From the NCBI GenBank assembly GCA_902607475.1, contig CACLKH010000004.1, forward strand, positions 1 to 61,854: a stretch of 61,854 nt of DNA. The letters are read 5' to 3'. This document shows, one piece after another, positions 1-61,854 of the stretch (within the stretch, counting starts at the first letter, position 1; each line of letters starts with the position of its first letter). This stretch comes from an uncultured Alphaproteobacteria bacterium. GTDB taxonomy: Bacteria; Pseudomonadota; Alphaproteobacteria; GCA-002720895. Below the pieces are notes generated by a model. That model was not told the DNA's origin. It made no database searches and was given only the letters and a program-made list of their open reading frames with translations. The position numbers and the translations under genes were made by a program.

Positions 1-293
1 TTTGGTAAATGTTTTTTTGTTTGTTGTGGTATGGGAGGTTTTTCCACTAAATTTGACTTGCTCAAAAAAATTGCCATTTTATAAGAAGGTGTTGCTCCCT
101 TGGATAACCAATATTTAACTCTTTCTTCGTCAAACAAAACTCTATTTTCGTCTTCTTTTGGTAATAATGGATTATAAGTTCCTAGTTTCTCAATAAATTT
201 TCCATCACGAGGACTTCTTTTATCAGATACCACTATCTTAAAAAAAGGTCTATTTTTTGAACCAGCTCTTGATAAACGTATTCTTGTACTCAT
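1..293 (-). CDS. rpsP: 30S ribosomal protein S16 (N-terminal part; C-terminus runs off the window edge)
   Basis: Not in ORF track. Minus-strand translation from ATG at 293 gives [70 protein letters not shown]..., a canonical S16 N-terminus. It lies downstream of ffh as in most bacteria. Confidence 0.9.
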
Positions 294-338
294 ATTTTTT
301 TTAAATCAATTTTCAATGTAATATATAATATTTTTTTC

Positions 339-1697
339 TTATTGCAATCCCGGAGGAAGCATGTTCCCGAAACCTTGCCTCATTAATTTTTTTTTATCCA
401 TGTTTCCATACTTTTTCATCATTTTTAACATTGTATGATATTGTTTAAGTAATTTGTTTACTTCCTGAATTGATGCACCTGAACCTGCTGCAATTCTTTT
501 TTTTCTTGAAGCATGTATAATTTTATGATTGTTTTTTTCCTCAAGAGTCATAGAAGAAATAATAGCTTGTTGTTTCAAAATAACTTTATCATCAATATTA
601 GCTTTATTCATTTGATCTTGTATTTTGCTGGCACCTGGAAGTTTTGAAAGAATTCCTTTTATTCCTCCAAGTTTTTTCATTTGCCCTAACTGTTTTGATA
701 AATCATCTAAAGTAAATTTCCCATCTTTTATTTTTTTATCTAATTTTTCAGCATCTTCTTTTTTTATTGTTTCTGAAGCTTCTTCAACTAAAGAAACTAC
801 ATCACCCATTCCAAGTATTCTATTTGCAATCCTATCAGGATGAAAAACTTCTATTGCTTCCATTTTTTCACCAATACCTATTAATTTAATAGGACACCCT
901 GTAACAGAACGCATGGATAACGCTGCTCCGCCTCTAGCATCTCCATCTAATCTTGTTAGGATTATTCCAGTTAATTTTAATTTGTTATTAAATTCTTTTG
1001 CAACATTTACAGATTCTTGTCCTATCATAGCATCTGAAACAAGTAACGTTTCATTTGGATTCACAGACTTGCTTACATTTTTTACTTCATTCATAAGTTC
1101 GTCATCAATTTGGAGTCTTCCTGCTGTATCTAAAATTAAAACATCGAAACCTTCTTTTTTTGCTTGTTCTAAAGATCTTTCAACAATTTCAGCTGGTTTT
1201 TCTCCTTTAATAATTTCAACTGTCGCTACATCAACTTGCTTACCTAGAGTTGCTAGTTGTTCCTGTGCAGCTGGTCTTTGAACATCTAAAGAAGACATTA
1301 AAACTTTTTTTTTATCCTTATCCTTTAATTTCTTGGCAATTTTTGCACTAGTAGTTGTTTTTCCAGAACCTTGAAGACCAACCATCAATATTATAACTGG
1401 GGGTGTTGCTTTTAAATTTATTGGTTCTTCTTTATCACCAAGTATTTCTTTAAGAGTGTCGTTAACAATTTTTATAACCATTTGGCTAGGAGATACACTT
1501 TTTACTATTTTTGATCCAACCGCCTTTTTTTTCGCTTTTTCTAAAAACTCCTTCACAACTTCTAAGGAAACATCAGCTTCCAAAAGAGCTACTCTTACTT
1601 CTCTTAAAGCAGCATCAACATCATCTTCTGTTAAGGATCCTCTTGACTTTAATTTGTCAAAAATCCCAGTTAATCTTTCAGATAAATTTTTAAACAT
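339..1697 (-). CDS. ffh: signal recognition particle protein Ffh (SRP54-type GTPase)
   Basis: 452 aa. P-loop GLQGSGKTTT, DTAGR, TRLDGDARGG, and a Met-rich M domain at the C-terminus. Confidence 0.97.
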   Translation of the reverse strand: MFKNLSERLTGIFDKLKSRGSLTEDDVDAALREVRVALLEADVSLEVVKEFLEKAKKKAVGSKIVKSVSPSQMVIKIVNDTLKEILGDKEEPINLKATPPVIILMVGLQGSGKTTTSAKIAKKLKDKDKKKVLMSSLDVQRPAAQEQLATLGKQVDVATVEIIKGEKPAEIVERSLEQAKKEGFDVLILDTAGRLQIDDELMNEVKNVSKSVNPNETLLVSDAMIGQESVNVAKEFNNKLKLTGIILTRLDGDARGGAALSMRSVTGCPIKLIGIGEKMEAIEVFHPDRIANRILGMGDVVSLVEEASETIKKEDAEKLDKKIKDGKFTLDDLSKQLGQMKKLGGIKGILSKLPGASKIQDQMNKANIDDKVILKQQAIISSMTLEEKNNHKIIHASRKKRIAAGSGASIQEVNKLLKQYHTMLKMMKKYGNMDKKKLMRQGFGNMLPPGLQ

Positions 1698-1759
1698 ATT
1701 CTTTTAGTTAATTATAGATTATATATGTTAAATAAAAAAAAAATTCATAGATAAAAAAA

Positions 1760-2584
1760 ATGATTATTAATTATACAAAAATGCATGGATTGAAAAATGA
1801 TTTTATAATCATTGATGCAAGAGAAAAGAAAATTTCTTTAAACAAAAATAAAATAAAAAAAATTGCTAACAGAAAAAAAGGCCTTGGTTGTGATCAAGTT
1901 GTAATATTGGAAAAACCAAAAAAAAAAACTTCTGCATTTATAAAATTTTACAATTCGGATGGAAGCACAACAAAAGCATGTGGAAATGCTGCAAGATGTG
2001 TAGCATTTTTATTAATGAAAGAAAATAAAACAAAAAAAATTAGCATAGAAACGGAATCAGCTTTATTAAATGCATCTTTAGTTAAGAATAACAATGTATC
2101 TGTTGATATTGGTAAAGCTTATTTTAAATGGAATCAAATTCCTCTAAAGAAAAAAATAAATGTTGATGAAGTAGATTTTAAAGTTAACAAACATATCAAG
2201 CCAACTTTAGTTAATGTTGGTAATCCTCATATTATTTTTTTTGTAAAAAATCTAAAAAAAATAAACTTAAAAAAAATAGGTCCAAAAATTGAAAGAAATT
2301 CTTTATTTCCTGAAAGAATTAATGTTAATTTCGCTAAAATTTTAAATAATAATAAAATTAAACTAAGAGTTTGGGAAAGAGGATCAGGAATTACAAAAGC
2401 ATGTGGAACTGGGGCATCAGCTACAACTGTTGCTGCAATAAAAAATAAGTTAATTAATAAAAGAATGTGTCATATCCATATGGAAGGTGGAAAATTAAAA
2501 ATTGAGTATAAAAAAAACGGACATATTGTTATGACAGGACCAATAAAAATTATAAAAAAAGGAGTTTTGAATAATTTTTTTTAA
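1760..2584 (+). CDS. dapF: diaminopimelate epimerase
   Basis: 274 aa. MHGLKNDFIIID start and two catalytic Cys motifs (TKACGNAARC, ITKACGTGASA). Confidence 0.93.
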   Translation: MIINYTKMHGLKNDFIIIDAREKKISLNKNKIKKIANRKKGLGCDQVVILEKPKKKTSAFIKFYNSDGSTTKACGNAARCVAFLLMKENKTKKISIETESALLNASLVKNNNVSVDIGKAYFKWNQIPLKKKINVDEVDFKVNKHIKPTLVNVGNPHIIFFVKNLKKINLKKIGPKIERNSLFPERINVNFAKILNNNKIKLRVWERGSGITKACGTGASATTVAAIKNKLINKRMCHIHMEGGKLKIEYKKNGHIVMTGPIKIIKKGVLNNFF

Positions 2585-2589
2585 GTACT

Positions 2590-3843
2590 ATGAAAAATCA
2601 AAACATAATAACTTTTGGATGTAGACTTAATAGTTTTGACTCACAAGTTATAAGAGAAAAAGCAAGTTCTGAAAAATTAAATAATATTTTTTTTATAAAT
2701 ACTTGTGCAGTAACAAAAGAAGCTGAAAATCAAGCCAAAAAAAAAATTAGAAAAATAAAAAGAGAAAATCCAAAAGCAAAGATTATTGTAACTGGTTGTT
2801 CTGCACAAATTAATCCTAAAGATTATAAAAAAATGAATGAGGTTGATTTAATATTAGGTAATGAAGAAAAATTTAAATTCAAAAAATACTTAAATTTATT
2901 AAATAACAATTCACCTGAAATTGTGGTTAACGATATAATGTCTGTTAAAGAAACTGCAAACCACTTTATCAAAGGATTTGATAAAAAAGCAAGAGCATTT
3001 GTGCAAATACAAACTGGATGTGATCATAGGTGTACCTTTTGTATTATACCTTTTGGAAGAGGAAATAGCAGAAGTGTCCCTATAATAAAAATTTGTAACC
3101 AAATAAAAATATTACTTGAAAAAGGTTTTAAAGAAATAGTTTTGACAGGCGTAGACTTGACATCTTATGGAAATGATCTTTATGAAAAACCTAAATTAGG
3201 AAAATTAATTAAAAAAATATTAAAAAAAGTAAAAAATTTAGAAAGATTAAGATTATCATCTTTAGATGCAATAGAGATTGATAAAGATTTAATTGATATA
3301 ATTAGTCATGAGGAAAGACTTATGCCTCATTTACATTTAAGTATGCAATCTGGGGATAATATTATCCTTAAACGTATGAAAAGAAGACACTCACGCGAAG
3401 ATGTTATAAATTTGTGTAACAATTTAAAAAAGTTTAGAAATAATATTGTTTTTGGAGCAGATATCATTGCTGGTTTTCCAACAGAAACTAATGAAATGTT
3501 TTTAAATAGCAAAAAAATATTATCTGAATGTGATCTAACCTATCTTCATATTTTTCCATATTCAAATAGACCAAATACGCCAGCATCAAAGATGCCTCAA
3601 ATCTCGAATGAAATTATTAAAGAAAGAGCAAGACTTTTAAGAACAGAGGGAGATAAAATACTGCAAAAATTTTTAAAAAAACAAGTTAACAAAAAACATA
3701 AGATTCTTTTTGAAAGTGAAACAGAAGGTCATTCTGAAAACTTTATCCCAATAAAAACTTTAACTAAAAATAAAACTGGTGAAATTGCTATGGTTGAAGG
3801 AAAAAAAGTTATTAATGGAAAACTAATTTCCCAGGTAATGTAA
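2590..3843 (+). CDS. mtaB: MiaB-like radical-SAM tRNA methylthiotransferase (MtaB type)
   Basis: 417 aa. N-terminal Cys triad (FGCRLN, NTCAVT, TGCSAQ) and radical-SAM CDHRCTFC. The dapF-mtaB-ftsY order is typical of Alphaproteobacteria. Confidence 0.85.
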   Translation: MKNQNIITFGCRLNSFDSQVIREKASSEKLNNIFFINTCAVTKEAENQAKKKIRKIKRENPKAKIIVTGCSAQINPKDYKKMNEVDLILGNEEKFKFKKYLNLLNNNSPEIVVNDIMSVKETANHFIKGFDKKARAFVQIQTGCDHRCTFCIIPFGRGNSRSVPIIKICNQIKILLEKGFKEIVLTGVDLTSYGNDLYEKPKLGKLIKKILKKVKNLERLRLSSLDAIEIDKDLIDIISHEERLMPHLHLSMQSGDNIILKRMKRRHSREDVINLCNNLKKFRNNIVFGADIIAGFPTETNEMFLNSKKILSECDLTYLHIFPYSNRPNTPASKMPQISNEIIKERARLLRTEGDKILQKFLKKQVNKKHKILFESETEGHSENFIPIKTLTKNKTGEIAMVEGKKVINGKLISQVM

Positions 3844-5021
3844 TGGGTTGGTTAACTAGAATTAAAGATAGTCTTTTAACTAAGATAAGAAAAAAAATTC
3901 CTAAAAAAGACCTCCAATCTGTTGAAAAAGCAAGACAAGAAAAAAAAATTAAAAAAATAGAACCGGAGGTCCATAAAAAAGAACAAAAAAAAGAAGAATT
4001 AGCTGTAGAACCTATTAAAAAGAAAAGAGCTTTTTTTGGTTTATTTAAAAAAAAAGAAAAATTAAAAGAAGTACCAAAAATTGAAAAAGATCCAGAAAAA
4101 AAGAAAAGTTGGTTTCAAAAATTAAAAACTGGTTTATTTAAATCATCTGAAAAAATATCTCAAGGTGTAAAAAAAATATTTGTTAATAAAAAGCTAGATA
4201 TTCAAACTTTAAATGATTTAGAAGAATTATTAATAATGGCTGACCTGGGGCCAACAGCCGCTGAAAAATTAACTGCTGAATTAGCAAACGAGAAATTTGA
4301 TAAAGATATTAAACCTGAAGAAGTAAGAACTTTTTTGGCAAAGAAAATTGAAGAAACATTAGAAGAAGTAGCAATACCGCTAGTACTTGATAATATTCAA
4401 AAACCTATTGTGGTTCTTGTTGTTGGGGTAAACGGTACTGGAAAAACAACAACAATTGGTAAACTTGCACATCAATATTCAAGTGAAGGAAAAAAAATAA
4501 TGATAGCAGCTTGTGATACTTTTCGTGCTGCAGCAGTAGAGCAATTACAAATTTGGGCTGAAAGATCAAGTGCAGAATTTGTAAAAGGTACTCAGGATTG
4601 TGATGCAGCTGGTCTTGCGTATGAAGCATTAGAAAAAGCTAAGTCTAAAAACATAGATATTCTATTTATAGATACTGCTGGAAGAGTCCAAAACAGAACT
4701 GAATTAATGGAAGAATTAGCAAAAATTATTAGAGTAATTAGGAAATTAGATCTTGAAAGCCCTCACCATTGTTTATTAACATTAGATGCTACAACTGGTC
4801 AAAATGCATTAAGTCAAGTTGAGATTTTTAAAGAAATGGCAGAAATTTCAGGACTAATTGTTACAAAATTAGATGGAAGTGCTAAAGGAGGCATACTGTT
4901 ATCTTTAGCTGAGAAATTTAGATTGCCAGTTCATGCTATAGGAGTTGGGGAAAAAATTGAAGATCTACAATCTTTTGAAGCGAAAGAATTTGCTGAAAGT
5001 CTTATGGGTTTAGAAAAATAA
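3843..5021 (+). CDS. ftsY: signal recognition particle receptor FtsY
   Basis: 392 aa. Lys/Glu-rich N-terminal domain followed by an NG domain (GVNGTGKTTT, DTAGR, TKLDGSAKGG). Confidence 0.96.
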   Translation: MGWLTRIKDSLLTKIRKKIPKKDLQSVEKARQEKKIKKIEPEVHKKEQKKEELAVEPIKKKRAFFGLFKKKEKLKEVPKIEKDPEKKKSWFQKLKTGLFKSSEKISQGVKKIFVNKKLDIQTLNDLEELLIMADLGPTAAEKLTAELANEKFDKDIKPEEVRTFLAKKIEETLEEVAIPLVLDNIQKPIVVLVVGVNGTGKTTTIGKLAHQYSSEGKKIMIAACDTFRAAAVEQLQIWAERSSAEFVKGTQDCDAAGLAYEALEKAKSKNIDILFIDTAGRVQNRTELMEELAKIIRVIRKLDLESPHHCLLTLDATTGQNALSQVEIFKEMAEISGLIVTKLDGSAKGGILLSLAEKFRLPVHAIGVGEKIEDLQSFEAKEFAESLMGLEK

Positions 5022-5026
5022 AAAAA

Positions 5027-5572
5027 ATGAAAGAAAAAAACTCATTAATAAAATCATTAATAGAAATTATTCCTCTAATATTATTTTTTATAACAAATGC
5101 AAAATACGGAATAATTTTTGCAACAAAAACATTCGTTATAACTACTTTAATTGTTCTAATTGTAAGTTATTTATATTTTAAAAAAGTTTCCACCCCCCTT
5201 TTGATAACTTCTTTTTTAGTTTTAATTTTCGGAGGACTTACTATTTTTTTTAAAGATCCAACTTTTATAAAATTAAAACCAACAATTGTATATTTTTTAT
5301 TTTCAATTTTTCTTTTTTTAGGATTAGTATTGAAAAAAAATTTTTTACAAATTTATTTATCAAGTCTAATTAAATTAAATAATATTGGTTGGGATATATT
5401 AACTAAAAGATGGATATTTTTTTTCCTGGCAATGGCTTTGTTAAATGAAATTATTTGGAGAAATTTTTCGACAGATTTTTGGGTTTCTTTTAAAGTATTT
5501 GGTTTTTTACCCTTAACTATAATTTTTACAATACTACAGCAAAGCTTAATTAAAAAATATTCAATTAAATAA
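5027..5572 (+). CDS. yciB: intracellular septation protein A family membrane protein
   Basis: 181 aa with about 5 TM helices. IspZ/YciB-like size and position directly after ftsY. Confidence 0.8.
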   Translation: MKEKNSLIKSLIEIIPLILFFITNAKYGIIFATKTFVITTLIVLIVSYLYFKKVSTPLLITSFLVLIFGGLTIFFKDPTFIKLKPTIVYFLFSIFLFLGLVLKKNFLQIYLSSLIKLNNIGWDILTKRWIFFFLAMALLNEIIWRNFSTDFWVSFKVFGFLPLTIIFTILQQSLIKKYSIK

Positions 5573-5577
5573 TTTTT

Positions 5578-6153
5578 TTAGAAACGATAGCTATAAACAA
5601 TTCCAAAAGTATCTAAGCCTTCATTTGTACCTTCACCCCAAAGATTTGCATTTGATATATGATCTAATCTTAATGAGATAGAATCTTTACCATAAAAATT
5701 CCAACCTATTTCTACAGCTTCACGAAATAAAACACTTGATCCTAATTCTTTTTTATCTGTTTGGACATTACTATCAGAATGAATTTTATCACCGTTGTGG
5801 TAAGCTAATCCCCAGCTAAAATTAAAAAACATTCTTTTTGGCAATTTATAGTCCCATGTAACTCCTGCATATGCTTGGCTAGTATCTCCTCCCATGTTAA
5901 TTGTTGCGCCAATATGAGGTCTTGGTTTGCCTAACCAAAATAAATTATAATTTATTTCTCTAAAAAGAAATTCAAATGTTGAATCTATTCCTTCTTCTTT
6001 TTGTCTTCCAAAAATACCGGCATCATGAGCTACAACGCCAGTTTTTACTTCATTAATAAATGAAGAATTACCTTTTTGATCGAAAGCAAAAACATTATTT
6101 GCTACACTAAAAAACGAAAAGACTATAACAAAAATTTTCAATTTATTAATCAT
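5578..6153 (-). CDS. PagL-like lipid A 3-O-deacylase / acyloxyacyl hydrolase family outer-membrane protein (paralogue 1)
   Basis: 191 aa with a signal peptide and a beta-barrel C-terminus ...GIVYSYRF. DHISNANL His/Ser motif. Alignable to 24028-24654. Confidence 0.7.
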   Translation of the reverse strand: MINKLKIFVIVFSFFSVANNVFAFDQKGNSSFINEVKTGVVAHDAGIFGRQKEEGIDSTFEFLFREINYNLFWLGKPRPHIGATINMGGDTSQAYAGVTWDYKLPKRMFFNFSWGLAYHNGDKIHSDSNVQTDKKELGSSVLFREAVEIGWNFYGKDSISLRLDHISNANLWGEGTNEGLDTFGIVYSYRF

Positions 6154-6171
6154 TGAATTTATTATAAAAAA

Positions 6172-6873
6172 TTAATATTTAGTTACAAGAAAATACTCAA
6201 TTAAAGACTTTTTAACAAAAAATTTAATTTTGACCCATCTTCCTTTATCATCATACCAAATATCATAATCTATTTTTTTTCCATTAAGTTTATCTTGTGT
6301 TCCTGTAACCTTGTATCTTTGTGCAAAAATTGTACCATTAGATGTTTTAATTTTTTCAAAATCCTTTTTTTTAACACTTATAAACCTTTTCTTTCCATGT
6401 TGGGTATCAAATAATACTTTTTTTTTTAACCAATTTTGATTCCAATAAGAAGTAAATAAACTATCACCATTTACTAAAAAAACTTTTTTCCTAGATTTAA
6501 TTTCTATTTTTGATCCTTTTTTTTTTGCTGTAAATTTAAATTTTCTTTTATTTTTTTTTGTAGAAGTTTTTGCTTCAACAAAATGATTATCAATCCAAAT
6601 TTCATTACCTTTGTGAAAATATTGTAAAACTGGTATTATTCCTACTAATTTAACAATCATTTGAATTTCTGTATTTACAACAATTTTATCTCCTATATTT
6701 TGGAATAAGAGTTTGTGAAAGCCTATTTTTTTATCATTTCGAAAAATTTCAAATTCATGAATTGGTTTGTAATTAAAGCAAAAAGCATTATTTGAAAAAA
6801 AGAAAAAAATAAGAAAAAGAAAAATTTTAATTGGATTTTTTATCACAAAACAAAATATAAATATTAAAGTCAA
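6172..6873 (-). CDS. hypothetical exported/anchored protein
   Basis: 233 aa with an N-terminal hydrophobic segment, Lys-rich. No motif I can name. Confidence 0.55.
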   Translation of the reverse strand: MTLIFIFCFVIKNPIKIFLFLIFFFFSNNAFCFNYKPIHEFEIFRNDKKIGFHKLLFQNIGDKIVVNTEIQMIVKLVGIIPVLQYFHKGNEIWIDNHFVEAKTSTKKNKRKFKFTAKKKGSKIEIKSRKKVFLVNGDSLFTSYWNQNWLKKKVLFDTQHGKKRFISVKKKDFEKIKTSNGTIFAQRYKVTGTQDKLNGKKIDYDIWYDDKGRWVKIKFFVKKSLIEYFLVTKY

Positions 6874-6878
6874 TTATT

Positions 6879-7508
6879 ATGAAATATAAACAAATTAACA
6901 AACAAAATATATGGGTTGAAAAACTTTCAAAAAAAAGTTTTGAAGATTCTCCATGTTTATTTTTAGACAGGGATGGAGTTCTAATTGATTGGAAAGATTA
7001 TACAATGAAAGTTAAGGACCTTAAGTTAACTATAGGCTGTGATAAAATTATCAAAAAATGTAATAAAAAAAAAATACCAGTAGTATTAATTACCAACCAA
7101 GGAGGAATAGGTTTAGGATTACATACTTGGAATGATTTTGTAAAAGTTCAAAAAGCAATTATTAAAAAACTACTAAAAAAAGGAGCACAAATTGATGGTG
7201 TAATTGCATGCCCGCATCACCCACTAGCAAAAGGAAATTATAAACATAAAAATCATCCATGTAGGAAACCTAATGGCGGTATGTTTTTACTAGCAAAAAA
7301 ATTATTTAAAATAAATTTACAAAAATCCTGGATGGTTGGTGACAAAATAAATGATTTAATTGCTGCAAATTCTAAAAATTTAAAAAAAGGTTTTCTTGTC
7401 CTTACAGGATATGGAAAGGAAGAAGAAAAAAAAATAAATTTATTGCCTAAAAACTTTTTTACAGTAAAAATACTTTCTTCTCTTAAAGATTTAGAAATTA
7501 CTTTTTAA
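6879..7508 (+). CDS. gmhB: D-glycero-D-manno-heptose 1,7-bisphosphate phosphatase (HAD superfamily)
   Basis: 209 aa. LFLDRDGVLI nucleophile motif and Zn-finger-like CPHHP...HPCRKPNGGM, typical of GmhB. Confidence 0.85.
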   Translation: MKYKQINKQNIWVEKLSKKSFEDSPCLFLDRDGVLIDWKDYTMKVKDLKLTIGCDKIIKKCNKKKIPVVLITNQGGIGLGLHTWNDFVKVQKAIIKKLLKKGAQIDGVIACPHHPLAKGNYKHKNHPCRKPNGGMFLLAKKLFKINLQKSWMVGDKINDLIAANSKNLKKGFLVLTGYGKEEEKKINLLPKNFFTVKILSSLKDLEITF

Positions 7509-8767
7509 AGAATTATATATTCTATTTTTTTTGGTAATTTTTTATTTTTCCAAATTGCTTTTAAATCAAAAATTTTACCGTTTTTATTTAACTTTTTATT
7601 AAAAAAGGAATAATTTAATTTTTTATAATTATCATGAGCTACTGCTAAAATAATTGTGTCATACTTTTCTTTTTTAGAAAGCATTGTAAGCTTTAAATTC
7701 ATTTTTTTTACCTCTTTTTGATACGCATATGGATCATTTACACAAACTTTATGTCCTTTTTTTTTTAATGATCTTATTAAATCTATAATTTTTGTATTCC
7801 TTAAATCAGTTACATTTTCTTTAAAAGTTAAACCTAAGACTAAAATTTTATTTTTTTTACTAATACAATTGTTTATATATTGAGCTAAAAATATTGGAAA
7901 ATCATTATTAACTTTTCTCCCAGAAAGAATTAAATTTGATTCTGTTTTTTTCTTTTTTGCTAAATATGCTAAGTAATAAGGATCAACACCAATACAATGA
8001 CCACCTACAAAACCAGGTTGGAAATTTAAAAAATTCCATTTTGTTCCTGCTGTTTTCAAAACATCAAAAACATTTATATCAATTTTTTTAAAAAGTTTTG
8101 TAATTTCATTTATAAAAGCAACATTTATATCTCTTTGAGTATTTTCAATAACTTTTGCAGCTTCCGCAGTTTTAATATTTTTAGCTACAAAAATTCTATC
8201 TGAATTTACTTTTCCATAAATTTTTTTTAAAATTAATTTTGTTTTATTGCAATCACCTGAGACAACTTTTGTTATTTTATCAACTGAATGGGCTTTATCT
8301 CCTGGATTCATTCTTTCAGGAGAATAGCCTAAATTAAAATCTTTTCCGGGAATTAAATTTGAATATTTTTTTATTTGTGGTCCACAAATTTCTTCTGTAA
8401 CACCAGGATAAACTGTACTTTCAAAAACGACCGTGGATCCTTTTGATATAATTTTTCCAATTTCCTTACACACTAATAAAAGAGATTTAAGATCTGGTTG
8501 GTTAGATTTAGTTACTGGGGTTGGAACAGTTACAATAAAAATATTTGAATTTTTCAAATCTTTTATATTCGAAGAATATTTTAATTTTGATTTTTTTAAT
8601 TGTTCAGAACTAATTTCATTATTTTTATCTAAAAAATTTTTTAATTCTTTTATTCTTTGTTTATTTTTATCAAATCCTATAACATTAAAATAATTTGATA
8701 ATTTTATAGCTAAAGGAAGACCAACATAACCCAAACCAAAAATAGAAATATTTAAATTGCTTCTCAT
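7505..8767 (-). CDS. nucleotide-sugar dehydrogenase, TviB/WbpO/CapL type (UDP-HexNAc 6-dehydrogenase)
   Basis: 420 aa. N-terminus IFGLGYVGLPLAIKLS...GFDKNKQRIKELK closely resembles the TviB family. Catalytic GGHCIG is present. Confidence 0.85.
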   Translation of the reverse strand: MRSNLNISIFGLGYVGLPLAIKLSNYFNVIGFDKNKQRIKELKNFLDKNNEISSEQLKKSKLKYSSNIKDLKNSNIFIVTVPTPVTKSNQPDLKSLLLVCKEIGKIISKGSTVVFESTVYPGVTEEICGPQIKKYSNLIPGKDFNLGYSPERMNPGDKAHSVDKITKVVSGDCNKTKLILKKIYGKVNSDRIFVAKNIKTAEAAKVIENTQRDINVAFINEITKLFKKIDINVFDVLKTAGTKWNFLNFQPGFVGGHCIGVDPYYLAYLAKKKKTESNLILSGRKVNNDFPIFLAQYINNCISKKNKILVLGLTFKENVTDLRNTKIIDLIRSLKKKGHKVCVNDPYAYQKEVKKMNLKLTMLSKKEKYDTIILAVAHDNYKKLNYSFFNKKLNKNGKIFDLKAIWKNKKLPKKIEYIIL

Positions 8768-8847
8768 TATTTAATATTTAGAAATGTTAATATAGTAATT
8801 TATGTTGTAAAACATAACGATTATTTGTTAAGTATGAATAAAAATAA

Positions 8848-10116
8848 ATGACTAAAATCTTACTTTTTATATATAAAATTTTATCAGTAATTTTTTTACC
8901 TATAATAATTATTATTATTTTTTTTAGAATTTTTCAAAAAAAAGAAATTAATAATAGAATAAAAGAAAGATTTGCATTTTCATCTGTAAAAAAACCAAAA
9001 GGAAATTTAATCTGGATTAACGCATCAAGCATAGGAGAATATTTTGCAACAATTTCCTTAATAAAAAAAATCAGAAAAATTAAAACCAAAACTAAAATAT
9101 TAATTACAACTAATACTAAAACATCTGCTTTACTTGCAGAAAAAATCACTGATAAAAATATTATTCACCAATTTACTCCTCAAGATAATCCTTTAATTAT
9201 TAAAAAATTTCTTAATTACTGGAAACCTACACTCGTATTTTGGATGGAATCTGAATTTTGGCCAATAATTTTAGATGAGACAAAAAAATACGGTATAGAA
9301 ATAATATTATTGAATGGAAGAATGTCTGAAAAATCTTTTAAAAACTGGAATTACTTTAAATTTTTTTTTAAAGAAATAATCTCAAATTTTTCCTTAATTT
9401 TAACAATGTCAAAATTTGATCAAAAAAATTTTAAAAAACTTGGAGCTAAAAATGTAAATTTTATTGGTAATCTAAAATTTTGTAATGAATTAATTTTTTT
9501 TAATAAGAAAATAGAAGAAAAAATTCAAAAAATTATTAAAAATAGGCATGTCTGGCTTGCTGCCTCGACACATAGGAAGGAAGAAAAACTTATTGCACAA
9601 ATTCATTTAAAATTAAAAAAAATAAAAAAATTTAAAAATTTATTAACTGTAATAGTTCCAAGAAATATAAAAAGAGATAAAGAAATAAAAAATGAAATAA
9701 AAAAATATACTTCTTCAGTTGATTTTTTTAAATCTACAAAAAATTTAACAAAAAAAGAAATAATAATTGATAACTCAATTGGACATTTAGAATTCTGGTA
9801 TAAAAAAATAAAAACTGTATTTCTTGGAAAGTCATTTCCTCCAATTGGAGGTCAAAATCCTATTGAGCCAGCAAAATATGGGTGCTCGATAGTTTCAGGA
9901 GAAATGTCAAATTTTAAAGAAATACAAAGAGAAATGGTAAAGTGTAATAGTTTATTTATTGCAAAAAATTTTATTGAATTTTATTCATTTATTGAAGACA
10001 GTTTAAATAAAAAAAAATATGCAAAAAAAATGCAAATCAATGCAAAAAATTATGTTAAATCTAAATCTAAAATTTTAGATAAAACGATTTTAAAAATAAA
10101 AAAATATATACTTTAA
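8848..10116 (+). CDS. waaA: 3-deoxy-D-manno-octulosonic acid (Kdo) transferase
   Basis: 422 aa. N-terminal TM helix and WINASSIGE motif (WIHAxSVGE in WaaA). Confidence 0.9.
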   Translation: MTKILLFIYKILSVIFLPIIIIIIFFRIFQKKEINNRIKERFAFSSVKKPKGNLIWINASSIGEYFATISLIKKIRKIKTKTKILITTNTKTSALLAEKITDKNIIHQFTPQDNPLIIKKFLNYWKPTLVFWMESEFWPIILDETKKYGIEIILLNGRMSEKSFKNWNYFKFFFKEIISNFSLILTMSKFDQKNFKKLGAKNVNFIGNLKFCNELIFFNKKIEEKIQKIIKNRHVWLAASTHRKEEKLIAQIHLKLKKIKKFKNLLTVIVPRNIKRDKEIKNEIKKYTSSVDFFKSTKNLTKKEIIIDNSIGHLEFWYKKIKTVFLGKSFPPIGGQNPIEPAKYGCSIVSGEMSNFKEIQREMVKCNSLFIAKNFIEFYSFIEDSLNKKKYAKKMQINAKNYVKSKSKILDKTILKIKKYIL

Positions 10117-11405
10117 TTGTTTCCAACAGAATAATATTGAAATCCATTTTTTGTAATTTGTTTCGAATAAATATTTCTTAAATCTAAAATTACAGGTTTT
10201 TTCATTATTTTTTTGACTTTTAAAAGATCTAAATTTTTAAATTGATTCCACTCAGTTACAATAACTAAAAGATTTGAATTTTTAGCAACTTCATACTCAT
10301 CACTACAAAATTCTATAGACCTAGGTAATTCTTTTTTAGCATTTTCCATACCTTTAGGATCATAAATTTTTATTTTAGCTTTAGTTTTAGATAAATCTTT
10401 AGCTAATTTTATTCCTGGACTTTGTCTTACATCATCTGTATTAGGTTTGAAACTAATACCTAAAAGTCCAATTTGAATATTATTAAATTTATTTTTTGTA
10501 ATTTTTTTAACTCTTTGAAATAAATATTTAATTCTCAATTCGTTTGCTCTATCAACAGCTTTAATAATTTTTAGATCAGTAGAATTTTTATTGCCTTGAT
10601 AAATTAAAGATTTAACATCTTTTGGAAAACATGATCCTCCATAACCAGGACCTGGATGCAAAAACTTTGATCCTATTCTTCCATCTAAGCCCATTGCTTT
10701 AGCAACCGTTTCAATTTCTGCTCCAATATTTTCACATAAATCAGCAATTTCATTCACAAAAGTAATTTTTGTAGCAAGAAAAGAATTATTTGCATATTTT
10801 ATTATTTCAGCAGTTTCATTGCTTGTAACTACATACGGTCTATTAAGAGGTTTGTAAATTTTTTTTAATATTTTTTCAGCTTTAGTTGTTCTACAACCAA
10901 TTATAATTTTATCTGGTTTAGTAAAATCTTCTAGAGCTGAGCCTTCTCTCAAAAATTCAGGGTTTGAAACTACGTCAAATGTTTTAGTAGAACTAACTCT
11001 TTTTAATATTTTCTCAATGCGTCTAGATGTTCCTACAGGAACTGTTGATTTAGAAACTATAACAGTATATCCTTTAATTTTTTTTGATATTTCTTTTGTA
11101 ACTTGATCAACAAAATTTAAATTACTTTCGCCATTTTTTTTTGGTGGTGTTCCAACACAAATAAAAATTACATCGGATTGTGAAATATTACTTGAGTATT
11201 CATTTGTAAAATTTAATCTATTGCTTTTCAAATTTTTTCTGAAAAGATCTTCAAGGCCAGGTTCGTAAAATGGTATTCTTCCAAATTTTAGTTCTCTTAA
11301 TTTATTTAAATCTTTTTCTATGCATGTTACACTAAATCCAAAATCAGCTAAACAAACAGATTGTACAAGACCGACATATCCTGCTCCTATAATAGTTATC
11401 TTCAT
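10113..11405 (-). CDS. ugd: UDP-glucose 6-dehydrogenase
   Basis: 430 aa. MKITIIGAGYVGL Rossmann start and catalytic GGSCFPKD. Confidence 0.9.
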   Translation of the reverse strand: MKITIIGAGYVGLVQSVCLADFGFSVTCIEKDLNKLRELKFGRIPFYEPGLEDLFRKNLKSNRLNFTNEYSSNISQSDVIFICVGTPPKKNGESNLNFVDQVTKEISKKIKGYTVIVSKSTVPVGTSRRIEKILKRVSSTKTFDVVSNPEFLREGSALEDFTKPDKIIIGCRTTKAEKILKKIYKPLNRPYVVTSNETAEIIKYANNSFLATKITFVNEIADLCENIGAEIETVAKAMGLDGRIGSKFLHPGPGYGGSCFPKDVKSLIYQGNKNSTDLKIIKAVDRANELRIKYLFQRVKKITKNKFNNIQIGLLGISFKPNTDDVRQSPGIKLAKDLSKTKAKIKIYDPKGMENAKKELPRSIEFCSDEYEVAKNSNLLVIVTEWNQFKNLDLLKVKKIMKKPVILDLRNIYSKQITKNGFQYYSVGNN

Positions 11406-11411
11406 TATTAT

Positions 11412-11906
11412 TTAATTAAGTGGGATTGAATATGTAAAAAGAAAGGTTTCTGTACCAGGATTGTTTTCATCAAGACTTGCATTTGATAAATGATGGACTT
11501 CTGCGGCAATTCTTCCACCATCGCTTCTTCTATAAGCTATGTCTAACCCAGATCTAAATTCAACTACATGGCCAAGCTCCTTACCATCTCCTCTTTCATA
11601 CAATCCTGGGGCAAAGCTAGGGGTTACTACAATACTATTAGTTAAATAAAGATCCATTCTAATCCCAGCATAGATATGAAATCCATGATCAGTATTAACT
11701 AATCCTCCAATCATTGGTTTAAAAGGCCCGTATCTTGTTCCGTGTCTGTACTCAATATTAAATAGTCCAGCTGTCTGTTCATCATTCCAATCCCAAAGAC
11801 CAGCTCCAAATGTTAGAAGATTTTTATCATTTCTTTCACCTGCCAAACTTAATCCACTTAAGAAAAAAAAGGACAGATAAAATATTAAACTTATTTTTTT
11901 TAACAT
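11412..11906 (-). CDS. PagL-like lipid A deacylase / acyloxyacyl hydrolase family outer-membrane protein (paralogue 2)
   Basis: Start moved to the internal MLKKISLIF... (signal peptide), which removes the overlap with carD. HHLSNASL His/Ser motif. Confidence 0.65.
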   Translation of the reverse strand: MLKKISLIFYLSFFFLSGLSLAGERNDKNLLTFGAGLWDWNDEQTAGLFNIEYRHGTRYGPFKPMIGGLVNTDHGFHIYAGIRMDLYLTNSIVVTPSFAPGLYERGDGKELGHVVEFRSGLDIAYRRSDGGRIAAEVHHLSNASLDENNPGTETFLFTYSIPLN

Positions 11907-11913
11907 GATTTTC

Positions 11914-12429
11914 TCAAGCAGCATTTTGTAAAATATTCTCAAGTTCCTTACTCGCTGCCTCTTTATCCAATTGCTTCATAGCAGCTAATTCCCGTGCCAA
12001 TCTATCCAAAGCAGATGCATAAATTTGTTTTTCACTAAAAGAAGCTTCATCAAAAGAATCTTTTTTATATAATTCTTTTAAAACTTCTGCTATTGAAACT
12101 AAATTTCCAGATAAAATTTTTGCTTCATATTCTTGTGCTCTTCTACTCCACATAGTTTTCTTCTTCTTTTTTGATTTAGCTTTAAGAACTGCCATTGCAT
12201 CTTTTAACCTATTAGCAGTACTAAGTTTTCGTAACCCAAGATCTTTAATTTTTTCAACAGGTATTCTTAAAATTACTCTTTCGTTAATTGATATAATAAG
12301 AACTTGTATGCGTTTGCCATTTATAATTTCTTTTTTTATCGCTAAAATTTTTCCTGGCCCATATGAGGGATATACTACATGATCACCTTTGTTAAATTTT
12401 GCATTAGAAGTTTTTTTACTTTTTACCAT
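11914..12429 (-). CDS. carD: CarD-family transcriptional regulator
   Basis: 171 aa. F.KGDHVVYPSYGPGKI N-terminal Tudor-like domain typical of CarD/CdnL. Confidence 0.9.
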   Translation of the reverse strand: MVKSKKTSNAKFNKGDHVVYPSYGPGKILAIKKEIINGKRIQVLIISINERVILRIPVEKIKDLGLRKLSTANRLKDAMAVLKAKSKKKKKTMWSRRAQEYEAKILSGNLVSIAEVLKELYKKDSFDEASFSEKQIYASALDRLARELAAMKQLDKEAASKELENILQNAA

Positions 12430-12771
12430 TTAATCTCCTGAGCCTCCTTTTTCACTAAATAATTCTTTCTTATTTTTTTCTTTAGCCCATTTATCTTGTT
12501 CTTCTTTAGGAAAGCTTTGTTTTTTTTTAGTAATATTCGGCCATGTTTCAGAAAATTTTTTATTAGCTTCAATCCAATCAGTTGCTTCAGAATCTGTATC
12601 TGGGGTTATTGCTTCTACAGGACATTCAGGCTCACAAACTCCGCAATCAATACATTCATCAGGATGAATAGTTAGCATATTTTCACCTTCATAAAAGCAA
12701 TCTACAGGACATACTTCTACGCAGTCCGTATATTTACATTTAATGCATTTTTGATTAACAACGTAAGGCAT
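12430..12771 (-). CDS. fdxA: 7Fe ferredoxin (3Fe-4S/4Fe-4S)
   Basis: 113 aa. [25 protein letters not shown]...[12 protein letters not shown] cluster motifs. Confidence 0.92.
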
Positions 12772-12791
12772 AAGGTAAAATATTTATTATA

Positions 12792-15377
12792 TCATAAATT
12801 ATCGTAATTTTGGATATTTTCTTCGTTACAAACCTGTTTTAAAACATAAGGTAAAATGCCACCATTAATTAAATATTCAAGTTCTTTTTTACTATCAATT
12901 CTTATTTTGAGTTTAATGACTTTTTTTTGTTTATTTTTATATGTAATAAAGCATCTAATTACTTTATTAGGTTTCAAATCATTTTCTAAATCAATAAAGT
13001 CAAAAGTTTCTTCAGCAGTAATTTTAAGATTTTTTGCATTATCTTTTCCTGTAAATTGTAAAGGTAAAATACCCATACCAATAAGATTTGTTCTATGAAT
13101 TCTCTCAACTGTTTCAAATAGTACGGCTTTTATACCTAATAAACTAACTCCTTTAGCAGCCCAATCTCTTGATGAGCCTGTCCCATATTCTTTTCCTGCA
13201 ATAATTATTGAAGGAACTTTCATTTTTTTATGTCTTTTTGACAATTCATAAACAGAAGGTATTTCCATATTTGAAAAAACACCTCTCGTCATAATTTCAT
13301 GATTACCCCTCCTTGCCCCATACGTATTAAAATCAAAAGTTTTAACTTTATTTTTTTTTAAATATTTTGAAGTAAGTGAATCTAATTTTATTCTCCCTGC
13401 CGGAGATATATGATCTGTTGTAATAGAATCGCCCAATAAAGCTACAATTCTAGCATTTAAAATATTACCTATTTTTTTTCGATTATTTATTTTTTCAAAA
13501 AAAGGTGGTTTTTTTATATAAGTACTTTTTTCTGACCATTTATATAAACCAGACTTATCAAATTTACTTTCTTTATTCCAGTCCTTTTCCCCTTTAAAAA
13601 TTGCAGAGTATCTTTTTTTAAAAATTGTTGGAGATAAAATTTTATTTAATATTAAATTAATTTCTTGTTGTTTTGGCCAAATGTCTTTTAAAAATATTTT
13701 TTTATTTTTTTTATTTATTCCTAATGGTTCTTTATAAAAGTTTACATTAATATTCCCAAAAATTGCAAAAGCTATCACTAAAGGTGGGGATGCTAAATAA
13801 TTTGCTTTAACTAAAGAATTAATTCTACCTTCAAAATTTCTATTACCAGACAAAATTGAACAAACAGTAAGATTTTTTTTTATAATTTCTTTTTCAATTT
13901 TATCTTTTAAAGGTCCTGAGTTACCAATACACGTAGTACAACCATATCCAACTAAATTAAAACCTAAGTTATCTAAATATTTTTGTAAATTTGCTTTTTT
14001 TAAATAATCTGTAACTACTTTACTTCCAGGTGCTAATGAAGTTTTAACCCAAGGTTTAACCTTTAAACCTAATTGAAAAGCTTTTTTTGCTAGTAATGCT
14101 GCGGCAACCATCAAAGTTGGGTTGGATGTATTAGTACAACTAGTTATTGCAGCAATTGCAATACTTCCATTTTCAAGTTGTGTGTTTGTTTTTTTTTCTA
14201 AATTATAATTTTTTTTAAAGTTTTTTGATACTTCTGATAGTTTTACTAAATCTTGTGGTCTTTTTGGTCCAGCAAGCGATGGTTCAATTTTATCTAATTC
14301 AAAATCTATTTTTTTATTAAATTTTATTTTTTCATTAATTTTTTCATTAAATAAATTTTGTAATTTTAAATATTTTTTTACTAAATTAATATGTTTGCTA
14401 CTTCTTGCTGTTAATTTTAAATAATTAATTGTTATATTATCGACTGGAAAAAAACCGCAAGTTGCTCCGTATTCTGGAGCCATATTTGATATAGTGGCTC
14501 TATCAGGTAAAGACAGTGCTTTAATGCCTTCTCCACAAAACTCAACAAACTTTCCAACTACATTTTTTTTTCTTAAAAGATTGGTTAAACTAAGTACTAA
14601 ATCTGTAGCAGTTACACCTTCTTTTAATTTTTTCTTTAAATTAACGCCAATTACATCAGGAACATTTATTGATATTGGTTGGTTTAACATGACAGCTTCA
14701 GCTTCAATTCCGCCAACTCCCCATCCAAGAACACCCAATGAATTAATCATAGTAGTATGACTATCTGTTCCAACCAAAGTATCAGGATAAATTAAGACAC
14801 CCTTATTAATTTTTTTTTTACTTACAACTTGAGCTAAGTATTCCAAGTTAACTTGATGACATATGCCATTTCCTGGCGGAACAACTTTAAAATTTTTAAA
14901 TGATGATTGGCACCATTTTAAAAAATTATATCTTTCTGAATTTTCTTTGAGTTCCCTTTTTACATTCATCTTAAAAGCATTATTATTCCCATAAAAATTA
15001 ACATTTATTGAATGATCTATGACAAGATCAACAGGAATAAATGGATTAATTTTTTTTACGTTTTGTCCTATTTTAAAAACTTTATCTCTCATAGCTGCTA
15101 AATCTGCTATAGCGGGAATACCTGTAAAATCTTGCATTAATATTCTGCTAGGTTTAAAAAAAATTTCAGAAGAATTAGAATTTTTAATTAAATTTTGAAT
15201 TTGATTAAAACTATCAACATTTTCATTTTGATTACGTAATAAATTTTCTAAAAGAATTCTAATAGAGAATGGAAGGCTTTGAATTTTAAAATTAGTTTTT
15301 TTTCCAAACTCTTTTAGGCTGTAATAATAGTAATTTTTGTTATTTAATATAAAATTTTTTTTAATATTTAAATTCAT
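12792..15377 (-). CDS. acnA: aconitate hydratase A
   Basis: 861 aa. Aconitase motifs DSHTTM, ITSCTNTSNP, GCTTCIGNSG, and swivel domain GSSRDWAAKG. Confidence 0.95.
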   Translation of the reverse strand: MNLNIKKNFILNNKNYYYYSLKEFGKKTNFKIQSLPFSIRILLENLLRNQNENVDSFNQIQNLIKNSNSSEIFFKPSRILMQDFTGIPAIADLAAMRDKVFKIGQNVKKINPFIPVDLVIDHSINVNFYGNNNAFKMNVKRELKENSERYNFLKWCQSSFKNFKVVPPGNGICHQVNLEYLAQVVSKKKINKGVLIYPDTLVGTDSHTTMINSLGVLGWGVGGIEAEAVMLNQPISINVPDVIGVNLKKKLKEGVTATDLVLSLTNLLRKKNVVGKFVEFCGEGIKALSLPDRATISNMAPEYGATCGFFPVDNITINYLKLTARSSKHINLVKKYLKLQNLFNEKINEKIKFNKKIDFELDKIEPSLAGPKRPQDLVKLSEVSKNFKKNYNLEKKTNTQLENGSIAIAAITSCTNTSNPTLMVAAALLAKKAFQLGLKVKPWVKTSLAPGSKVVTDYLKKANLQKYLDNLGFNLVGYGCTTCIGNSGPLKDKIEKEIIKKNLTVCSILSGNRNFEGRINSLVKANYLASPPLVIAFAIFGNINVNFYKEPLGINKKNKKIFLKDIWPKQQEINLILNKILSPTIFKKRYSAIFKGEKDWNKESKFDKSGLYKWSEKSTYIKKPPFFEKINNRKKIGNILNARIVALLGDSITTDHISPAGRIKLDSLTSKYLKKNKVKTFDFNTYGARRGNHEIMTRGVFSNMEIPSVYELSKRHKKMKVPSIIIAGKEYGTGSSRDWAAKGVSLLGIKAVLFETVERIHRTNLIGMGILPLQFTGKDNAKNLKITAEETFDFIDLENDLKPNKVIRCFITYKNKQKKVIKLKIRIDSKKELEYLINGGILPYVLKQVCNEENIQNYDNL

Positions 15378-15424
15378 AGAATTTCTTTATTGATTACAAT
15401 ATAAAACTTAATTAAATAAAATTA

Positions 15425-16039
15425 ATGTCTTTTTTTGAAATAAAAAAAATTTCCTGTATCAGAAGCAATAAATTATTATTTAAAAACCTTAATTTCAAGC
15501 TTAATAACAAAGAACTTCTTATTATTAAAGGTGCTAATGGTTCAGGTAAAACAACTTTATTAAAAATCTTAAGCGGGTTATTAAAACCCATATCTGGTTC
15601 AATAATTGTTAACAAAAAAGATATGAATCTTTTAAAAGATGAATATTTCAAATATTTCGAATATATTGGCCATGAAAATGCAATAAAAAGTGCTTTAACG
15701 GTTAGAGAAAATTTAAATTTTTATCTTAAGATTAAAAAGGATTTAACAAAAAAAAACTTTGAAAAAGCTATAAGAATTTTTAATTTAAAAAATCTTTTAG
15801 ATGTTAAAATTGAAAACTTATCATCAGGGGAAAAAAGGAGAGTTTCTCTTTCAAGATTAATATTATCAAAGAGTAAAATATGGTTTTTAGATGAACCAAC
15901 TAATGGTCTAGATAAAATAAATACTCTAAACTTTTTTAAAATTTTAAAACAACATTTACAGCTTAATGGTTTAGCAATAATTGCAAGTCATGATGAAATA
16001 AAAATAAAAAGTAAAAATATTAATTTATCAGTTAACTAA
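15425..16039 (+). CDS. ccmA: heme exporter ATP-binding protein CcmA
   Basis: 204 aa. Walker A GANGSGKTT, signature LSSGEKRR, Walker B WFLDEP. First gene of the ccm cluster. Confidence 0.9.
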   Translation: MSFFEIKKISCIRSNKLLFKNLNFKLNNKELLIIKGANGSGKTTLLKILSGLLKPISGSIIVNKKDMNLLKDEYFKYFEYIGHENAIKSALTVRENLNFYLKIKKDLTKKNFEKAIRIFNLKNLLDVKIENLSSGEKRRVSLSRLILSKSKIWFLDEPTNGLDKINTLNFFKILKQHLQLNGLAIIASHDEIKIKSKNINLSVN

Positions 16040-16047
16040 TTTTAAAT

Positions 16048-16713
16048 ATGTCAAATTTTTTTAATTTAATAATTACGGATATCAAAATTTCATTAAGAAA
16101 AAAAAACGAAAGTATAATTTCCATACTGTTTTTTTTATTTTCAATATTAATTTTGCCTCTTATTTTTCAAGGCGATCAAGATATTCTTAAAAGATTTTTA
16201 ATTGGAATTATTTGGTTTTTAACATTGTTAACAATAATTTTCTCAGTAGAAAAACTTTTTGAAAATGATTATGAAGACGGTATATTAGATCAAATATATA
16301 TATCAGGCATACCACTTGAAACAATTTTTTTAGCCAAATCATTATCCATATGGATTATTACATGTCTTCCAATTATTATTTTATCTCCCTTACTACTTTT
16401 ACTTTTTAATATCCAAACTGAAAAATTAGCAAACATTTTTATATCTCTTCTAATTGGAACACCAATTTTATGTATGATAGGAGCAGTTACATCAGCTTTA
16501 GTACTTGGTTTTAATAAAGGAAGTTCAATTATATCTTTAATAACTCTACCACTTTATATTCCAGTTTTAATTTTTGGAATAGAAGCATCAAATTCTGAAA
16601 TTATTTTTAATCAAATTGGTCAAGAATTTAAAATATTAATTGGGTATTTACTAATTGTTGTTGCTGTATCACCATGGATAGGAGGATTAGCTCTTAGGCT
16701 AAAATATAGATAA
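16048..16713 (+). CDS. ccmB: heme exporter permease CcmB
   Basis: 221 aa, 6 TM, follows ccmA. FENDYEDGILDQ motif of the CcmB family. Confidence 0.9.
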   Translation: MSNFFNLIITDIKISLRKKNESIISILFFLFSILILPLIFQGDQDILKRFLIGIIWFLTLLTIIFSVEKLFENDYEDGILDQIYISGIPLETIFLAKSLSIWIITCLPIIILSPLLLLLFNIQTEKLANIFISLLIGTPILCMIGAVTSALVLGFNKGSSIISLITLPLYIPVLIFGIEASNSEIIFNQIGQEFKILIGYLLIVVAVSPWIGGLALRLKYR

Positions 16714-17726
16714 TGAAAACAGCAGTAATTCATTCTTATAATGGTATGGGAGACCTTATTTGGCATTTACCATATATTCACGCAGTAGCAAGACAAGCTA
16801 AAGAAAAAAAAGTTATCTTATTTTCAAAAAAAACAACTAATGCACATGAATTATTGAGTGCTGATCCTTATATTGAAAAAATAATTAATTTAGACGATAC
16901 CAGGGGTATTTTTACAAATTTATTTAGTTTTTTTAAAATTTCAAAATCTTTAAAAGAAAATAATATTGAAAAAATATGGATATTTCATGAAAGTATAAAG
17001 TATGCATTAGCTAGTTTATCAGCTGGGATCAAAGAAAGATTGGGATATGAATATGGATTGCAAAAATTTTTTTTATCAAAAAAGAATATTATGCCTAAAA
17101 GTTCTGAAATTGAAAGACCATTTGAAAAAGCAAGAATTTTTTTAAACTCACATAAAATAAAAAAAAATAAAATAAAATCAAATTTTTTTATTGAAAAAAA
17201 ATCATTATTAAAAATAAAAAAAAAATATAAAAAAACACCAAAGCCATGGATTATTATTTCATCAACAAATAAAGCAGATTTTAAAAAATGGCCCAGCGAA
17301 AGATTTTCGAAATTAATAAATTTAATATTAGAATCTTTCAAAGGAACAATTTTTATAATTGGCGCGCCTGAAGAAAAAAAATTTATAAATGAGATTGCTT
17401 ATAGTTTAAAAAAATCAAAAAAAATTATTACTTCCTGCGTACCTTTGCATGAAAATGCAGCTATTATTTATAACAGCTCACTTTTCGTTGGTTTAGATTC
17501 AGGTGCATATAATTTATCAGCGTTAATGGGTACCACTTCATATGCAATAATGGGCGCTTCACCACCTTTGAAACATCTTCCAACTTATAAAGCTGTAATA
17601 CCACCTAGTGGCGAAGTTAAAAATATTGTTGGAGCAGATAAAATTCCTGAAGAAAAAGGTATGAAAAGTATAAGTGCAGAATATGCTTTTGATTGTATAA
17701 AAAAAGAAACTAGTTTATTTAAGTAA
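16713..17726 (+). CDS. glycosyltransferase family 9 protein (heptosyltransferase-like)
   Basis: 337 aa. N-terminal NGMGDLIWHLPYI and overall GT9 length and layout. Its start overlaps the ccmB stop (TAATG). Confidence 0.75.
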   Translation: MKTAVIHSYNGMGDLIWHLPYIHAVARQAKEKKVILFSKKTTNAHELLSADPYIEKIINLDDTRGIFTNLFSFFKISKSLKENNIEKIWIFHESIKYALASLSAGIKERLGYEYGLQKFFLSKKNIMPKSSEIERPFEKARIFLNSHKIKKNKIKSNFFIEKKSLLKIKKKYKKTPKPWIIISSTNKADFKKWPSERFSKLINLILESFKGTIFIIGAPEEKKFINEIAYSLKKSKKIITSCVPLHENAAIIYNSSLFVGLDSGAYNLSALMGTTSYAIMGASPPLKHLPTYKAVIPPSGEVKNIVGADKIPEEKGMKSISAEYAFDCIKKETSLFK

Positions 17727-17744
17727 AATCTTATTTTTTTTATT

Positions 17745-18470
17745 ATGACTAATTTTAAAATATTTAAATATGCAAATCCTGCAAAATTTTTATATCTTTG
17801 TGAAAAAACTTTTATTTATTTAGTATTACTAACAATTATTTTTTTGTCCTTCGGTTTATATCAAGGTTTTTTTAATTCACCAGAAGACTACCAACAAGGA
17901 AATTTAGTAAGAATAATGTATGTACATGTTCCTTCAGCGTGGATGGCTTTAATGATTTATTCATCAATAGCAGTAGCAAGCTGTATGTATTTAATTAATA
18001 AGCATTTGCTAGCAAATATTTTTTGTAAATCAGCGTCGCTAATAGGGGCAAGTTTTACCTTAATTGCTATTGTAACCGGCTCAATTTGGGGCAAGCCTAC
18101 TTGGGGTACATGGTGGGTTTGGGACGCAAGAATTACATCAATGCTAGTTTTATTTTTTTTATATCTTGGACATATGACTATTTTTAACTTTTCTGAAAAT
18201 ACAACAAAATCAGGGCAGGCTGCAGCTCTTTTAGCTATATTGGGTTTTGTAAATATACCAATTATAAAATTTTCAGTAGATTGGTGGAATACATTACATC
18301 AACCAGCAAGTGTAATAAAGTTATCAGGACCGACTATACATTCTTCAATGTTAACTCCTTTATTAGTTACTGCTTTAGGTTTCTTTTTTTATTTTTTAGT
18401 AGTTTTGATAATTAGAATGCGCTCTGAAATAACAAATGAGAAAATTAATAATTTAAGTTTTACAGACTGA
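17745..18470 (+). CDS. ccmC: heme exporter protein CcmC
   Basis: 241 aa. WGxxWxWD tryptophan-rich motif (WGTWWVWDARITS). Confidence 0.93.
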   Translation: MTNFKIFKYANPAKFLYLCEKTFIYLVLLTIIFLSFGLYQGFFNSPEDYQQGNLVRIMYVHVPSAWMALMIYSSIAVASCMYLINKHLLANIFCKSASLIGASFTLIAIVTGSIWGKPTWGTWWVWDARITSMLVLFFLYLGHMTIFNFSENTTKSGQAAALLAILGFVNIPIIKFSVDWWNTLHQPASVIKLSGPTIHSSMLTPLLVTALGFFFYFLVVLIIRMRSEITNEKINNLSFTD

Positions 18471-18610
18471 TGGATAATTTATTTTATATAATTTCAGCTA
18501 GTTCCTTTGCATTATTAGTAATGGTTTTATTAATTATTATTTCTTTTACAACTTTAAAAAAAAGAGAAAAAATTTTTAATAAAATTTCTAAAAATAGAAA
18601 AAATGATTAA
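18470..18610 (+). CDS. ccmD: heme exporter protein CcmD (small membrane protein)
   Basis: Not in ORF track (46 aa). ATG overlaps the ccmC stop (TGATG). MDNLFYIISASSFALLVMVLLIIISFTTLKKREKIFNKISKNRKND has a single TM helix plus a basic tail, at the canonical position between ccmC and ccmE. Confidence 0.7.
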   Translation: MDNLFYIISASSFALLVMVLLIIISFTTLKKREKIFNKISKNRKND

Positions 18611-18618
18611 GGAATATA

Positions 18619-19029
18619 ATGACTCCAAAAAAAAAACGTTTTTATATAATATTTTCAGCTTTTAGTTTTTTTTGTTTTATTGTAGGTACGTTTTTAATTA
18701 TATTACAAGATAACATTTTATTTTTTTATACACCTTCTGAAATTTTACAAAAAAATTTAAAACAAAATGAAAAAGTAAGGCTTGGAGGTTTAGTGGAAGA
18801 AAATAGTGTCGTGAGAAATAATATTAAAATTAATTTTACTATTACAGATTTAAAAAAAAATATAGAAGTAAGTTATGAAGGAATTTTGCCAGACTTATTT
18901 AGAGAAGGACAAGGTGTGATTGTTAACGGGTACTTGAAAAATAACATATTTGAAGCAAGCGAAGTGCTGGCCAAACATGATGAAAATTATATGCCGCCTG
19001 AAATAAAAAAAAAACTAGAATTAAAATAA
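18619..19029 (+). CDS. ccmE: cytochrome c-type biogenesis heme chaperone CcmE
   Basis: 136 aa. N-terminal anchor and heme-binding LAKHDENYMPPE motif. Confidence 0.9.
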   Translation: MTPKKKRFYIIFSAFSFFCFIVGTFLIILQDNILFFYTPSEILQKNLKQNEKVRLGGLVEENSVVRNNIKINFTITDLKKNIEVSYEGILPDLFREGQGVIVNGYLKNNIFEASEVLAKHDENYMPPEIKKKLELK

Positions 19030-19035
19030 ATTCAC

Positions 19036-20934
19036 ATGGTAGCAATAATTGGAAATATATCTTTGATTTTTGCAATCCTGCTAAGTTTTTATCAATTTCT
19101 AAATATCAGAAATATTAATAAAATCAGAGTCCTTAATCCAGATAGAAATATATCTCTTCAATTTTTTTTTATTTTAACTGCTTTTTTTTCTCTGATGTTT
19201 GCTTATGTTGTTTCTGATTTTTCTATATTAAATGTTTATCAAAATTCACACACTGCAAAACCTCTTTTATATAAAATTACAGGAGTTTGGGGAAATCATG
19301 AAGGATCTATGTTGCTTTGGGTATTGGTTTTGGTTTTTTTTGGTTTTTTAATTTCAAGATATGATAAAAGATTAGATCTTCCATACAAAACTTTAACATT
19401 GTCGTTTCAATCTTTAATAACCTTTATTTTTTTATTATTTATTTTACTAAGTTCTAATCCTTTTGTTGTAATTTCACCAACCCCTGTAAATGGACAAGAT
19501 TTAAATCCTTTATTACAAGATCCTGGTTTAGCATTCCACCCGCCAAATTTATATATTGGTTATGTCGGACTTTCAATTGTTTTTTCTTTTACTATTGCAA
19601 GATTTTATAAAGGAAGTTTTGATGCTTCATGGGCAAAACTAATTAAACCCTGGGTATTATTATCTTGGTCATTTTTAACATTAGGAATTTCTTTAGGAAG
19701 TTGGTGGGCTTATTACGAATTAGGATGGGGAGGATTTTGGTTTTGGGATCCTGTAGAAAACGCATCCTTAATGCCTTGGCTTTGTGCTACTGCTTTACTG
19801 CATTCAACTTTAGTCTTAGAAAAAAGAAATACTTTAAAAAAATGGACAATTTTGCTCGCATTTTTAAGTTTTAGTTTCAGTCTAATAGGAACATTTTTAG
19901 TTAGATCAGGAATTATTACATCAGTTCATGCTTTTGCTAGTGACCCAACAAGAGGAGTTTTTATATTAATGATATGTGCTTTTTTTATTTTTAGTTCTTT
20001 TATTTTGCTAGCAAAAAAATCTGGGTCTATTAAAGAAGAAAAATTAATTTCACCAATTTCTAAAGAGGGAACCATAATATTTAACAATTTATTAATGGTT
20101 GCAATGCTTTTAACAATTTTTATAGGAACAATTTATCCAATATTTTTAGAAATGTTTACAGGTGATCAAATCTCTGTTGGGCCTCCTTATTTTAACCTAA
20201 CTTCAACATTAATCATGGGACCAGCAATACTTATAATGTCTTTTGCTCCGATGATCAATTGGAAAAAGGATGATCTTGTTGGATTATTATCAAGATTAAA
20301 AACTATTCTTTTTTTAAGCTTATTAGTAACTTTCATTTTTTTTTATATTAATTTTCAGGGACCAATTATCGCTTTAGTTGGAATTTTCTTAGCAGCATGG
20401 CTTTTTTTTGGAACCTTATTTAATTTTTTTGAAAAAACAAAATATTTAAAAAAATTAAAAAATTTAAATAAAACATTTTTAGGCATGATTGTTGCTCATC
20501 TCGGAGTTGCTATCTTTATTGCTGGAGTAACGGGTTCTACATTATGGAAAGTTGAAAAAATTAAAACATTAAAAGTTGGTGAGAAAGTTTTATTAAATAA
20601 TTATTCTCTAAATTTTGATAAAATAAAAAAAATAAGAGGAAAAAATTATATAGGTCATGAGGCAGAATTTAATCTTTATAAAAAAAATAAATTTATAAAA
20701 ACATTAAAACCTCAAAAAAGATTTTATCCTGTGCAGGAATTTCCTACAACAGAGGCAGCTATTTATTCAAGAGGCCTATCAGATATTTATATAGCTATGA
20801 GTGAGCCTATCGATAATTCATGGATTTTTAGATTTCATTACAGTCCTTTAACACCTTGGATTTGGATAGGCTCTATAATGGCGTTTATAGGTGGAATTTT
20901 AAGTTTTTCACATAGAATATTTAAGAGAATATGA
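19036..20934 (+). CDS. ccmF: cytochrome c heme lyase subunit CcmF
   Basis: 632 aa, polytopic. WGGFWFWDPVENASLMPW WWD motif. Confidence 0.95.
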   Translation: MVAIIGNISLIFAILLSFYQFLNIRNINKIRVLNPDRNISLQFFFILTAFFSLMFAYVVSDFSILNVYQNSHTAKPLLYKITGVWGNHEGSMLLWVLVLVFFGFLISRYDKRLDLPYKTLTLSFQSLITFIFLLFILLSSNPFVVISPTPVNGQDLNPLLQDPGLAFHPPNLYIGYVGLSIVFSFTIARFYKGSFDASWAKLIKPWVLLSWSFLTLGISLGSWWAYYELGWGGFWFWDPVENASLMPWLCATALLHSTLVLEKRNTLKKWTILLAFLSFSFSLIGTFLVRSGIITSVHAFASDPTRGVFILMICAFFIFSSFILLAKKSGSIKEEKLISPISKEGTIIFNNLLMVAMLLTIFIGTIYPIFLEMFTGDQISVGPPYFNLTSTLIMGPAILIMSFAPMINWKKDDLVGLLSRLKTILFLSLLVTFIFFYINFQGPIIALVGIFLAAWLFFGTLFNFFEKTKYLKKLKNLNKTFLGMIVAHLGVAIFIAGVTGSTLWKVEKIKTLKVGEKVLLNNYSLNFDKIKKIRGKNYIGHEAEFNLYKKNKFIKTLKPQKRFYPVQEFPTTEAAIYSRGLSDIYIAMSEPIDNSWIFRFHYSPLTPWIWIGSIMAFIGGILSFSHRIFKRI

Positions 20935-21443
20935 AATATACTGGCTTAATAATTATTACAGCTTTTATTTTTATTTGTCTTTTTTTTGGATTAAATAAAG
21001 AAGATCAGACTTTAAAGTCAGTTTTTTTAAATAAACCAATTCCTGAAATTAATTTAAATAGTTTAAAAAACAATAAATTAGATCAGAGTGATTTTAAAAA
21101 TGAAATACTTCTTGTAAATTTTTTTGCAAGTTGGTGTTTGCCATGCATTGTTGAACATGATTTTTTATTTGAATTAAAAAAACAAAAACCAATCAAAATT
21201 TATGGCATTAATTATAAAGATAACATCAAAAATTTAGAAATATGGTTAGAAAAATTAGGTAATCCTTATTCTAAAATTGGGATCGATAAAACAGGAATTA
21301 CTGGCATCAATTGGGGAGTAAATGGAATACCTGAAAGCTTTTTAATAGATCAAAATGGAATTATAAAGCATAAAATAAACGGTGTAATAAATGAAAAACA
21401 AATAAAAATTCTTTTAAAAAAAATAGAGTCCCTTGAAAAATGA
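20931..21443 (+). CDS. ccmG: thiol:disulfide interchange protein CcmG/DsbE
   Basis: 170 aa. Thioredoxin fold with WCLPC active site, N-terminal anchor, GVNGIPESFLID. Confidence 0.9.
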   Translation: MKYTGLIIITAFIFICLFFGLNKEDQTLKSVFLNKPIPEINLNSLKNNKLDQSDFKNEILLVNFFASWCLPCIVEHDFLFELKKQKPIKIYGINYKDNIKNLEIWLEKLGNPYSKIGIDKTGITGINWGVNGIPESFLIDQNGIIKHKINGVINEKQIKILLKKIESLEK

Positions 21444-21799
21444 AAAAACTTTTTATTTTAATTGTTCTAACTTTATTTTCTCAAAATGTATTTGCTGATG
21501 AAAATTTAGATAAAAAAGCAAGAGAAATTAACAAAAAAATTCGATGTGTTGTTTGCCAAAGCCAAAGCATTGATGACTCTGATTCAATATTAGCAAGAGA
21601 TTTAAGAGTGTTAATTAAAGAAAAATTAAATGAAGGTAAAAATGAAAAAGAAATAACGGATTATTTGGTAGAAAGATATGGCGAATTTATTTTACTTAAA
21701 CCTCGTTTTAATTCCAAAACTTATTTTCTTTGGTTGGCTCCTTTAATAATATTGTTATTTGGACTCTTTTTGATAAAAGGTATTTTTAAAAAAAATTAA
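21440..21799 (+). CDS. ccmH: cytochrome c-type biogenesis protein CcmH
   Basis: 119 aa. IRCVVCQSQSIDDSDS (LRCxxCQ motif) and a C-terminal TM helix. Confidence 0.88.
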   Translation: MKKLFILIVLTLFSQNVFADENLDKKAREINKKIRCVVCQSQSIDDSDSILARDLRVLIKEKLNEGKNEKEITDYLVERYGEFILLKPRFNSKTYFLWLAPLIILLFGLFLIKGIFKKN

Positions 21800-21800
21800 T

Positions 21801-22628
21801 TTATAAAGGAAAAGGCATAATTTCTGATAAAAGATAATTGATTTTTCTAGTTTTTTCTCCAAAAAAAAAATTTTTTTTAGATATTTTTATAACTGGCCAA
21901 ATTCCAAAAATTGAATTGCACACAAATACTTCTTCAAATTTTAAAAGTTCTTTTAATGTTATTTCTTTTATTACGTATTTTTCTTTATTTTTTTTTAATA
22001 ATTTTAAAATTACTCCGCGCATTATGCCCTCAACACCTCCAAATTTAATATTAGGAGTATAAAAAATATTTTTTTTTACTCCAAAAATATTACTCATTGT
22101 TCCTTCAATTACATTACCATTCAAATCCAGCATGATAGATTCGGAAATAGATTTATTTTGCCATTCTGATCTGGCAATAATTTGCTCTAACCTATTAAGA
22201 TGTTTAATTTGAGATAAAAAAGGCTGGGTAGAAATTCTTGTTTTACAAACATCCATCCTTATTCCTTTTGTAAAATTTGTCTCAGGATAATTTGGCCAAT
22301 CATAAATTCCTAAAATTCTGGTTGGCTTTGAATTTCTTGGTGGATTATATCCTCTTCCACCTATACCTCTTGAAATAATTATTTTTAAAACAATTTTTTT
22401 TTTTTTTGTTTTTTTTATAAACTTGTTAATTTCTTTTCTTAAAAATAATTCTGATGGACATTTAATTTTTAAAATTTTACAACCTTTATTTAATCTTTGA
22501 TAATGTTCTTTCCAAAATGCTAGAGATCTGTCCTTTGCTGCTATAGTTTCAAACACGCCATCACCATACTGAACTGCTCTGTCTTCAATACTTATTTTAT
22601 TTGTTAGTTTTCCATTTATTTGAAACAT
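21801..22628 (-). CDS. pabC: aminodeoxychorismate lyase (class IV aminotransferase fold)
   Basis: 275 aa. Class IV PLP fold (YGDGVFET, EGTMSNIF), immediately downstream of pabB. Confidence 0.75.
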   Translation of the reverse strand: MFQINGKLTNKISIEDRAVQYGDGVFETIAAKDRSLAFWKEHYQRLNKGCKILKIKCPSELFLRKEINKFIKKTKKKKIVLKIIISRGIGGRGYNPPRNSKPTRILGIYDWPNYPETNFTKGIRMDVCKTRISTQPFLSQIKHLNRLEQIIARSEWQNKSISESIMLDLNGNVIEGTMSNIFGVKKNIFYTPNIKFGGVEGIMRGVILKLLKKNKEKYVIKEITLKELLKFEEVFVCNSIFGIWPVIKISKKNFFFGEKTRKINYLLSEIMPFPL

Positions 22629-22638
22629 TTAAATATAG

Positions 22639-24018
22639 TTATATCAAAGCATTTATCATGCCCTTTGCTTTTGCTCTTGCTTCTTCCAATTCTCTCTTTG
22701 GTATTGAGTCAGCAACAATTCCTCCTCCCGCTCTTATTGAAACATTGTTTTTATCTTTGACTATAGTTCTTATTAAAATATTTAAATCCATGCTACCATC
22801 GTTATTTATATAGCCTATAGATCCTGTATATGGGCCTCTACCAGTTTTTTCAATTTCACTTAATATTTCCATACATCTAACTTTAGGGCACCCGGTTATT
22901 GTCCCTCCAGGAAATACTGCTTTTATTATTTCCCCTGGAGTTATGTTTTCTCTAATTTTTCCTGTAACATTAGAAACTATATGATGAACGTGAGCATAAG
23001 ACTCTACGATCATTAGTTCATTTACTTTAACTGAACCTTTAATTGTTATTTTTGATAAATCATTTCTTTCTAAATCAACAAGCATGATATGTTCTGCTCT
23101 TTCTTTTTTATTATTCAAAAGATCTTGTGACAAAGCTACGTCGTATATTCCGCTTCCACCTCTGCTTCTAGTTCCTGCAATTGGTCTTGTTTCTATATGA
23201 TCATTTTTTACCCTTATTAGTCTTTCCGGGGACGAGCTAATAATTGCTTTATTTTTATAAATTACTAACCCTGAAAATGGTGATGGATTTGTTTCTTTTA
23301 ATTTGGAAAATATATCCCAAGCCGTATATTTGTTGTTTATTTTACCGTGCCATTCTCTTGATAAATTTACCTGAAATACATCTCCTTCTTTAATATATTT
23401 TAAAATTTTATTTATATTTTTTATATGGTCGTTTGGCAATTCTTCTATTAAAGAATTAACCAAAATTTTATTTTTTATCTTTTTTTCTTTTAATAAAAAT
23501 TTTTTTTTCTCCAATAAAATTTTTATATCCGTTTCAATTTTTTTTATTAAATTCTTATACTTTTCCTCACAAACTATAAAAGTTTCATTGTTAAAATTAT
23601 CTTTAATTATTGCTACTGGAATTCTACTAGCAAATGCAATTGGAAAATTATAACGATGCTTATGACTAACTATTTTATTTTCAATTTGTGATACTAATTC
23701 ATAGCCCAGATAAACAAACCATCCGCCTGTAAAAGGAAAATTATTATCATTTTTTTTTAATTTTTTTTTATCTTTTTTCCATTCTTTGTCTAATTTTTTT
23801 AAAAAATTCTTTTTTTTTATATCTTCAAAATTTAAAATTATTTGCTTTTGGGGAAATGAAAACAAAATATCGTAGCGACACAAAATATTTCCTTTCGCCG
23901 AACTTTGAAGCAAATAAGGATATCTTTCTGGATTTAAGCGAAGAATACTTAAAATATCTCCAAAGAAATTAATTTTTTTTACAACTATATTTTGATTTTG
24001 AAAATTACTGTATTTCAA
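22639..24018 (-). CDS. pabB: aminodeoxychorismate synthase component I
   Basis: 459 aa. Chorismate-binding motifs SSSPERL, PGGTITGCPKVRCMEI, GGGIVADS. Confidence 0.85.
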   Translation of the reverse strand: MKYSNFQNQNIVVKKINFFGDILSILRLNPERYPYLLQSSAKGNILCRYDILFSFPQKQIILNFEDIKKKNFLKKLDKEWKKDKKKLKKNDNNFPFTGGWFVYLGYELVSQIENKIVSHKHRYNFPIAFASRIPVAIIKDNFNNETFIVCEEKYKNLIKKIETDIKILLEKKKFLLKEKKIKNKILVNSLIEELPNDHIKNINKILKYIKEGDVFQVNLSREWHGKINNKYTAWDIFSKLKETNPSPFSGLVIYKNKAIISSSPERLIRVKNDHIETRPIAGTRSRGGSGIYDVALSQDLLNNKKERAEHIMLVDLERNDLSKITIKGSVKVNELMIVESYAHVHHIVSNVTGKIRENITPGEIIKAVFPGGTITGCPKVRCMEILSEIEKTGRGPYTGSIGYINNDGSMDLNILIRTIVKDKNNVSIRAGGGIVADSIPKRELEEARAKAKGMINALI

Positions 24019-24027
24019 TGATGAAAT

Positions 24028-24654
24028 TTAAAAACGATATCCGTATCTGATACCAAATTCATCCATTCCATGATTTTTATCGCTAAGCATACTTCCATGA
24101 GATACATGGCTAAACATTAGAGAAATTGTATCATTCCCATAAAAATTCCAACCAATTTCAACTGCCCCTCTATGCAACCATTTAGAACCAAATTGAATTT
24201 TTTTATCGGGATCACTAGCTGCACAAAATTTCTTGTAATTAGGACATTGATCTCCTCCTGGCACAGCTCCTGTTGGAAGTTTTTTTATACCATTTGTATA
24301 TGCGATTCCTGTAGTGCCCGACCAAAACCAATTTTTTGATATTTGACCTTGCCAAGTTATTCCACCATAGTAAAGGCTACTTCCTCCAGTTGAAGTTTGA
24401 GTGAGTCCTAAAATAGGCTTTGGTGACCAAATTTTCTTTAAAAAATTTGGTGAATTAAACATTAATTCAAAGTTATAATCAGGGCCAAATCCTTCTCTGT
24501 TTTTACCAAACCATCCTCTATCATGAGCTAAAACTCCCTGTTTTACTTCATATAAACCCATAAAATTTTTAGCAGTTTTATCATCAAATGCTTTTGATTG
24601 ATTGAAAAAACCAACCATTAAAAAAAGGATTAAATATATAAATAATTTTCTCAT
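24028..24654 (-). CDS. PagL-like lipid A 3-O-deacylase / acyloxyacyl hydrolase family outer-membrane protein (paralogue 3)
   Basis: 208 aa with a signal peptide. GVLAHDRGWFG and AVEIGWNFYGNDTISLMFSHVSHGS...FGIRYGYRF align with 5578-6153. Confidence 0.7.
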   Translation of the reverse strand: MRKLFIYLILFLMVGFFNQSKAFDDKTAKNFMGLYEVKQGVLAHDRGWFGKNREGFGPDYNFELMFNSPNFLKKIWSPKPILGLTQTSTGGSSLYYGGITWQGQISKNWFWSGTTGIAYTNGIKKLPTGAVPGGDQCPNYKKFCAASDPDKKIQFGSKWLHRGAVEIGWNFYGNDTISLMFSHVSHGSMLSDKNHGMDEFGIRYGYRF

Positions 24655-24813
24655 GTTTTTTTTTATAAGTTAAACTATTTTGATCAAAAATACAAAATAT
24701 AGCTTGTTGTATTTTTGCAACATAAATGAATTTTCTTTATATAATAACTTGTAGAACGACAATTATTTCATAAAATCTACTTAATACATTTTATTAACTG
24801 ATAAGGGATAAAA

Positions 24814-25716
24814 ATGAAAAAAATATTAAAATATTCAACAATCATTGGTGCGGCTGCGCTCATAAGTGCAAGTGCTGTAACAAGTGCTACGGCTGATACT
24901 GGTGGTTATGTGAGAGTGAAAGGATTTGATAGTCACTTTCATTCTTTAGGATTTAATCAACTTGGATGTAGAAAATCAGCTGCTGTAGGTGGAACCGAAG
25001 GTTCAGCATCTGGATCAGACTGTAAGTTTGCAAGTGAGCAAGCTGATCTACATGGTTCAAATGGTACAGATCAACACGACTCATTGATTAGAAGAAATGA
25101 ATTAAGATGGGCAAAAGACGATGGTGAAGGTCTTGTAGTTGGAGCTGATTTTGGTTTTTTCAGATTAGAAATGGAAGGAACATATCAGGACGGCAAAGCA
25201 ACCCAATGGAGAGGCTATACTGCAAATGGTGGTACTGTTTATCAAGCCAGACTTTTTGGTAATATTGTAGTTGAACCATTTGATCTTTTAGAACTATTAG
25301 GAGAATTTGGTGGTGTTGAACCTCTAGTTAAATACAATCCTGCACACTATGGAATTAGTCCATATGCTATGTACGGATATGGTGTTATGGGTGGATTATT
25401 AACTAATCTAAACTATACAAGAGGCGGAAATAATAATAGTAACACTAGTGATCCTGTAGAATCTGGAGCATTTGGTGGTGGAGCTATGGCAGCAGTTAAT
25501 GTTGGGGCTGGAGTTAATATTGGTCTTGACAAACTAGCTAAAGGTTTTGCTGGAGCTACAGGCGCTACTGTACCTGAATACTTCAAACTTCCAATTGAAT
25601 TTTCAATTGGATACCATTGGCAAGTCGGCATGGATGACCTACTTTTCGAAAGTATGGATGAAGATCTAGGTATCGATGACGGGGGATTAACTTACTCCAT
25701 TGGACTTAAATGGTAA
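24814..25716 (+). CDS. Gly-rich outer-membrane beta-barrel protein (porin-like), function unknown
   Basis: 300 aa. Signal peptide ...SATA/DT, alternating Gly/aromatic strands, C-terminal ...YSIGLKW. Visibly richer in G+C than its neighbours and followed by a strong terminator. Confidence 0.55.
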   Translation: MKKILKYSTIIGAAALISASAVTSATADTGGYVRVKGFDSHFHSLGFNQLGCRKSAAVGGTEGSASGSDCKFASEQADLHGSNGTDQHDSLIRRNELRWAKDDGEGLVVGADFGFFRLEMEGTYQDGKATQWRGYTANGGTVYQARLFGNIVVEPFDLLELLGEFGGVEPLVKYNPAHYGISPYAMYGYGVMGGLLTNLNYTRGGNNNSNTSDPVESGAFGGGAMAAVNVGAGVNIGLDKLAKGFAGATGATVPEYFKLPIEFSIGYHWQVGMDDLLFESMDEDLGIDDGGLTYSIGLKW

Positions 25717-25757
25717 TCTTTAACAGTTAAAAAAAAAATTTTTTTTCATTTTTAAAA

Positions 25758-25789
25758 GAGACCTCGTAAATACGGGGTCTTTTTTTTTA
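25758..25789 (+). terminator. rho-independent terminator
   Basis: AGACCTCG-taaata-CGGGGTCT hairpin (8 bp including one G-U) followed by a T9 run, about 40 nt after the stop at 25716. Confidence 0.8.
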
Positions 25790-25813
25790 TGTGATATAAT
25801 TTAATTAAATTCG

Positions 25814-26113
25814 ATGTTAGCTGCTTTAAATTTATTTAATAATATTGTCGACATTTTTATTTGGGCAATAATTTTATCAGCATTAATGAGCTGGCTCATA
25901 GGTTTTAATATTATAAATATTAATCATAAATTTATATATATTATAGCTGATTTCCTAAATCGCTTAACAGAGCCATTTTTAAGCCCTATTAGAAGAATCT
26001 TACCATACTTAGGTGGAATTGATTTATCCCCTGTTGTATTAATTTTATTACTTATTTTCCTAAAAGATTTAGTTAATAATAATTACTATGATTTTATTAA
26101 TAAATTAAGTTAG
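25814..26113 (+). CDS. yggT: YggT-family membrane protein
   Basis: 99 aa, 2-3 TM. L..P.L.PIRRILP..GGIDLSP motif typical of YggT. Confidence 0.8.
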
Positions 26114-26132
26114 AAAAAAAAAAAAAAAAATT

Positions 26133-27011
26133 ATGAGTAGATTAATTGATGGAAAAAAATTTGCCGATTCTCTTTGTAATAAAATTTCAAAGGAAGTATC
26201 AAAATTAAAAGAAAAAAATGTAATTCCAGGACTTGCAGTCATACGTGTTGGAGAAGATCCTGCAAGCACAGTCTACATAAATATGAAAGCAAAAAAAACT
26301 AAGGAGGTTGGGATGCACTCTGTTACAAAGATACTAGACGAAAAAACATCAGGAGACGATTTATTAAATGTAGTTGAAGAACTTAATATTGATGAATCAA
26401 TAAATGGAATACTAGTACAACTTCCTCTACCAAAACAAATTAATGAAGATTCTGTTATCAATGCTATCAATCCTGATAAGGATGTTGATGGTTTTCATGC
26501 TATAAATACGGGTAGATTATGGTCTAGCATTGACTCATTAGTTCCCTGCACTCCTTTAGGGTGTAAAATGCTTTTATTAAATGAATTAAAAGATCTTACA
26601 GGAAAAAAAGCAATTATTGTCGGCAGATCCAATATTGTAGGCAAACCTATGGCAGCTTTATTAATAGGAGAAAGTTGCACAGTTACTGTTGCACATTCAA
26701 AAACTAAAAACCTACAAGATGAGGTTAAAAAAAACGATATTGTAGTTGCAGCGGTTGGTGTTCCTGAAATGATAAAAGGTAGTTGGATTAAGCCTGGTGC
26801 TACAGTAATTGATGTTGGAATAAATAGAATAGAAAAAGATGGAAAAAAGAAATTAGTTGGTGATGTAGAATTTTCAGAAGCTGCAAAAGTTGCAGGAGCA
26901 ATTACTCCTGTTCCAGGTGGAGTTGGGCCGATGACTATCGCTTGCTTACTTCACAATACTTTAGTTGCTACTTGTAGAAAAAATAATTTAGAAATTCCAA
27001 AGTTTTTTTAA
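26133..27011 (+). CDS. folD: bifunctional methylenetetrahydrofolate dehydrogenase/cyclohydrolase
   Basis: 292 aa. Motifs [36 protein letters not shown]. Confidence 0.96.
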
Positions 27012-27014
27012 AAT

Positions 27015-28181
27015 TTATATCTCTTTTTTTATAAATTTTTCTGCATTTTTAGAATTAAACATTTTTGTACCTTCAAATGATGCGATGTCTTTTGAATAAA
27101 GACTTTTTTTTGAAGATCTTTCTAAAATTATAATATTCCCTTTATACAATTTTAATTTTATTTTTCCTTCAACTTTTTTCTGCGTTTTATCAATTAAACT
27201 TTGTAATTTTTTTCTTTCCTCAGAAAACCAGTATCCATTATAAATAAGTTCTGCGTATCTCGGCATTAACTCATCTTTCGCATGCTGTTCATTTTTATTT
27301 AAAGTTAAAGATTCAATTGCCCTGTGAGCAAATAACAAAATTGTGCCTCCAGGTGTTTCATAAATGCCTCTTGATTTAATACCAATAAATCTGTTTTCTA
27401 CTAAATCAATTCTTCCAATTGCATGTTTTTTACCTAATGTGTTTAATTTTTTTAATAAATCTTTTGGACTTTTTTTTTTATTATTAATAGCAACCAAGTT
27501 ACCTTTAATAAAAGTTAAAGAACATCTTTCAGCTTTATTTACAGCTTTTTCAGGAGAAAATGTTCTTTGATAAACATATTCAGGAACTGGTTTTTTTAAA
27601 TCTTCTAAAATTTTACCTTCAGTTGATGTATGGAATAAATTATCATCTACTGAAAAAGGTGCTTTACCTTTTTTATCCTTAGGAACTGGAATATTATTTT
27701 TTTTTGCATATTTAATTAAATCACTTCTTGATTTAAAATTCCATTCTCTCCATGGTGATATAACTTTTATTTTTCTATTAAAATAATAGTAACCAAGTTC
27801 AAATCTTATTTGATCATTTCCTTTACCAGTAGCACCGTGAGCCACTGCATCCGCATTATATTTTCTAGCAATTTCAATTTGTCTTTTTGCAATTAATGGC
27901 CTTGCAATAGCTGTTCCTAATAAATAATATCCCTCGTATAAAGCATTACCCCTAATCATTGGATAAATATAATCTTTAACAAAGATATCTTGTAAATCTT
28001 CTATTACGATTTTTTTTACTCCTAAAGCTTTTGCGTTTTTAATTATTTCTTTAGCATTGATTTCTTGACCAAGATTTGATGTATAAGCAATAACTTCTGC
28101 ATTATATGTTTTTTGTAACCATTTTAAGATTACTGAAGTATCAAGTCCTCCGGAGTATGCTAATACAATTTTTTTTATCAT
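27015..28181 (-). CDS. argG: argininosuccinate synthase
   Basis: 388 aa. [10 protein letters not shown]-loop, [36 protein letters not shown]. Confidence 0.96.
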
Positions 28182-28215
28182 TTAAGTAATTAAAAAAAAA
28201 GTAATTGAAAAATTT

Positions 28216-28764
28216 TTAGTTTTTCACATTACATAGATTTGATATATATGTATATGCTGCACTAAATCCAACTAAAGAATAAATATCAGTTGTTTTTGTA
28301 TCTCTTGAAGAAAACCCTATAACTTTCATCTTATTTCCTTTTTTCATTTCAACTATAATCTGTTTATCTACATTTTCATCATCGGTAAAGGCCGAGTCAT
28401 TTTCTATAACATTAAATTCATGCTTTTTATTTTGATCAATTCTAAGAGTTACAATAGCGTCTTTTTTGTAAGTATATCCTGTTGATATGTAAACAACACC
28501 TGTACTATCTTCAGATGGAATATGGTAGATTGTTGCAACAACTTCCCCTCTGCTCTTATATGGAGGCTCTCCTTTTTCGTCTATTGGAGTAGAAATCATT
28601 ATACATGATTTAGCTCCTTCCCCTTTATATTCTCCCGCACACCAATTTTGGAAGTTTTTTAAACCAGGACATTCCATCACAATTTGCGGTGTAGCACTTT
28701 TAACATTTTTAAAGAAAAATATAAAAAATATACAAAATATTAAAAAAAAAAAATTTTTTAACAT
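28216..28764 (-). CDS. hypothetical exported protein (size and layout reminiscent of IalB-like proteins; unconfirmed)
   Basis: 182 aa with a signal peptide and conserved-looking Cys pairs. No diagnostic motif. Confidence 0.45.
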   Translation of the reverse strand: MLKNFFFLIFCIFFIFFFKNVKSATPQIVMECPGLKNFQNWCAGEYKGEGAKSCIMISTPIDEKGEPPYKSRGEVVATIYHIPSEDSTGVVYISTGYTYKKDAIVTLRIDQNKKHEFNVIENDSAFTDDENVDKQIIVEMKKGNKMKVIGFSSRDTKTTDIYSLVGFSAAYTYISNLCNVKN

Positions 28765-28771
28765 TGTTTAT

Positions 28772-29401
28772 TTAGCTCCTTTTTACCATTGTTTTAAGTA
28801 ATTCATTTACATCATCTAACTGTTCTATTGGTGCAATTTTAAAACCCTCTGGCACTTCATAAAGTCTATAATCTTGTTCAAACACTTTAACATTACTAAA
28901 TTCAGAGTAAAATTTAATTTTTCCTTCCTTACCTTCAATAAAACCAACTTCTTTAAGCGTTATACCGTGCTTTGTAATCCATCTTGTACTTTCCTCTGTT
29001 GTACCATCAGGTAAACTAATTTTTAATTCATATAAATCTACAGCAAAACCATGTATATAATCTGATTTTATTTTATTAAGTTTTGTAATATTGGCAGCTT
29101 TTTTTAAATTTTCTTGGTCTTCTTTTTTAAGTGGAACTGATAAATAAGAAGAAGTTATTGGCCAAACCCATGTTGCTATTTGTTTTTCATAATCAATAAT
29201 TACAGATTGAGGTATATTCTTAATTACAGTATCTATTCTTTTTTTATTTTTACTCTGAAAGGTTCTCGTTTCTAAAGCGTTAACTCCTATAATAAATTTT
29301 GTATTACAAACGTATTCAGCACTTACTTCTGGTAATTTTAAAGTTTGTGCGTTTACTGAAAGAGAAAAGAAAATAACAAAAAAAATTTTTAAATATTTCA
29401 T
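28772..29401 (-). CDS. hypothetical exported protein
   Basis: 209 aa. Signal peptide (...SLSVNA/QT). No recognisable motif. Confidence 0.5.
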   Translation of the reverse strand: MKYLKIFFVIFFSLSVNAQTLKLPEVSAEYVCNTKFIIGVNALETRTFQSKNKKRIDTVIKNIPQSVIIDYEKQIATWVWPITSSYLSVPLKKEDQENLKKAANITKLNKIKSDYIHGFAVDLYELKISLPDGTTEESTRWITKHGITLKEVGFIEGKEGKIKFYSEFSNVKVFEQDYRLYEVPEGFKIAPIEQLDDVNELLKTMVKRS

Positions 29402-29427
29402 AATTTAAATTATAGTTAAAAAACAAG

Positions 29428-30471
29428 TTACGGAGATGGATTTGGATTTTGTTTGTGGACCTCTTCTATTTTTTTAATAACTTTTTCATCTAATTTTACA
29501 TTTATACTTTCAATATTTTCTTTTAATTGATCCATTGTAGTAGCGCCTATAATATTACTAGTAACAAATGACTTAGCATTAATATATGCTAATGACATTT
29601 GAGCAGGATTTAAATTATTTTCTTTTGCAATTTTTACATATTCCTCAGTACACTTAATTGCTATTGGATTTAAATATCTTGTGAATTCTTTAAATAAAGT
29701 TAATCTTGCTTTTTCTGGCCACTGGTTATTTAAATATTTTCCACTAAGTGCTCCAAAACCAAGAGGGGAATAAGCTAATAATCCACATTTTTCACGAATC
29801 GATATTTCTGCCAAACCAATTTCATAGCTTCTATTTAAAAGATTATACGGATTTTGAATGCTAACTATTTTTGCTAATTTTTTTTTTTCAGCAATTTTAA
29901 TTAATTGCATCGCACCCCAAGGAGTCTCATTAGAAATGCCTATATATCTAATCAAACCTTTTTTAACAATATCATTTAAAACTTCAAGAGTTTCTTCCAA
30001 AGGGATGGGGTCATCATTTTCATCATGCTCGTATCCTAATTGACCAAAAAAATTTGTCTTTCTATCAGGCCAATGTAATTGGTAAAGATCAAGATAATCC
30101 GTTTTTAATCTTTTAAGGCTATTTTCTAGTGCTTTAGTAATATTTTTTTTATCTAGTCTACTTTCTTCTCCTCGCATCCATTTCATCCCACTCCTACCTG
30201 CTACTTTAGATGCTAGTATAATTTTATTTCTATTTTTTTTTTGCTCAAACCATTCGCCTATATATGATTCTGTTAGACCGTAAGTTTCCTCCTTTGGTGG
30301 AACAGCATATAATTCTGCAGTATCAATAAAATTAACACCATTTTCAACAGCATAATTCATTTGTTCAAAAGCTTCTTCTTTAGTATTTTGTTCACCCCAC
30401 GTCATTGTGCCGAGACAAATTAAACTAACATCAATGCTCGTATTTCCTAATTTTTTAAATTGCATCGTCAT
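29428..30471 (-). CDS. NADP(H)-dependent aldo/keto reductase (Tas-like)
   Basis: 347 aa. LGTMTWGEQN, NFIDTAELY and IGISNETPWG resemble E. coli Tas-type AKRs. Confidence 0.88.
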   Translation of the reverse strand: MTMQFKKLGNTSIDVSLICLGTMTWGEQNTKEEAFEQMNYAVENGVNFIDTAELYAVPPKEETYGLTESYIGEWFEQKKNRNKIILASKVAGRSGMKWMRGEESRLDKKNITKALENSLKRLKTDYLDLYQLHWPDRKTNFFGQLGYEHDENDDPIPLEETLEVLNDIVKKGLIRYIGISNETPWGAMQLIKIAEKKKLAKIVSIQNPYNLLNRSYEIGLAEISIREKCGLLAYSPLGFGALSGKYLNNQWPEKARLTLFKEFTRYLNPIAIKCTEEYVKIAKENNLNPAQMSLAYINAKSFVTSNIIGATTMDQLKENIESINVKLDEKVIKKIEEVHKQNPNPSP

Positions 30472-30567
30472 AAATTTTTGATTAAATTGTAATTAAATTT
30501 ACATTAATAATGTTACAGTATTATTAATAAATAAATTTGACTTTCAAACGTTTTTTAGGAATTTATT

Positions 30568-31272
30568 ATGATTGACAGAAACTTTACAACAGCGACTAAA
30601 TCTCAAGCCCAAGTAGATGTAGGTCTAAGAGAGTATATGCTTAAAGTTTATAACTACATGGCAACAGGGCTTGGCTTAACGGGTTTGACTGCCTATTTTG
30701 TAGCAATTACACCAAGTTTATTTAATGCAATTTATGGCACGCCTTTATATTGGGTAGTTGCTTTATCTCCTCTTGGCTTTGTTTTTTATTTAAGTGCAAG
30801 ATTACATAAAATTAGTTTTTCAAAAGCACAGACTATGTTTTGGCTATTTTCCGGTGTGATGGGACTTTCCATGGCATACATATTTATTGCTTTTACAGGA
30901 GCAAGTATTGCACGGGTATTTTTTATTACCGCTGGAACTTTTTCCGCTATGAGTCTTTATGGTTATACAACTAAAAAAGATCTCACAGGATGGGGTTCTT
31001 TTTTATTCATGGGATTAATTGGAATTATTATCGCATCTATTGTTAATATTTTTCTTAAAAGTCCAATGCTTTATTATGTAATATCATGTATAGGTGTTTT
31101 AGTTTTTGTAGGATTAACTGCATATGATACTCAAAGAATCAAAGAAATGTATTATGCAACTGATACTGCAGAAATAAGCGGAAAAAAAGCAATCATGGGA
31201 GCATTAAAACTTTATTTAGATTTCATAAATCTATTTATCATGCTTCTCCATTTATTTGGTCAAAGAAGATAA
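30568..31272 (+). CDS. Bax inhibitor-1/YccA family membrane protein
   Basis: 234 aa, 7 TM. N-terminal ...LREYMLKVYNYMA and C-terminal YLDFINLFIMLL are typical of the BI-1 family. Confidence 0.88.
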   Translation: MIDRNFTTATKSQAQVDVGLREYMLKVYNYMATGLGLTGLTAYFVAITPSLFNAIYGTPLYWVVALSPLGFVFYLSARLHKISFSKAQTMFWLFSGVMGLSMAYIFIAFTGASIARVFFITAGTFSAMSLYGYTTKKDLTGWGSFLFMGLIGIIIASIVNIFLKSPMLYYVISCIGVLVFVGLTAYDTQRIKEMYYATDTAEISGKKAIMGALKLYLDFINLFIMLLHLFGQRR

Positions 31273-31279
31273 TTTTTTT

Positions 31280-31310
31280 AAAAAGCCCATTCTTTTTTGG
31301 GCTTTTTTTT
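31280..31310 (+). terminator. rho-independent (potentially bidirectional) terminator
   Basis: Perfect 10-bp stem AAAAAGCCCA / TGGGCTTTTT with a 7-nt loop, followed by a T-run, directly after the stop at 31272. Confidence 0.85.
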
Positions 31311-31321
31311 TCCAAAACAAT

Positions 31322-31753
31322 ATGAATAAAGTTAAGTTTAATCCACAACTAAGTCCCAAAGAAATGTTAAAATTAGGTGTTTTTGGAGGTTATTATTTTG
31401 AAGGAATACATAGCGAATATCCAAAAGATTGGTTTAAAGACGCCAAACTTAGTAACGCCGGATATAATATTAATTTAAATTGCTTTAAAATTAATTCTGG
31501 TTTATCACGGAATGAATGGATAGAAAGAGGCTGGATTACTAAAGAAGATCCTCTTGGCTGGTTTCAATGGTACTGTAGATATACAATGGGAAGAAGAATA
31601 CCAAATATAGATAATATTCAAATTAAACGCTGGAAAGCATTTGGACCAAGACATATAGGAGGTATAAAAGCAAACTGTGAACCAGGAAATATTGATTGCC
31701 GTCCTAGACAAAGACAAGCTTTGTTACATTGGGCATATGATCCGTTTATATAG
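31322..31753 (+). CDS. conserved-looking hypothetical protein (Trp/Arg-rich, no family named)
   Basis: Start moved to MNKVKFNPQ... because the tracked ORF start (31256) would read through the terminator hairpin. 143 aa. Confidence 0.55.
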   Translation: MNKVKFNPQLSPKEMLKLGVFGGYYFEGIHSEYPKDWFKDAKLSNAGYNINLNCFKINSGLSRNEWIERGWITKEDPLGWFQWYCRYTMGRRIPNIDNIQIKRWKAFGPRHIGGIKANCEPGNIDCRPRQRQALLHWAYDPFI

Positions 31754-33413
31754 TTTTATGTAAAAAATTTATTAATTTTAAAAAACTTTTTCTATTAGGA
31801 TTAGAGCTCACATAATATTTTTTAAAGTTGTTTTTTTTTGCAATTTGTTCAATAGAATTGCTTAAACTAATACATTCAATATTCATTAAATATCTTTGTA
31901 ATTTATATTTTAAAATCAGTTGATTAAAAGTAATTGCTGTTTTCTTAGAAAAAAAAGTTACAAAATTTAATTTATTTAATCTTATAAGATCTAGAATTGG
32001 CTTTTGAATAGTTTTTATTTTTTTAGATTCATAAATAACAATTTTTTTTACATAAATCTTTTTCGATTTTAAAATTAGAGGTAAATTTACTGCAGTTTGT
32101 TTAGCAGATATATAAACTAATTTTTTCGATCTATCTTTAATTTTTTTTGTAATTAAATTAATCAGAACATTAACATTTCCGTCAGAAGAAGAAACATTTT
32201 TAATATTATTTTTTAAACAAGCAGCTTTTGTATCATCTCCCACACAAAAAACTTTATTTGGAAAAGAATTTAAATAATTCCTAGAAATATTAACTGCATT
32301 AGCACTGCTAAAAATTATAGCATCAGCAACTTTAATTTCTTTAATTTGACTCTTACTTAATTTAATAGGCTTTATTTTTAACATTGGACAATTGAAAAAA
32401 TTAAAATTTTTTAAATTTATATTTTTTTTTAATTCATTTGATTGTTTTATAGAGCGTGTTAAAAGAAATGTTAATTTTTTAGGAAATTTAATTTTTTTTA
32501 AAAAATTCTTTCCCAGCTTTTTTTTTAAAATATGTGCAACTCTAATACCTAAAATTTCAGATTTATTAAATTTTTCTCTAGATTTGTAAACAAACATTCC
32601 ATTCTTACCTGGAACTGTTACTGAAAAAAATACATAATTATTAATTATTTTTGCATAGGCACCAACTGGACTATCACAATCTGCATTAATTTTTTCAAGA
32701 AATTTTCTTTCTGTTTTAACTTCAATTTCAGTTTTATTATTATTAATGTTTTTTATTAACTTATTGATAACACTATCTTTTTTTCTTACTGTAACTGCTA
32801 TCGCTCCTTGCCCTCCCGCAGGTATAAATTTAGTAATATTTAGTACATTTTTATTTTTATAACTGAGACCCAATCTTTTTAAACCGGCTAAAGCAAGAAT
32901 AATTGCATCATATTTATTTGTTTTTAATTTTCTTATTCTTGTTTCAACGTTTCCTCGCATATATTCTATTTTAAGATCAGGTCTTATATTGTGTATTTGA
33001 GTTTTTCTTCTAATAGAAGATGTGCCGATAGTTAAATTCTGCGGTAGTGTATCAAATGTGTAATTTTTTTTACTGAGTAAAATATCTCTTGGATCTTCTC
33101 TTTTTAAAAAAGCAGCAATTGAAATATTATTACCAATCTTAGAAGGAATATCTTTTGCAGAATGAACTGCTAAATCAATTTTTTTTTTTAATAATAGATC
33201 ATCAATTTTTTTTGTAAAAAAACCTTTATAACCAGAATTTAAAATTTTTGACTTATCAATATCGCCTTTAGTTTTAACTTTAATAATTTTAAAAGAAAAT
33301 TTTTTTTTTATTTGAGGTAAATTTTCAAGTTCTTTTACAACTAACTTTGTTTGTTTTAAAGCCAATTTACTTGATCTAGTTCCAATTTTTAATTGTGTAA
33401 TTGTATTAAGCAT
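31746..33413 (-). CDS. hemC: fused porphobilinogen deaminase / uroporphyrinogen-III synthase (HemC-HemD)
   Basis: 555 aa. Residues 1-~305 are HemC (KIGTRSSKLALKQT, cofactor Cys in DCDSPVGAY). Residues ~315-555 have the HemD pattern (LLTRS..Q...L...L...FN.PMLKI.P, AIIFSSANAV). Confidence 0.85.
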   Translation of the reverse strand: MLNTITQLKIGTRSSKLALKQTKLVVKELENLPQIKKKFSFKIIKVKTKGDIDKSKILNSGYKGFFTKKIDDLLLKKKIDLAVHSAKDIPSKIGNNISIAAFLKREDPRDILLSKKNYTFDTLPQNLTIGTSSIRRKTQIHNIRPDLKIEYMRGNVETRIRKLKTNKYDAIILALAGLKRLGLSYKNKNVLNITKFIPAGGQGAIAVTVRKKDSVINKLIKNINNNKTEIEVKTERKFLEKINADCDSPVGAYAKIINNYVFFSVTVPGKNGMFVYKSREKFNKSEILGIRVAHILKKKLGKNFLKKIKFPKKLTFLLTRSIKQSNELKKNINLKNFNFFNCPMLKIKPIKLSKSQIKEIKVADAIIFSSANAVNISRNYLNSFPNKVFCVGDDTKAACLKNNIKNVSSSDGNVNVLINLITKKIKDRSKKLVYISAKQTAVNLPLILKSKKIYVKKIVIYESKKIKTIQKPILDLIRLNKLNFVTFFSKKTAITFNQLILKYKLQRYLMNIECISLSNSIEQIAKKNNFKKYYVSSNPNRKSFLKLINFLHKTI

Positions 33414-33474
33414 TTAATTTATATAAATTAGTGTGAATTAAATAGATTTTAATTATAACTAATGTTTTTTTATT

Positions 33475-34494
33475 ATGATAGTTCTTGGTATTGAAACAAG
33501 CTGTGATGAAACAGCAGCTTCTGTGATAGAAGCAAAAAATAAAAAAAAAAAAATCTTATCAAATATTTTATATTCTCAATTTAAAGAGCATAAAGATTAT
33601 GGTGGTGTTGTGCCAGAAATTGCTTTTAGAGAACATTTAAAACTTATTGATAAAATAATTTTAAGAGCTTTAAAAAAAGCAAAAAAAGAATTTAAAGAAA
33701 TAGATGTTATCGCTTCAACAGGGGGCCCTGGTTTACATGGAGGTTTATTAATTGGAACAACGATTGCAAAAGCTATTTCATTATCTATTGATAAACCTTT
33801 CATGCCCATAAATCATTTAGAAGGTCATATATTATCTCCAAGAATAGAGTATGATTTATCATTTCCATATTTAGTGCTTTTAGTAACAGGTGGACATACA
33901 ATGCTCGTTATTGCACATACAATTGGAAAATATGAAATACTTGGAATGACTCTTGATGATGCTCTTGGGGAAGCGTTTGATAAAACAGCAAAGTTACTTA
34001 ATATTGGTTTTCCCGGCGGTCCGCAAATTGAAAAACTAGCAAAAAAAGGCAGTCCTTCAATTGAACTCCCTCAACCTTTAATTCATTCTAATGATTGTAA
34101 TTTTTCCTTTTCAGGATTAAAAACAAGTGTTTTAAGAATAGTAAATTCAAAAAAAAATAAATCTAATAAATTTAAATCAGACATCTGTTGTAGTTTTCAA
34201 TATACAATTTTAAATATAATAAAAAAAAAATGTGAATTAGGGCTACAAATATTCAAAAAAAAATATCCAAACAAGAAAAAAAAAATTATTGTAGTCGGTG
34301 GGGTTGCATCTAATAATTTCTTAAGAAAAAATTTAGAAAAATTTGCTATTACAAATAATTCTAATTTATTTATACCTGCAAAAAATTTATGTACGGATAA
34401 TGCGGCTATGATTGCTTGGGTAGCTGTAGAAAAATTTAGAAAAAATAAACAAAATAATTTTAATTTTCAACCTTTACCAAATTGGCTTATTTAA
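33475..34494 (+). CDS. tsaD: tRNA N6-adenosine threonylcarbamoyltransferase TsaD
   Basis: 339 aa. LGIETSCDETA, HLEGHI, VVGGVASN motifs. Confidence 0.95.
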   Translation: MIVLGIETSCDETAASVIEAKNKKKKILSNILYSQFKEHKDYGGVVPEIAFREHLKLIDKIILRALKKAKKEFKEIDVIASTGGPGLHGGLLIGTTIAKAISLSIDKPFMPINHLEGHILSPRIEYDLSFPYLVLLVTGGHTMLVIAHTIGKYEILGMTLDDALGEAFDKTAKLLNIGFPGGPQIEKLAKKGSPSIELPQPLIHSNDCNFSFSGLKTSVLRIVNSKKNKSNKFKSDICCSFQYTILNIIKKKCELGLQIFKKKYPNKKKKIIVVGGVASNNFLRKNLEKFAITNNSNLFIPAKNLCTDNAAMIAWVAVEKFRKNKQNNFNFQPLPNWLI

Positions 34495-34528
34495 TGTATA
34501 ATTAGCATATTTTCTAGTAACTATTGAA

Positions 34529-34945
34529 ATGGGATATTGGCTTATAAAATCAGAACCAAGCAAAAAAATGTGGGTTACAATTCAAAAAAAAGGTGCCAGA
34601 GGTTGTTTTTGGAAAAGAGTAAGAAATTATCAAGCTAGGAACTATATGAAACAAATGAAAAAAGGAGACCAATGTTTTTTTTACCATTCTGTAGATGAAA
34701 AACAAATTATAGGAATAGTTGAAGTAACTAAAGAATATTATCCTGATGAAACAGATGATTCAGGTAGATTTGTTTTAGTAGATGTTAAAACAAAAAAAAA
34801 ATTAAAAAAACCTGTCACTTTAAAGGAAATTAAATCAAATCCTAGTTTATCTAATTTAGCATTGGTCAAACAATCACGCTTATCTGTAATGCCAGTTGAT
34901 CAAAAATCATGGAAAATAATATCTGAATCGGGTAAGTGTAATTAA
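34529..34945 (+). CDS. EVE (PUA-like) domain protein
   Basis: 138 aa. [10 protein letters not shown] start and GDQCFFYHS motif. Confidence 0.8.
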
Positions 34946-36885
34946 TGAATAAAATTTTCAAAGCTGATAGTTTTGAATCACATTTGAGAAATACAAAACT
35001 AAATAAAGAAAAATACGAAGAATTATATAAAGAATCTATAGAAAATAATGATGATTTTTGGAATAAAATAGCTCAAAGGATAACTTGGAAAAAAAAATAC
35101 GAAAAAGTAAAAGAAGTAAATTACTACGATAAAGTATCAATTAAATGGTATTTAAAAGGAGAATTAAATGCCTGTTATAATTGTCTTGATAGGAATCTTC
35201 CAAAAAGAGGAGATAAAGTTGCGATTATTTGGGAAGGAGATGACCCAAATGAATCTAAAAAAATTACTTATAAAGAATTATATGTTGAAGTTTGCAAATT
35301 TTCTAATGCATTAAAAAGTGCAGACGTAAAAAAAGGTGATGTTGTTACAATATATATGCCGATGATTCCAGAAGCTGCTGTTGCAATGCTAGCATGTGCA
35401 AGAATAGGAGCTGTTCATTCTGTAGTTTTTGGAGGATTTTCAGCTGATTCTCTTGCAGATAGAATAAACGATTGTGATTCTAATTTAATTATAACTGCAG
35501 ATTTTGGAATTAGAGGAGGAAAAAAAATACCTCTTAAAGAAAATGCTGATAAAGCTTCTGAAAAAGCTTCCTGTTTGAAAAAAATAATAGTAGTAAAAAA
35601 AACAGATGACAAAATACCGTGGAATGAAGAAAAAGATTTTTGGTATCATGAACTCATGAAAGAGGCATCAGATATGTCAACTCCGGAAAATATGAATTCA
35701 GAAGATCCTTTATTTATTTTATATACTTCTGGTTCTACTGGTAAACCAAAAGGAGTTCTTCACACAACAGGAGGATATATTGTTTATGCTTCATTTACTC
35801 ATGAATATATTTTTGATATTAAGGAAGATGATATCTACTGGTGTACAGCTGATGTTGGTTGGGTAACAGGACATAGTTACATTATTTATGGCCCATTAGC
35901 GAACGGTACAACAACTTTAATGTTTGAAGGTGTTCCAAATTTTCCAGATACATCTAGATTTTGGCAAGTAGTTGATAAACACAAAGTTAATATTTTTTAT
36001 ACAGCTCCTACAGCAATAAGAGCATTGATGAAAGAAGGAGAAGAACCTTTAAAAAAAACTAATAGGGATTCTTTAAGAATTCTTGGAACAGTGGGAGAAC
36101 CAATAAATCCTGAAGCCTGGATGTGGTATTATGACCATGTAGGAAAAGGTAAATGTCCAATTGTTGATACATGGTGGCAAACAGAAACAGGCGGGATTCT
36201 AATTACTCCTCTTCCAGGCGTTACTGATCTTAAACCAGGCTCCGCTACTCTTCCTTTTTTTGGTATAAAACCAGAAATTGTAGATAAAGAAGGTAAGGTC
36301 TTAGAAGGAGAGTGTGAAGGAAATTTATGTTTATCTGCTTCTTGGCCTGGACAAATGAGAACAGTTTATAAAGATCATGAAAGATTCAAAGATACTTACT
36401 TTTCAGCATTTAATGGTAAATATTTTACAGGTGATGGATGCAGAAGAGACAAAGATGGGTACTATTGGATAACTGGTAGGGTAGACGATATTATTATAGT
36501 TGCAGGCCATAACTTAGGAACTGCAGAAATAGAAAGTGCATTAGTTGGGCATGAAAGTGTAGCAGAAGCTGCTGTTGTTGGATATCCACATGATATTAAA
36601 GGATGGGGTATTTATGCTTATGTAACTTTAAAAACAGGTTTTGAAGAATCAGATGAATTAAAAAAGGATTTAATAAATGAAGTAAGGAAAGTAGTTGGTC
36701 CTATTGCATCACCAGATTTAATTCAATGGGCTCCTGGATTACCAAAAACAAGATCAGGTAAAATAATGAGAAGAATTCTTAGAAAAATTGCTGCTGATGA
36801 AAGCGATCAATTAGGCGACGTTTCCACGCTTGCAGATCCTGCTGTTGTTGGTGATTTAGTTGGGTCTCGTTTAAACAAAAAATAA
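34945..36885 (+). CDS. acs: acetyl-CoA synthetase
   Basis: 646 aa. [14 protein letters not shown]-binding motif, [19 protein letters not shown]. Confidence 0.97.
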
Positions 36886-37008
36886 TTAAAAATCTATACA
36901 TCTTCCTTTAATTTCCCAATCACCATACCTTGTCGGATTTGGTTTCTTAATTTTTTTTTTTTGTTTAATATTATTTTTATATAATTTTTTTTTTGTAATT
37001 TTTTGCAT
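36886..37008 (-). CDS. DUF1674 / SDHAF4-like small protein
   Basis: Not in ORF track (40 aa). Hand translation: MQKITKKKLYKNNIKQKKKIKKPNPTRYGDWEIKGRCIDF. The C-terminal PTRYGDWExKGRCxDF is the signature of the DUF1674 family. Confidence 0.75.
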   Translation of the reverse strand: MQKITKKKLYKNNIKQKKKIKKPNPTRYGDWEIKGRCIDF

Positions 37009-37033
37009 ATTAATTGTAGAATAATATAATTCA

Positions 37034-37699
37034 GTGAAAAAAAAAATCAAAATAGCACCTTCCATATTAGCAAGTAATTTTTCATCACTAGGTGAGGAAA
37101 TTACTAATATTAGTAAAGCAGGAGCTGATTATATCCACTTTGATATAATGGATGGCCATTTTGTTCCAAACTTAACTTTTGGTCCTGATACAGTCAAATA
37201 TTTAAGAAAATATAGCAAAAAAACATTTGATGTTCATTTAATGATAAAACCAGTAGATAAATTTTTAATACCTTTTATAAAAGCTGGAGCTGATATAATT
37301 TCATTTCACCCTGAAACTGTAAAAAATGTTGATAAGACTATTAAAGTAATAAAATCATATAAAAAAAAAGTAGGATTAGTATTAAACCCAAATATTAAAG
37401 AAAATAAAATTTTTCCTTATTTGAACAAAATAGATTTAATACTTGTTATGAGTGTTTATCCTGGTTTTGGTGGTCAAAAATTTATGAAAAGCCAATTAAA
37501 AAAAATAGAAAAAATTAATGAAAAAATTAAAAAAGAAAAATTAAATATTGATATTGAAGTAGATGGAGGAGTTAATATAAGCAATGCAAAAAAAATAATG
37601 CAAGCAGGAGCAAATATTTTAGTTGCAGGCACTGCTTGTTTTAAGGGTGGAAAAAAATTCTATAAAAAAAATATACTAAACTTAAAAAAATCAAAATAA
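37034..37699 (+). CDS. rpe: ribulose-phosphate 3-epimerase
   Basis: 221 aa, GTG start. IAPSILASNF, HFDIMDGHFVPN, MSVYPGFGGQKF, VDGG. Confidence 0.95.
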   Translation: MKKKIKIAPSILASNFSSLGEEITNISKAGADYIHFDIMDGHFVPNLTFGPDTVKYLRKYSKKTFDVHLMIKPVDKFLIPFIKAGADIISFHPETVKNVDKTIKVIKSYKKKVGLVLNPNIKENKIFPYLNKIDLILVMSVYPGFGGQKFMKSQLKKIEKINEKIKKEKLNIDIEVDGGVNISNAKKIMQAGANILVAGTACFKGGKKFYKKNILNLKKSK

Positions 37700-37709
37700 A
37701 AAAAAAATT

Positions 37710-39311
37710 ATGACTTCAGTAAAAATTAGAAATTTTTATTTCGAAAGATTTGTTGAAAGGTTAAAAAAAACAAAATTTATAATTTCTAAGATTTTTTATA
37801 ACTCACCAATTTATGGCAAACTAAATTTTGATGAAATACCAAATTATACAGAAACTCCTATGCCTAATTTGTGGGAAGGAAATATCGAAAAAATAAAGAT
37901 TTTTTTAAAAAACAAGATACCAAGCAATAAAAAAACTGAGGATCCTTTCTTTTTTTATTTTCACTCTTTTGATTTTTTAAATGACCTTCAAGAAATTAGT
38001 AAGGAAAGCCTAAGAATATATGGACGCGAATTAACATCCTATTGGATTAAAAAAAATAGTTCTTGGAAATCAAATACATGGGAAGATTTTATACTTGCCA
38101 CGAGAATTTGCAATTGGATAAAAAATTTTAATTTTTTTTTTAGTACAGCAGATGAAGAATTTAAAAAAAATATTTTTAATTCAATATTAAAACAAGTTGA
38201 ACATTTAGTAAAAAATTTCTCAAATCTAAAAAGAAATTCAGATTTAATAAGAATAATTAAGGCATTAATATATACAAGTATATCTATTCCTAGTAAAAAA
38301 TATTATTATCAAATTGCAATTTTCAATTTAAGATCAGAATTGGCTAAACAGATTTTAAATGATGGTTGTCACTTTCAAAGAAATCCAAAAATTCATATTC
38401 AAGTTTTAATGGATCTTTTAGATATTAGATCAATATTAAATTCAACAAAAAAAATTGTTTTTTTTGATTTACAAAATTCAATTAAAAATATGTCGGTTGC
38501 TTGTCGCTTTTTTCTTCACAAAGACATTTCTTTAGCAAATTTTAATGGGACAGATAATGTTAATCAAAAAGAAATAAGAAATTTAATGGCCGAAATTCCA
38601 AAAATTAAAAAAAATCCTAGAGAATTAACTGAAAGTGGGTTCCAAAGAGTTGATACAAAAGATACAACTTTGATTGTAGATTGTGGTATCCCAAAAAATT
38701 ATAACGCAACTTACAAGGCACATTCGTGTTCAACTACATTTGAACTAAGCTATAAAAAAAATAAAATTATAATTAATTCATTACCAGGATTAGAAAAAAA
38801 AATAAATAGAAAAACGGCTGCTCATTCAACTTTAACTCTTAATAATGCCAATGCATATAAAATTCTTAAAAATGAACATTTATCAAGAGTACCAGATAAA
38901 ATGAACGTAAAAAGAATAGAAAGATATGGTGCCAATGTTATTGAAATAGAAAATTATGGTTATAAAAATCAATATGATGCTATACACAAAAGATTAATTT
39001 ATATAGATAATAAAGGTTTAGATATAAGAGGAGAGGATAATATTTATTGTCCAATGGAAATAAGTTTTGATATAAGATTTTATTTAGATTTAAATTTAAA
39101 AACATTAATCATAAATAATGGAAAAAATATTGTGCTAAGACTACCAAATGGTAGTGGGTGGAAATTTTCATCCTCTCTTGAAAAATTAGATATAGTATCA
39201 AATAGAAACATAAATATTAATAATCAACCAATAACAAATGAACACATTCATTTAACAGGTAAAATAAAAGAATTAATAACTGTAATTAAATGGTCATTAA
39301 AAAAATATTAA
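37710..39311 (+). CDS. heparinase II/III-family protein
   Basis: 533 aa. Size and position (between rpe and purH) match the alphaproteobacterial heparinase II/III-like gene. DGCHFQRNP and TAAHSTLTLNN-type motifs. Confidence 0.65.
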   Translation: MTSVKIRNFYFERFVERLKKTKFIISKIFYNSPIYGKLNFDEIPNYTETPMPNLWEGNIEKIKIFLKNKIPSNKKTEDPFFFYFHSFDFLNDLQEISKESLRIYGRELTSYWIKKNSSWKSNTWEDFILATRICNWIKNFNFFFSTADEEFKKNIFNSILKQVEHLVKNFSNLKRNSDLIRIIKALIYTSISIPSKKYYYQIAIFNLRSELAKQILNDGCHFQRNPKIHIQVLMDLLDIRSILNSTKKIVFFDLQNSIKNMSVACRFFLHKDISLANFNGTDNVNQKEIRNLMAEIPKIKKNPRELTESGFQRVDTKDTTLIVDCGIPKNYNATYKAHSCSTTFELSYKKNKIIINSLPGLEKKINRKTAAHSTLTLNNANAYKILKNEHLSRVPDKMNVKRIERYGANVIEIENYGYKNQYDAIHKRLIYIDNKGLDIRGEDNIYCPMEISFDIRFYLDLNLKTLIINNGKNIVLRLPNGSGWKFSSSLEKLDIVSNRNININNQPITNEHIHLTGKIKELITVIKWSLKKY

Positions 39312-39312
39312 T

Positions 39313-40278
39313 ATGGATAAATTATATTTTTTCTTAATATTTAGTTTTTTATTTATTTTGGTTGGGACAAAATATTTAAAAAATTTTTTAGAAAAAAAAA
39401 AAATTTTTGATATTCCAAATGAAAGAAGTAGTCATTTAAATCCTGTGCCGACTGGGGGAGGTTGGATTATAAACTTATGCATTGTAGGAATTATTTTTTT
39501 TTTAGATCCATATGATAAAATCCCCGCAATTATAACTATTCTCGGTTTAGCATTTATATCTTGGAAAAATGATATAAAAAATTTAAATATTGGAATTAGA
39601 TTGCTATTTCAAATCTTTTTCATTTCAATTTATTTTGCATATTTATACAATTTTGGTTTTTATAAAGAAAGTCAATTAGTTCATGTTCTTATTATAATAC
39701 TAATCTTTACTTGGTTTATTAATATCTTTAATTTCATGGATGGAATAGATGGAATTAGTGCAACAATGACCATAACAATTTGTATAGGCATAATTTTTGC
39801 ATATATATCAAATAATTCTGAATATTTTCCTTCATTCGAAATTTTAATTACATCAACTTGCTTAGCTTTTTTATATTGGAATTGGAAACCCGCAAAAATA
39901 TTTTTAGGAGATGTTGGAAGTATAGTTTTAGGTTTCGTATGCATATTATCTTTATATTGGCTATTCTTAGATGGAAATACATGGCATTGGGTCTTAAGTT
40001 TACCAATGTATTATGTGCTAGATACAACACTAACTTTAATAAATAGATTTATTAAAGGTAAAAAAATATGGCAAGCACACTCTGAACATTTCTACCAAAA
40101 AGCTGTCCAATCCGGTATGAATCATTCACAGGTAGTAAAATTAATTATAACATTACAAATAATCATAATTACAACCTGTTATTTTATAAAAGACCCTTAT
40201 TTAGTTGTCTTTTTAGCATTTATAGAAAGTTTAGGATTAATAATTTATTTCTCTTCAAAATATAAAAAGAGTACCTAA
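39313..40278 (+). CDS. glycosyltransferase family 4 (MraY/WecA-type polyprenyl-phosphate HexNAc-1-P transferase)
   Basis: 321 aa, about 10 TM. NFMDGIDG and FLGDVGS motifs. Confidence 0.85.
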   Translation: MDKLYFFLIFSFLFILVGTKYLKNFLEKKKIFDIPNERSSHLNPVPTGGGWIINLCIVGIIFFLDPYDKIPAIITILGLAFISWKNDIKNLNIGIRLLFQIFFISIYFAYLYNFGFYKESQLVHVLIIILIFTWFINIFNFMDGIDGISATMTITICIGIIFAYISNNSEYFPSFEILITSTCLAFLYWNWKPAKIFLGDVGSIVLGFVCILSLYWLFLDGNTWHWVLSLPMYYVLDTTLTLINRFIKGKKIWQAHSEHFYQKAVQSGMNHSQVVKLIITLQIIIITTCYFIKDPYLVVFLAFIESLGLIIYFSSKYKKST

Positions 40279-40288
40279 TATATAGTAC

Positions 40289-42199
40289 ATGTTTTCTTTT
40301 TTTAGAAATAAGGCCAATCTTGTTTATTTACATGACATTTTTATAACCGCTATATGTTTTAATTTATCAATTTTTCTTAGACTAGGTTCAGAATTTAATT
40401 CTATACCAAACTCTGTAATAGGATATGGAACTATACTAATAACAATCCTTGGGGCAATAGTTTATAGATTAACAGGGCTTTATAAAGGTATATGGAGATA
40501 TGCCTCAATTAATGATTTAACTAACATTGTAAAAGCATCCAGTATTACAATTGCTGTCTTTTTAATCTTAATGTTTGCAGTAACAAGATTGGAAAGTTTT
40601 CCAAGATCTGTTTTATTTATAAATTGGTTTGTTTTAGTAATGTCGCTATCTGGTTCAAGAGCTATTTACAGATTATACAAAGACAAAAAACTTTTTTTAA
40701 AATCTATTACAAAAAATGAAAATTCTATTCCTGTTCTTTTAGTTGGTGCCACTGATAGAGCAGAATTATTTATTAGAGAAATGAGTAGAAATAATAATCC
40801 TACCCATAAAATTATTGGTATTTTAGATATAAACAAAAATAAAGTTGGAAGATTTATTAGAGATATTGAAATATTAGGATCAGTTCAAGAAATTTCAAAA
40901 ATTATTGAAAAAATAGAAAAAAATAGTAAAAAAAGTAGGCCTCAAAAAATTATAATCGCAAGCAATGATCTTGAAGGAAATATTGTCAGAGATCTTTTAA
41001 CCTTTACTGATAAAACTGGGATATCGCTTGCAAGACTTCCTAAAATTACAGACTTAGAAAGTGATATTAATAACGAAAAATTAAAAGTTAAACCTATTGA
41101 TGTATTCGATTTATTATCAAGACCTCAAGCATTGTTAGATAGAAATGCAATGAAAAAATTTATTTTTAATAAAAAAATTTTAGTTTCTGGTGCGGGCGGA
41201 ACAATTGGATCAGAATTAGTTAATCAAATTATAAATTATAAGCCTAAAGAAATTATTCTTTTAGATAACTCTGAATTTCTTTTATATAAAATTGAAAAAG
41301 AAATTGAAGAAAAAAATATAAATATAAAAATCAACACATTATTAGCTGATATAAAAAATACTAAACGAATTGATAATATTTTTTATGATAATAAACCAGA
41401 TATAGTCTTTCATGCAGCCGCATTAAAACATGTTCCAATTGTTGAAAAAAATCCATTAGAAGGAATATTAACAAATATTTTAGGAACAATTAATATTGCT
41501 GAAAGTTGTAAAAAAAATAATGTTGCTGAAATGGTTTTAATTTCAACAGATAAAGCAGTAAATCCATTTAGCGTCATGGGAGTAACAAAAAGAATAAGTG
41601 AAAAATACTGTCAAAGTTTAACTGGTAGTTCTCAGACTAATTTCAAAATCGTAAGATTTGGTAATGTGCTAGGTTCAACAGGATCTGTAGTTCCTTTATT
41701 TCAAAAACAATTAGAAAAAGGTGGCCCTCTTACAGTTACACATCCTAAAATGAAAAGATATTTTATGACAGTAAGGGAAGCTGTTGAATTAGTTATTCAA
41801 TCTGCAACTTTAGAAAATAAAACTAAACAAGGGGAAATATTTGTTCTTGAAATGGGGCAACCAATTGCAATTGTTGAAATTGCGGAACAGTTAATTAGAT
41901 TAGCAGGTTTAAGACCAAATAAAGATATTAAAATAAATTTTACAGGTTTAAGACCTGGAGAAAAAATTTTAGAAGAATTGCACTATAAAAATGAAAAATT
42001 TTTAAAAACTAAAAATAAATCTATTTTTGTTGTTAAACCAAAAATAGAACCTTATGGAAAATTATCTAAATCTCTAGCAAATTTAATAGATTTAGCTAAA
42101 AACGGAAAACTAGAAGAATGTTATAAAATAATGTCAACTATAGTTCCTGAATATAAAAAAACAAAAGTTGAAAATTTACAAAACAAAAGAGTTGTCTAA
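40289..42199 (+). CDS. membrane-anchored nucleotide-sugar 4,6-dehydratase/epimerase (CapD/WbpM/PglF family)
   Basis: 636 aa. 4 N-terminal TM helices, then an SDR domain (VSGAGGTIGSEL, HAAALKHV, STDKAVNP). Confidence 0.88.
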   Translation: MFSFFRNKANLVYLHDIFITAICFNLSIFLRLGSEFNSIPNSVIGYGTILITILGAIVYRLTGLYKGIWRYASINDLTNIVKASSITIAVFLILMFAVTRLESFPRSVLFINWFVLVMSLSGSRAIYRLYKDKKLFLKSITKNENSIPVLLVGATDRAELFIREMSRNNNPTHKIIGILDINKNKVGRFIRDIEILGSVQEISKIIEKIEKNSKKSRPQKIIIASNDLEGNIVRDLLTFTDKTGISLARLPKITDLESDINNEKLKVKPIDVFDLLSRPQALLDRNAMKKFIFNKKILVSGAGGTIGSELVNQIINYKPKEIILLDNSEFLLYKIEKEIEEKNINIKINTLLADIKNTKRIDNIFYDNKPDIVFHAAALKHVPIVEKNPLEGILTNILGTINIAESCKKNNVAEMVLISTDKAVNPFSVMGVTKRISEKYCQSLTGSSQTNFKIVRFGNVLGSTGSVVPLFQKQLEKGGPLTVTHPKMKRYFMTVREAVELVIQSATLENKTKQGEIFVLEMGQPIAIVEIAEQLIRLAGLRPNKDIKINFTGLRPGEKILEELHYKNEKFLKTKNKSIFVVKPKIEPYGKLSKSLANLIDLAKNGKLEECYKIMSTIVPEYKKTKVENLQNKRVV

Positions 42200-43760
42200 T
42201 AAAATTAAAATAAAAAAAGCACTCATCTCAGTTTTTGATAAAAAAAATATATTAGATATAGCTAAATTTCTTGTAAGTCAAAATATAGAAATATATTCTT
42301 CTGGTGGGACCTACAAACATTTAAAAGAAAATAAGATAAAAGTAATTGAAATATCAAAATATACAAACTCGCCTGAAATTTTAGATGGGAGAGTTAAAAC
42401 GCTACATCCAAAAGTTCATGGGGGAATTCTTGCTAAAAGAAATTTTCCTAAACATTTAAAAGAATTAAAAAAAAATAAAATTAATTTAATAGATCTTGTA
42501 ATAGTTAATTTATATCCATTCAAAAAAACTGTTGCGTCAAAAAGTTCTTTTAAGAAATGTATAGAAAATATTGATATAGGTGGGCCAACTTTAATTAGAG
42601 CTTCAGCGAAAAATTTTGAGTTTGTAGCAACAGTAACTAATCCTGGTGATTATGAAAAAATTATTGATGAAATGAAAAAAAATAAAAACAACATTTCAAA
42701 AAAAACAAGATCAGGACTAGCTATGAAAGCTTTTAATGAGATTTCTTTATATGATATGGATATAAGTAATTGGTTTTCCAAAAAAGGAAATATAAAAAAT
42801 CAAAATTTTGTACTTCAATCAAAAATTGTAAAAAAATTAAGATACGGAGAAAACCCTAAACAAAAAGCTGCTATTTTTAAAAATACATCACTTTTAAATA
42901 ATAAAAATTCTTTTTTCAATATGAAAATTATTCAAGGAAAAGAACTTAGTTACAACAACATAAATGATATGCAAGCTGGGTGTCTATTAGCCGATGATAT
43001 TAATGCACCTTGTGTAGTTATTATAAAACATGCTAATCCTTGTGGAGTAAGTAAAAATAATAATTTATTGGAGGCATATAAAAAAGCGTTTATGTGTGAT
43101 CCTGTAAGTGCATTTGGAGGAATTATTATTATTAATGGCAATATTAATAAAAAACTAGCAGAAGAAATTTCTAAAACTTTTGTAGAAATAGTTGTTGGAA
43201 AAAAAATAAGTAAAGAAGCAAAAGATATATTTCAAAATAAAAAAAATTTGATACTGATTGAAACAAAATCATTTAAAATTTTCAAACCATCAAGAGAAAT
43301 TAAATCAATGTCTGATGCTTTTTTAATACAAACTCCAGATAATTTCTATTCTAAGAAAAATAATTTAAAATTTGTTACAAAGAAAAAGCTTAAATTAAAA
43401 GAAATAAATGATTTATTACTTGCTGAAAAAATTTGTAAATACGTAAAATCAAATGCAATTGTTTACGTTAAAAATAATAGTTCTATTGGTATAGGAGCAG
43501 GTCAAATGAATAGGCTTGATTCTGCAAAAATTGGTTCGGAAAAAGCTAAAAGATTTTTTAATAAAAGTATTTTAAAAGGTTCTTTCGTTGCATCTGATGC
43601 TTTTTTTCCATTTCCAGATAGTATAGACGTTTTTGGTAAATTTGGTGTAAAAGCAATTATTCAACCCGGAGGGTCAGTTAAGGATATTGAAGTTATTAAA
43701 AGGGCAAACAAATATAAAATTGCAATGGCATTTACCAATATGAGACATTTCAAACATTAA
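42168..43760 (+). CDS. purH: bifunctional AICAR transformylase / IMP cyclohydrolase
   Basis: 530 aa. KKALISVFDKK, GGTYKHL, RVKTLHPKVHGGIL, IQPGGSVKD. The start is uncertain: TTG at 42168 or TTG at 42192. Both overlap the preceding gene. Confidence 0.93.
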   Translation: MKIYKTKELSNKIKIKKALISVFDKKNILDIAKFLVSQNIEIYSSGGTYKHLKENKIKVIEISKYTNSPEILDGRVKTLHPKVHGGILAKRNFPKHLKELKKNKINLIDLVIVNLYPFKKTVASKSSFKKCIENIDIGGPTLIRASAKNFEFVATVTNPGDYEKIIDEMKKNKNNISKKTRSGLAMKAFNEISLYDMDISNWFSKKGNIKNQNFVLQSKIVKKLRYGENPKQKAAIFKNTSLLNNKNSFFNMKIIQGKELSYNNINDMQAGCLLADDINAPCVVIIKHANPCGVSKNNNLLEAYKKAFMCDPVSAFGGIIIINGNINKKLAEEISKTFVEIVVGKKISKEAKDIFQNKKNLILIETKSFKIFKPSREIKSMSDAFLIQTPDNFYSKKNNLKFVTKKKLKLKEINDLLLAEKICKYVKSNAIVYVKNNSSIGIGAGQMNRLDSAKIGSEKAKRFFNKSILKGSFVASDAFFPFPDSIDVFGKFGVKAIIQPGGSVKDIEVIKRANKYKIAMAFTNMRHFKH

Positions 43761-43816
43761 AGATACATTTTAAAAAGACTTAATTTCTTATTTTAATAAC
43801 TAGTTATAAATTTTTA

Positions 43817-44635
43817 TTAAATTCTCTTTTTTAGATATCCCAACACATCTGTGTTTTTATTTTTATTATTAAATTCTTTCATTTTATTAATGTTGTTTGT
43901 TACGGGGTTAGCTGCACTTGATTTTAAATATCCCAGTACTTCTGTGTTTTTGTTTTTATTATTAAATTCTTTCATTTTATTAATGTTGTTTGTTACGGGA
44001 TTAGCCGCACTTGATTTTAAATATCCCAGTACTTCTGTGTTTTTGTTTTTATTATTAAATTCTTTCATTTTATTAAAATTTTTTTCTAATGGGCTATGAA
44101 TACTAGATAAATTGTTAGCTAAGATGGTTTGATTGGAATTACTTTTATCAAAATTTCTATTATTTAATATATTATGTGCAAGAATTTCACTACCGTGATT
44201 TTTTAAAACTTCTATATTGTTTTTTTTAATACCTTCAACTTTTTTAGCATTTGCTAACATTGAAATTTGTCTAGTACCATGTTTTTGTTCTATTATTGGA
44301 ACTATCGTAGGTTCTGAATTTAAACCCAACATACTTATTTTATTTTTATTTCTATCTTCGTATATCTTAGGTTTAAATTCCTCACATATTTTTTCACGCT
44401 TAGCAACTCTGGTCATCTTGCAATCTTTTCCTAATACAAAAGAAACTGCATGATCTGTTGCTGTTTTATCAGTATAATATTCGGTAAGTAATTCTGTAGT
44501 AGTTTTAGCAAAACTTAACTCTTTAATAGTAGTTGAAGATGTTGTCATCGGTGTTATTAAAGAACAACTTACTATTATTATAATAGCAACTAATAAACAA
44601 ACGCCTTTATACCATTTTATTACTATATCTCCCAT
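43817..44635 (-). CDS. repeat-containing lipoprotein, function unknown
   Basis: 272 aa. Lipobox-like ...IVSCS. The C-terminus carries about 2.6 copies of a 31-aa unit (KMKEFNNKNKNTEVLGYLKSSAANPVTNNIN). Confidence 0.6.
   Translation of the reverse strand: MGDIVIKWYKGVCLLVAIIIIVSCSLITPMTTSSTTIKELSFAKTTTELLTEYYTDKTATDHAVSFVLGKDCKMTRVAKREKICEEFKPKIYEDRNKNKISMLGLNSEPTIVPIIEQKHGTRQISMLANAKKVEGIKKNNIEVLKNHGSEILAHNILNNRNFDKSNSNQTILANNLSSIHSPLEKNFNKMKEFNNKNKNTEVLGYLKSSAANPVTNNINKMKEFNNKNKNTEVLGYLKSSAANPVTNNINKMKEFNNKNKNTDVLGYLKKRI
43835..44080 (-). repeat. 93-bp in-frame tandem repeat, about 2.6 copies
   Basis: Unit starts at 43835, 43928 and 44021 (period exactly 93). Copies differ by a few substitutions only. 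Confidence 0.95.
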
Positions 44636-44736
44636 TTGACCCCTATAAGTATCTATTGTACTACAAACTTAATAATTTAAGAAATAATAAGTTTCTTTTT
44701 AGTGACTTATCCACAGTTATTTTTGTAAAATATATT

Positions 44737-45702
44737 CTAATTTTTTGTTAAGTTTGGCCCAATAAAATTCCCAAATCCTCTTGGCCCCTCACCGACCTCA
44801 ATCCTTTTCTTTATATTTAAATTCATACTATTTAAAACAACTACTTCGCTATCGAACCAATTAACAATTAGAACTTCTTTAGTTTTTATATAAAAATTTA
44901 TACCCTCAGGGTATTCTCCAATTTTCAAAGTTTTTATATTTTTTTTATTTAAAGTGTCAATAATAGAAATAGTATTTTCATGTTGATTGGTGACAAAAGC
45001 TTTACTTCCATCTTGAAGAAATGTAATAGCATATGGAGACTTTCCAACTTTAATTGTTGTAATTTTTTTATAATTTTTTGTATCAAAAACACTAACATCG
45101 CTACTTTTAACATTTGCAACATATAAAAAATTATTGTCTGGACTTAATGCCACTGCAAAAGGTCTTTTTCCTGCTTTTAAAACTTTTTCTACTTGAAAAT
45201 TTTTAATGTTTACTACAGAAACAGTATGATCATCCCTATTAGCCACATAAAATTTAGAATTTTTTAAATCTGTATCAATGCCTGCGGGGGATTTTCCAAC
45301 TGATATTTCTTTAATTAATTTTAATGTACTTGAATCTATTACTCTTACTTTGTGATCATACCAATCTGCTACAAGTAAAAATTTATCATCTTTAGTTAAT
45401 GCAATACCTAGTGGTCCTTTTCCTAAAGAAATATTTTTAATATTTTCTAGTTTATATCCATCTATAACTGATATTTCTTTACTTTCAGGATTACTAACAA
45501 ATATTCTCTTTCCATGTTTTGTAACAGCAACCCCTGCTGGCCTTGAACCAACTGATATTTCTTTTATTACTTTATAGGTTTCAAGATCAATAACACTAAC
45601 ACTATTTGATAATTGATTTGTAATGAAAGCAAGATCATTAGAAAAAGAAACTTTTAAAAAAATAAAGAAGAATATCCACAGATTAATAAGAAAATTCTTC
45701 AT
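44737..45702 (-). CDS. exported YVTN-family beta-propeller repeat protein
   Basis: 321 aa with a signal peptide. About 7 repeats of the pattern ..V.V.D..T.K.I..I.VG..P.G.A...D.. . Confidence 0.75.
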   Translation of the reverse strand: MKNFLINLWIFFFIFLKVSFSNDLAFITNQLSNSVSVIDLETYKVIKEISVGSRPAGVAVTKHGKRIFVSNPESKEISVIDGYKLENIKNISLGKGPLGIALTKDDKFLLVADWYDHKVRVIDSSTLKLIKEISVGKSPAGIDTDLKNSKFYVANRDDHTVSVVNIKNFQVEKVLKAGKRPFAVALSPDNNFLYVANVKSSDVSVFDTKNYKKITTIKVGKSPYAITFLQDGSKAFVTNQHENTISIIDTLNKKNIKTLKIGEYPEGINFYIKTKEVLIVNWFDSEVVVLNSMNLNIKKRIEVGEGPRGFGNFIGPNLTKN

Positions 45703-45714
45703 TTAGTTTATAAA

Positions 45715-46245
45715 TTAATTCTCTAATTTTTTTTTTAAATTATTTAAACCTGACTGAAAAAATTCTTTGACAGCTTTTATTGCGGCAGCTTCATTTAATT
45801 CTGGGGGTGGATCATTATTTACGTATGCTCTATAAAAAGCTGCTTTCCAAAGAACTGTTGAAGTTCCATCTTCATTTCCTTTTACTGAAATGTTCGCTGT
45901 ATAAGTATTAACTGGAAAAAATTTTATATCTACTTCTGTAATTGATGTTTTATACATCATTTTTTCATCACTGTAATTTTCGAGTTTTTGCTTAATTGCG
46001 GTATTTTTTCTTGGAGAATAATAAATTGTTCTTGTTTTACCATCACTTTCTACTTTAGAAATTGAAGGATGCCAGATATCAATTTTTCCAAAATCTTTGA
46101 TTAAATTCCAAACATCTTCTGGTTTAGCATTTATAGTAATTGATTCTTTAAGTTTTTGTCTTGTTGGTCCATGAGAAAAAACATCTGTAATCGTAAGATT
46201 AAAAAAACTTACAATCAAAAATATTATGCCTGGTAAATATTTCAT
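45715..46245 (-). CDS. exported SRPBCC (START/Bet v1-like, polyketide cyclase/dehydrase) family protein
   Basis: 176 aa. Signal peptide, then a PEDVWNLIKDFGKIDIWHP motif typical of SRPBCC ligand-binding proteins. Confidence 0.6.
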   Translation of the reverse strand: MKYLPGIIFLIVSFFNLTITDVFSHGPTRQKLKESITINAKPEDVWNLIKDFGKIDIWHPSISKVESDGKTRTIYYSPRKNTAIKQKLENYSDEKMMYKTSITEVDIKFFPVNTYTANISVKGNEDGTSTVLWKAAFYRAYVNNDPPPELNEAAAIKAVKEFFQSGLNNLKKKLEN

Positions 46246-46287
46246 AAAAATAATATTAAATTTTTTTTTTTTAATTTCTATTAAAAT

Positions 46288-47880
46288 TTAAATAACTTCA
46301 GGTTTAACATCAAAAGCAATACAAATTCTTTCTTCTTTTGAACTAAAAGGAATTGTGCGATGGAAAACAGATGACGGAAAAAAAACCACATCTCCAACTT
46401 CAACAGGGTAGGTTTTTGTTGGAAAATTATCATGTTTTTTTGGATAATTATCTCCATGCAAACTTAATTCTATTGCACCTTCATTTGGATCTTTTTTTTC
46501 TTTTGGCATTGAAAGGTAGACTGAACCACTAACCCAGCCCTCCTCATGAATATGAGAATCTAAATGTCCACCTGACTGCATTTTCACGTACCAAGAACTA
46601 TTAAAATCTACAATTTTTGGAAATTGTTTTACAAAAATAGAATTACTATCTTTGTCTTTATTTTTTTTGTAATACTCTTCAATAGTATTTGCGATTAATT
46701 TAGACAGAGTTCTAAAAGATCCCTCAGATCTTTTAAATAAATTTCCTGAGGATTGAGTTCCGTAATGAAGTCTACTTTGAGTACGCTTTGCTATTTCTTC
46801 TTTTTCTATATCTTTCAATAATTCTTTTAAAAGACTGCTATTTGGTTCTTTTAATTCTTTTATAGACATATGAGCTGCAAGATCTAAAGGTTTATTGCAA
46901 AAATTATATTCATCTTTTGTTTTAAAATTAATTGCATGATGAGTTGATAATGTTGCTAAAAAAGGTGAATTATTTTTTTTATTTTTAATAATTAAATCTA
47001 ATTCTTCTTTAAATTTTTCATGCTGCTCAGTTTTATATAAACAATATAAAGATCTTTCTTGCCAATCATAAATTTTTGAACTTTGAAAATGATTGAATGC
47101 CTTATCAAGTTCATTATTATCACTTAAAAAAACTGCTAAATTATAATTAGCTTTTGGATTGCTTGGATCAATTTCAATAGCTTTATTTAGTTTTTCAAGC
47201 CCTTCTTCTGTTTTTCCTTTATGCCAGAGTGCATCTCCTAAACTAGTTAATGCTTCAGGGTTTTGTTCATTAAATGACAGAGATTTTTCATACTGTTCTA
47301 TGGATTCATCTAGCGCTCCTTTATTTCTGAGACCAGCCGCAAGATTGTAATGATTTCTTGCATCAGGTTGAATGGCAAGGGCTTTTTTATAGTATTCAAT
47401 TGCCTCATCTAATTCTCCTTGTGCCTGTAAAGCAGTACCCATAGCTCCTATTGCTTCATGAAAATCAGGTTTTAGTTCAATTGCTTTTTGATAACTTTCA
47501 ACAGCTTCTTTGTAACTTTGTAAATTCTGATAAACTAAACCTAAATTAAAATGTGCATTTAAAAAATCAGATTTTATAGTTATTGCTTTTTCATAACTTA
47601 CTCTTGCTTCGTTACTCCTGCCTAATCTATGTAAAATTGATCCCATATTAAAATGTGTTTCAGGAGAATTTTCATTAATTTGTAAAGCCTTTTGATATAT
47701 TTTTATTGCTTCTTCAGTTTGACCTTTTCCATCTAAAACAACTCCTAAAATATTTAAGCAAGTTAAATCATTAGGGAATTCTTTTAATAAATTTTGAGCT
47801 ATATTTTGTGCTTCATCTAATTTTCCTGATTGGTATAGATTTACTAGTTCTTTTAATTGTTCTTGTGTTGGTTTGGTCAT
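46288..47880 (-). CDS. TPR-repeat protein with C-terminal 2OG-Fe(II) oxygenase-like domain
   Basis: 530 aa. About 7 TPR units (A...Y.KAL.I.P) followed by HLDSHIHEEGWVSGSVYL ... FFPSSVFHRT, a His-x-(Asp/His)...His facial-triad-like pattern. Confidence 0.7.
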   Translation of the reverse strand: MTKPTQEQLKELVNLYQSGKLDEAQNIAQNLLKEFPNDLTCLNILGVVLDGKGQTEEAIKIYQKALQINENSPETHFNMGSILHRLGRSNEARVSYEKAITIKSDFLNAHFNLGLVYQNLQSYKEAVESYQKAIELKPDFHEAIGAMGTALQAQGELDEAIEYYKKALAIQPDARNHYNLAAGLRNKGALDESIEQYEKSLSFNEQNPEALTSLGDALWHKGKTEEGLEKLNKAIEIDPSNPKANYNLAVFLSDNNELDKAFNHFQSSKIYDWQERSLYCLYKTEQHEKFKEELDLIIKNKKNNSPFLATLSTHHAINFKTKDEYNFCNKPLDLAAHMSIKELKEPNSSLLKELLKDIEKEEIAKRTQSRLHYGTQSSGNLFKRSEGSFRTLSKLIANTIEEYYKKNKDKDSNSIFVKQFPKIVDFNSSWYVKMQSGGHLDSHIHEEGWVSGSVYLSMPKEKKDPNEGAIELSLHGDNYPKKHDNFPTKTYPVEVGDVVFFPSSVFHRTIPFSSKEERICIAFDVKPEVI

Positions 47881-47948
47881 AAAAAGTATTATACTAATTT
47901 AACAAAGATATTTAATAAATTTTTGATTTAAAAATAAAAGAACAGTCT

Positions 47949-49097
47949 TTAATTTTCTAAAAAAATCAAGTAAGTATAAGCAACAATTACAGCAGGAATA
48001 GCGCTGTAAATTGTAGCTAAAATTGCATCTTTAGGACAAATTGCTATTGCTGGAAACAAGGCATCCCCATCATTTGATATTGCATTGCCTATTTCTGCAG
48101 AAAATGGGATATACCCATTTAAATATAATGTTGCGGTTAAAATTTGTGGACCACATCCTGGAATAAAACCAACAAAAATTGCTATTAAAGGTGTAAGTGG
48201 TAAAATAACATCAAATAATTTTTCAAAATTTAATCCTGTAAAGTAAATACCTAAATCAAAAAATAAAAATCCAACCACTACCCAAAAGGTTACAAAATTA
48301 GTTAAATCCACACTTTTAAAATTAATTTCTCTTGATCTATCTAGCGAAATAGCTCTATCTGAAAATGGATTAATAGTCCAAAGAAAAATTGAAAAAAAAG
48401 CAGCACTAAACCCAATTATATAATTTATATCAAAATTTAAAACTTTAGGCAGAGTTATTTGTAAATGATTAATAATGCCTAAAAAAAATCCTGGAATAAA
48501 AATTATTAACCAAATCTTATATAAAAATAAATGAAATTTATTATTAATCTCTTGTAAATTTAAATCTATTTTTGGATTATTATTTTTAACTTTTTTTTTC
48601 ATAAAAAAATCTATCAAAAAACCTGTTAAAGAACCTGAGACCATACAAATTAAAAAAATAAGAAGAGCACTTGCAGGTTCTTTTGCTAAAATTAAAAAAG
48701 CAGCATCACCCATAGTAGAAGTTAAAACCGCAACTAAACAACCAAAAGTAATATTTCCTTGTAAATATTGTGTAACAACTATAATCGCTCCTCCACAACC
48801 AGGAATTGCTCCTAATAAAGATGCAATAGGTATTTGAAGCTTTAGATTTTTTTTAAAAAAATTACTAAGAGAATATTTCTTTGATTTTTCTAATCTTAAA
48901 AAAATAAATAAAGTTATTGCAACATAAACCGAAACAGATAAATATGCATTTGCCATAGCTAAGCGTGATATAGAACCCACTTCGGTAGGATTAAACACAA
49001 GAGTAAGAAGAAAAAGGAATATAAAAGTTTTTTTTAAATTTAAATCTTGAAGAAATCTGAAATAATTATTTTTTATTGATAAAATTAATTCTGTCAT
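47949..49097 (-). CDS. mntX: polytopic membrane protein, candidate MntX-type manganese transporter
   Basis: 382 aa, about 10 TM, with duplicated GAIPGCGG / GFIPGCGPQ motifs. Divergent from a MntR/DtxR-family regulator. The MntX family was described in marine bacteria including SAR11. The assignment rests on context plus recollection of that family. Confidence 0.5.
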   Translation of the reverse strand: MTELILSIKNNYFRFLQDLNLKKTFIFLFLLTLVFNPTEVGSISRLAMANAYLSVSVYVAITLFIFLRLEKSKKYSLSNFFKKNLKLQIPIASLLGAIPGCGGAIIVVTQYLQGNITFGCLVAVLTSTMGDAAFLILAKEPASALLIFLICMVSGSLTGFLIDFFMKKKVKNNNPKIDLNLQEINNKFHLFLYKIWLIIFIPGFFLGIINHLQITLPKVLNFDINYIIGFSAAFFSIFLWTINPFSDRAISLDRSREINFKSVDLTNFVTFWVVVGFLFFDLGIYFTGLNFEKLFDVILPLTPLIAIFVGFIPGCGPQILTATLYLNGYIPFSAEIGNAISNDGDALFPAIAICPKDAILATIYSAIPAVIVAYTYLIFLEN

Positions 49098-49122
49098 AAT
49101 TTTTAATTAGTAACTACTTAAT

Positions 49123-49142
49123 AAGTTAGCCTATACTAACTT
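49123..49142. promoter_or_regulatory. candidate MntR operator (inverted repeat) in the divergent promoter region
   Basis: AAGTTAG-cctata-CTAACTT, perfect 7-bp arms, between the transporter (-) and the regulator (+). The half-site TAGC resembles E. coli MntR boxes. Confidence 0.35.
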
Positions 49143-49192
49143 TTTTTCAAGTTTTAATGGAAAAAGAAAAATGTTAAATTTATAAAAAAAAT

Positions 49193-49621
49193 ATGTTTAA
49201 AAAAAATCCAAAAAAAGATGCAAAATCTTACATATACACTAGAAAAGCACATAAAAATGAGTTAGCAGAAGATTATGTGGAATTAATAGAAGATTTAATT
49301 ATTAAGGAAGGTGAGGCAAGAATAGTTGATATTGCAGATCACCTAGGTATATCTAAAGCAACAGCAAATCAAACAATTAATAGATTAGTAAAAAAAGGTT
49401 TTTTAACATCAAAACCTTATAGAACAATCCGTCTTACTAAAAAAGGAGAAAATACTGCAACATATGTACGTCAAAGACATAAAATTGTTTATGATTTCTT
49501 AATTGCATTAGGATTAGATAAGGAAACAGCAGAACTCGATAGTGAGGGAATAGAACATCATGTTGGAAATAAAACTTTAAACAAATTAAAAAATTTAACT
49601 AATAAATTAAAAAAAAAATGA
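49193..49621 (+). CDS. mntR: DtxR/MntR-family metal-dependent transcriptional regulator
   Basis: 142 aa. ELAEDYVELIEDLI..EGEARIVDIADHLGISKATANQTINRLVKKGF is the MntR-type wHTH. Confidence 0.82.
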   Translation: MFKKNPKKDAKSYIYTRKAHKNELAEDYVELIEDLIIKEGEARIVDIADHLGISKATANQTINRLVKKGFLTSKPYRTIRLTKKGENTATYVRQRHKIVYDFLIALGLDKETAELDSEGIEHHVGNKTLNKLKNLTNKLKKK

Positions 49622-50007
49622 AAAAAATTTTTCTTATTTTTATTTTATTTTTTACTACCCAACATGCAAAATCAGAAATTATTTATTTGCAGTGTTATTA
49701 TAATATAAGCCTAGAAGAGGTTTATTATAATTTTGTTTTAGATACGTCAAAAAAAAAAGTAGAGATATTAAATAAAAAAAAATTTAAAAATAATTCTAAT
49801 TTAAAACTAAAAAAAAATACATATTACTGGAAATTTTACGATACATCTACATCCACAGAATTTCTTTTTAAAATTGATAAATTTTTTCAAAAAACTTCTG
49901 TTGAGTATAAAAAAAAATTTTATGACGATAATGAATTAGGATCTTTTCTCAATGATCTATGGAAATATTATGCTAAAAAATATATAGGGAAATGTAATTT
50001 ATTGTAG
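49618..50007 (+). CDS. hypothetical exported protein
   Basis: 129 aa with a signal peptide. Its start overlaps the mntR stop (ATGA), so it is probably co-transcribed. Confidence 0.5.
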   Translation: MKKIFLIFILFFTTQHAKSEIIYLQCYYNISLEEVYYNFVLDTSKKKVEILNKKKFKNNSNLKLKKNTYYWKFYDTSTSTEFLFKIDKFFQKTSVEYKKKFYDDNELGSFLNDLWKYYAKKYIGKCNLL

Positions 50008-50022
50008 AAAAAAAAATACTTG

Positions 50023-50748
50023 ATGAATACAAATATACTTATCTTACAACACATATCCGTAGAAGATCCGGGTTTTATAAAAGATTTGATGATTAAAGAC
50101 AATTTTAATCTTAAAACTATAAAGCTTTATAAAAAAGAAAAAATTCCAAAAGATTTAAAAAAATACGATGCCATGTTTTCAATGGGAGGGCCTATGGATA
50201 CATGGATGGAAAATAAATATCCATGGTTAAAAAATGAAAAAAAAGCAATACACGAATACGTTGTAAAACTGAAAAAACCATTCCTAGGTTTTTGTCTCGG
50301 CTGTCAATTACTTGGTGAAGTTTTAGGAGGAAAAGTAGAGAGAATGGAAAAATCTGAAATCGGGATTTTAGATCTTTATATGCAAAACGGGTATACCAAA
50401 GATACTTTGTTTCAAAATTTTGATACATCTATTAAAGTTTTACAATGGCATTCTTATCAAGTAAATAACTTAAGTAGTAATGTAGAAATTTTAGCTTCAT
50501 CTGACCTTTGTAAATATCAAGCTTTTCGTTATAAACAACATGCCTATGGCATACAATTTCATTTAGAAACTAAAAATAATACTATTAAAAATTGGGCGTC
50601 CATACCTGAATATAAAAAATCATTAGAAAATAGTCTGGGCATGGGGTCAATAAAAAAACTAGAAAGTGATACTCAAACTCATTTAAACATAATGAATAAA
50701 AATGTTACTTCTATGTACCAAGGATTTAAATCAATAATAAAGAAATGA
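50023..50748 (+). CDS. class I glutamine amidotransferase (GATase1) domain protein
   Basis: ATG at 50023 preferred over TTG at 50020. Nucleophile elbow GFCLGCQLL and the His/Glu pair in QFHLE. Confidence 0.85.
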   Translation: MNTNILILQHISVEDPGFIKDLMIKDNFNLKTIKLYKKEKIPKDLKKYDAMFSMGGPMDTWMENKYPWLKNEKKAIHEYVVKLKKPFLGFCLGCQLLGEVLGGKVERMEKSEIGILDLYMQNGYTKDTLFQNFDTSIKVLQWHSYQVNNLSSNVEILASSDLCKYQAFRYKQHAYGIQFHLETKNNTIKNWASIPEYKKSLENSLGMGSIKKLESDTQTHLNIMNKNVTSMYQGFKSIIKK

Positions 50749-50850
50749 AAAAACTCTTACTCATACTTCTTTTCCTTTTTAAAAAAGTTTTATGTTTATA
50801 AAAAAAATTTTCTTCTTCCATTTTTTATAATTGTATAATGAAATAGTAAT

Positions 50851-51009
50851 ATGGAAATACAGTGTTATAAATGCGGAAAAGATATGGAATGTAATCCGGA
50901 AGGCAAATGTTGGTGTAAGAATCTAAAATTTAAGATTGCTCGAGAAAATATAGAAAAAAATAAAAATTGTTTATGCGAAGATTGCTTAATAAATAATCTC
51001 ACTTCTTGA
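50851..51009 (+). CDS. cysteine-rich CWC-family small protein
   Basis: Not in ORF track (52 aa). MEIQCYKCGKDMECNPEGKCWCKNLKFKIARENIEKNKNCLCEDCLINNLTS has CxxC...CWC...CxCxxC spacing. Confidence 0.6.
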   Translation: MEIQCYKCGKDMECNPEGKCWCKNLKFKIARENIEKNKNCLCEDCLINNLTS

Positions 51010-51065
51010 ATAATTAATAATATTTTTACTTCCAAAATCATGGTTCATAGTGCTATAATTTTGAT

Positions 51066-51359
51066 ATGAAAAAATTTTTTTTAATATTAATAATAAGTTT
51101 TAGTATAACTGCCTGCGAACAGTTATCTAAATCCGACAATGAACTTGTTAAATTTTCTGCTAAGAATTTAGAAGAAAGCTCTCAGGCAGAAGAAAGTTTT
51201 AAAAAATATGGCCAGGTATATTATAATATTCACCTTGGCAGATTGTGTTCTCCTGATGGTAAAGCGGTAAGTCTTATTTGGTTAAACCAAGTTGATCCTA
51301 GTGGTGAAAAAATCACCAAGGATCAGTTAAATGTTTCAAAAGAAAATTGTAAAAAATAA
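51066..51359 (+). CDS. hypothetical lipoprotein
   Basis: 97 aa. Lipobox ...SITAC. Confidence 0.5.
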   Translation: MKKFFLILIISFSITACEQLSKSDNELVKFSAKNLEESSQAEESFKKYGQVYYNIHLGRLCSPDGKAVSLIWLNQVDPSGEKITKDQLNVSKENCKK

Positions 51360-51376
51360 TAGGCGCAGGAGTTGGA

Positions 51377-52258
51377 GTGAAAAAAATATTTTTAAATATG
51401 TTCAAAAAACTTCGTTACAAAAAAACTATTTTAGTAGTTATAGTAATTTTTTTCTTTGCAATATTAATTTCTGATAACAGGTATAAAAAACCTCATATAG
51501 CAAAAATTACGATAGATAATATTATTACACAAGATTCTTTTAGATATGAAAAACTTGAAGAATTATCTCAAAATAAAAACACAAAAGCAGTTATAGCTTT
51601 TATTAATAGTCCTGGTGGGACTGTGGTTGGAGGGGAAACGTTATATAAAAGTATAAAAAATATTTCTCAGCAAAAACCAATTGTATCAGTTATGGGAGAG
51701 GTTGCTACTTCTGCTGCATATATGGCATCTTTAGGATCAAACCATATATTTGCTCAAGAAGGAACTATTACAGGATCAGTTGGTGTACTAATATTAAGCT
51801 CAGAAATTACGGAACTTGCAAAAAAAATTGGAGTTTCTACTGAAATAATTAAAAGTGGAGATTTAAAAGCCTCACCTTCTCCTTTAGAAAAAATGACTCC
51901 TAAAGCAAGAGAACAAATGGAAAAAATTGTGAAAGAAATATCTAAAAATTTCATTGATTTAGTAAAAAAAGAAAGAAATCTAGATAATAAAAAAACACAA
52001 TTAATCTCAGATGGAAGAATTTTTACAGGTCAATCAGCTGTCCAAATAGGTCTAATTGATACTATCGGGAATATTAAAGAAGCAAAAGAGTATTTAAAAA
52101 CAGAATATAATATTGACAAACTACCTTTATTAGATTTTCAAATTATAAAAAAAGAAAAGTTAATAGAAAAATTTTTATCATTCTTTTCTGGCAACATTAA
52201 TGCTAGCAGATTTTTAAATCTTCAAGGTTTGATTTCTATTTGGATTCCAAATGTATGA
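51377..52258 (+). CDS. sppA: signal peptide peptidase SppA (36K type)
   Basis: 293 aa, GTG start. INSPGGTVVG, catalytic Ser region ATSAAYMAS, GRIFTGQSAVQIGLID. Confidence 0.9.
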   Translation: MKKIFLNMFKKLRYKKTILVVIVIFFFAILISDNRYKKPHIAKITIDNIITQDSFRYEKLEELSQNKNTKAVIAFINSPGGTVVGGETLYKSIKNISQQKPIVSVMGEVATSAAYMASLGSNHIFAQEGTITGSVGVLILSSEITELAKKIGVSTEIIKSGDLKASPSPLEKMTPKAREQMEKIVKEISKNFIDLVKKERNLDNKKTQLISDGRIFTGQSAVQIGLIDTIGNIKEAKEYLKTEYNIDKLPLLDFQIIKKEKLIEKFLSFFSGNINASRFLNLQGLISIWIPNV

Positions 52259-52273
52259 TTATTTAAAAATAGG

Positions 52274-53116
52274 TTATTTTTGTAAAATATAACTTGCATA
52301 TTTTTCTTTAACTTCTGGTATCCATTTTTCAAAATTCTCTTGTCTTTTTTTATGACTAGGATGAGTTTTTAAAAATTCTGGAATTCTTTTTTCTGCTTTT
52401 TTTGTTATATCGCCTTTTTTATCAGCCTCTTCTTTTTTTTCATCTGCATAATTTTCCATTCTTATCCATAAATTTTGTGCTTCATCAGGATTATAGCCTG
52501 CAATTGTCATAAAAACTAAGCCCAAATAATCTGCTTCTGCTTCCTGATGTCTGCTGAAAGGTAGAAAAAAACCAAGTTGGGCTAAAACATCTATCATCGC
52601 ATTACCTGATGGTCCGAAAATAGCATTAGATAAAATATCAAAAGCTAGTGCTTGACTCATTCTTTCTTTACCATGACGTGCTAAAACATGAGCCATTTCA
52701 TGAGCCATTATTGCTGCTATAGCATTATCATTCTCAGCTACTTCTAAAATTTTAGTGTAAAAAACTATCTTTCCAGTTGGCATTGCAAAAGCGTTTACAG
52801 TTCTTTTATCTTTTATAATGTTAACTTCATAGTCATGTTTTGCTTTACTATAATCTTTTCCTTCAATTATAAAATATTGTTCAACTGCCTTTTCTATATG
52901 AGCCGCCATACCATTTAGTTTTTTATGCAACTCATCATCCATTTTTACCAATCTTCTTTGATCTCTTTCTTCATCTATTAATCTATAGTAAATGGAGTCA
53001 CTTTGATGGTTTAAAACGCTATCAGGATAAAAAATTAATTGTTTTCTACCACTTACAGGAACTGTAGAGCAAGAAATAATAAAAAAAAAAATTACTAATT
53101 TTTTTATTAGATACAT
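52274..53116 (-). CDS. M48-family zinc metallopeptidase lipoprotein
   Basis: 280 aa. Lipobox IISCS, HEMAHVLARH zincin motif, downstream EAEADYLG. Confidence 0.88.
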   Translation of the reverse strand: MYLIKKLVIFFFIISCSTVPVSGRKQLIFYPDSVLNHQSDSIYYRLIDEERDQRRLVKMDDELHKKLNGMAAHIEKAVEQYFIIEGKDYSKAKHDYEVNIIKDKRTVNAFAMPTGKIVFYTKILEVAENDNAIAAIMAHEMAHVLARHGKERMSQALAFDILSNAIFGPSGNAMIDVLAQLGFFLPFSRHQEAEADYLGLVFMTIAGYNPDEAQNLWIRMENYADEKKEEADKKGDITKKAEKRIPEFLKTHPSHKKRQENFEKWIPEVKEKYASYILQK

Positions 53117-53134
53117 TTTAGGGAAGATTGAGAA

Positions 53135-53614
53135 TTATTCTTCGTCTTCACCGCCTAATAATTTCCTTTTAGCTTTGGTATATTCGCTCTTTGTTAGGGC
53201 ACCATCTTTATATAGTTGATTTAAGTCCAAGAGTTGTTGAGTTAAATCTTCTGTTTTAGCTTTTATTTCTTCGCTTCTACTTTCACAACCCTTGTCTACT
53301 TTTAGTTGTTCAACTCTTTCAATTCTTCTATCGGCACTATTTAATGAATTTTTATAATTTTGAGATTTTGCAATTAAATTAAAAGGAAACCATAACAAAC
53401 CGTCCAAGATATCCGCACCGCTCATACCTGATTTATCTTTTTCTACTCCATCAATAATGACTTGAGCACGAACAATTTCTTGATCAAGCTGTTTACAGGT
53501 CAAATCAGTATCCCCAGCTTTATGAGCACTAACCACATCATGTTGTGCGCTTCCTGCACAATTAATTAATAACAAACAGGTTAAATAGATTACTATTTTC
53601 CTAAAGTCTTCCAT
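53135..53614 (-). CDS. lipoprotein with C-terminal SHOCT-like motif
   Basis: 159 aa. LLLINCAG lipobox. C-terminal LYKDGALTKSEYTKAKRKLLG resembles the SHOCT short oligomerisation domain. Confidence 0.55.
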   Translation of the reverse strand: MEDFRKIVIYLTCLLLINCAGSAQHDVVSAHKAGDTDLTCKQLDQEIVRAQVIIDGVEKDKSGMSGADILDGLLWFPFNLIAKSQNYKNSLNSADRRIERVEQLKVDKGCESRSEEIKAKTEDLTQQLLDLNQLYKDGALTKSEYTKAKRKLLGGEDEE

Positions 53615-53750
53615 ATAAATTTAAAAAACAAAAGTTTAAGGAAATTTTTAAAGATAAATAATATAAAGAAGCAAAAAAAGGCAAAAAGGAGCAAAAGAAA
53701 CAAAAAAAGATCCCTACAAAAATGGTATCAAAAAAAAAGTATATGTCTAT

Positions 53751-53828
53751 AGAAAAAAAGTTAGAAACCTTGAGATTTTTGGTGGAGCTAGACGGGATCG
53801 AACCGACGACCTCTTCACTGTCAGCGAA
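53751..53828 (-). repeat. att-like repeat copy 1: tRNA-Ala 3' fragment (tRNA positions 28-76 at 53780-53828) plus 29 nt of downstream flank
   Basis: Minus strand TTCG-CTGACAG-TGAAG-AGGTC-GTCGG-TTCGATC-CCGTC-TAGCTCC-ACCA. It differs from copies 2 and 3 by one substitution in the anticodon (GGC->GAC). The flank AGAAAAAAAGTTAGAAACCTTGAGATTTTT matches 59641-59669. Confidence 0.85.
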
Positions 53829-53885
53829 CTTTAAAAAGTAAATGTGGTTTTAATATTTTTTTTAGGTAATATAAAAAAAAAAAAA

Positions 53886-54170
53886 ATGAATAAAAAACTC
53901 ACTATATTTCTTATTTTAAGTTTTCTTAGTTTACAAACTTTTTCTTTTTGGCATCAAGCTGAATTTAACTTTGAAGAACATGAGCACAATAAAGATGTTT
54001 GTGAAATTTATTTATATTGTGATCAATCAAAAGATAATATGTCTAATGCTGCATTATCGCTGCAAGGACTTGAATATTTTACTTTTGCTTTTGTTTTAGA
54101 AAGAAATTTTCTTACTTATTCAAAAAAATATAGAGTAACTTCGACCCGAGCCCCACCACAATTCTCCTAA
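53886..54170 (+). CDS. small exported His-rich protein (possibly DUF2946-like metal-associated protein)
   Basis: Start moved to MNKKLTIFLILSF... (signal peptide). WHQAEFNFEEHEHNKDVCEIYLYC and C-terminal ...RAPPQFS. The family assignment is tentative. Confidence 0.4.
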   Translation: MNKKLTIFLILSFLSLQTFSFWHQAEFNFEEHEHNKDVCEIYLYCDQSKDNMSNAALSLQGLEYFTFAFVLERNFLTYSKKYRVTSTRAPPQFS

Positions 54171-54257
54171 AACATATTTTTAAATTTTATTAATTTAGTA
54201 CATTGCCCTGTATTTCACAGGTCAATTTACATCTTTTTTTTAAGGAGACAAAAAAAA

Positions 54258-55610
54258 ATGCTTAAAACTAAACTAGCAGCATCTGCCGCCATAATATCTT
54301 TGTTCTTCGGTACTTCTGTATTAGCAGAATCCGATAAGGATATCGATATATTAAGAGCTGAAATCCAAAATATGAAACAGGTCTATGAGAAACGTATTGC
54401 AGATATGGAGGCAAAACTTGTAAGAGTTGAAAAAAAACGTGATCAGGTTTCTGTTTCAACTGGAAAAAAAGTTCCTATAAGATCTAGCCGTAGAATACTT
54501 TCTAATAGTTATAATCCATCAGTTGGATTAATCTTAAATGGAAAATATTCAAATTTTTCATCAGGAAGTTCAGAAATACCAGGCTTTGGCATTGGCGAAG
54601 AAGGAGAGCGCGGAAAGGAAGGGCCTGCAATTGGAGAATCCGAAATGAATTTTTCTGCAAGTGTAGATGATAAATTCTACGGAAGCTTAACATCAGCAAT
54701 TGTACGAGAAGGTGGGTCAGATAAGATAGAGCTAGAAGAAGCTTATTTACAATCCTTACCAGGTTTAGGTTTGCCTAGCGGCTTGAGTTTAAAAGCAGGA
54801 CGTTCTTTATGGACGCTTGGTTATCTTAATGAACATCACGCTCACACTGATGACTTCGCAGATCGTCCACTACCTTATCGTGCGTATCTAAATAAATCAT
54901 TTAATGATGATGGTTTGGCTACATCATATGTTTTGCCAACAAATTTCTATTCAGAGATTGGAGGAGGAATATTTCGTGCAGATGATTTTCCATTTGGCAC
55001 CGGTGATGGTGAAAATACCGCATGGTCTGCCTTTGCTCGTATCGGTGGCGATATAGGAAATAATCAAAACTGGCGTTTAGGCGGTTATTTACTATCTGGA
55101 GAATCTAAAGGTAGTGGTCGAAAAAGTAATGAGGATGCAGTTATATTTAAAGGAGAATCAGATCTTTATGTAACTGATCTACGTTACGTTTGGGCTCCAA
55201 CTGGAAACGCGCGTAATAAAGAAGTTATATTCCAAACTGAATATTTCTGGCGTAGTGAAGATGGAACATATCAAGATACCGAAAATTCTACCGGTATTAT
55301 TAATTTTGATGATTCATCTAGCGGTCTTTATATCCAAGGTGTCTACAAGTTTTTTCCTAGATGGCGCGTTGGCGTTCGTTACAGCAGGTTATTTTCACCT
55401 AATGTTCCTGCAGGATTAGTTGGTAGTAATTTGGATTCTGCAAACTTTGATCCAAGAGCATATGCGACAATGATTGATTGGACAAACAGTGAGTTCAGTC
55501 GTGTTCGTTTACAATATAATCATGAAAAGCTTAAGGACGGACAAACCGATAAACAATTCATGATGCAATATGTTATTAGTATTGGTGCTCATGGTGCACA
55601 CAAATATTAA
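54258..55610 (+). CDS. outer-membrane beta-barrel protein with N-terminal coiled coil (porin-like; metal-uptake context)
   Basis: 450 aa. Signal peptide ...SVLA/ES, heptad-like DIDILRAEIQNMKQVYEKRIADMEAKLVRVE, then alternating beta-strand pattern. Family not named. Confidence 0.5.
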   Translation: MLKTKLAASAAIISLFFGTSVLAESDKDIDILRAEIQNMKQVYEKRIADMEAKLVRVEKKRDQVSVSTGKKVPIRSSRRILSNSYNPSVGLILNGKYSNFSSGSSEIPGFGIGEEGERGKEGPAIGESEMNFSASVDDKFYGSLTSAIVREGGSDKIELEEAYLQSLPGLGLPSGLSLKAGRSLWTLGYLNEHHAHTDDFADRPLPYRAYLNKSFNDDGLATSYVLPTNFYSEIGGGIFRADDFPFGTGDGENTAWSAFARIGGDIGNNQNWRLGGYLLSGESKGSGRKSNEDAVIFKGESDLYVTDLRYVWAPTGNARNKEVIFQTEYFWRSEDGTYQDTENSTGIINFDDSSSGLYIQGVYKFFPRWRVGVRYSRLFSPNVPAGLVGSNLDSANFDPRAYATMIDWTNSEFSRVRLQYNHEKLKDGQTDKQFMMQYVISIGAHGAHKY

Positions 55611-55616
55611 AGTAGC

Positions 55617-56525
55617 ATGATGATGAGATTGTTTAAACTAATATTGATTGGGTTGTTTTGCACAACATCAAATGTAACACATGCAATGGTAAATATTTTT
55701 GCCTGTGAACCGGAGTGGGGAGCTCTTGCAAAAGAAATTGGTGGCAGTAAAGTAAAAATCTTTTCTGCCACCCATGCAAAACAAGATCCCCATTACATTC
55801 GTGCTCGTCCTAGTCTTATTGCTAAAGCTAGGAAAGCTAATATTATTTTTTGTTCTGGTGCTGGTTTGGAAGTAGGATGGTTACCTTTATTATTACAAAA
55901 AGCTGAGTCGAGTGTTCAACCAGGAATGGAGGGCCATTTAATAGCATCCAAATTTGTAAAAGTGTTAGAAAAACCAATAGTGGTTGATCGTACAATGGGA
56001 GACATACATCCAGAAGGAAATCCACATGTACATCTTAATCCTCACAACATTTCTTTAATAGCAAAAGAGTTAACAAAAAGATTGGAATTGATTGATGCAA
56101 CCAATGCATCTTTTTATCGCAATCGTTTCAACAGTTTTGCTTTACGTTGGAAAGAAGCTATTGTTCGATGGGAAAAAAATGCTTCTGATCTTAAAGGAAT
56201 GCAAGTTGTTGTTCATCATAGAACATTTAGTTATTTAATAGACTGGTTAGGACTGATAGAAGTAGCATCTTTAGAATTAAAACCTGGTATTCCTGCTACC
56301 GCATCACATCTAGAAGGATTATTGCAACAATTTAAAACAAAACCTCCCGATGTAATTGTTCGTACACCTTATGAGCCAGGCAATGCTAGTATATGGTTGT
56401 CAGAAAAAATTAATAGTCCGGCAATAGTATTACCCTATACAATTAACGGTGATGTTAGTAGCGTTGACCTTTTTGCATTATTTGAAAATTCTATTAATTT
56501 ATTAAAAGGAGCACTGAATGATTAG
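55617..56525 (+). CDS. ZnuA/TroA-family periplasmic metal-binding protein
   Basis: 302 aa with a signal peptide. HAKQDPHYI..RPS and GDIHPEGNPHVHLNPHN metal-site motifs of cluster A-I substrate-binding proteins. Confidence 0.8.
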   Translation: MMMRLFKLILIGLFCTTSNVTHAMVNIFACEPEWGALAKEIGGSKVKIFSATHAKQDPHYIRARPSLIAKARKANIIFCSGAGLEVGWLPLLLQKAESSVQPGMEGHLIASKFVKVLEKPIVVDRTMGDIHPEGNPHVHLNPHNISLIAKELTKRLELIDATNASFYRNRFNSFALRWKEAIVRWEKNASDLKGMQVVVHHRTFSYLIDWLGLIEVASLELKPGIPATASHLEGLLQQFKTKPPDVIVRTPYEPGNASIWLSEKINSPAIVLPYTINGDVSSVDLFALFENSINLLKGALND

Positions 56526-57279
56526 CAATGAAATGATCTATGTTATCGGTCCTGCATTATTAATTTGCTCTATGATCGTTTTAACCCATGTTCCTTTAGG
56601 AATTGAGGTTTTGAAAAGAGGAATTATTTTTATTGATTTAGCGGTAGCCCAAATTGCTGGTTTAGGATTAATAGCAACAAATTTTTTATTCTATGAGCCT
56701 CATCCCTTGTTACCACAATTAGTAGCATTGACTTGTGCAATTCTTGCTGGGTTATTTTTTCATAAAGTCGAAATAAAGATACCGAAACAGCAAGAAGCAA
56801 TTATTGGAGTAACTTTTATACTTGCAGCATCTTTAGCTATTTTACTATTAGCTGATCATCCTAACGGAGGAGAAGAAATCCGACATTTACTTTCAGGCCA
56901 GATTTTATTTGTTACATGGCAAGATATAGCAAAGCATACACCCATTTATGTTTTAATTCTTGCAGTATGGTTTTTTAAAAAGGAATATCGAAATAATATC
57001 GGTTTCTATTTACTCTTTGCACTAGCTGTTACCTCATCTGTACAGATGGTAGGAATATACGTAGTGTTTGCTAGTCTTATTTTACCTGCATTAGCAGTAA
57101 TAAACATAAGTAATCCATATAAGTTAGGGTGGCTTTGTGGAATTATTTCAGTAATAGCAGGGATTTTTTTAGCAACCTTTTTTGATGCTCCTGCAGGTCC
57201 ATTAATTGTTATAAGTTATGTTCTTACAACTATAATTTTTGTAATTATAACCAAGATGAATAGACAAAAATTAAATTAG
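56518..57279 (+). CDS. ZnuB-like ABC-3 family metal transporter permease
   Basis: 253 aa, about 8 TM. GIIFIDLAVAQIAGLG motif. Overlaps the binding-protein gene by 8 nt. No ATPase gene is adjacent. Confidence 0.75.
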   Translation: MISNEMIYVIGPALLICSMIVLTHVPLGIEVLKRGIIFIDLAVAQIAGLGLIATNFLFYEPHPLLPQLVALTCAILAGLFFHKVEIKIPKQQEAIIGVTFILAASLAILLLADHPNGGEEIRHLLSGQILFVTWQDIAKHTPIYVLILAVWFFKKEYRNNIGFYLLFALAVTSSVQMVGIYVVFASLILPALAVINISNPYKLGWLCGIISVIAGIFLATFFDAPAGPLIVISYVLTTIIFVIITKMNRQKLN

Positions 57280-57371
57280 ATTTTTGGTGGAGCTAGACGG
57301 GATCGAACCGACGACCTCTTCACTGCCAGCGAAGTGCTCATTTAACAAAATTTCAATCTATACTTAGCTTT
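57278..57371 (-). repeat. att-like repeat copy 2: tRNA-Ala(GGC) 3' fragment (positions 22-76 at 57285-57339) plus shared 32-nt non-tRNA arm
   Basis: Minus strand GAGCA-CTTCG-CTGGCAG-TGAAG-AGGTC-GTCGG-TTCGATC-CCGTC-TAGCTCC-ACCA. The 5' side continues as GCTAAGTATAGATTGAAATTTTGTTAAAT, shared with copy 3, and has no D arm or acceptor strand. Confidence 0.85.
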
Positions 57372-57394
57372 CACGAGAATGTTATTGTTTGCAA

Positions 57395-57424
57395 TGACAA
57401 TAGAGTGACAATTTTTGCTCAAAA
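57395..57424 (+). repeat. arm box A (TGACAAT-agag-TGACAAT-TTTTGCTCAAAA)
   Basis: Direct doublet plus the 17-mer ACAATTTTTGCTCAAAA, which is also found at 59588-59604 and 61834-61850. Confidence 0.8.
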
Positions 57425-57447
57425 ATCACGGATCATGGTGCTAGAAT
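57421..57447 (+). promoter_or_regulatory. flavour-1 element: AAAATCACGGATCATGGTGCTAGAAT (11-mer core plus extended -10)
   Basis: TGcTAGAAT ends 6 nt before the ATG of pilin 1. The same 27-mer is found at 58016-58042 and, reverse-complemented, at 61792-61818. Confidence 0.5.
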
Positions 57448-57453
57448 TATTGT

Positions 57454-57993
57454 ATGAAACAAAAAGGATTCTCATTAATCGAACTTTTGGTCGTGGTTGC
57501 CATCATTGGAATCTTGGCAGCAGTTGGAGTAGTTGCTTATAATGGGTATACGAAAGCTGCAAAAAAAAATATGGTTTTATCAAATCTAAATAAAGTAGTT
57601 AAATTGATACAATCAGAATTGTTAATATGTTCTGTAGGTGGTGAAATGATGCCGTATCTAAAATCATTAAAAAACAACAATATTAAAAATATGTCAAACT
57701 ATAGCTGCGAATACTTTAAAAAAAATGGATATTCTGAAAATCATGTTTGGATTGCAGGGGCAGTTGTGGCTTACCTTCATAGTTATGGACATCTTGATGG
57801 TTTTAGTAATCCTTTTAATAAAGATGATAATGTTAAAAGCGGAATTAATAGTTCTGGTGGTTGTGCAGCAAATGAAGTGGTTTTGGGAAGAGTGCGTTGT
57901 AGTGAAAAACCAGCGGGGGCTTATAAATGTTGTTGCAAATGGGGAGAAGGCGCTAATGATTATACTGAAAAAATTATTCCAAATCCTTTCTAA
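57454..57993 (+). CDS. type IV pilin / pseudopilin (prepilin N-terminal methylation motif), paralogue 1
   Basis: 179 aa. MKQKG/FSLIELLVVVAIIGILAAVGVVAYNGYT class III leader plus hydrophobic helix. Cys-rich variable C-terminal domain. Confidence 0.88.
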   Translation: MKQKGFSLIELLVVVAIIGILAAVGVVAYNGYTKAAKKNMVLSNLNKVVKLIQSELLICSVGGEMMPYLKSLKNNNIKNMSNYSCEYFKKNGYSENHVWIAGAVVAYLHSYGHLDGFSNPFNKDDNVKSGINSSGGCAANEVVLGRVRCSEKPAGAYKCCCKWGEGANDYTEKIIPNPF

Positions 57994-58016
57994 AATTGTC
58001 CACCAATTTTGCATCG

Positions 58017-58042
58017 AAAATCACGGATCATGGTGCTAGAAT
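58017..58042 (+). promoter_or_regulatory. flavour-1 element (11-mer core plus extended -10)
   Basis: AAATCACGGATCATGGTGCTAGAAT. The -10 ends 6 nt before the ATG of pilin 2. Confidence 0.5.
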
Positions 58043-58048
58043 TATTGT

Positions 58049-58558
58049 ATGAAACAAAAAGGGTTTTCATTAATAGAACTTTTAGTAGTTGTTGCTATTA
58101 TTGGAATCCTGGCAGCGGTTGGTGTGGTTGCTTATAATGGATATACGAAAGGTGCAAAAGCTAATGCTACTAAAGCTAATCACAAAGAATTTATAAATTA
58201 CGCATCTTCACTACTTATGAAATGTCATATGGGAGAAACAAAAATTGATTTAATGGTTAATCCTCAAAGCGAAACTCAAAGTTATAACTGCGCAGACTCT
58301 CTTGGAAATTTTCTTGGTCTTTTTCAAACACATTTGTGGAATTATAAAAAAATATCTAATCCTTATAGACCTGATCAACCTGCCTTTAGTTATACTTCAC
58401 CGGGAGGTTTTCTAAAAAGTAGATTGGGATATACAAATATGTGGATTATTGGAGGATCTCCGAGCGCACCGGTTAATGTATCGACAGAATATGAAGAAGG
58501 AAAAACTTTAACAACTACCATAACTATTTGTTTGGCTGGAGGTTGTGATTATCAATAA
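58049..58558 (+). CDS. type IV pilin, paralogue 2
   Basis: 169 aa. Same N-terminal 34 aa as paralogue 1 but with many synonymous differences. Unrelated C-terminal domain ending ...CLAGGCDYQ. Confidence 0.88.
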   Translation: MKQKGFSLIELLVVVAIIGILAAVGVVAYNGYTKGAKANATKANHKEFINYASSLLMKCHMGETKIDLMVNPQSETQSYNCADSLGNFLGLFQTHLWNYKKISNPYRPDQPAFSYTSPGGFLKSRLGYTNMWIIGGSPSAPVNVSTEYEEGKTLTTTITICLAGGCDYQ

Positions 58559-59045
58559 ATCAAAAAAAGGATTTTCATTAATAGAACTTTTGGTCGTGGT
58601 TGCAATCATTGGAATCTTGGCAGCAGTTGGAGTAGTTGCTTATAATGGATATACGAAAGCTGCAAAAAGGAATGCGGTTATTTCTAATTTTAACACTGCT
58701 CTAAGATACATAAAACAAGAAATGATGAAATGCGATATAGGTGCTGGACCTATAAGATTTATGACTAAAGATAATGGTTTAAAAGATTGGGAATGTAGCG
58801 TAGTTAATTCAAATAAAACTAGATTTGATGAATTTACTCAAGGATATTTGGGTCATATAGAATATGGTTTTGGTATGACAAATCCCTATACCGGACTAGA
58901 TATTGGAGGACAAGCAGTGGGCCAAATGCAATTTGGTGAAGATACCGGTTGGTTAATTTTAAGGTCTTGGTATTTAGATAAAAACGATGATAAACAAACT
59001 CTTGAAGTCCTAAGAGTAAATAGCACGCAATATCAAATTCCTTAA
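58545..59045 (+). CDS. type IV pilin, paralogue 3
   Basis: 166 aa. GTG start overlaps the pilin 2 stop. MIINKSKKG/FSLIEL... The N-terminal DNA is almost identical to paralogue 1 over about 95 nt. Confidence 0.85.
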   Translation: MIINKSKKGFSLIELLVVVAIIGILAAVGVVAYNGYTKAAKRNAVISNFNTALRYIKQEMMKCDIGAGPIRFMTKDNGLKDWECSVVNSNKTRFDEFTQGYLGHIEYGFGMTNPYTGLDIGGQAVGQMQFGEDTGWLILRSWYLDKNDDKQTLEVLRVNSTQYQIP

Positions 59046-59051
59046 AAAATT

Positions 59052-59534
59052 ATGCTAAGAAAAAAACAAAAAGGATTTTCCTTGATAGAACTTTTAGTTG
59101 TTGTTGCGATCATTGGAATCTTAGCTGCGGTTGGAGTGGTTGCTTATAATGGGTATACCAATGCAGCAAAAAAAAATACAACTATAACAAATCATAATAA
59201 TGTAGTTAAATTTTTACAAAACCAACTAATTAAGTGTGAACTAGGTGATGCAAATATTGGTGAGGCATTAACTGTCAATGAGCAAGGTAGTAAAAAAACA
59301 TTATATTGCCCAATTGTAGCAAATATCGACACAAAATTTTGGATAGGACATTTTTATTATGAAAATTGGAAAAATAGTTATTATACAAATGAAGAAACTG
59401 TCAAAGATAATTGTAACGACAAAGAAGGGTGCATAGAATTTAAAGCGCCAAACAAAACAACCTTTACTATTAAAAGTTTTTACAAAGAAAATAATATATT
59501 ACAAAGCAAAACTACCACAATAAAAACAAATTAA
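59052..59534 (+). CDS. type IV pilin, paralogue 4
   Basis: 160 aa. MLRKKQKG/FSLIELLVVVAIIGILAAVGVVAYNGYT, with a divergent C-terminal domain. Confidence 0.88.
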   Translation: MLRKKQKGFSLIELLVVVAIIGILAAVGVVAYNGYTNAAKKNTTITNHNNVVKFLQNQLIKCELGDANIGEALTVNEQGSKKTLYCPIVANIDTKFWIGHFYYENWKNSYYTNEETVKDNCNDKEGCIEFKAPNKTTFTIKSFYKENNILQSKTTTIKTN

Positions 59535-59545
59535 ATAAAATAATT

Positions 59546-59567
59546 AATCCCGTATCACGGATCAGGA
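59546..59567 (+). promoter_or_regulatory. flavour-2 element AATCCCGTATCACGGATCAGGA (3' module boundary)
   Basis: Lies 11 nt after the pilin 4 stop. Identical 22-mers, reverse-complemented, are at 59811-59832 and 60969-60990, each just 3' of a minus-strand gene. Confidence 0.45.
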
Positions 59568-59572
59568 ATTTA

Positions 59573-59608
59573 CTGACAATTGACTGACAATTTTTGCTCA
59601 AAACATAG
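59573..59608 (+). repeat. arm box B (CTGACAATT-ga-CTGACAATT-TTTGCTCAAAACATAG)
   Basis: Direct 9-mer doublet. The last 21 nt are identical to the last 21 nt of the window. Confidence 0.8.
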
Positions 59609-59638
59609 TCAATTCATCAACCATGAAAAATTAGCCCT

Positions 59639-59756
59639 GAAGAAAAAACGTTGGAAACATTGAGATTTTTGGTGGAGCTAGACGGGATCGAACCGACGAC
59701 CTCTTCACTGCCAGCGAAGCGCCCATTTATCAAAATTTCAATCTATACTTAGCTTT
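59639..59756 (-). repeat. att-like repeat copy 3: tRNA-Ala(GGC) 3' fragment (positions 22-76 at 59670-59724) with both flanks
   Basis: Shares the CCA-distal flank with copy 1 and the 32-nt non-tRNA arm with copy 2. No 5' acceptor or D arm can be folded. Confidence 0.85.
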
Positions 59757-59778
59757 TTTAAACTAAACAAAAAGTTAC

Positions 59779-59810
59779 GGCACAATTACGACACAATTTT
59801 TCTTAAAAAC
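59779..59810 (+). repeat. arm box C (GGCACAATT-ac-GACACAATT-TTTCTTAAAAAC)
   Basis: Degenerate copy of the doublet-plus-tail structure, about 55 nt right of the tRNA part of copy 3. Confidence 0.7.
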
Positions 59811-59832
59811 TCCTGATCCGTGATACGGGATT
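59811..59832 (-). promoter_or_regulatory. flavour-2 element (reverse complement), overlaps the stop codon of 59831-60607
   Basis: TCCTGATCCGTGATACGGGATT on the + strand. Confidence 0.45.
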
Positions 59833-60607
59833 AACAATAACCAGCAATACAAAGACCTTGGTACATTTGCATGAGGCTATTATGCAAATTTTGTTGTCTC
59901 ATTGCTTCATATTGTTGTATGGCTTGTTGTCTTTGTAATTCTTGCATTGCTCTTTGTTGTTCAGAAACTTGTGATTGATACCTAGAATTTATTTCTGCTC
60001 TTTTTTGAGCATCAATTTGCGCTTGTTGTATTGCTAGCTCTTTAACTTTTAAAATACATTCGCCAAATTTTTCTGTACCTTCTTTGAATCCGTATTTTTT
60101 ACAAGTATTAAAAAAATCTTGATCATTATTAAGATTAATAACATTTTGTGTCTGTTGTTGTTTTAGAACAGGTTGTTTGGTTTGTTTTTTTTCATCAGCA
60201 ACAACAACGCCAGGAAAATGTGTGGGATTTTTTCTAATAAATTCTATAATTTGTTTTTTACTTTGCTCACCTACGTAATAATCACCTTGCATTGTTAAAA
60301 CACAAGCCTGATTAGCTTTTGTTTCTTTTGCTTTTCTGCATTTATCAACTGCGCCTTCATTTGCTGCCTTTTGTGATCTGGAATCTACATATTGCCCATA
60401 TGGATTTTCATGAAACATTCCAGCATAAGGTCCTGTTGTCCATATAGCTCTTGCCTGAGCTCTAAATTTTCCTTTACTCTTACGAAACTTCCATGAATAT
60501 GGGGAGCCTTGATAAGATTCATATACATACTGCAAAGATTTAGCAGAGTGAAATGGAGTTATCATCCAACTAAATAATATAACTAAAAACAAAAGCAAAT
60601 ATTTCAT
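59831..60607 (-). CDS. exported protein with Gln-rich coiled-coil C-terminus, function unknown
   Basis: 258 aa with a signal peptide. N-domain with paired Cys (DKCRKA...ACVLTMQG). CKKYGFKEGTEKFGEC motif. QQAQIDAQKRAE...QQRAMQELQRQQAIQQYEAMRQQ. Ends ...CIAGYC. Confidence 0.5.
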   Translation of the reverse strand: MKYLLLFLVILFSWMITPFHSAKSLQYVYESYQGSPYSWKFRKSKGKFRAQARAIWTTGPYAGMFHENPYGQYVDSRSQKAANEGAVDKCRKAKETKANQACVLTMQGDYYVGEQSKKQIIEFIRKNPTHFPGVVVADEKKQTKQPVLKQQQTQNVINLNNDQDFFNTCKKYGFKEGTEKFGECILKVKELAIQQAQIDAQKRAEINSRYQSQVSEQQRAMQELQRQQAIQQYEAMRQQNLHNSLMQMYQGLCIAGYC

Positions 60608-60656
60608 ATCAAATCATTCAATTCACTATATATTTATGCTATAATAAACATTACAA

Positions 60657-60950
60657 ATGTTAAGGGTTTTTTACATACTCTTTTATTTTGTAATTGTATT
60701 TTTCATTACTGCTAATAAAGAAACACAAGCAGCTTGCACATGCGAGTGTGTTAATGGTAGAAGTGTTCCTATATGTTCTAGTACTATGGATCTTCCACCA
60801 TTTTGTTCACAAATGTGCCCACTTAATCCATCGCAACTTCAACCTCTTGGAAGAAATAATCTACCTCCTTTAGGAACAAGAAATTGTGAATTTATGCAAG
60901 TATACAATCCGGTTACTCATATATATGAATGGAAAAACGTTTGTTACTAA
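60657..60950 (+). CDS. small Cys-rich secreted protein
   Basis: 97 aa. Signal peptide plus 8 Cys (CTCECVNG...PICS...PFCSQMCP...C...VCY). Confidence 0.45.
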   Translation: MLRVFYILFYFVIVFFITANKETQAACTCECVNGRSVPICSSTMDLPPFCSQMCPLNPSQLQPLGRNNLPPLGTRNCEFMQVYNPVTHIYEWKNVCY

Positions 60951-60968
60951 AATAAGTGAACCAATGAT

Positions 60969-60990
60969 TCCTGATCCGTGATACGGGATT
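60969..60990 (-). promoter_or_regulatory. flavour-2 element (reverse complement) between convergent genes
   Basis: TCCTGATCCGTGATACGGGATT, 19 nt 3' of the stop of 61010-61450. Confidence 0.45.
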
Positions 60991-61009
60991 ATTATTTCTT
61001 CTTATAAAA

Positions 61010-61450
61010 TTATCCACCACATAAACGTCTTATATCTCTAATTTGCTCTTTCCAGGAGGATGTAAGTAGTACTTTATGTTTATAATTGTAATATCCCTCA
61101 TGAGCATTTCTATCCCCAGCGGCAAACATCAAAGTAGCTGCTTTTGCTTTCGCATCTATTTGTTTCATTCTATTATTTAGAATATCTATTTGTGATTGAT
61201 GATGATTCAGTTCGTATTTACGAGCCAATTCTTTTTCTCTTTCCCATTCACAATCTGCTTCATCCGTCATAATGGTCATACTGCCTTGATAAGCAACAAT
61301 TTCTATACATTTTTCTGTTCCTGGCTGATCCCCATAAACATATCCAAATAATTCTTTTTTGTAATCCATTACGCTAGTACAAATCTTAGGTAAAGCAAAA
61401 GTTGTATGAACCGGGAAAAGGAGAAGAAGTATGACTAAGAGTTTTTTCAT
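61010..61450 (-). CDS. exported hypothetical protein
   Basis: 146 aa with a signal peptide, 4-5 Cys, and a central coiled-coil-like segment. Its start overlaps the stop of the upstream gene (ATGA). Confidence 0.5.
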   Translation of the reverse strand: MKKLLVILLLLFPVHTTFALPKICTSVMDYKKELFGYVYGDQPGTEKCIEIVAYQGSMTIMTDEADCEWEREKELARKYELNHHQSQIDILNNRMKQIDAKAKAATLMFAAGDRNAHEGYYNYKHKVLLTSSWKEQIRDIRRLCGG

Positions 61451-61785
61451 TTACTTGCGTGACAACTATCCAATTTCCATTCCAAAGATTTGTTTTTATA
61501 GACACCTTTCCCAAGAGTTTTTACGCAACTCTTTACACTTTCATTTTGTTTTTCTAATCTTTCATGTGCATATGAATCTTCATATACACTCTCAGGTGTG
61601 TCATTTTCAGAACTTTTAAAAAAATTATAAAGGAAAGCAATAATTCCGAGAAGGATTATTGCAAAAATATATTCTTTGGGATCTTTCCATGGATTCCAAA
61701 AAGTTCTTGAACCACAATGTGGACATGATTTAGCGCTCTTAGACATTTCTCTATTACAATCTTTGCATTTTATTAAATTTCCCAT
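61447..61785 (-). CDS. zinc-ribbon membrane protein
   Basis: Start moved to MGNLIKCKDCNREMSKSAKSCPHCGS (CxxC...CxxC ribbon) followed by one TM helix. The tracked ORF extension (to 61836) covers the promoter-like element. Confidence 0.55.
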   Translation of the reverse strand: MGNLIKCKDCNREMSKSAKSCPHCGSRTFWNPWKDPKEYIFAIILLGIIAFLYNFFKSSENDTPESVYEDSYAHERLEKQNESVKSCVKTLGKGVYKNKSLEWKLDSCHASK

Positions 61786-61791
61786 ACCAAA

Positions 61792-61818
61792 ATTATAGCA
61801 CCGTGATCCGTGATTTTC
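61792..61818 (-). promoter_or_regulatory. flavour-1 element (minus strand): AAAATCACGGATCACGGTGCTATAAT
   Basis: TGcTATAAT ends 6 nt before the ATG at 61785. Confidence 0.5.
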
Positions 61819-61854
61819 GACACAATTACGACACAATTTTTGCTCAAAACATAG
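61818..61854 (+). repeat. arm box D (CGACACAATT-a-CGACACAATT-TTTGCTCAAAACATAG), truncated by the window end
   Basis: Same architecture as box B, which lies 61 nt before tRNA fragment copy 3. Confidence 0.8.

Follow-up and report, generated by a model that had tools for sequence, protein, structure and literature searches.

Serial 3' fragments of a tRNA-Ala gene delimit recombinase-free cargo segments at the end of a contig from a probable SAR11 bacterium

The stretch from 53.75 to 61.85 kb of the window (the entire contig analysed here, 61854 nt) probably belongs to an additive flexible genomic island anchored at a tRNA, of which it would form the distal part, and which was built by serial insertions 3' of a tRNA-Ala(GGC) gene. 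Direct repeats of the 3' part of this tRNA are present there in three copies, in the same orientation and distal to the inserted cassettes. The host is most likely a low-GC bacterium of the Pelagibacterales (SAR11), and the variable gene island, located at the contig end, has a GC content of 33-36% against about 26% in the core. The boundaries between its cassettes are unusually tidy and recombinase-free. Islands of this kind are already known: publications describe partial tRNA repeats in SAR11 islands that lack mobile elements, islands of the additive type in Alteromonas and, in Prochlorococcus, scars of tycheposons, and because of these precedents (PMC11796062, PMC4898812, 10.1101/2020.12.28.424599) the idea is less new than the original prediction assumed.

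Results

Three incomplete copies of tRNA-Ala

The window contains exactly three occurrences of the 32-mer GGTCGTCGGTTCGATCCCGTCTAGCTCCACCA, always on the minus strand (at 53780, 57285 and 59670), where none is expected by chance. Copy 1 (53780-53828, minus strand) comprises 49 nt, tRNA positions 28-76, with one mismatch; copy 2 (57285-57339, minus) comprises positions 22-76 and differs only at position 26; and copy 3 (59670-59724, minus) matches positions 24-76 exactly. The corresponding intact tRNA-Ala(GGC) was found in Pelagibacteraceae-type relatives, and alignment to it confirms that copy 1 starts at position 28, as had been read from the sequence alone. The mismatch of copy 1 changes the anticodon from GGC to GAC, and therefore the consensus proposed for all three copies is inexact for copy 1. 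ARAGORN found no tRNA over the window and Rfam gave nothing at gathering score, so that none of the three copies is a complete gene; the 32-mer and the alignment likewise bear out the original prediction of three minus-strand 3' fragments. The U50-U64 pair of the T stem, a U-U mismatch that had already been noticed, is genuine, though odd, because bona fide tRNA-Ala(GGC/TGC) genes terminate in the identical 32-mer in 89 DNA stretches from species-representative genomes.

Copies 2 and 3 have in common a 32-nt non-tRNA flank on their 5' side, resembling a P arm (57340-57371 and 59725-59756, both minus), and with it they form a 94-nt repeat at 97% identity (family D2), in agreement with the earlier description. 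The repeat also continues past the CCA, by some 29 nt at copy 1 and some 7 nt at copy 2; at copy 3 it runs on for about 66 nt and takes in a 30-nt motif as well, reaching a length of about 150-240 nt at this third junction. The remnant 3' of copy 1 (53751-53779, minus; AAAATCTCAAGGTTTCTAAC...) is homologous to the trailer that follows the intact tRNA-Ala in relatives, and the 66-nt trailer 3' of copy 3 (59604-59669, minus) matches the one behind the intact gene in the related loci L067, L093, L096 and L137. Identity extending this far past the tRNA, up to about 150 nt with the trailer and the motif M described below, would permit homologous recombination too.

A sequence found about 66 nt 3' of copy 3 recurs as the final ~36 nt of the window (families D4 and D11), as first reported. 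In L096 the counterpart of the window-end M sits 66 nt after an intact tRNA-Ala(GGC). Since this gene precedes the same terminal 72 nt at 97% identity, a tRNA-Ala gene or a fourth copy very likely lies about 66 nt beyond the contig end, close to where the original prediction had placed it; the contig, from which the intact gene is absent, stops about 66 nt before the position of the expected intact tRNA.

Cargo of the three segments

Pfam and NCBIfam agree with the division into a metal-uptake segment, a segment of four pilins and a segment of small secreted proteins. Segment 1 (53886-57279, plus strand) encodes a 94-aa secreted protein (53886-54170), a 450-aa outer-membrane-like protein with no family match (54258-55610), a ZnuA-family binding protein (55617-56525) and an ABC-3 permease (56518-57279), all on the plus strand; no ATPase gene was found among its ORFs with Pfam and NCBIfam. 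The final ~8 codons of the permease derive from a diverged tRNA trailer, and the segment carries neither M nor M', the arm-like repeats seen in the other two segments. It has the look of an insert of another kind, older or truncated; with the permease fused to the trailer and no M or M', it is unlike the product of clean att recombination.

Segment 2 (57454-59534, plus) consists of four type IV pilin paralogues (57454-57993, 58049-58558, 58545-59045 and 59052-59534, plus). Pilin 1 is preceded by a promoter module, PM1 (57419-57456, plus; 11-mer core 57425-57435), with the extended -10 TGCTAGAAT and an ATG 8 nt past the -10 hexamer. A second promoter module, PM2, is found inside the segment (58009-58051, plus; core 58020-58030), and a gene-end module, TM, follows pilin 4 (59544-59571, plus; TAATCCCGT-ATCACGGATCA-GGAAT).

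Segment 3 (59831-61785) has genes on both strands: a 258-aa secreted Q-rich protein (59831-60607, minus), a 97-aa Cys-rich protein (60657-60950, plus), a 146-aa secreted protein (61010-61450, minus) and a zinc-ribbon membrane protein (61447-61785, minus). The TM after the 258-aa gene (59807-59834, minus; repeat family I9) forms a 28-nt inverted repeat with the TM at 59544-59571, and a further TM lies at 60969-60987 (minus). The promoter module PM3 (61783-61820, minus; core 61804-61814) has the form TCGAAA-17-TATAAT with TG, its ATG lying 6 nt past the -10 hexamer.

As the original prediction held for the segments, no integrase or resolvase is encoded in them, nor elsewhere on the 61.8-kb contig; these calls cover all island ORFs with Pfam and NCBIfam, and ORFs of at least 160 aa read across 1-49,200. 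None was found either among the Pfam-annotated neighbours in ~40 related loci, and a replication or helicase-primase module is absent from the window and from the Pfam-annotated related loci.

Variation among relatives

The original prediction called for variability at this locus, and cassette number and content do differ among relatives, with L052, L067/L093, L096, L090 and L137-139 all unlike the window. L052 has an intact tRNA-Ala exactly at the position of copy 2, directly against the permease gene. L096 has the intact tRNA, trailer, M (GTGTCG) and promoter as at the window end, with different cargo, and L067, L093 and L137-139 carry intact tRNA, trailer and M, but other iteron types and other cargo. 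The fragment copy of L090 begins at the T arm. No insert of the island type is present at the locus in L127-136, and an abundant Pelagibacter lineage has the identical tRNA without trailer, M or fragments.

The metal-uptake (Zn/Mn) cargo occurs at three tRNAs, Ala, Gly and Ser. In L118, where the block is 92.7% identical to segment 1 against 84-90% for core genes, it lies between an intact tRNA-Gly(GCC) and a 56-nt copy running from tRNA-Gly position 23 to the end. It adjoins tRNA-Ser(GCT) in L107, L114, L115 (84-87% identity for these three) and L117, the last assigned to this cargo by gene order; the homology of L116 is only partial, from 55399, and ends at the contig edge. This block is therefore a high-identity cassette found across divergent backgrounds and sites.

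Arm-like repeats and a putative attachment platform

From the arrangement of their ends, segments 2 and 3 resemble small integrative units of a non-autonomous type. Each has a 30-36-nt motif near both ends, M beside the tRNA trailer and M' before the next fragment, carrying segment-specific iteron pairs with a spacing of 11 nt. In segment 2, M' (57395-57424, minus) reads TTTTGAGCAAAA followed by two iterons GTCACT/GTCATT spaced 11 nt, and M (59574-59603, minus; P'-arm-like, family D4) has iterons GTCAGT. In segment 3, M' (59775-59810, minus) has iterons GTGTCG/GTGCCG, and M together with CTATG (61815-61854, minus) has iterons GTGTCG, the contig breaking off at this point. Within a segment M and M' match at 29/36 and 31/36 nt (the latter in segment 3), and M does not occur outside the island. 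When the segment ends are joined they generate a ~240-bp platform, M', 50 nt, tRNA 22-76, the 66-nt trailer and M, whose size and layout are attP-like, suggesting an attP with arm-type sites.

The identity blocks start at tRNA positions 22-28 in the tRNA-Ala copies and at position 23 in the tRNA-Gly copy of L118, and therefore include the whole anticodon stem-loop. The fragment endpoint falls at the anticodon-loop (A) or the T-loop/junction (J) sublocation, and the 'A' sublocation at the anticodon loop is one used by tyrosine integrases (PMC4383910, which also sets out the principle of integration and the sublocations). We infer that catalysis was by a tyrosine integrase, encoded elsewhere or lost, and that M and M' are its arm sites. 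A circular DNA would insert into the tRNA gene, the intact tRNA being regenerated at the proximal end every time, and each insertion would shift the previous insert outward together with a displaced copy of the tRNA 3' part. By such outward displacement the three copies would be attR-type scars, copy 1 being the oldest. Against this explanation, several cognate integrases would be needed to serve the 3-4 types of iteron present at one tRNA.

The displaced fragments, the discrete segments and the missing recombinase of the original prediction are borne out, whereas its proposal that these are cargo-only units moved in trans is conjectural. We found neither a cognate integrase or excisionase nor a circular junction, and no relative in which this element family comes with an integrase; hence loss of the integrase or RecA-dependent exchange may account for the segments instead. 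A search of 50,697 phage records returned generic tRNA-Ala similarity only, and viral contigs that were scanned gave no match or a single chance match inside a phage ORF. We rejected a prophage or pelagiphage remnant, having found no phage genes and no attP match to known phage; the pelagiphages known so far target tRNA-Cys, Leu and Arg (10.1101/410191).

An 11-mer at cassette boundaries

The 11-mer ATCACGGATCA, which was not in the original list of features, is island-specific and common to the promoter and gene-end modules. Allowing at most one mismatch, its core was counted 27 times across 14 loci (13 related ones besides the window), and every occurrence is promoter-type or gene-end-type save one hybrid 'empty' site in L090. 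That site is colinear with the window after removal of a 1,534-bp block of pilins 2-4 between two cores, the 1.5-kb pilin block being present or absent exactly at the 11-mer, which hints at a second level of cassette exchange. Further, one and the same promoter-upstream module recurs in three loci: in L118 the metal cargo follows it, in the window the pilins do, and in L090 nothing comes after it. The gene-end motif has only a 4-bp hairpin and folds no better than shuffled sequence.

A more ambitious reading, which we put forward as a speculation with the likelihood against it, is that SAR11 islands are built by a two-level cassette system with the recombinase in trans. At one level a ~240-bp tRNA-fragment platform with cassette-specific arm iterons would dock at tRNA-Ala, tRNA-Gly or tRNA-Ser; at the other, promoter-to-stop gene cassettes would enter and leave exactly at the 11-bp core, embedded in a leaderless-promoter module and a gene-end module alike.

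Discussion

Alternative explanations

The array could have arisen by homologous recombination only, with RecA-dependent crossovers of circular or linear DNA, single or double, through the 55-150 nt of tRNA-Ala 3' part and trailer (with or without M), cassettes being shuffled through promoter, gene-end and signal-peptide modules and no site-specific recombinase ever taking part. The repeats reach up to ~150 nt beyond the requirement of an att core, breakpoints between relatives fall at several module edges (start codon, left edge of the promoter-upstream module, 11-mer, near the permease stop), the contig encodes no recombinase, and mobile elements are reported absent from SAR11 islands (PMC11796062). 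However, the fragments start sharply at the border of D stem and anticodon stem both in tRNA-Ala (22-24) and in tRNA-Gly (23), and that of L090 at the T arm, such starts being typical tyrosine-integrase sublocations (PMC4383910); moreover, at two independent junctions the fragment adjoins a non-tRNA flank whose sequence is fixed. We consider this explanation unlikely, if worth keeping in mind.

Less probable still is that the serial order is partly an artefact, single-insert strains having been joined through the fragment-trailer-M repeat so that no cell has three inserts in a row. The window, itself an entire metagenomic contig, stops within the repeat, contigs of relatives also break at tRNA-Ala (L052, L065, L096, L138-139), and the repeat at junction 3 is ~150-240 nt; repeats in this metagenome assembly exceed a typical k-mer. 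Yet the junctions at copies 1 and 2 (flank, fragment and unique downstream sequence) are only ~60-100 nt and are therefore covered by single reads, fragments with foreign 5' flanks are real in any order, and a comparable tRNA/fragment pair shares a single long contig in L118-L120, which come from three samples. Hardly credible is the view that the tRNA-like pieces are not scars but selected RNA or DNA elements such as 3' processing signals, terminators or tRNA mimics. Their 49-55 nt are perfectly conserved in an AT-rich genome and copy 3 stands where the minus-strand genes of segment 3 have their 3' end, whereas their orientation relative to neighbouring genes is inconsistent, with their own 5' flanks they fold no better than shuffled sequence (z -0.7 to +0.4), those flanks are not significantly tRNA-like (p 0.16-0.9), Rfam gives no match, and in relatives the same junction holds the intact gene.

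Comparison with known systems

A flexible island grown by serial insertion, as we favour here, has several relatives. CIMEs (cis-mobilisable elements, which lie between att sites of an ICE) share with integron arrays and with the present segments the organization of cargo-only units between recombination-site-like repeats, which a recombinase might move in trans. The contig has no ICE-like genes, and no IntI, attI or attC. Its cassettes, in contrast to those of integrons, bring their own promoters, and the repeats are tRNA fragments and arm-like motifs instead of attC hairpins. An integron was rejected on these grounds: no integrase, own promoter modules per cassette, and a gene-end motif with only a 4-bp hairpin.

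The tycheposons of Prochlorococcus islands, remnants included (Hackl et al., 10.1101/2020.12.28.424599), are likewise found in streamlined oligotrophic marine hosts and carry nutrient-uptake cargo, including zinc; serial integration at island tRNAs pushes older elements inwards and leaves partial tRNAs scattered in the islands. By definition a tycheposon brings a replication module and a recombinase (tyrosine or large serine) of its own, neither of which is present here, and homologues of tycheposon backbone genes were not found in our analysis. The tDNA-integrated islands of Islander, tandem arrays included (PMC4383910), also have a displaced 3' tDNA fragment oriented as the tRNA, an identity block centred on the anticodon and a reconstructed attP of ~250 bp. 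There an integrase gene is required per unit, whereas none of the present units has one, a tyrosine integrase (PF00589) being absent from each; the segments, at 2.1-3.5 kb, are just above the Islander minimum length of 2 kb.

The closest resemblance is to the additive flexible genomic islands at tRNA/tmRNA genes of Alteromonas, which are defined by the same repeat hallmark (PMC4898812), and to SAR11 islands without mobile elements, in which partial tRNA repeats mark cassette insertion (GI-20, -30, -50 and -58; PMC11796062). Those islands occupy a hotspot 3' of a tRNA, a position that is predicted for the present one. Common to all are cassettes bounded by direct repeats of part of the tRNA, cassette sets that vary between related genomes and near-identical cassettes in divergent backgrounds, and with the SAR11 islands the absence of canonical mobile-element genes is shared too. 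What distinguishes the present island is the target, tRNA-Ala(GGC), the succession of three scars inside 6 kb, the pairs of arm-like repeats in two of the segments, whose iterons are segment-specific, and the same cargo at tRNA-Ala, Gly and Ser.

tRNA-Ala fragments and their source gene

Exactly three matches to the 32-mer GGTCGTCGGTTCGATCCCGTCTAGCTCCACCA, against none expected by chance, lie in the 61,854-nt window; all are on its minus strand (53780, 57285, 59670) and belong to three 3' fragments of tRNA-Ala(GGC) (copy 1, 53780-53828; copy 2, 57285-57339; copy 3, 59670-59724). Aligned to the intact genes of relatives, copy 1 extends over tRNA positions 28-76 and has the anticodon changed to GAC, copy 2 spans positions 22-76 and has a single mismatch, and copy 3 matches positions 24-76 exactly. 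The original prediction had the positions and the strand of these copies right and erred slightly at the anticodon of copy 1; it did not include the continuation of the repeat beyond the CCA into the trailer. Repeat finding places copies 2 and 3 within a 94-nt direct repeat of 97% identity, which takes in a 32-nt non-tRNA stretch on the 5' side of the fragment. ARAGORN detected no tRNA gene in the window and Rfam gave no match at the gathering score. The weak Rfam matches were to tmRNA models only (E 0.22 and 5.4), covering the T arm and acceptor; a permuted or two-piece tmRNA was rejected because of this partial coverage and because intact tRNA-Ala genes account for the sequence. The 32-nt flank was also considered as a decayed tRNA 5' half, as was the flank of a tRNA-Gly copy in a related locus (L118), and both were discarded, local alignment being no better than with shuffled sequence (p 0.16-0.49). 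A functional tRNA-like fold of fragment plus flank was rejected for absence of a folding signal, and in a dif/XerCD-like reading of TTTTGTTAAAT in the flank the XerC arm is, by eye, unconvincing.

The 32-mer forms the end of tRNA-Ala(GGC) or tRNA-Ala(TGC) genes of annotated quality in 89 stretches from species-representative genomes across the Proteobacteria, one Pelagibacteraceae MAG among them; because these are genuine genes, the U50-U64 pair is a feature of the actual tRNA. An intact tRNA-Ala(GGC) identical to the fragments is found in eight related loci (L065, L067, L085, L093, L096 and L137-139), and the trailer 3' of it (AAAATCTCAAGGTTTCCAACGTTTTTTCTTCAGGGCTAATTTTTCATGG...) is the one that follows copy 3, while after copy 1 the match is limited to about 29 nt. 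The window organism most likely belongs to the Pelagibacterales, as judged from its GC content (~26%), from the trailer, common to a Pelagibacteraceae MAG, from the close relatives of the island permease (~91% identity), which carry the names Pelagibacteraceae or MarineAlpha6, and from the tRNA neighbourhood, the gene adjoining aroA and rpsA in the trailer-sharing L093 and likewise in abundant marine Pelagibacter-type contigs.

Polymorphism of the locus

The locus is polymorphic in the manner that insertion would predict. Where the window holds copy 2, L052 has an intact tRNA directly abutting the 3' end of the ABC-3 permease gene. In L096 the intact tRNA is followed by a 66-nt trailer and then by the terminal 72 nt of the window (97% identity), with different cargo behind the promoter common to both. 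This arrangement strongly supports the original prediction of a tRNA gene or fourth copy just beyond the contig end, placing it at about 66 nt; the window makes up the entire contig, whose break falls inside the repeat, and the contigs of several relatives break likewise. Other cargo follows the intact tRNA in L067, L093 and L137-139, and in an abundant Pelagibacter lineage (L127-136) the identical tRNA has core genes immediately next to it, with neither trailer nor fragments. Syntenic empty sites were sought through the flanking M48 peptidase gene, whose homologues (~48% identity) sit in unrelated contexts.

Two related contigs show further rearrangements. L093 starts (1-19) with an inverted part-copy of the tRNA-Ala trailer, so that a three-gene cassette is bracketed by inverted trailers, perhaps through an inversion or an effect of the assembly. 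The stretch at 1075-1367 of L090 is a mosaic of att scars: a tRNA-Gly/Cys-like 3' fragment, whose flank matches that of the tRNA-Gly copy in L118, is separated by about 200 nt from a tRNA-Ala fragment that begins at the T arm and differs in sublocation and 5' flank.

Metal-uptake cargo at different tRNAs

The metal cargo of segment 1 moves between tRNAs. The block at 53886-57256 shares 92.7% identity with L118, against 84-90% for the syntenic core genes of L118 and the window, and in L118 it sits, with one further gene for a 254-aa outer-membrane-like protein, between an intact tRNA-Gly(GCC) and a 56-nt tRNA-Gly copy running from position 23 to the end. No tRNA-Ala pieces surround it there, and what the population of L118 has at its tRNA-Ala is a different cargo. 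A further lineage (L107, L114, L115, L117) has the block downstream of tRNA-Ser(GCT), at 84-87% identity. Homology to these relatives begins 57 nt from copy 1 and stops 28 nt from copy 2, and segment 1 therefore acts as a discrete unit.

The metal cargo (53886-57279) encodes a binding protein, a permease and a 450-aa outer-membrane-like protein with no family match, but an ATPase gene is missing from it; the core, 4-6 kb away, contains a DtxR-type regulator and an ArsP_2 exporter (47949-49621). The final codons of the ABC-3 permease (57257-57279) are encoded by a diverged tRNA trailer, and in L052 (~100-127) the C-terminus of the permease differs and derives from that locus's own trailer.

Insertion mechanism and end motifs

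Fragments start at positions 22-28 (Ala), at position 23 (Gly) and in the T arm (L090); these are the sublocations, anticodon-centred or in the T loop, that tyrosine integrases use (PMC4383910). For this reason we prefer integrase-type insertion as the probable route over pure homologous recombination, even though the latter would be permitted by the long shared trailer. That the segments themselves are free of recombinases, as originally proposed, was borne out by Pfam and NCBIfam searches of every island ORF, which returned no integrase, resolvase or transposase. No recombinase was found either among the ORFs of at least 160 aa in contig 1-49,200, read individually and containing housekeeping genes only, or among precomputed Pfam annotations of genes around the related islands. 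The units may be moved in trans, or they may simply have lost their integrase. The serial order of the segments could be chimeric, given long repeats in a metagenome assembly; at copies 1 and 2, each junction is of a length that reads can support. We rejected a phage or satellite origin, since searches of IMG/VR found no matches to fragment plus trailer, 5' flank, the end motif M described below or the promoter module. Seven viral-contig scans gave nothing or, at most, one chance match of the gene-end motif, inside a phage ORF that is conserved. Phage records, when searched, yielded generic tRNA-Ala similarity only; cultured pelagiphages use tRNA-Cys, tRNA-Leu and tRNA-Arg (10.1101/410191).

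In tRNA orientation, segments 2 (four pilins) and 3 (small secreted proteins) each open with the trailer and a motif M, which is composed of TTTTGAGCAAAA and, after it, a pair of iterons 11 nt apart. At the far end of each segment come a similar motif, M', then about 50 nt, then the next tRNA fragment. Segment 1 has neither M nor M', and M was not found outside segment ends within the window. The iteron type is specific to each segment: GTCAGT in segment 2, whose two ends match at 29/36 positions, GTGTCG in segment 3 (31/36), and in relatives GTCCCA (L067, L093) or GCTACA (L137-139). A 20-mer from M matched seven loci in a metagenome scan, four of which were discarded as chance matches in GC-rich DNA. 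Joined, the segment ends read M' - 50 nt - tRNA 22-76 - 66 nt - M and span ~236-242 bp, which is the size (~250 bp) that PMC4383910 gives for an attP bearing arm-type sites. From this pattern we infer arm-like roles for M, M' and the iterons, and the conserved ~240-bp platforms can be synthesised and tried against candidate integrases.

The 11-mer core and its modules

A second level of modularity, absent from the original prediction, surrounds the 11-mer ATCACGGATCA (the core). The window contains six copies (expected 0.33), all of them within 57.4-61.8 kb. The 27 occurrences of the core with at most one mismatch, in the window and 13 related loci, fall into two contexts, with one exception. 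In the promoter module, iterons precede TTTTGCATCGAAA, the core and YGGTGCTATAAT, and the ATG usually lies 6-8 nt after the -10 hexamer, so that leaderless mRNAs are predicted; in the gene-end module a stop codon is followed by TAATCCCGT, the core and GGAAT. In motif form these are (iterons)-TTTTGCWYSRAAA-ATCACGGATCA-YGGTGCTAKAAT and TAATCCCGT-ATCACGGATCA. Highly conserved promoter modules (AAAATCACGGATCAYGGTGCTAKAAT) lie at 57419-57456 (+), 58009-58051 (+) and 61783-61820 (-), with a degenerate copy at 51031-51076 (+); in the window and its relatives they are restricted to island genes. Read as an intrinsic terminator, the gene-end motif has a hairpin of only 4-5 bp and its T-rich tail on the antisense side.

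The exception is L090, where the upstream half of a promoter module and the downstream half of a gene-end module are joined through a single core; this locus is colinear with the window once the 1,534 bp carrying pilins 2-4, between the cores at 58020 and 59554, are removed. One and the same promoter-upstream module stands before metal cargo in L118 and before pilins in the window, and in L090 it precedes nothing. These patterns could reflect cassette exchange centred on a dedicated core, which is an unlikely reading, or only deletion and insertion by way of an 11-bp repeat whose purpose is regulatory.

Other features of island and core

In several islands, small secreted proteins that are otherwise unrelated begin with a block of ~45 nt that codes for the signal peptide MKKLLVILLLLFPVH and could serve as a homology anchor for gene shuffling; a truncated remnant stands right after the GATase gene in the core region of the window. 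The block and its remnant lie at window 61406-61450 (-) and 50743-50779 (+), L096 420-466 and 1199-1238, L093 535-579 and L115 ~6590. At 50750-51360 the core contains a small variable patch of Cys-rich mini-ORFs with a degenerate island-type promoter, where synteny with L118 breaks; the GATase gene is inverted in L118. The gene for a 143/165-aa protein (window 31256-31753, L118 6328-6762; 79% identical) is in the core of the window but beside the tRNA-Gly island in L118. The ORF at 43817-44635 (-) ends in three tandem repeats of ~33 aa (KMKEFNNKNKNTEVLGYLKSSAANPVTNNIN).

Comparison with known systems

SAR11 is the most abundant marine bacterium, and how its islands diversify is an open question because recognisable mobile elements are almost absent. 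The locus offers a compact, well-delimited example, with three tRNA scars and a nutrient-uptake cargo that relatives carry at three different tRNAs. Should the arm-like iterons or the 11-mer turn out to be recombination sites, they would provide searchable signatures of cassette traffic in SAR11 metagenomes; if not, the locus is still a textbook additive island. It does not belong with Islander-type islands, tycheposons or integrons, because each of these needs its own recombinase. In Prochlorococcus tycheposons, serial integration pushes older elements inwards and partial tRNAs remain (10.1101/2020.12.28.424599), and partial tRNA repeats also mark the additive flexible islands of Alteromonas (PMC4898812). 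In SAR11 islands without canonical mobile elements, partial repeats of the flanking tRNA have been taken as cassette insertion (PMC11796062), and HVR1 of HTCC1062 likewise pairs a metal transporter with pilins (PMC2217521). Given these precedents, the island of the window adds a clean example to an existing category rather than founding a new one.

Follow-up and report, generated by a model that had tools for sequence, protein, structure and literature searches.

Cis-mobilizable elements are one kind of integrative element that is anchored at tRNA genes. Further tRNA-anchored islands are known as tycheposons (10.1101/2020.12.28.424599) and from SAR11, in which the islands have partial tRNA repeats and are reported to hold no integrase inside the islets (PMC11796062). 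On Acinetobacter plasmids, small accessory-gene modules are bounded by pdif sites, which are Xer-dependent 28-bp XerC-6-XerD sites in alternating inverted orientation (PMC6449649, PMC13141974). Promoter reuse through putative mobile promoters is likewise a known phenomenon (PMC3575422), and the ribbon-helix-helix protein omega/ParB of pSM19035 has arrays of heptad operators, 5'-WATCACW-3' (PMC9499535). In the window studied here (the whole stretch of DNA that was analysed, 61,854 nt), cargo modules in tRNA-anchored islets are bounded by two elements that share an 11-mer core, a promoter-like element at the 5' end (F1, AAAATCACGGATCAYGGTGCTAKAAT) and a tag at the 3' end (F2, AATCCCGTATCACGGATCAGGA). 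Their positions are given in Table 1.

Table 1. Coordinates of the boundary elements, arms, tRNA remnants and cargo genes in the window.
Feature	Position	Strand	Remarks
Degenerate linker + F1 (AAAATCATGGTTCATAGTGCTATAAT)	50988..51059	+	precedes lipoprotein gene 51066-51359; sppA-like gene downstream
tRNA-Ala(GGC) 3' fragment	57285..57339	-	att remnant, left end of pilin islet
Left arm, pilin islet	57395..57424	+	duplicated word TGACAAT..TGACAAT, then AATTTTTGCTCAAAA; direct-repeat family
F1 copy 1	57422..57447	+	-35-like TCAAAA, 11-mer inside 17-nt spacer, TG-extended -10 TAGAAT (57442-57447), ATG at 57454
Type IV pilin-like gene 1	57454..57993	+	Pfam N_methyl, E 2.7e-9
Word TGTCCACCAA + AATTTTGCATCGAAA + F1 copy 2	58000..58042	+	within pilin islet; F1 at 58017-58042
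Pilin-like genes 2, 3, 4	58049-58558, 58545-59045, 59052-59534	+	Pfam N_methyl each
F2 copy 1	59546..59567	+	11 nt past pilin 4 stop
Right arm, pilin islet	59574..59603	+	TGACAAT..TGACAAT AATTTTTGCTCAAAA, then segment Y instead of core
Y segment + tRNA-Ala 3' fragment (59670-59724) + X segment	59604..59774	+	repeat families
Left arm, islet 2	59775..59810	+	CGGCACAATTA CGACACAATTTTTCTTAAAAAC; direct-repeat family
F2 copy 2	59811..59832	-	overlaps stop of 258-aa gene (59831-60607, minus) by 2 nt
F2 copy 3	60969..60990	-	19 nt past stop of 146-aa gene (61010-61450, minus)
Zinc-ribbon gene, first of minus-strand module	61447..61785	-	Pfam Zn_Ribbon_1, E 1.8e-4, below curated cutoff
F1 copy 3	61792..61817	-	TCGAAA-17-TATAAT with TG, ATG 6 nt downstream
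Right arm, islet 2	61815..61850	+	CGACACAATTA CGACACAATTTTTGCTCAAAAC, running into CATAG (start of Y) at window end

As in the described islands, repeated 3' tRNA fragments bound successive islets beside a complete tRNA, the cargo includes nutrient- and metal-related genes and the islets are without an integrase. The islets (2.2-3.5 kb) hold cargo only, and the integrase and replication module of a tycheposon proper were not found in them, which places them closer to integrase-less, cis-mobilizable or remnant islets. In contrast, the published descriptions of such islands contain neither a promoter/3'-tag pair sharing a core at the cargo boundaries nor a collapse into cassette-like arrays. The three tRNA 3' fragments of the window (at 53780, 57285 and 59670) were identified via the complete tRNA-Ala(GGC) in a related locus, L054, and F1...F2 modules adjoin attachment remnants of three tRNAs: Ala (the window fragments and the complete gene in L054), Ser (L055, L083, L095) and Gly (L084, a complete gene plus fragment), the anchors of the relatives being Ser-GCT and Gly-GCC and that of the window Ala-GGC. 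Between the two islets, the Y segment, tRNA fragment and X segment form with both arms an attP-like block of ~240 bp. The order F2-arm-Y-tRNA at the right end of the pilin islet is also found in L054, the arm+F2 junction of islet 2 is present in a MAG contig (L044), and in other loci almost all F1 elements are preceded by arms of the TGACAAT-word architecture. While the arms (57395, 59574, 59775, 61815) and the tRNA 3' fragments all keep a common + orientation, F1...F2 in the second islet is inverted relative to the first, as an earlier note on this DNA had described. The orientation-independent module proposed there is also seen beyond the window, as both orientations relative to the att-proximal arms occur in islets at three different tRNAs.

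The core, ATCACGGATCA, has six exact matches in the window (57425+, 58020+, 59554+, 59814-, 60972- and 61804-) against 0.00 expected from 100 shuffles, so that the six copies in two flavours of the earlier note were found as described, and every copy in the window is confined to its island part. The earlier note had also noticed no further 11-mer in the 62 kb; this holds for the exact core, but a fourth, degenerate F1 (3 mismatches, 51034-51059+) was overlooked 5' of the lipoprotein gene starting at 51066. The linker at 50988 begins with the final codons of a Cys_rich_CWC ORF (50851-51009). The core consists of two tandem ATCAYGG heptads, which read AATCACG GATCAYG in F1, directly 5' of GTGCTATAAT; F2 has three, AATCCCG TATCACG GATCAGG. 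Heptad copy number is variable, one locus (L058) being short by one heptad, which is a signal of slippage. The arrangement resembles the omega operator (PMC9499535) in that at least two contiguous 7-bp direct repeats with an ATCAC core overlap the predicted promoter; it differs in that position 7 is G and not W, the repeats number only 2-3, and the organism and context are unrelated, and we regard the likeness as purely architectural. The small ORFs of the modules gave no family match, and no gene for a ribbon-helix-helix protein was recognised among them. The shared 11-mer may be the binding site of one protein, either a regulator/insulator or a recombination protein.

F1 is laid out as variable word(s), AATTTTGCATCGAAA, ATCACGGATCA, YGGTGCTATAAT, 6-8 nt and ATG. 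Judged from its sequence, it is likely to be a portable promoter of the sigma-70 class that has an extended -10 and is conserved over 38 nt. The promoter scan listed copies 2 and 3 (TCGAAA-17-TA(G/T)AAT with TG), and the geometry of copy 1 was read from the sequence. The ATG follows 6 nt past the -10 in all three window copies and 6-8 nt past it in 21 of 29 b-type sites (the core and then the F1 right flank, YGGTGCTATAAT), and mRNAs driven from F1 would thus be leaderless. In 21 F1 contexts that had played no part in the fishing, the 38-nt block is uniformly conserved (80-100% per position) before unrelated genes, the genes found behind the block being pilins, lipoproteins, zinc-ribbon, DUF2231, MerT and zinc-uptake module genes. 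The ~50-nt unit at 58000-58042, which precedes a pilin gene, is near-identical at L084 7313-7360, before the unrelated first gene of a zinc-uptake module. Within the window, the F1-type promoter occurs in the island part only. The promoter geometry and the conserved block support the portable promoter suggested by the earlier note. Its claim that F1 stands ahead of three first genes is correct as to the gene relations, but pilin 2 does not open its islet: it lies inside the pilin islet, behind a separate F1. Like mobile promoters (PMC3575422), F1 is near-identical over 38-50 nt upstream of non-homologous genes; unlike them, it is paired with a 3' tag of the same core, is associated with tRNA islets and with arrays of cassette-like form, and has predicted leaderless starts.

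The partner of F1 is a 27-37-nt tag, (AAAAAGAAATTC)TAATCCCGT + ATCACGGATCA + GGAAT, located just past, or across, the stop codon of a co-oriented gene. That F2 always has the orientation of the gene that it closes was true of all three window copies, and the assignment of the two flavours to the 5' and 3' ends of modules was supported. In 23 of 30 sites, F2 follows a reading frame of 40 or more codons that has its orientation and ends within 70 nt, and in at least seven of these 23 the stop codon lies within F2. The invariance of F2 is partly due to the collection, as the metagenome sample was fished with an exact 19-mer. The proposed resemblance of the core to the T arm of tRNA was unsupported, since an Rfam scan including all matches to E-value 10 gave no tRNA-like match at F2. 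F2 copy 3 faces a convergent 97-aa ORF (60657-60950).

The search beyond this genome, as proposed earlier, revealed that the elements are widespread in related marine genomes and that their boundaries are polymorphic. The 58 distinct contexts in ~50 marine contigs include 26 of F1 (left flank a, right flank b; a-core-b), 24 of F2 (c-core-d), three F2-left/F1-right hybrids (c-core-b) and two other-core-d sites, with a count of zero for a-core-d, against which the fishing pattern was biased. All 21 metagenome contigs matched by the F2 pattern were real, many of them having F1 too; one MAG contig also matches, and loci fished by protein and not by motif likewise carry F1/F2. The hosts of these islets are low-GC, Pelagibacter-like marine Alphaproteobacteria.

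Homology blocks between the loci stop 0-7 nt from a core. One DUF2231 gene with its F2 runs into five different right-hand contexts, all diverging just past the core, and one promoter-plus-gene lies behind at least five different upstream arms. It seems that modules are reshuffled between genomes exactly at the F1/F2 tags, and we found no description of such reshuffling at promoter and end tags with a common core in the literature searched. The junctions between modules are of three kinds: full, F2-arm-Y-tRNA fragment-X-arm (window 59546-59832, L054); F2-arm-F1 (L049, L070, L063, L084); and fused (L067-L069, L047, L059). One gene pair has either the long (F2-arm-F1) or the fused junction, the difference being an exact 51-nt indel bounded by both cores. 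The cores of F1 and F2 drift independently, and in one genome the F1 copies have a common variant, GATTA, which the F2 copies lack, fitting homogenisation among like elements (concerted evolution by type).

The reading we tentatively prefer, at somewhat less than an even chance, is that small cargo modules in islets without an integrase have F1 and F2 as their two functional ends, and that tandem islets collapse into cassette-like arrays via nested direct repeats. Islets would accrete in tandem at a tRNA gene, and the resulting junction, F2-arm-Y-tRNA fragment-X-arm-F1, would collapse via its nested direct repeats (tRNA fragment, arm, core). Exchange between the two 30-nt arms would leave F2-arm-F1, and exchange between the two 11-mers the fused F2-left/core/F1-right junction. 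With F2 closing each module at or just past the last stop codon, the outcome would be an array of the form promoter-gene-tag-promoter-gene-tag, in which the conserved F1 and F2 copies could then act as homology patches for module swaps between genomes. What was observed is the elements with their positions and spread, the breakpoints of the mosaics and each of the three junction states; the series probably runs from full through F2-arm-F1 to fused, and the joining is likely to be by general recombination or slippage and not by a dedicated enzyme. The hybrids and the 51-nt indel can also come from slippage or from homologous recombination between direct repeats. Against the collapse stands that a flip of the module relative to the arms is not easily produced by homologous recombination, yet both orientations occur, and that 11 nt is very short for RecA-type exchange. 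A further point against this reading is that F2 shows no significant fold and none like that of a terminator. In addition, the core of F2-type sites is exact while either flank is replaceable (L073 1017, L067 1369, L052 2209), and arm/Y and arm/core junctions lie exactly at the core edge, which looks more like a defined crossover point.

It is possible, although we consider it unlikely, that the 11-mer is instead the common core of a dedicated, lambda-like site-specific recombination system with its recombinase encoded elsewhere in the genome. The a-core-b sites would then be attL, c-core-d attR, c-core-b the cassette-circle junction and x-core-d the empty site, and cassettes carrying a promoter would be inserted, excised and perhaps also flipped between att-backbone arms, in an integron-like manner with other sites and a promoter per cassette. 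The assortment of flanks around an invariant core in the 58 contexts, the hybrid junctions linking different gene pairs, the indel delimited exactly by cores, the arm|core and arm|Y junctions at the core edge, the module in both orientations against fixed-orientation arms on three tRNA backbones and the stop codons inside F2, as in many integron cassettes, are all consistent with such a system. However, in a tblastn search of the window and ~50 related loci on short contigs, two queries, the XerD of L062 and the phage-type integrase of L081, detected no tyrosine recombinase other than the housekeeping XerD in L062, and neither an a-core-d site nor a circular contig was found. Moreover, the core deviates by 1-2 mismatches in 13 of the 26 F1 contexts, its drift in F1 is independent of that in F2 (GATTA being confined to F1), and it is conserved no better than the rest of the 38-nt F1 block. 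A 51-nt segment is also too short for loop excision by most recombinases. The second-level recombination core of the earlier note was thus not demonstrated, with no recombinase gene, circular form or empty site found. Equally doubtful is the wider proposition that Pelagibacter-like Alphaproteobacteria have an integron-like cassette system with an 11-bp heptad core, a promoter per cassette and a recombinase in trans, with insertion either way round into att backbones, at several tRNAs, of islets that lack an integrase; if true, it would be a two-level mobile architecture by which the most abundant bacteria of the sea assemble their flexible genome.

The location of F1 and F2 directly inside the att-proximal arms, at both islet ends and at three tRNAs, could also mean that the cores serve as arm-type sites, or as binding sites of accessory proteins, in the attP region of tRNA-integrating elements, flanking the tRNA-like core of the circular form at ~100-150 bp on each side, and that the link to promoters and gene ends is secondary. 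The block 59546-59832 (~290 bp), with the tRNA fragment central, agrees with this geometry. We nevertheless find it improbable, as the cores turn together with the cargo, against arms and an att remnant of constant orientation, which makes the duplicated words of the arms more plausible as arm-type sites. Many junctions of the form F2-linker-F1 are still conserved without an att remnant, and F1 is a predicted promoter unit before genes far from any att site. Very improbable is a structured F2, be it a terminator of the intrinsic type or a hairpin like attC or REP that acts in single-stranded form, as DNA or RNA. The sequence can be read as an imperfect palindrome, ATTCTAATCC(C)GT ATC ACGGATCAGGAAT, and the terminator scan picked a 5-bp stem, but on the antisense strand; folding at -3 to -7 kcal/mol is no better than in shuffles (z -0.9 to +0.4), the sense orientation is without a U tract, the right outer half GGAAT is swapped for AAAGTAAGC in the L084-L086 lineage, and there is no Rfam match. 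F2 as an ordinary terminator was unsupported, the stem having only 4 bp. A MITE or REP-type repeat was rejected as well, since the ends of the junction unit are direct and not inverted and the copies in the 62-kb window are restricted to its island part. An origin of the copies by chance, or by a recent local duplication found in this genome alone, is refuted: the one point in its favour is the two identical F1 copies before pilins 1 and 2, while chance predicts no copies and the distinct contexts come from many samples.

Compared with integron arrays (attC, IntI, Pc), the arrays of F1 and F2 are similar in having small, unrelated, mostly single-gene units that are parted by a repeated short element, often with stop codons within it, and shuffled between genomes. 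They differ in that no IntI-like gene was found in the window and ~50 loci (two queries, short contigs), the two cores of an F1/F2 junction are direct repeats, each module has its own F1 promoter whereas integron cassettes are promoterless under one common promoter, and the arrays are located in tRNA-anchored islets. F2 was rejected as an attC, being 27-37 nt against a folded imperfect palindrome of 57-141 nt, with a DNA fold of ~-3 kcal/mol, no better than shuffles, and without GTTRRRY. Integrons are not known from Alphaproteobacteria. With dif modules (PMC6449649, PMC13141974), the likeness is in small accessory-gene modules, short conserved bounding sites, varied order and orientation, and the lack of a recombinase in the module; in contrast, F1 and F2 are direct repeats, chromosomal, and without dif-like sequence when read by eye against the dif consensus. 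A XerD gene adjoins one F2 in L062, where it looks like housekeeping synteny.

Exact matches to the 11-mer core ATCACGGATCA numbered six in the 61,854-base window and none in shuffled windows, and the copies fall into two flavours as the earlier note had described, with none in the 50 kb of core genes. Flavour 1 (F1) stands directly ahead of three genes and flavour 2 (F2) just behind three unrelated last genes in a constant orientation, also in agreement with that note. Allowing two mismatches mainly recovered the same sites in shifted register, which indicates a 7-nt periodicity. The window has a G+C content of 27.5% and mostly housekeeping genes; its final 8 kb carry three minus-strand copies of a tRNA 3' part. 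No complete tRNA was found in the window, and the related contig L054 has a complete tRNA-Ala(GGC) at the equivalent place.

On the plus strand each of the last two islets reads tRNA fragment, segment X, arm, module, arm, segment Y, the arms being direct repeats of 30-36 nt in which a 7-9-nt word occurs twice and is followed by AATTTTTGCTCAAAA (families D4 and D11). The module, which runs from F1 through its genes to F2, lies on the plus strand in the pilin islet (F1, four pilin genes with a second F1 ahead of pilin 2, F2) and on the minus strand in islet 2 (F1, zinc-ribbon gene, 146-aa gene, F2, then a 258-aa gene and a further F2), and the arms and tRNA fragments keep their orientation, as proposed before. 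A 97-aa ORF lies on the opposite strand between the 146-aa gene's F2 and the 258-aa gene, and a homologue search with the 146-aa protein returned only the protein itself.

Coordinates of the core copies, their surroundings and related features in the window and in related contigs (L numbers)
Feature	Location	Position and strand	Remark
Core, exact	window	57425+, 58020+, 59554+, 59814-, 60972-, 61804-	
F1, 26 nt	window	57422+, 58017+, 61792-	
F1, fourth copy	window	51034+	3 mismatches
F2, 22 nt	window	59546+, 59811-, 60969-	
tRNA 3' part	window	53780, 57285, 59670 (minus)	
Arms	window	57395-57424, 59574-59603, 59775-59810, 61815-61850	
Zinc-uptake module	window	53886-57279	compared with L083-L096
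Cys_rich_CWC gene	window	50851-51009	intact
Lipoprotein gene	window	51066	
Inverted repeat I3	window	50743-50779, 61416-61452	95%
MKKLL-type gene start	window	50745	truncated, no ORF after
272-aa repeat ORF	window	43817-44635 (minus)	
MKKLL-type proteins	L044	183-2186	
Promoter of lipoprotein orthologue	L044	4960-5012	
Promoter of lipoprotein orthologue	L055	13739-13800	
Pseudo-tRNA-Ser block	L055	13820-13960 (minus)	
XerD	L062	1424-2326	

In the four arms of the window a word of 7-10 nt recurs with a period of 11-12 nt, the same word being used in both arms of one islet. The words vary by element (TGACAAT, CGACACAAT, GTAGCAAT, GTTGCAAT, TACTACAC, GCTACAC, GGGCAAC, TGGTGTC, GGTTCAC, GGTCAAC, TGTCCACCAA), and duplicated words also occur upstream of most F1 sites in L046-L095. 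They may represent integrase sites of the arm type, footprints of excision or upstream parts of promoters.

Judged by its sequence, F1 is a sigma-70 promoter. The promoter scan found TCGAAA, 17 nt and TA(G/T)AAT with an upstream TG in copies 2 and 3, and reading of the sequence gave matching geometry for copy 1, the spacer being mostly occupied by the 11-mer. The ATG lies 6 nt past the -10 in the window, leaving no room for a Shine-Dalgarno sequence, so that the transcript would be leaderless; it lies 6-8 nt past the -10 in 21 of 29 sites where the core is followed by the F1 right flank YGGTGCTATAAT. In other contigs, 21 F1 sites that had played no part in the fishing show 80-100% conservation at every position of the block AATTTTGCATCGAAAATCACGGATCAYGGTGCTATAAT. 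The core is no more conserved than the remainder of the block, being exact in 13 of 26 distinct contexts and carrying 1-2 mismatches in the remaining 13. Scan and conservation support the portable promoter suggested in the earlier note. The window's core-gene promoters are unlike F1. One unit of about 50 nt, its upstream word TGTCCACCAA included, stands ahead of pilin 2 in the window and ahead of the leading gene of a zinc-uptake module in L084, in keeping with published ideas of promoter reuse or mobility (PMC3575422).

Orthologues of an F1-driven lipoprotein gene in L044 and L055 have promoters in which the -10 and the upstream word are kept and the block of GCATCGAAA, core and YGG is missing, so the core block acts as an indel of about 23-33 nt in a simpler promoter. 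Readings of the core as part of a MerR-type, Fur/Zur-type or ECF promoter were dropped, as the spacer lacks a dyad and the sequence misfits, and a DNA-uptake or Chi-like sequence was rejected because the 11-mer is missing from the core genes.

F2 tags gene ends and shows no terminator-like fold. A co-oriented reading frame lies upstream in 23 of 30 sites (several of the other seven are at the very start of a contig), the stop codon, TAA or TGA, falls within F2 in at least seven contexts, and the upstream extension AAAAAGAAATTCTAATCCCGT is conserved whether coding or not. As RNA or DNA F2 folded no better than shuffles, it has no U tract, and Rfam gave no match at it. Terminator or hairpin, and structured RNA for either flavour, were rejected. 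The likeness of the core to a tRNA T arm fared no better, the Rfam scan to an E-value of 10 giving no match at F2. F2 can be parsed as T-loop, stem, acceptor strand, A and TCA, but the purine of tRNA position 57 is T, and we treat the likeness as pattern-matching because another partial tRNA resemblance was also found by eye. F2 is readable as three heptads (ATCCCGT ATCACGG ATCAGGA) and also as an imperfect palindrome; its right outer half GGAAT is replaced in the L084-L086 lineage, so the palindrome is not what is conserved. The heptad architecture of the core is similar, by analogy only, to omega-type ribbon-helix-helix operator arrays (WATCACW; PMC9499535).

The two flavours are not confined to one genome, as related marine contigs carry both. 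A 19-mer of F2 had one real match among three in species-representative genomes (MAG contig L044), and in marine metagenomes, in a scan that covered exact F2 only, it fished 21 contigs, all real and many with F1 too. Loci fished with proteins (the DUF2231 cassette gene and ZnuB) also carry F1 and F2, the ZnuB relatives at 89-91% identity having Pelagibacteraceae or MarineAlpha6 as source names. The contigs compared were mostly 1-5 kb. In viral contigs all 42 of 42 matches to the flavours were chance, the motif not being extended, and neither X, Y nor the tRNA-Ala 3' half was found there; hence the scans revealed no helper element carrying this attP. Distant DUF2231 homologues (P0007, P0008) belong to high-GC, unrelated organisms and are without the motif, and loci of the pilin-1 cluster are pilin operons that lack F1 and F2 internally, a degenerate copy of F1 before the first gene being all they carry. 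The commonest metagenome cassette genes resemble a mercury/metal set (L047, L049, L058, L067-L070): MerT-like and MerP-like proteins (NCBIfam, below cutoffs), a DUF2231 membrane protein whose 90% cluster has 292 member sequences, and a small protein of the MCPACY.. type.

Among 58 distinct contexts classed by core flanks, 26 had both F1 flanks (a-core-b) and 24 both F2 flanks (c-core-d), three were c-core-b hybrids, two had another left flank before core-d, and none was a-core-d. Pairwise BLAST blocks between loci repeatedly end 0-7 nt from a core. One gene's 3' end with the left part of F2 and the core runs into five differing continuations (alignment A2), and one promoter-plus-gene follows at least five differing upstream arms (alignment A3), which is the boundary polymorphism that the earlier note proposed to look for. 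The comparisons show that modules are delimited by the tags and exchanged there, and that their junctions exist in three states.

The full junction, seen in the window, is F2-arm-Y-fragment-X-arm-F1. Neighbouring modules are usually joined by F2, 40-57 nt of linker and F1, the linker being an arm (L049, L070, L063, L084) or the sequence LNK, which starts with the final seven codons (..INNLTS*) of a Cys_rich_CWC gene; that gene is intact in the window, directly upstream of the degenerate F1 and the lipoprotein gene. The third state is fused. The DUF2231-MerT pair has the long junction in L049 and L070 and the fused junction TAATCCCGT-core-TGGTGCTATAAT in L067, L068 and L069, the two differing by an exact 51-nt indel with cores at both bounds. 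Other gene pairs have fused junctions in L047, L058 (with one heptad fewer) and L059/L066. The three states would be linked by recombination between nested direct repeats, of the arms first and of the cores next.

Three tRNAs have F1...F2 modules immediately within the sequences that flank att: tRNA-Ala(GGC), as seen in the window and L054, tRNA-Ser(GCT) in L055, L083 and L095 (F1 about 110 nt past the tRNA), and tRNA-Gly(GCC) in L084 (fragment, X, word, F1, two modules, F2, complete tRNA). In islet 1, L054 and L084, F1 occupies the X side, and in islet 2 and the tRNA-Ser islets it occupies the Y side. The zinc-uptake module (small ORF, 450-aa porin-like protein, ZnuA, ZnuB) is the same cargo at all three anchors, being found at tRNA-Ala in the window, inside the tRNA-Ser island in L083 and relatives (the L083/L087 lineage), and at tRNA-Gly with F1 and F2 in L084-L086. 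The window copy is flanked by tRNA-Ala fragments and lacks both flavours, so the tags are common, not obligatory. A conserved block of F2, word, -10 and pseudo-tRNA-Ser occurs in six loci (L050, L051, L055, L056, L061, L062; alignment A1), with word(s), CCAATTTTATGCTATAAT and the pseudo-tRNA-Ser of about 75 nt downstream of F2. In this pseudo-tRNA, which is about 80-90% conserved and had no ARAGORN call, the 5' half is replaced and the 3' 25-45 nt match tRNA-Ser(GCT); it has a good -10 upstream and might be transcribed.

We tentatively rank joining mediated by repeats first as the cause of the exchange, ahead of a dedicated recombinase acting at the core, which we consider less likely. Flanks that assort about an invariant core, junctions exactly at the core edge and modules that flip would all suit such an enzyme. 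However, tblastn searches of the window and about 50 loci with two tyrosine-recombinase queries, the XerD of L062 and a phage-type integrase of L081, brought up no recombinase gene save a housekeeping XerD. This XerD (L062; TIGR02225, 386 bits), the only recombinase near any site, lies two genes upstream of an F2/pseudo-tRNA-Ser junction and probably reflects housekeeping synteny. Neither an empty a-core-d site nor a circle was seen, and no contig was circular. The earlier suggestion that the core is a second-level recombination site was not borne out by any circle, empty site or dedicated recombinase. In addition, F1 cores drift, and a genome-specific GATTA is common to F1 cores and absent in F2 cores, which points to homogenisation among like elements, not exchange of F1 by F2. 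Deletion between short repeats and change in repeat number are classic products of slippage, and the 51-nt deletion between 11-nt repeats and the altered heptad number are of this kind, which again speaks against a dedicated enzyme.

SAR11-type bacteria have large flexible gene pools and almost no recognisable mobile elements, and to our knowledge integrons are unreported in this group. The cassette-like arrays described here work like integron arrays, but they fail each defining integron feature among those tested, and the F1/F2-bounded modules are not of the dif-module kind. The islets fit the tRNA-island picture of tycheposons and SAR11 islands, and SAR11 tRNA-linked islands without integrases have been described (PMC11796062). 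In the searchable literature we found no description of the promoter/tag pair or the core, and the motif strings occurred only in unrelated primers. F1 and F2 provide a concrete, searchable signature of the way in which small modules, each equipped with its own promoter, are stacked up at tRNA genes and exchanged from genome to genome, and bear on how SAR11-type islands are built. The cargo observed comprises pilins, secreted lipoproteins and genes related to zinc and mercury. Should an enzyme cross over at the core, the arrays would represent a cassette system in a group without reported integrons; otherwise they still offer a clear natural example of promoters spreading and of arrays arising by nested-repeat collapse. 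The conserved predicted leaderless promoter could also be an expression part for organisms that are hard to manipulate.

Many unrelated cassette proteins (in the window, L044, L051, L059 and L061) have the signal peptide MKKLL(V/I)ILLLLFPVHGAW in common, and several of them end in ..KKKF, encoded by the conserved upstream extension of F2. The window also holds an inverted repeat, a truncated copy of an MKKLL-type gene start and a 272-aa ORF in which about 30 residues (..NNINKMKEFNNKNKNTEVLGYLKSSAANPVT..) are repeated in tandem as three near-identical copies.
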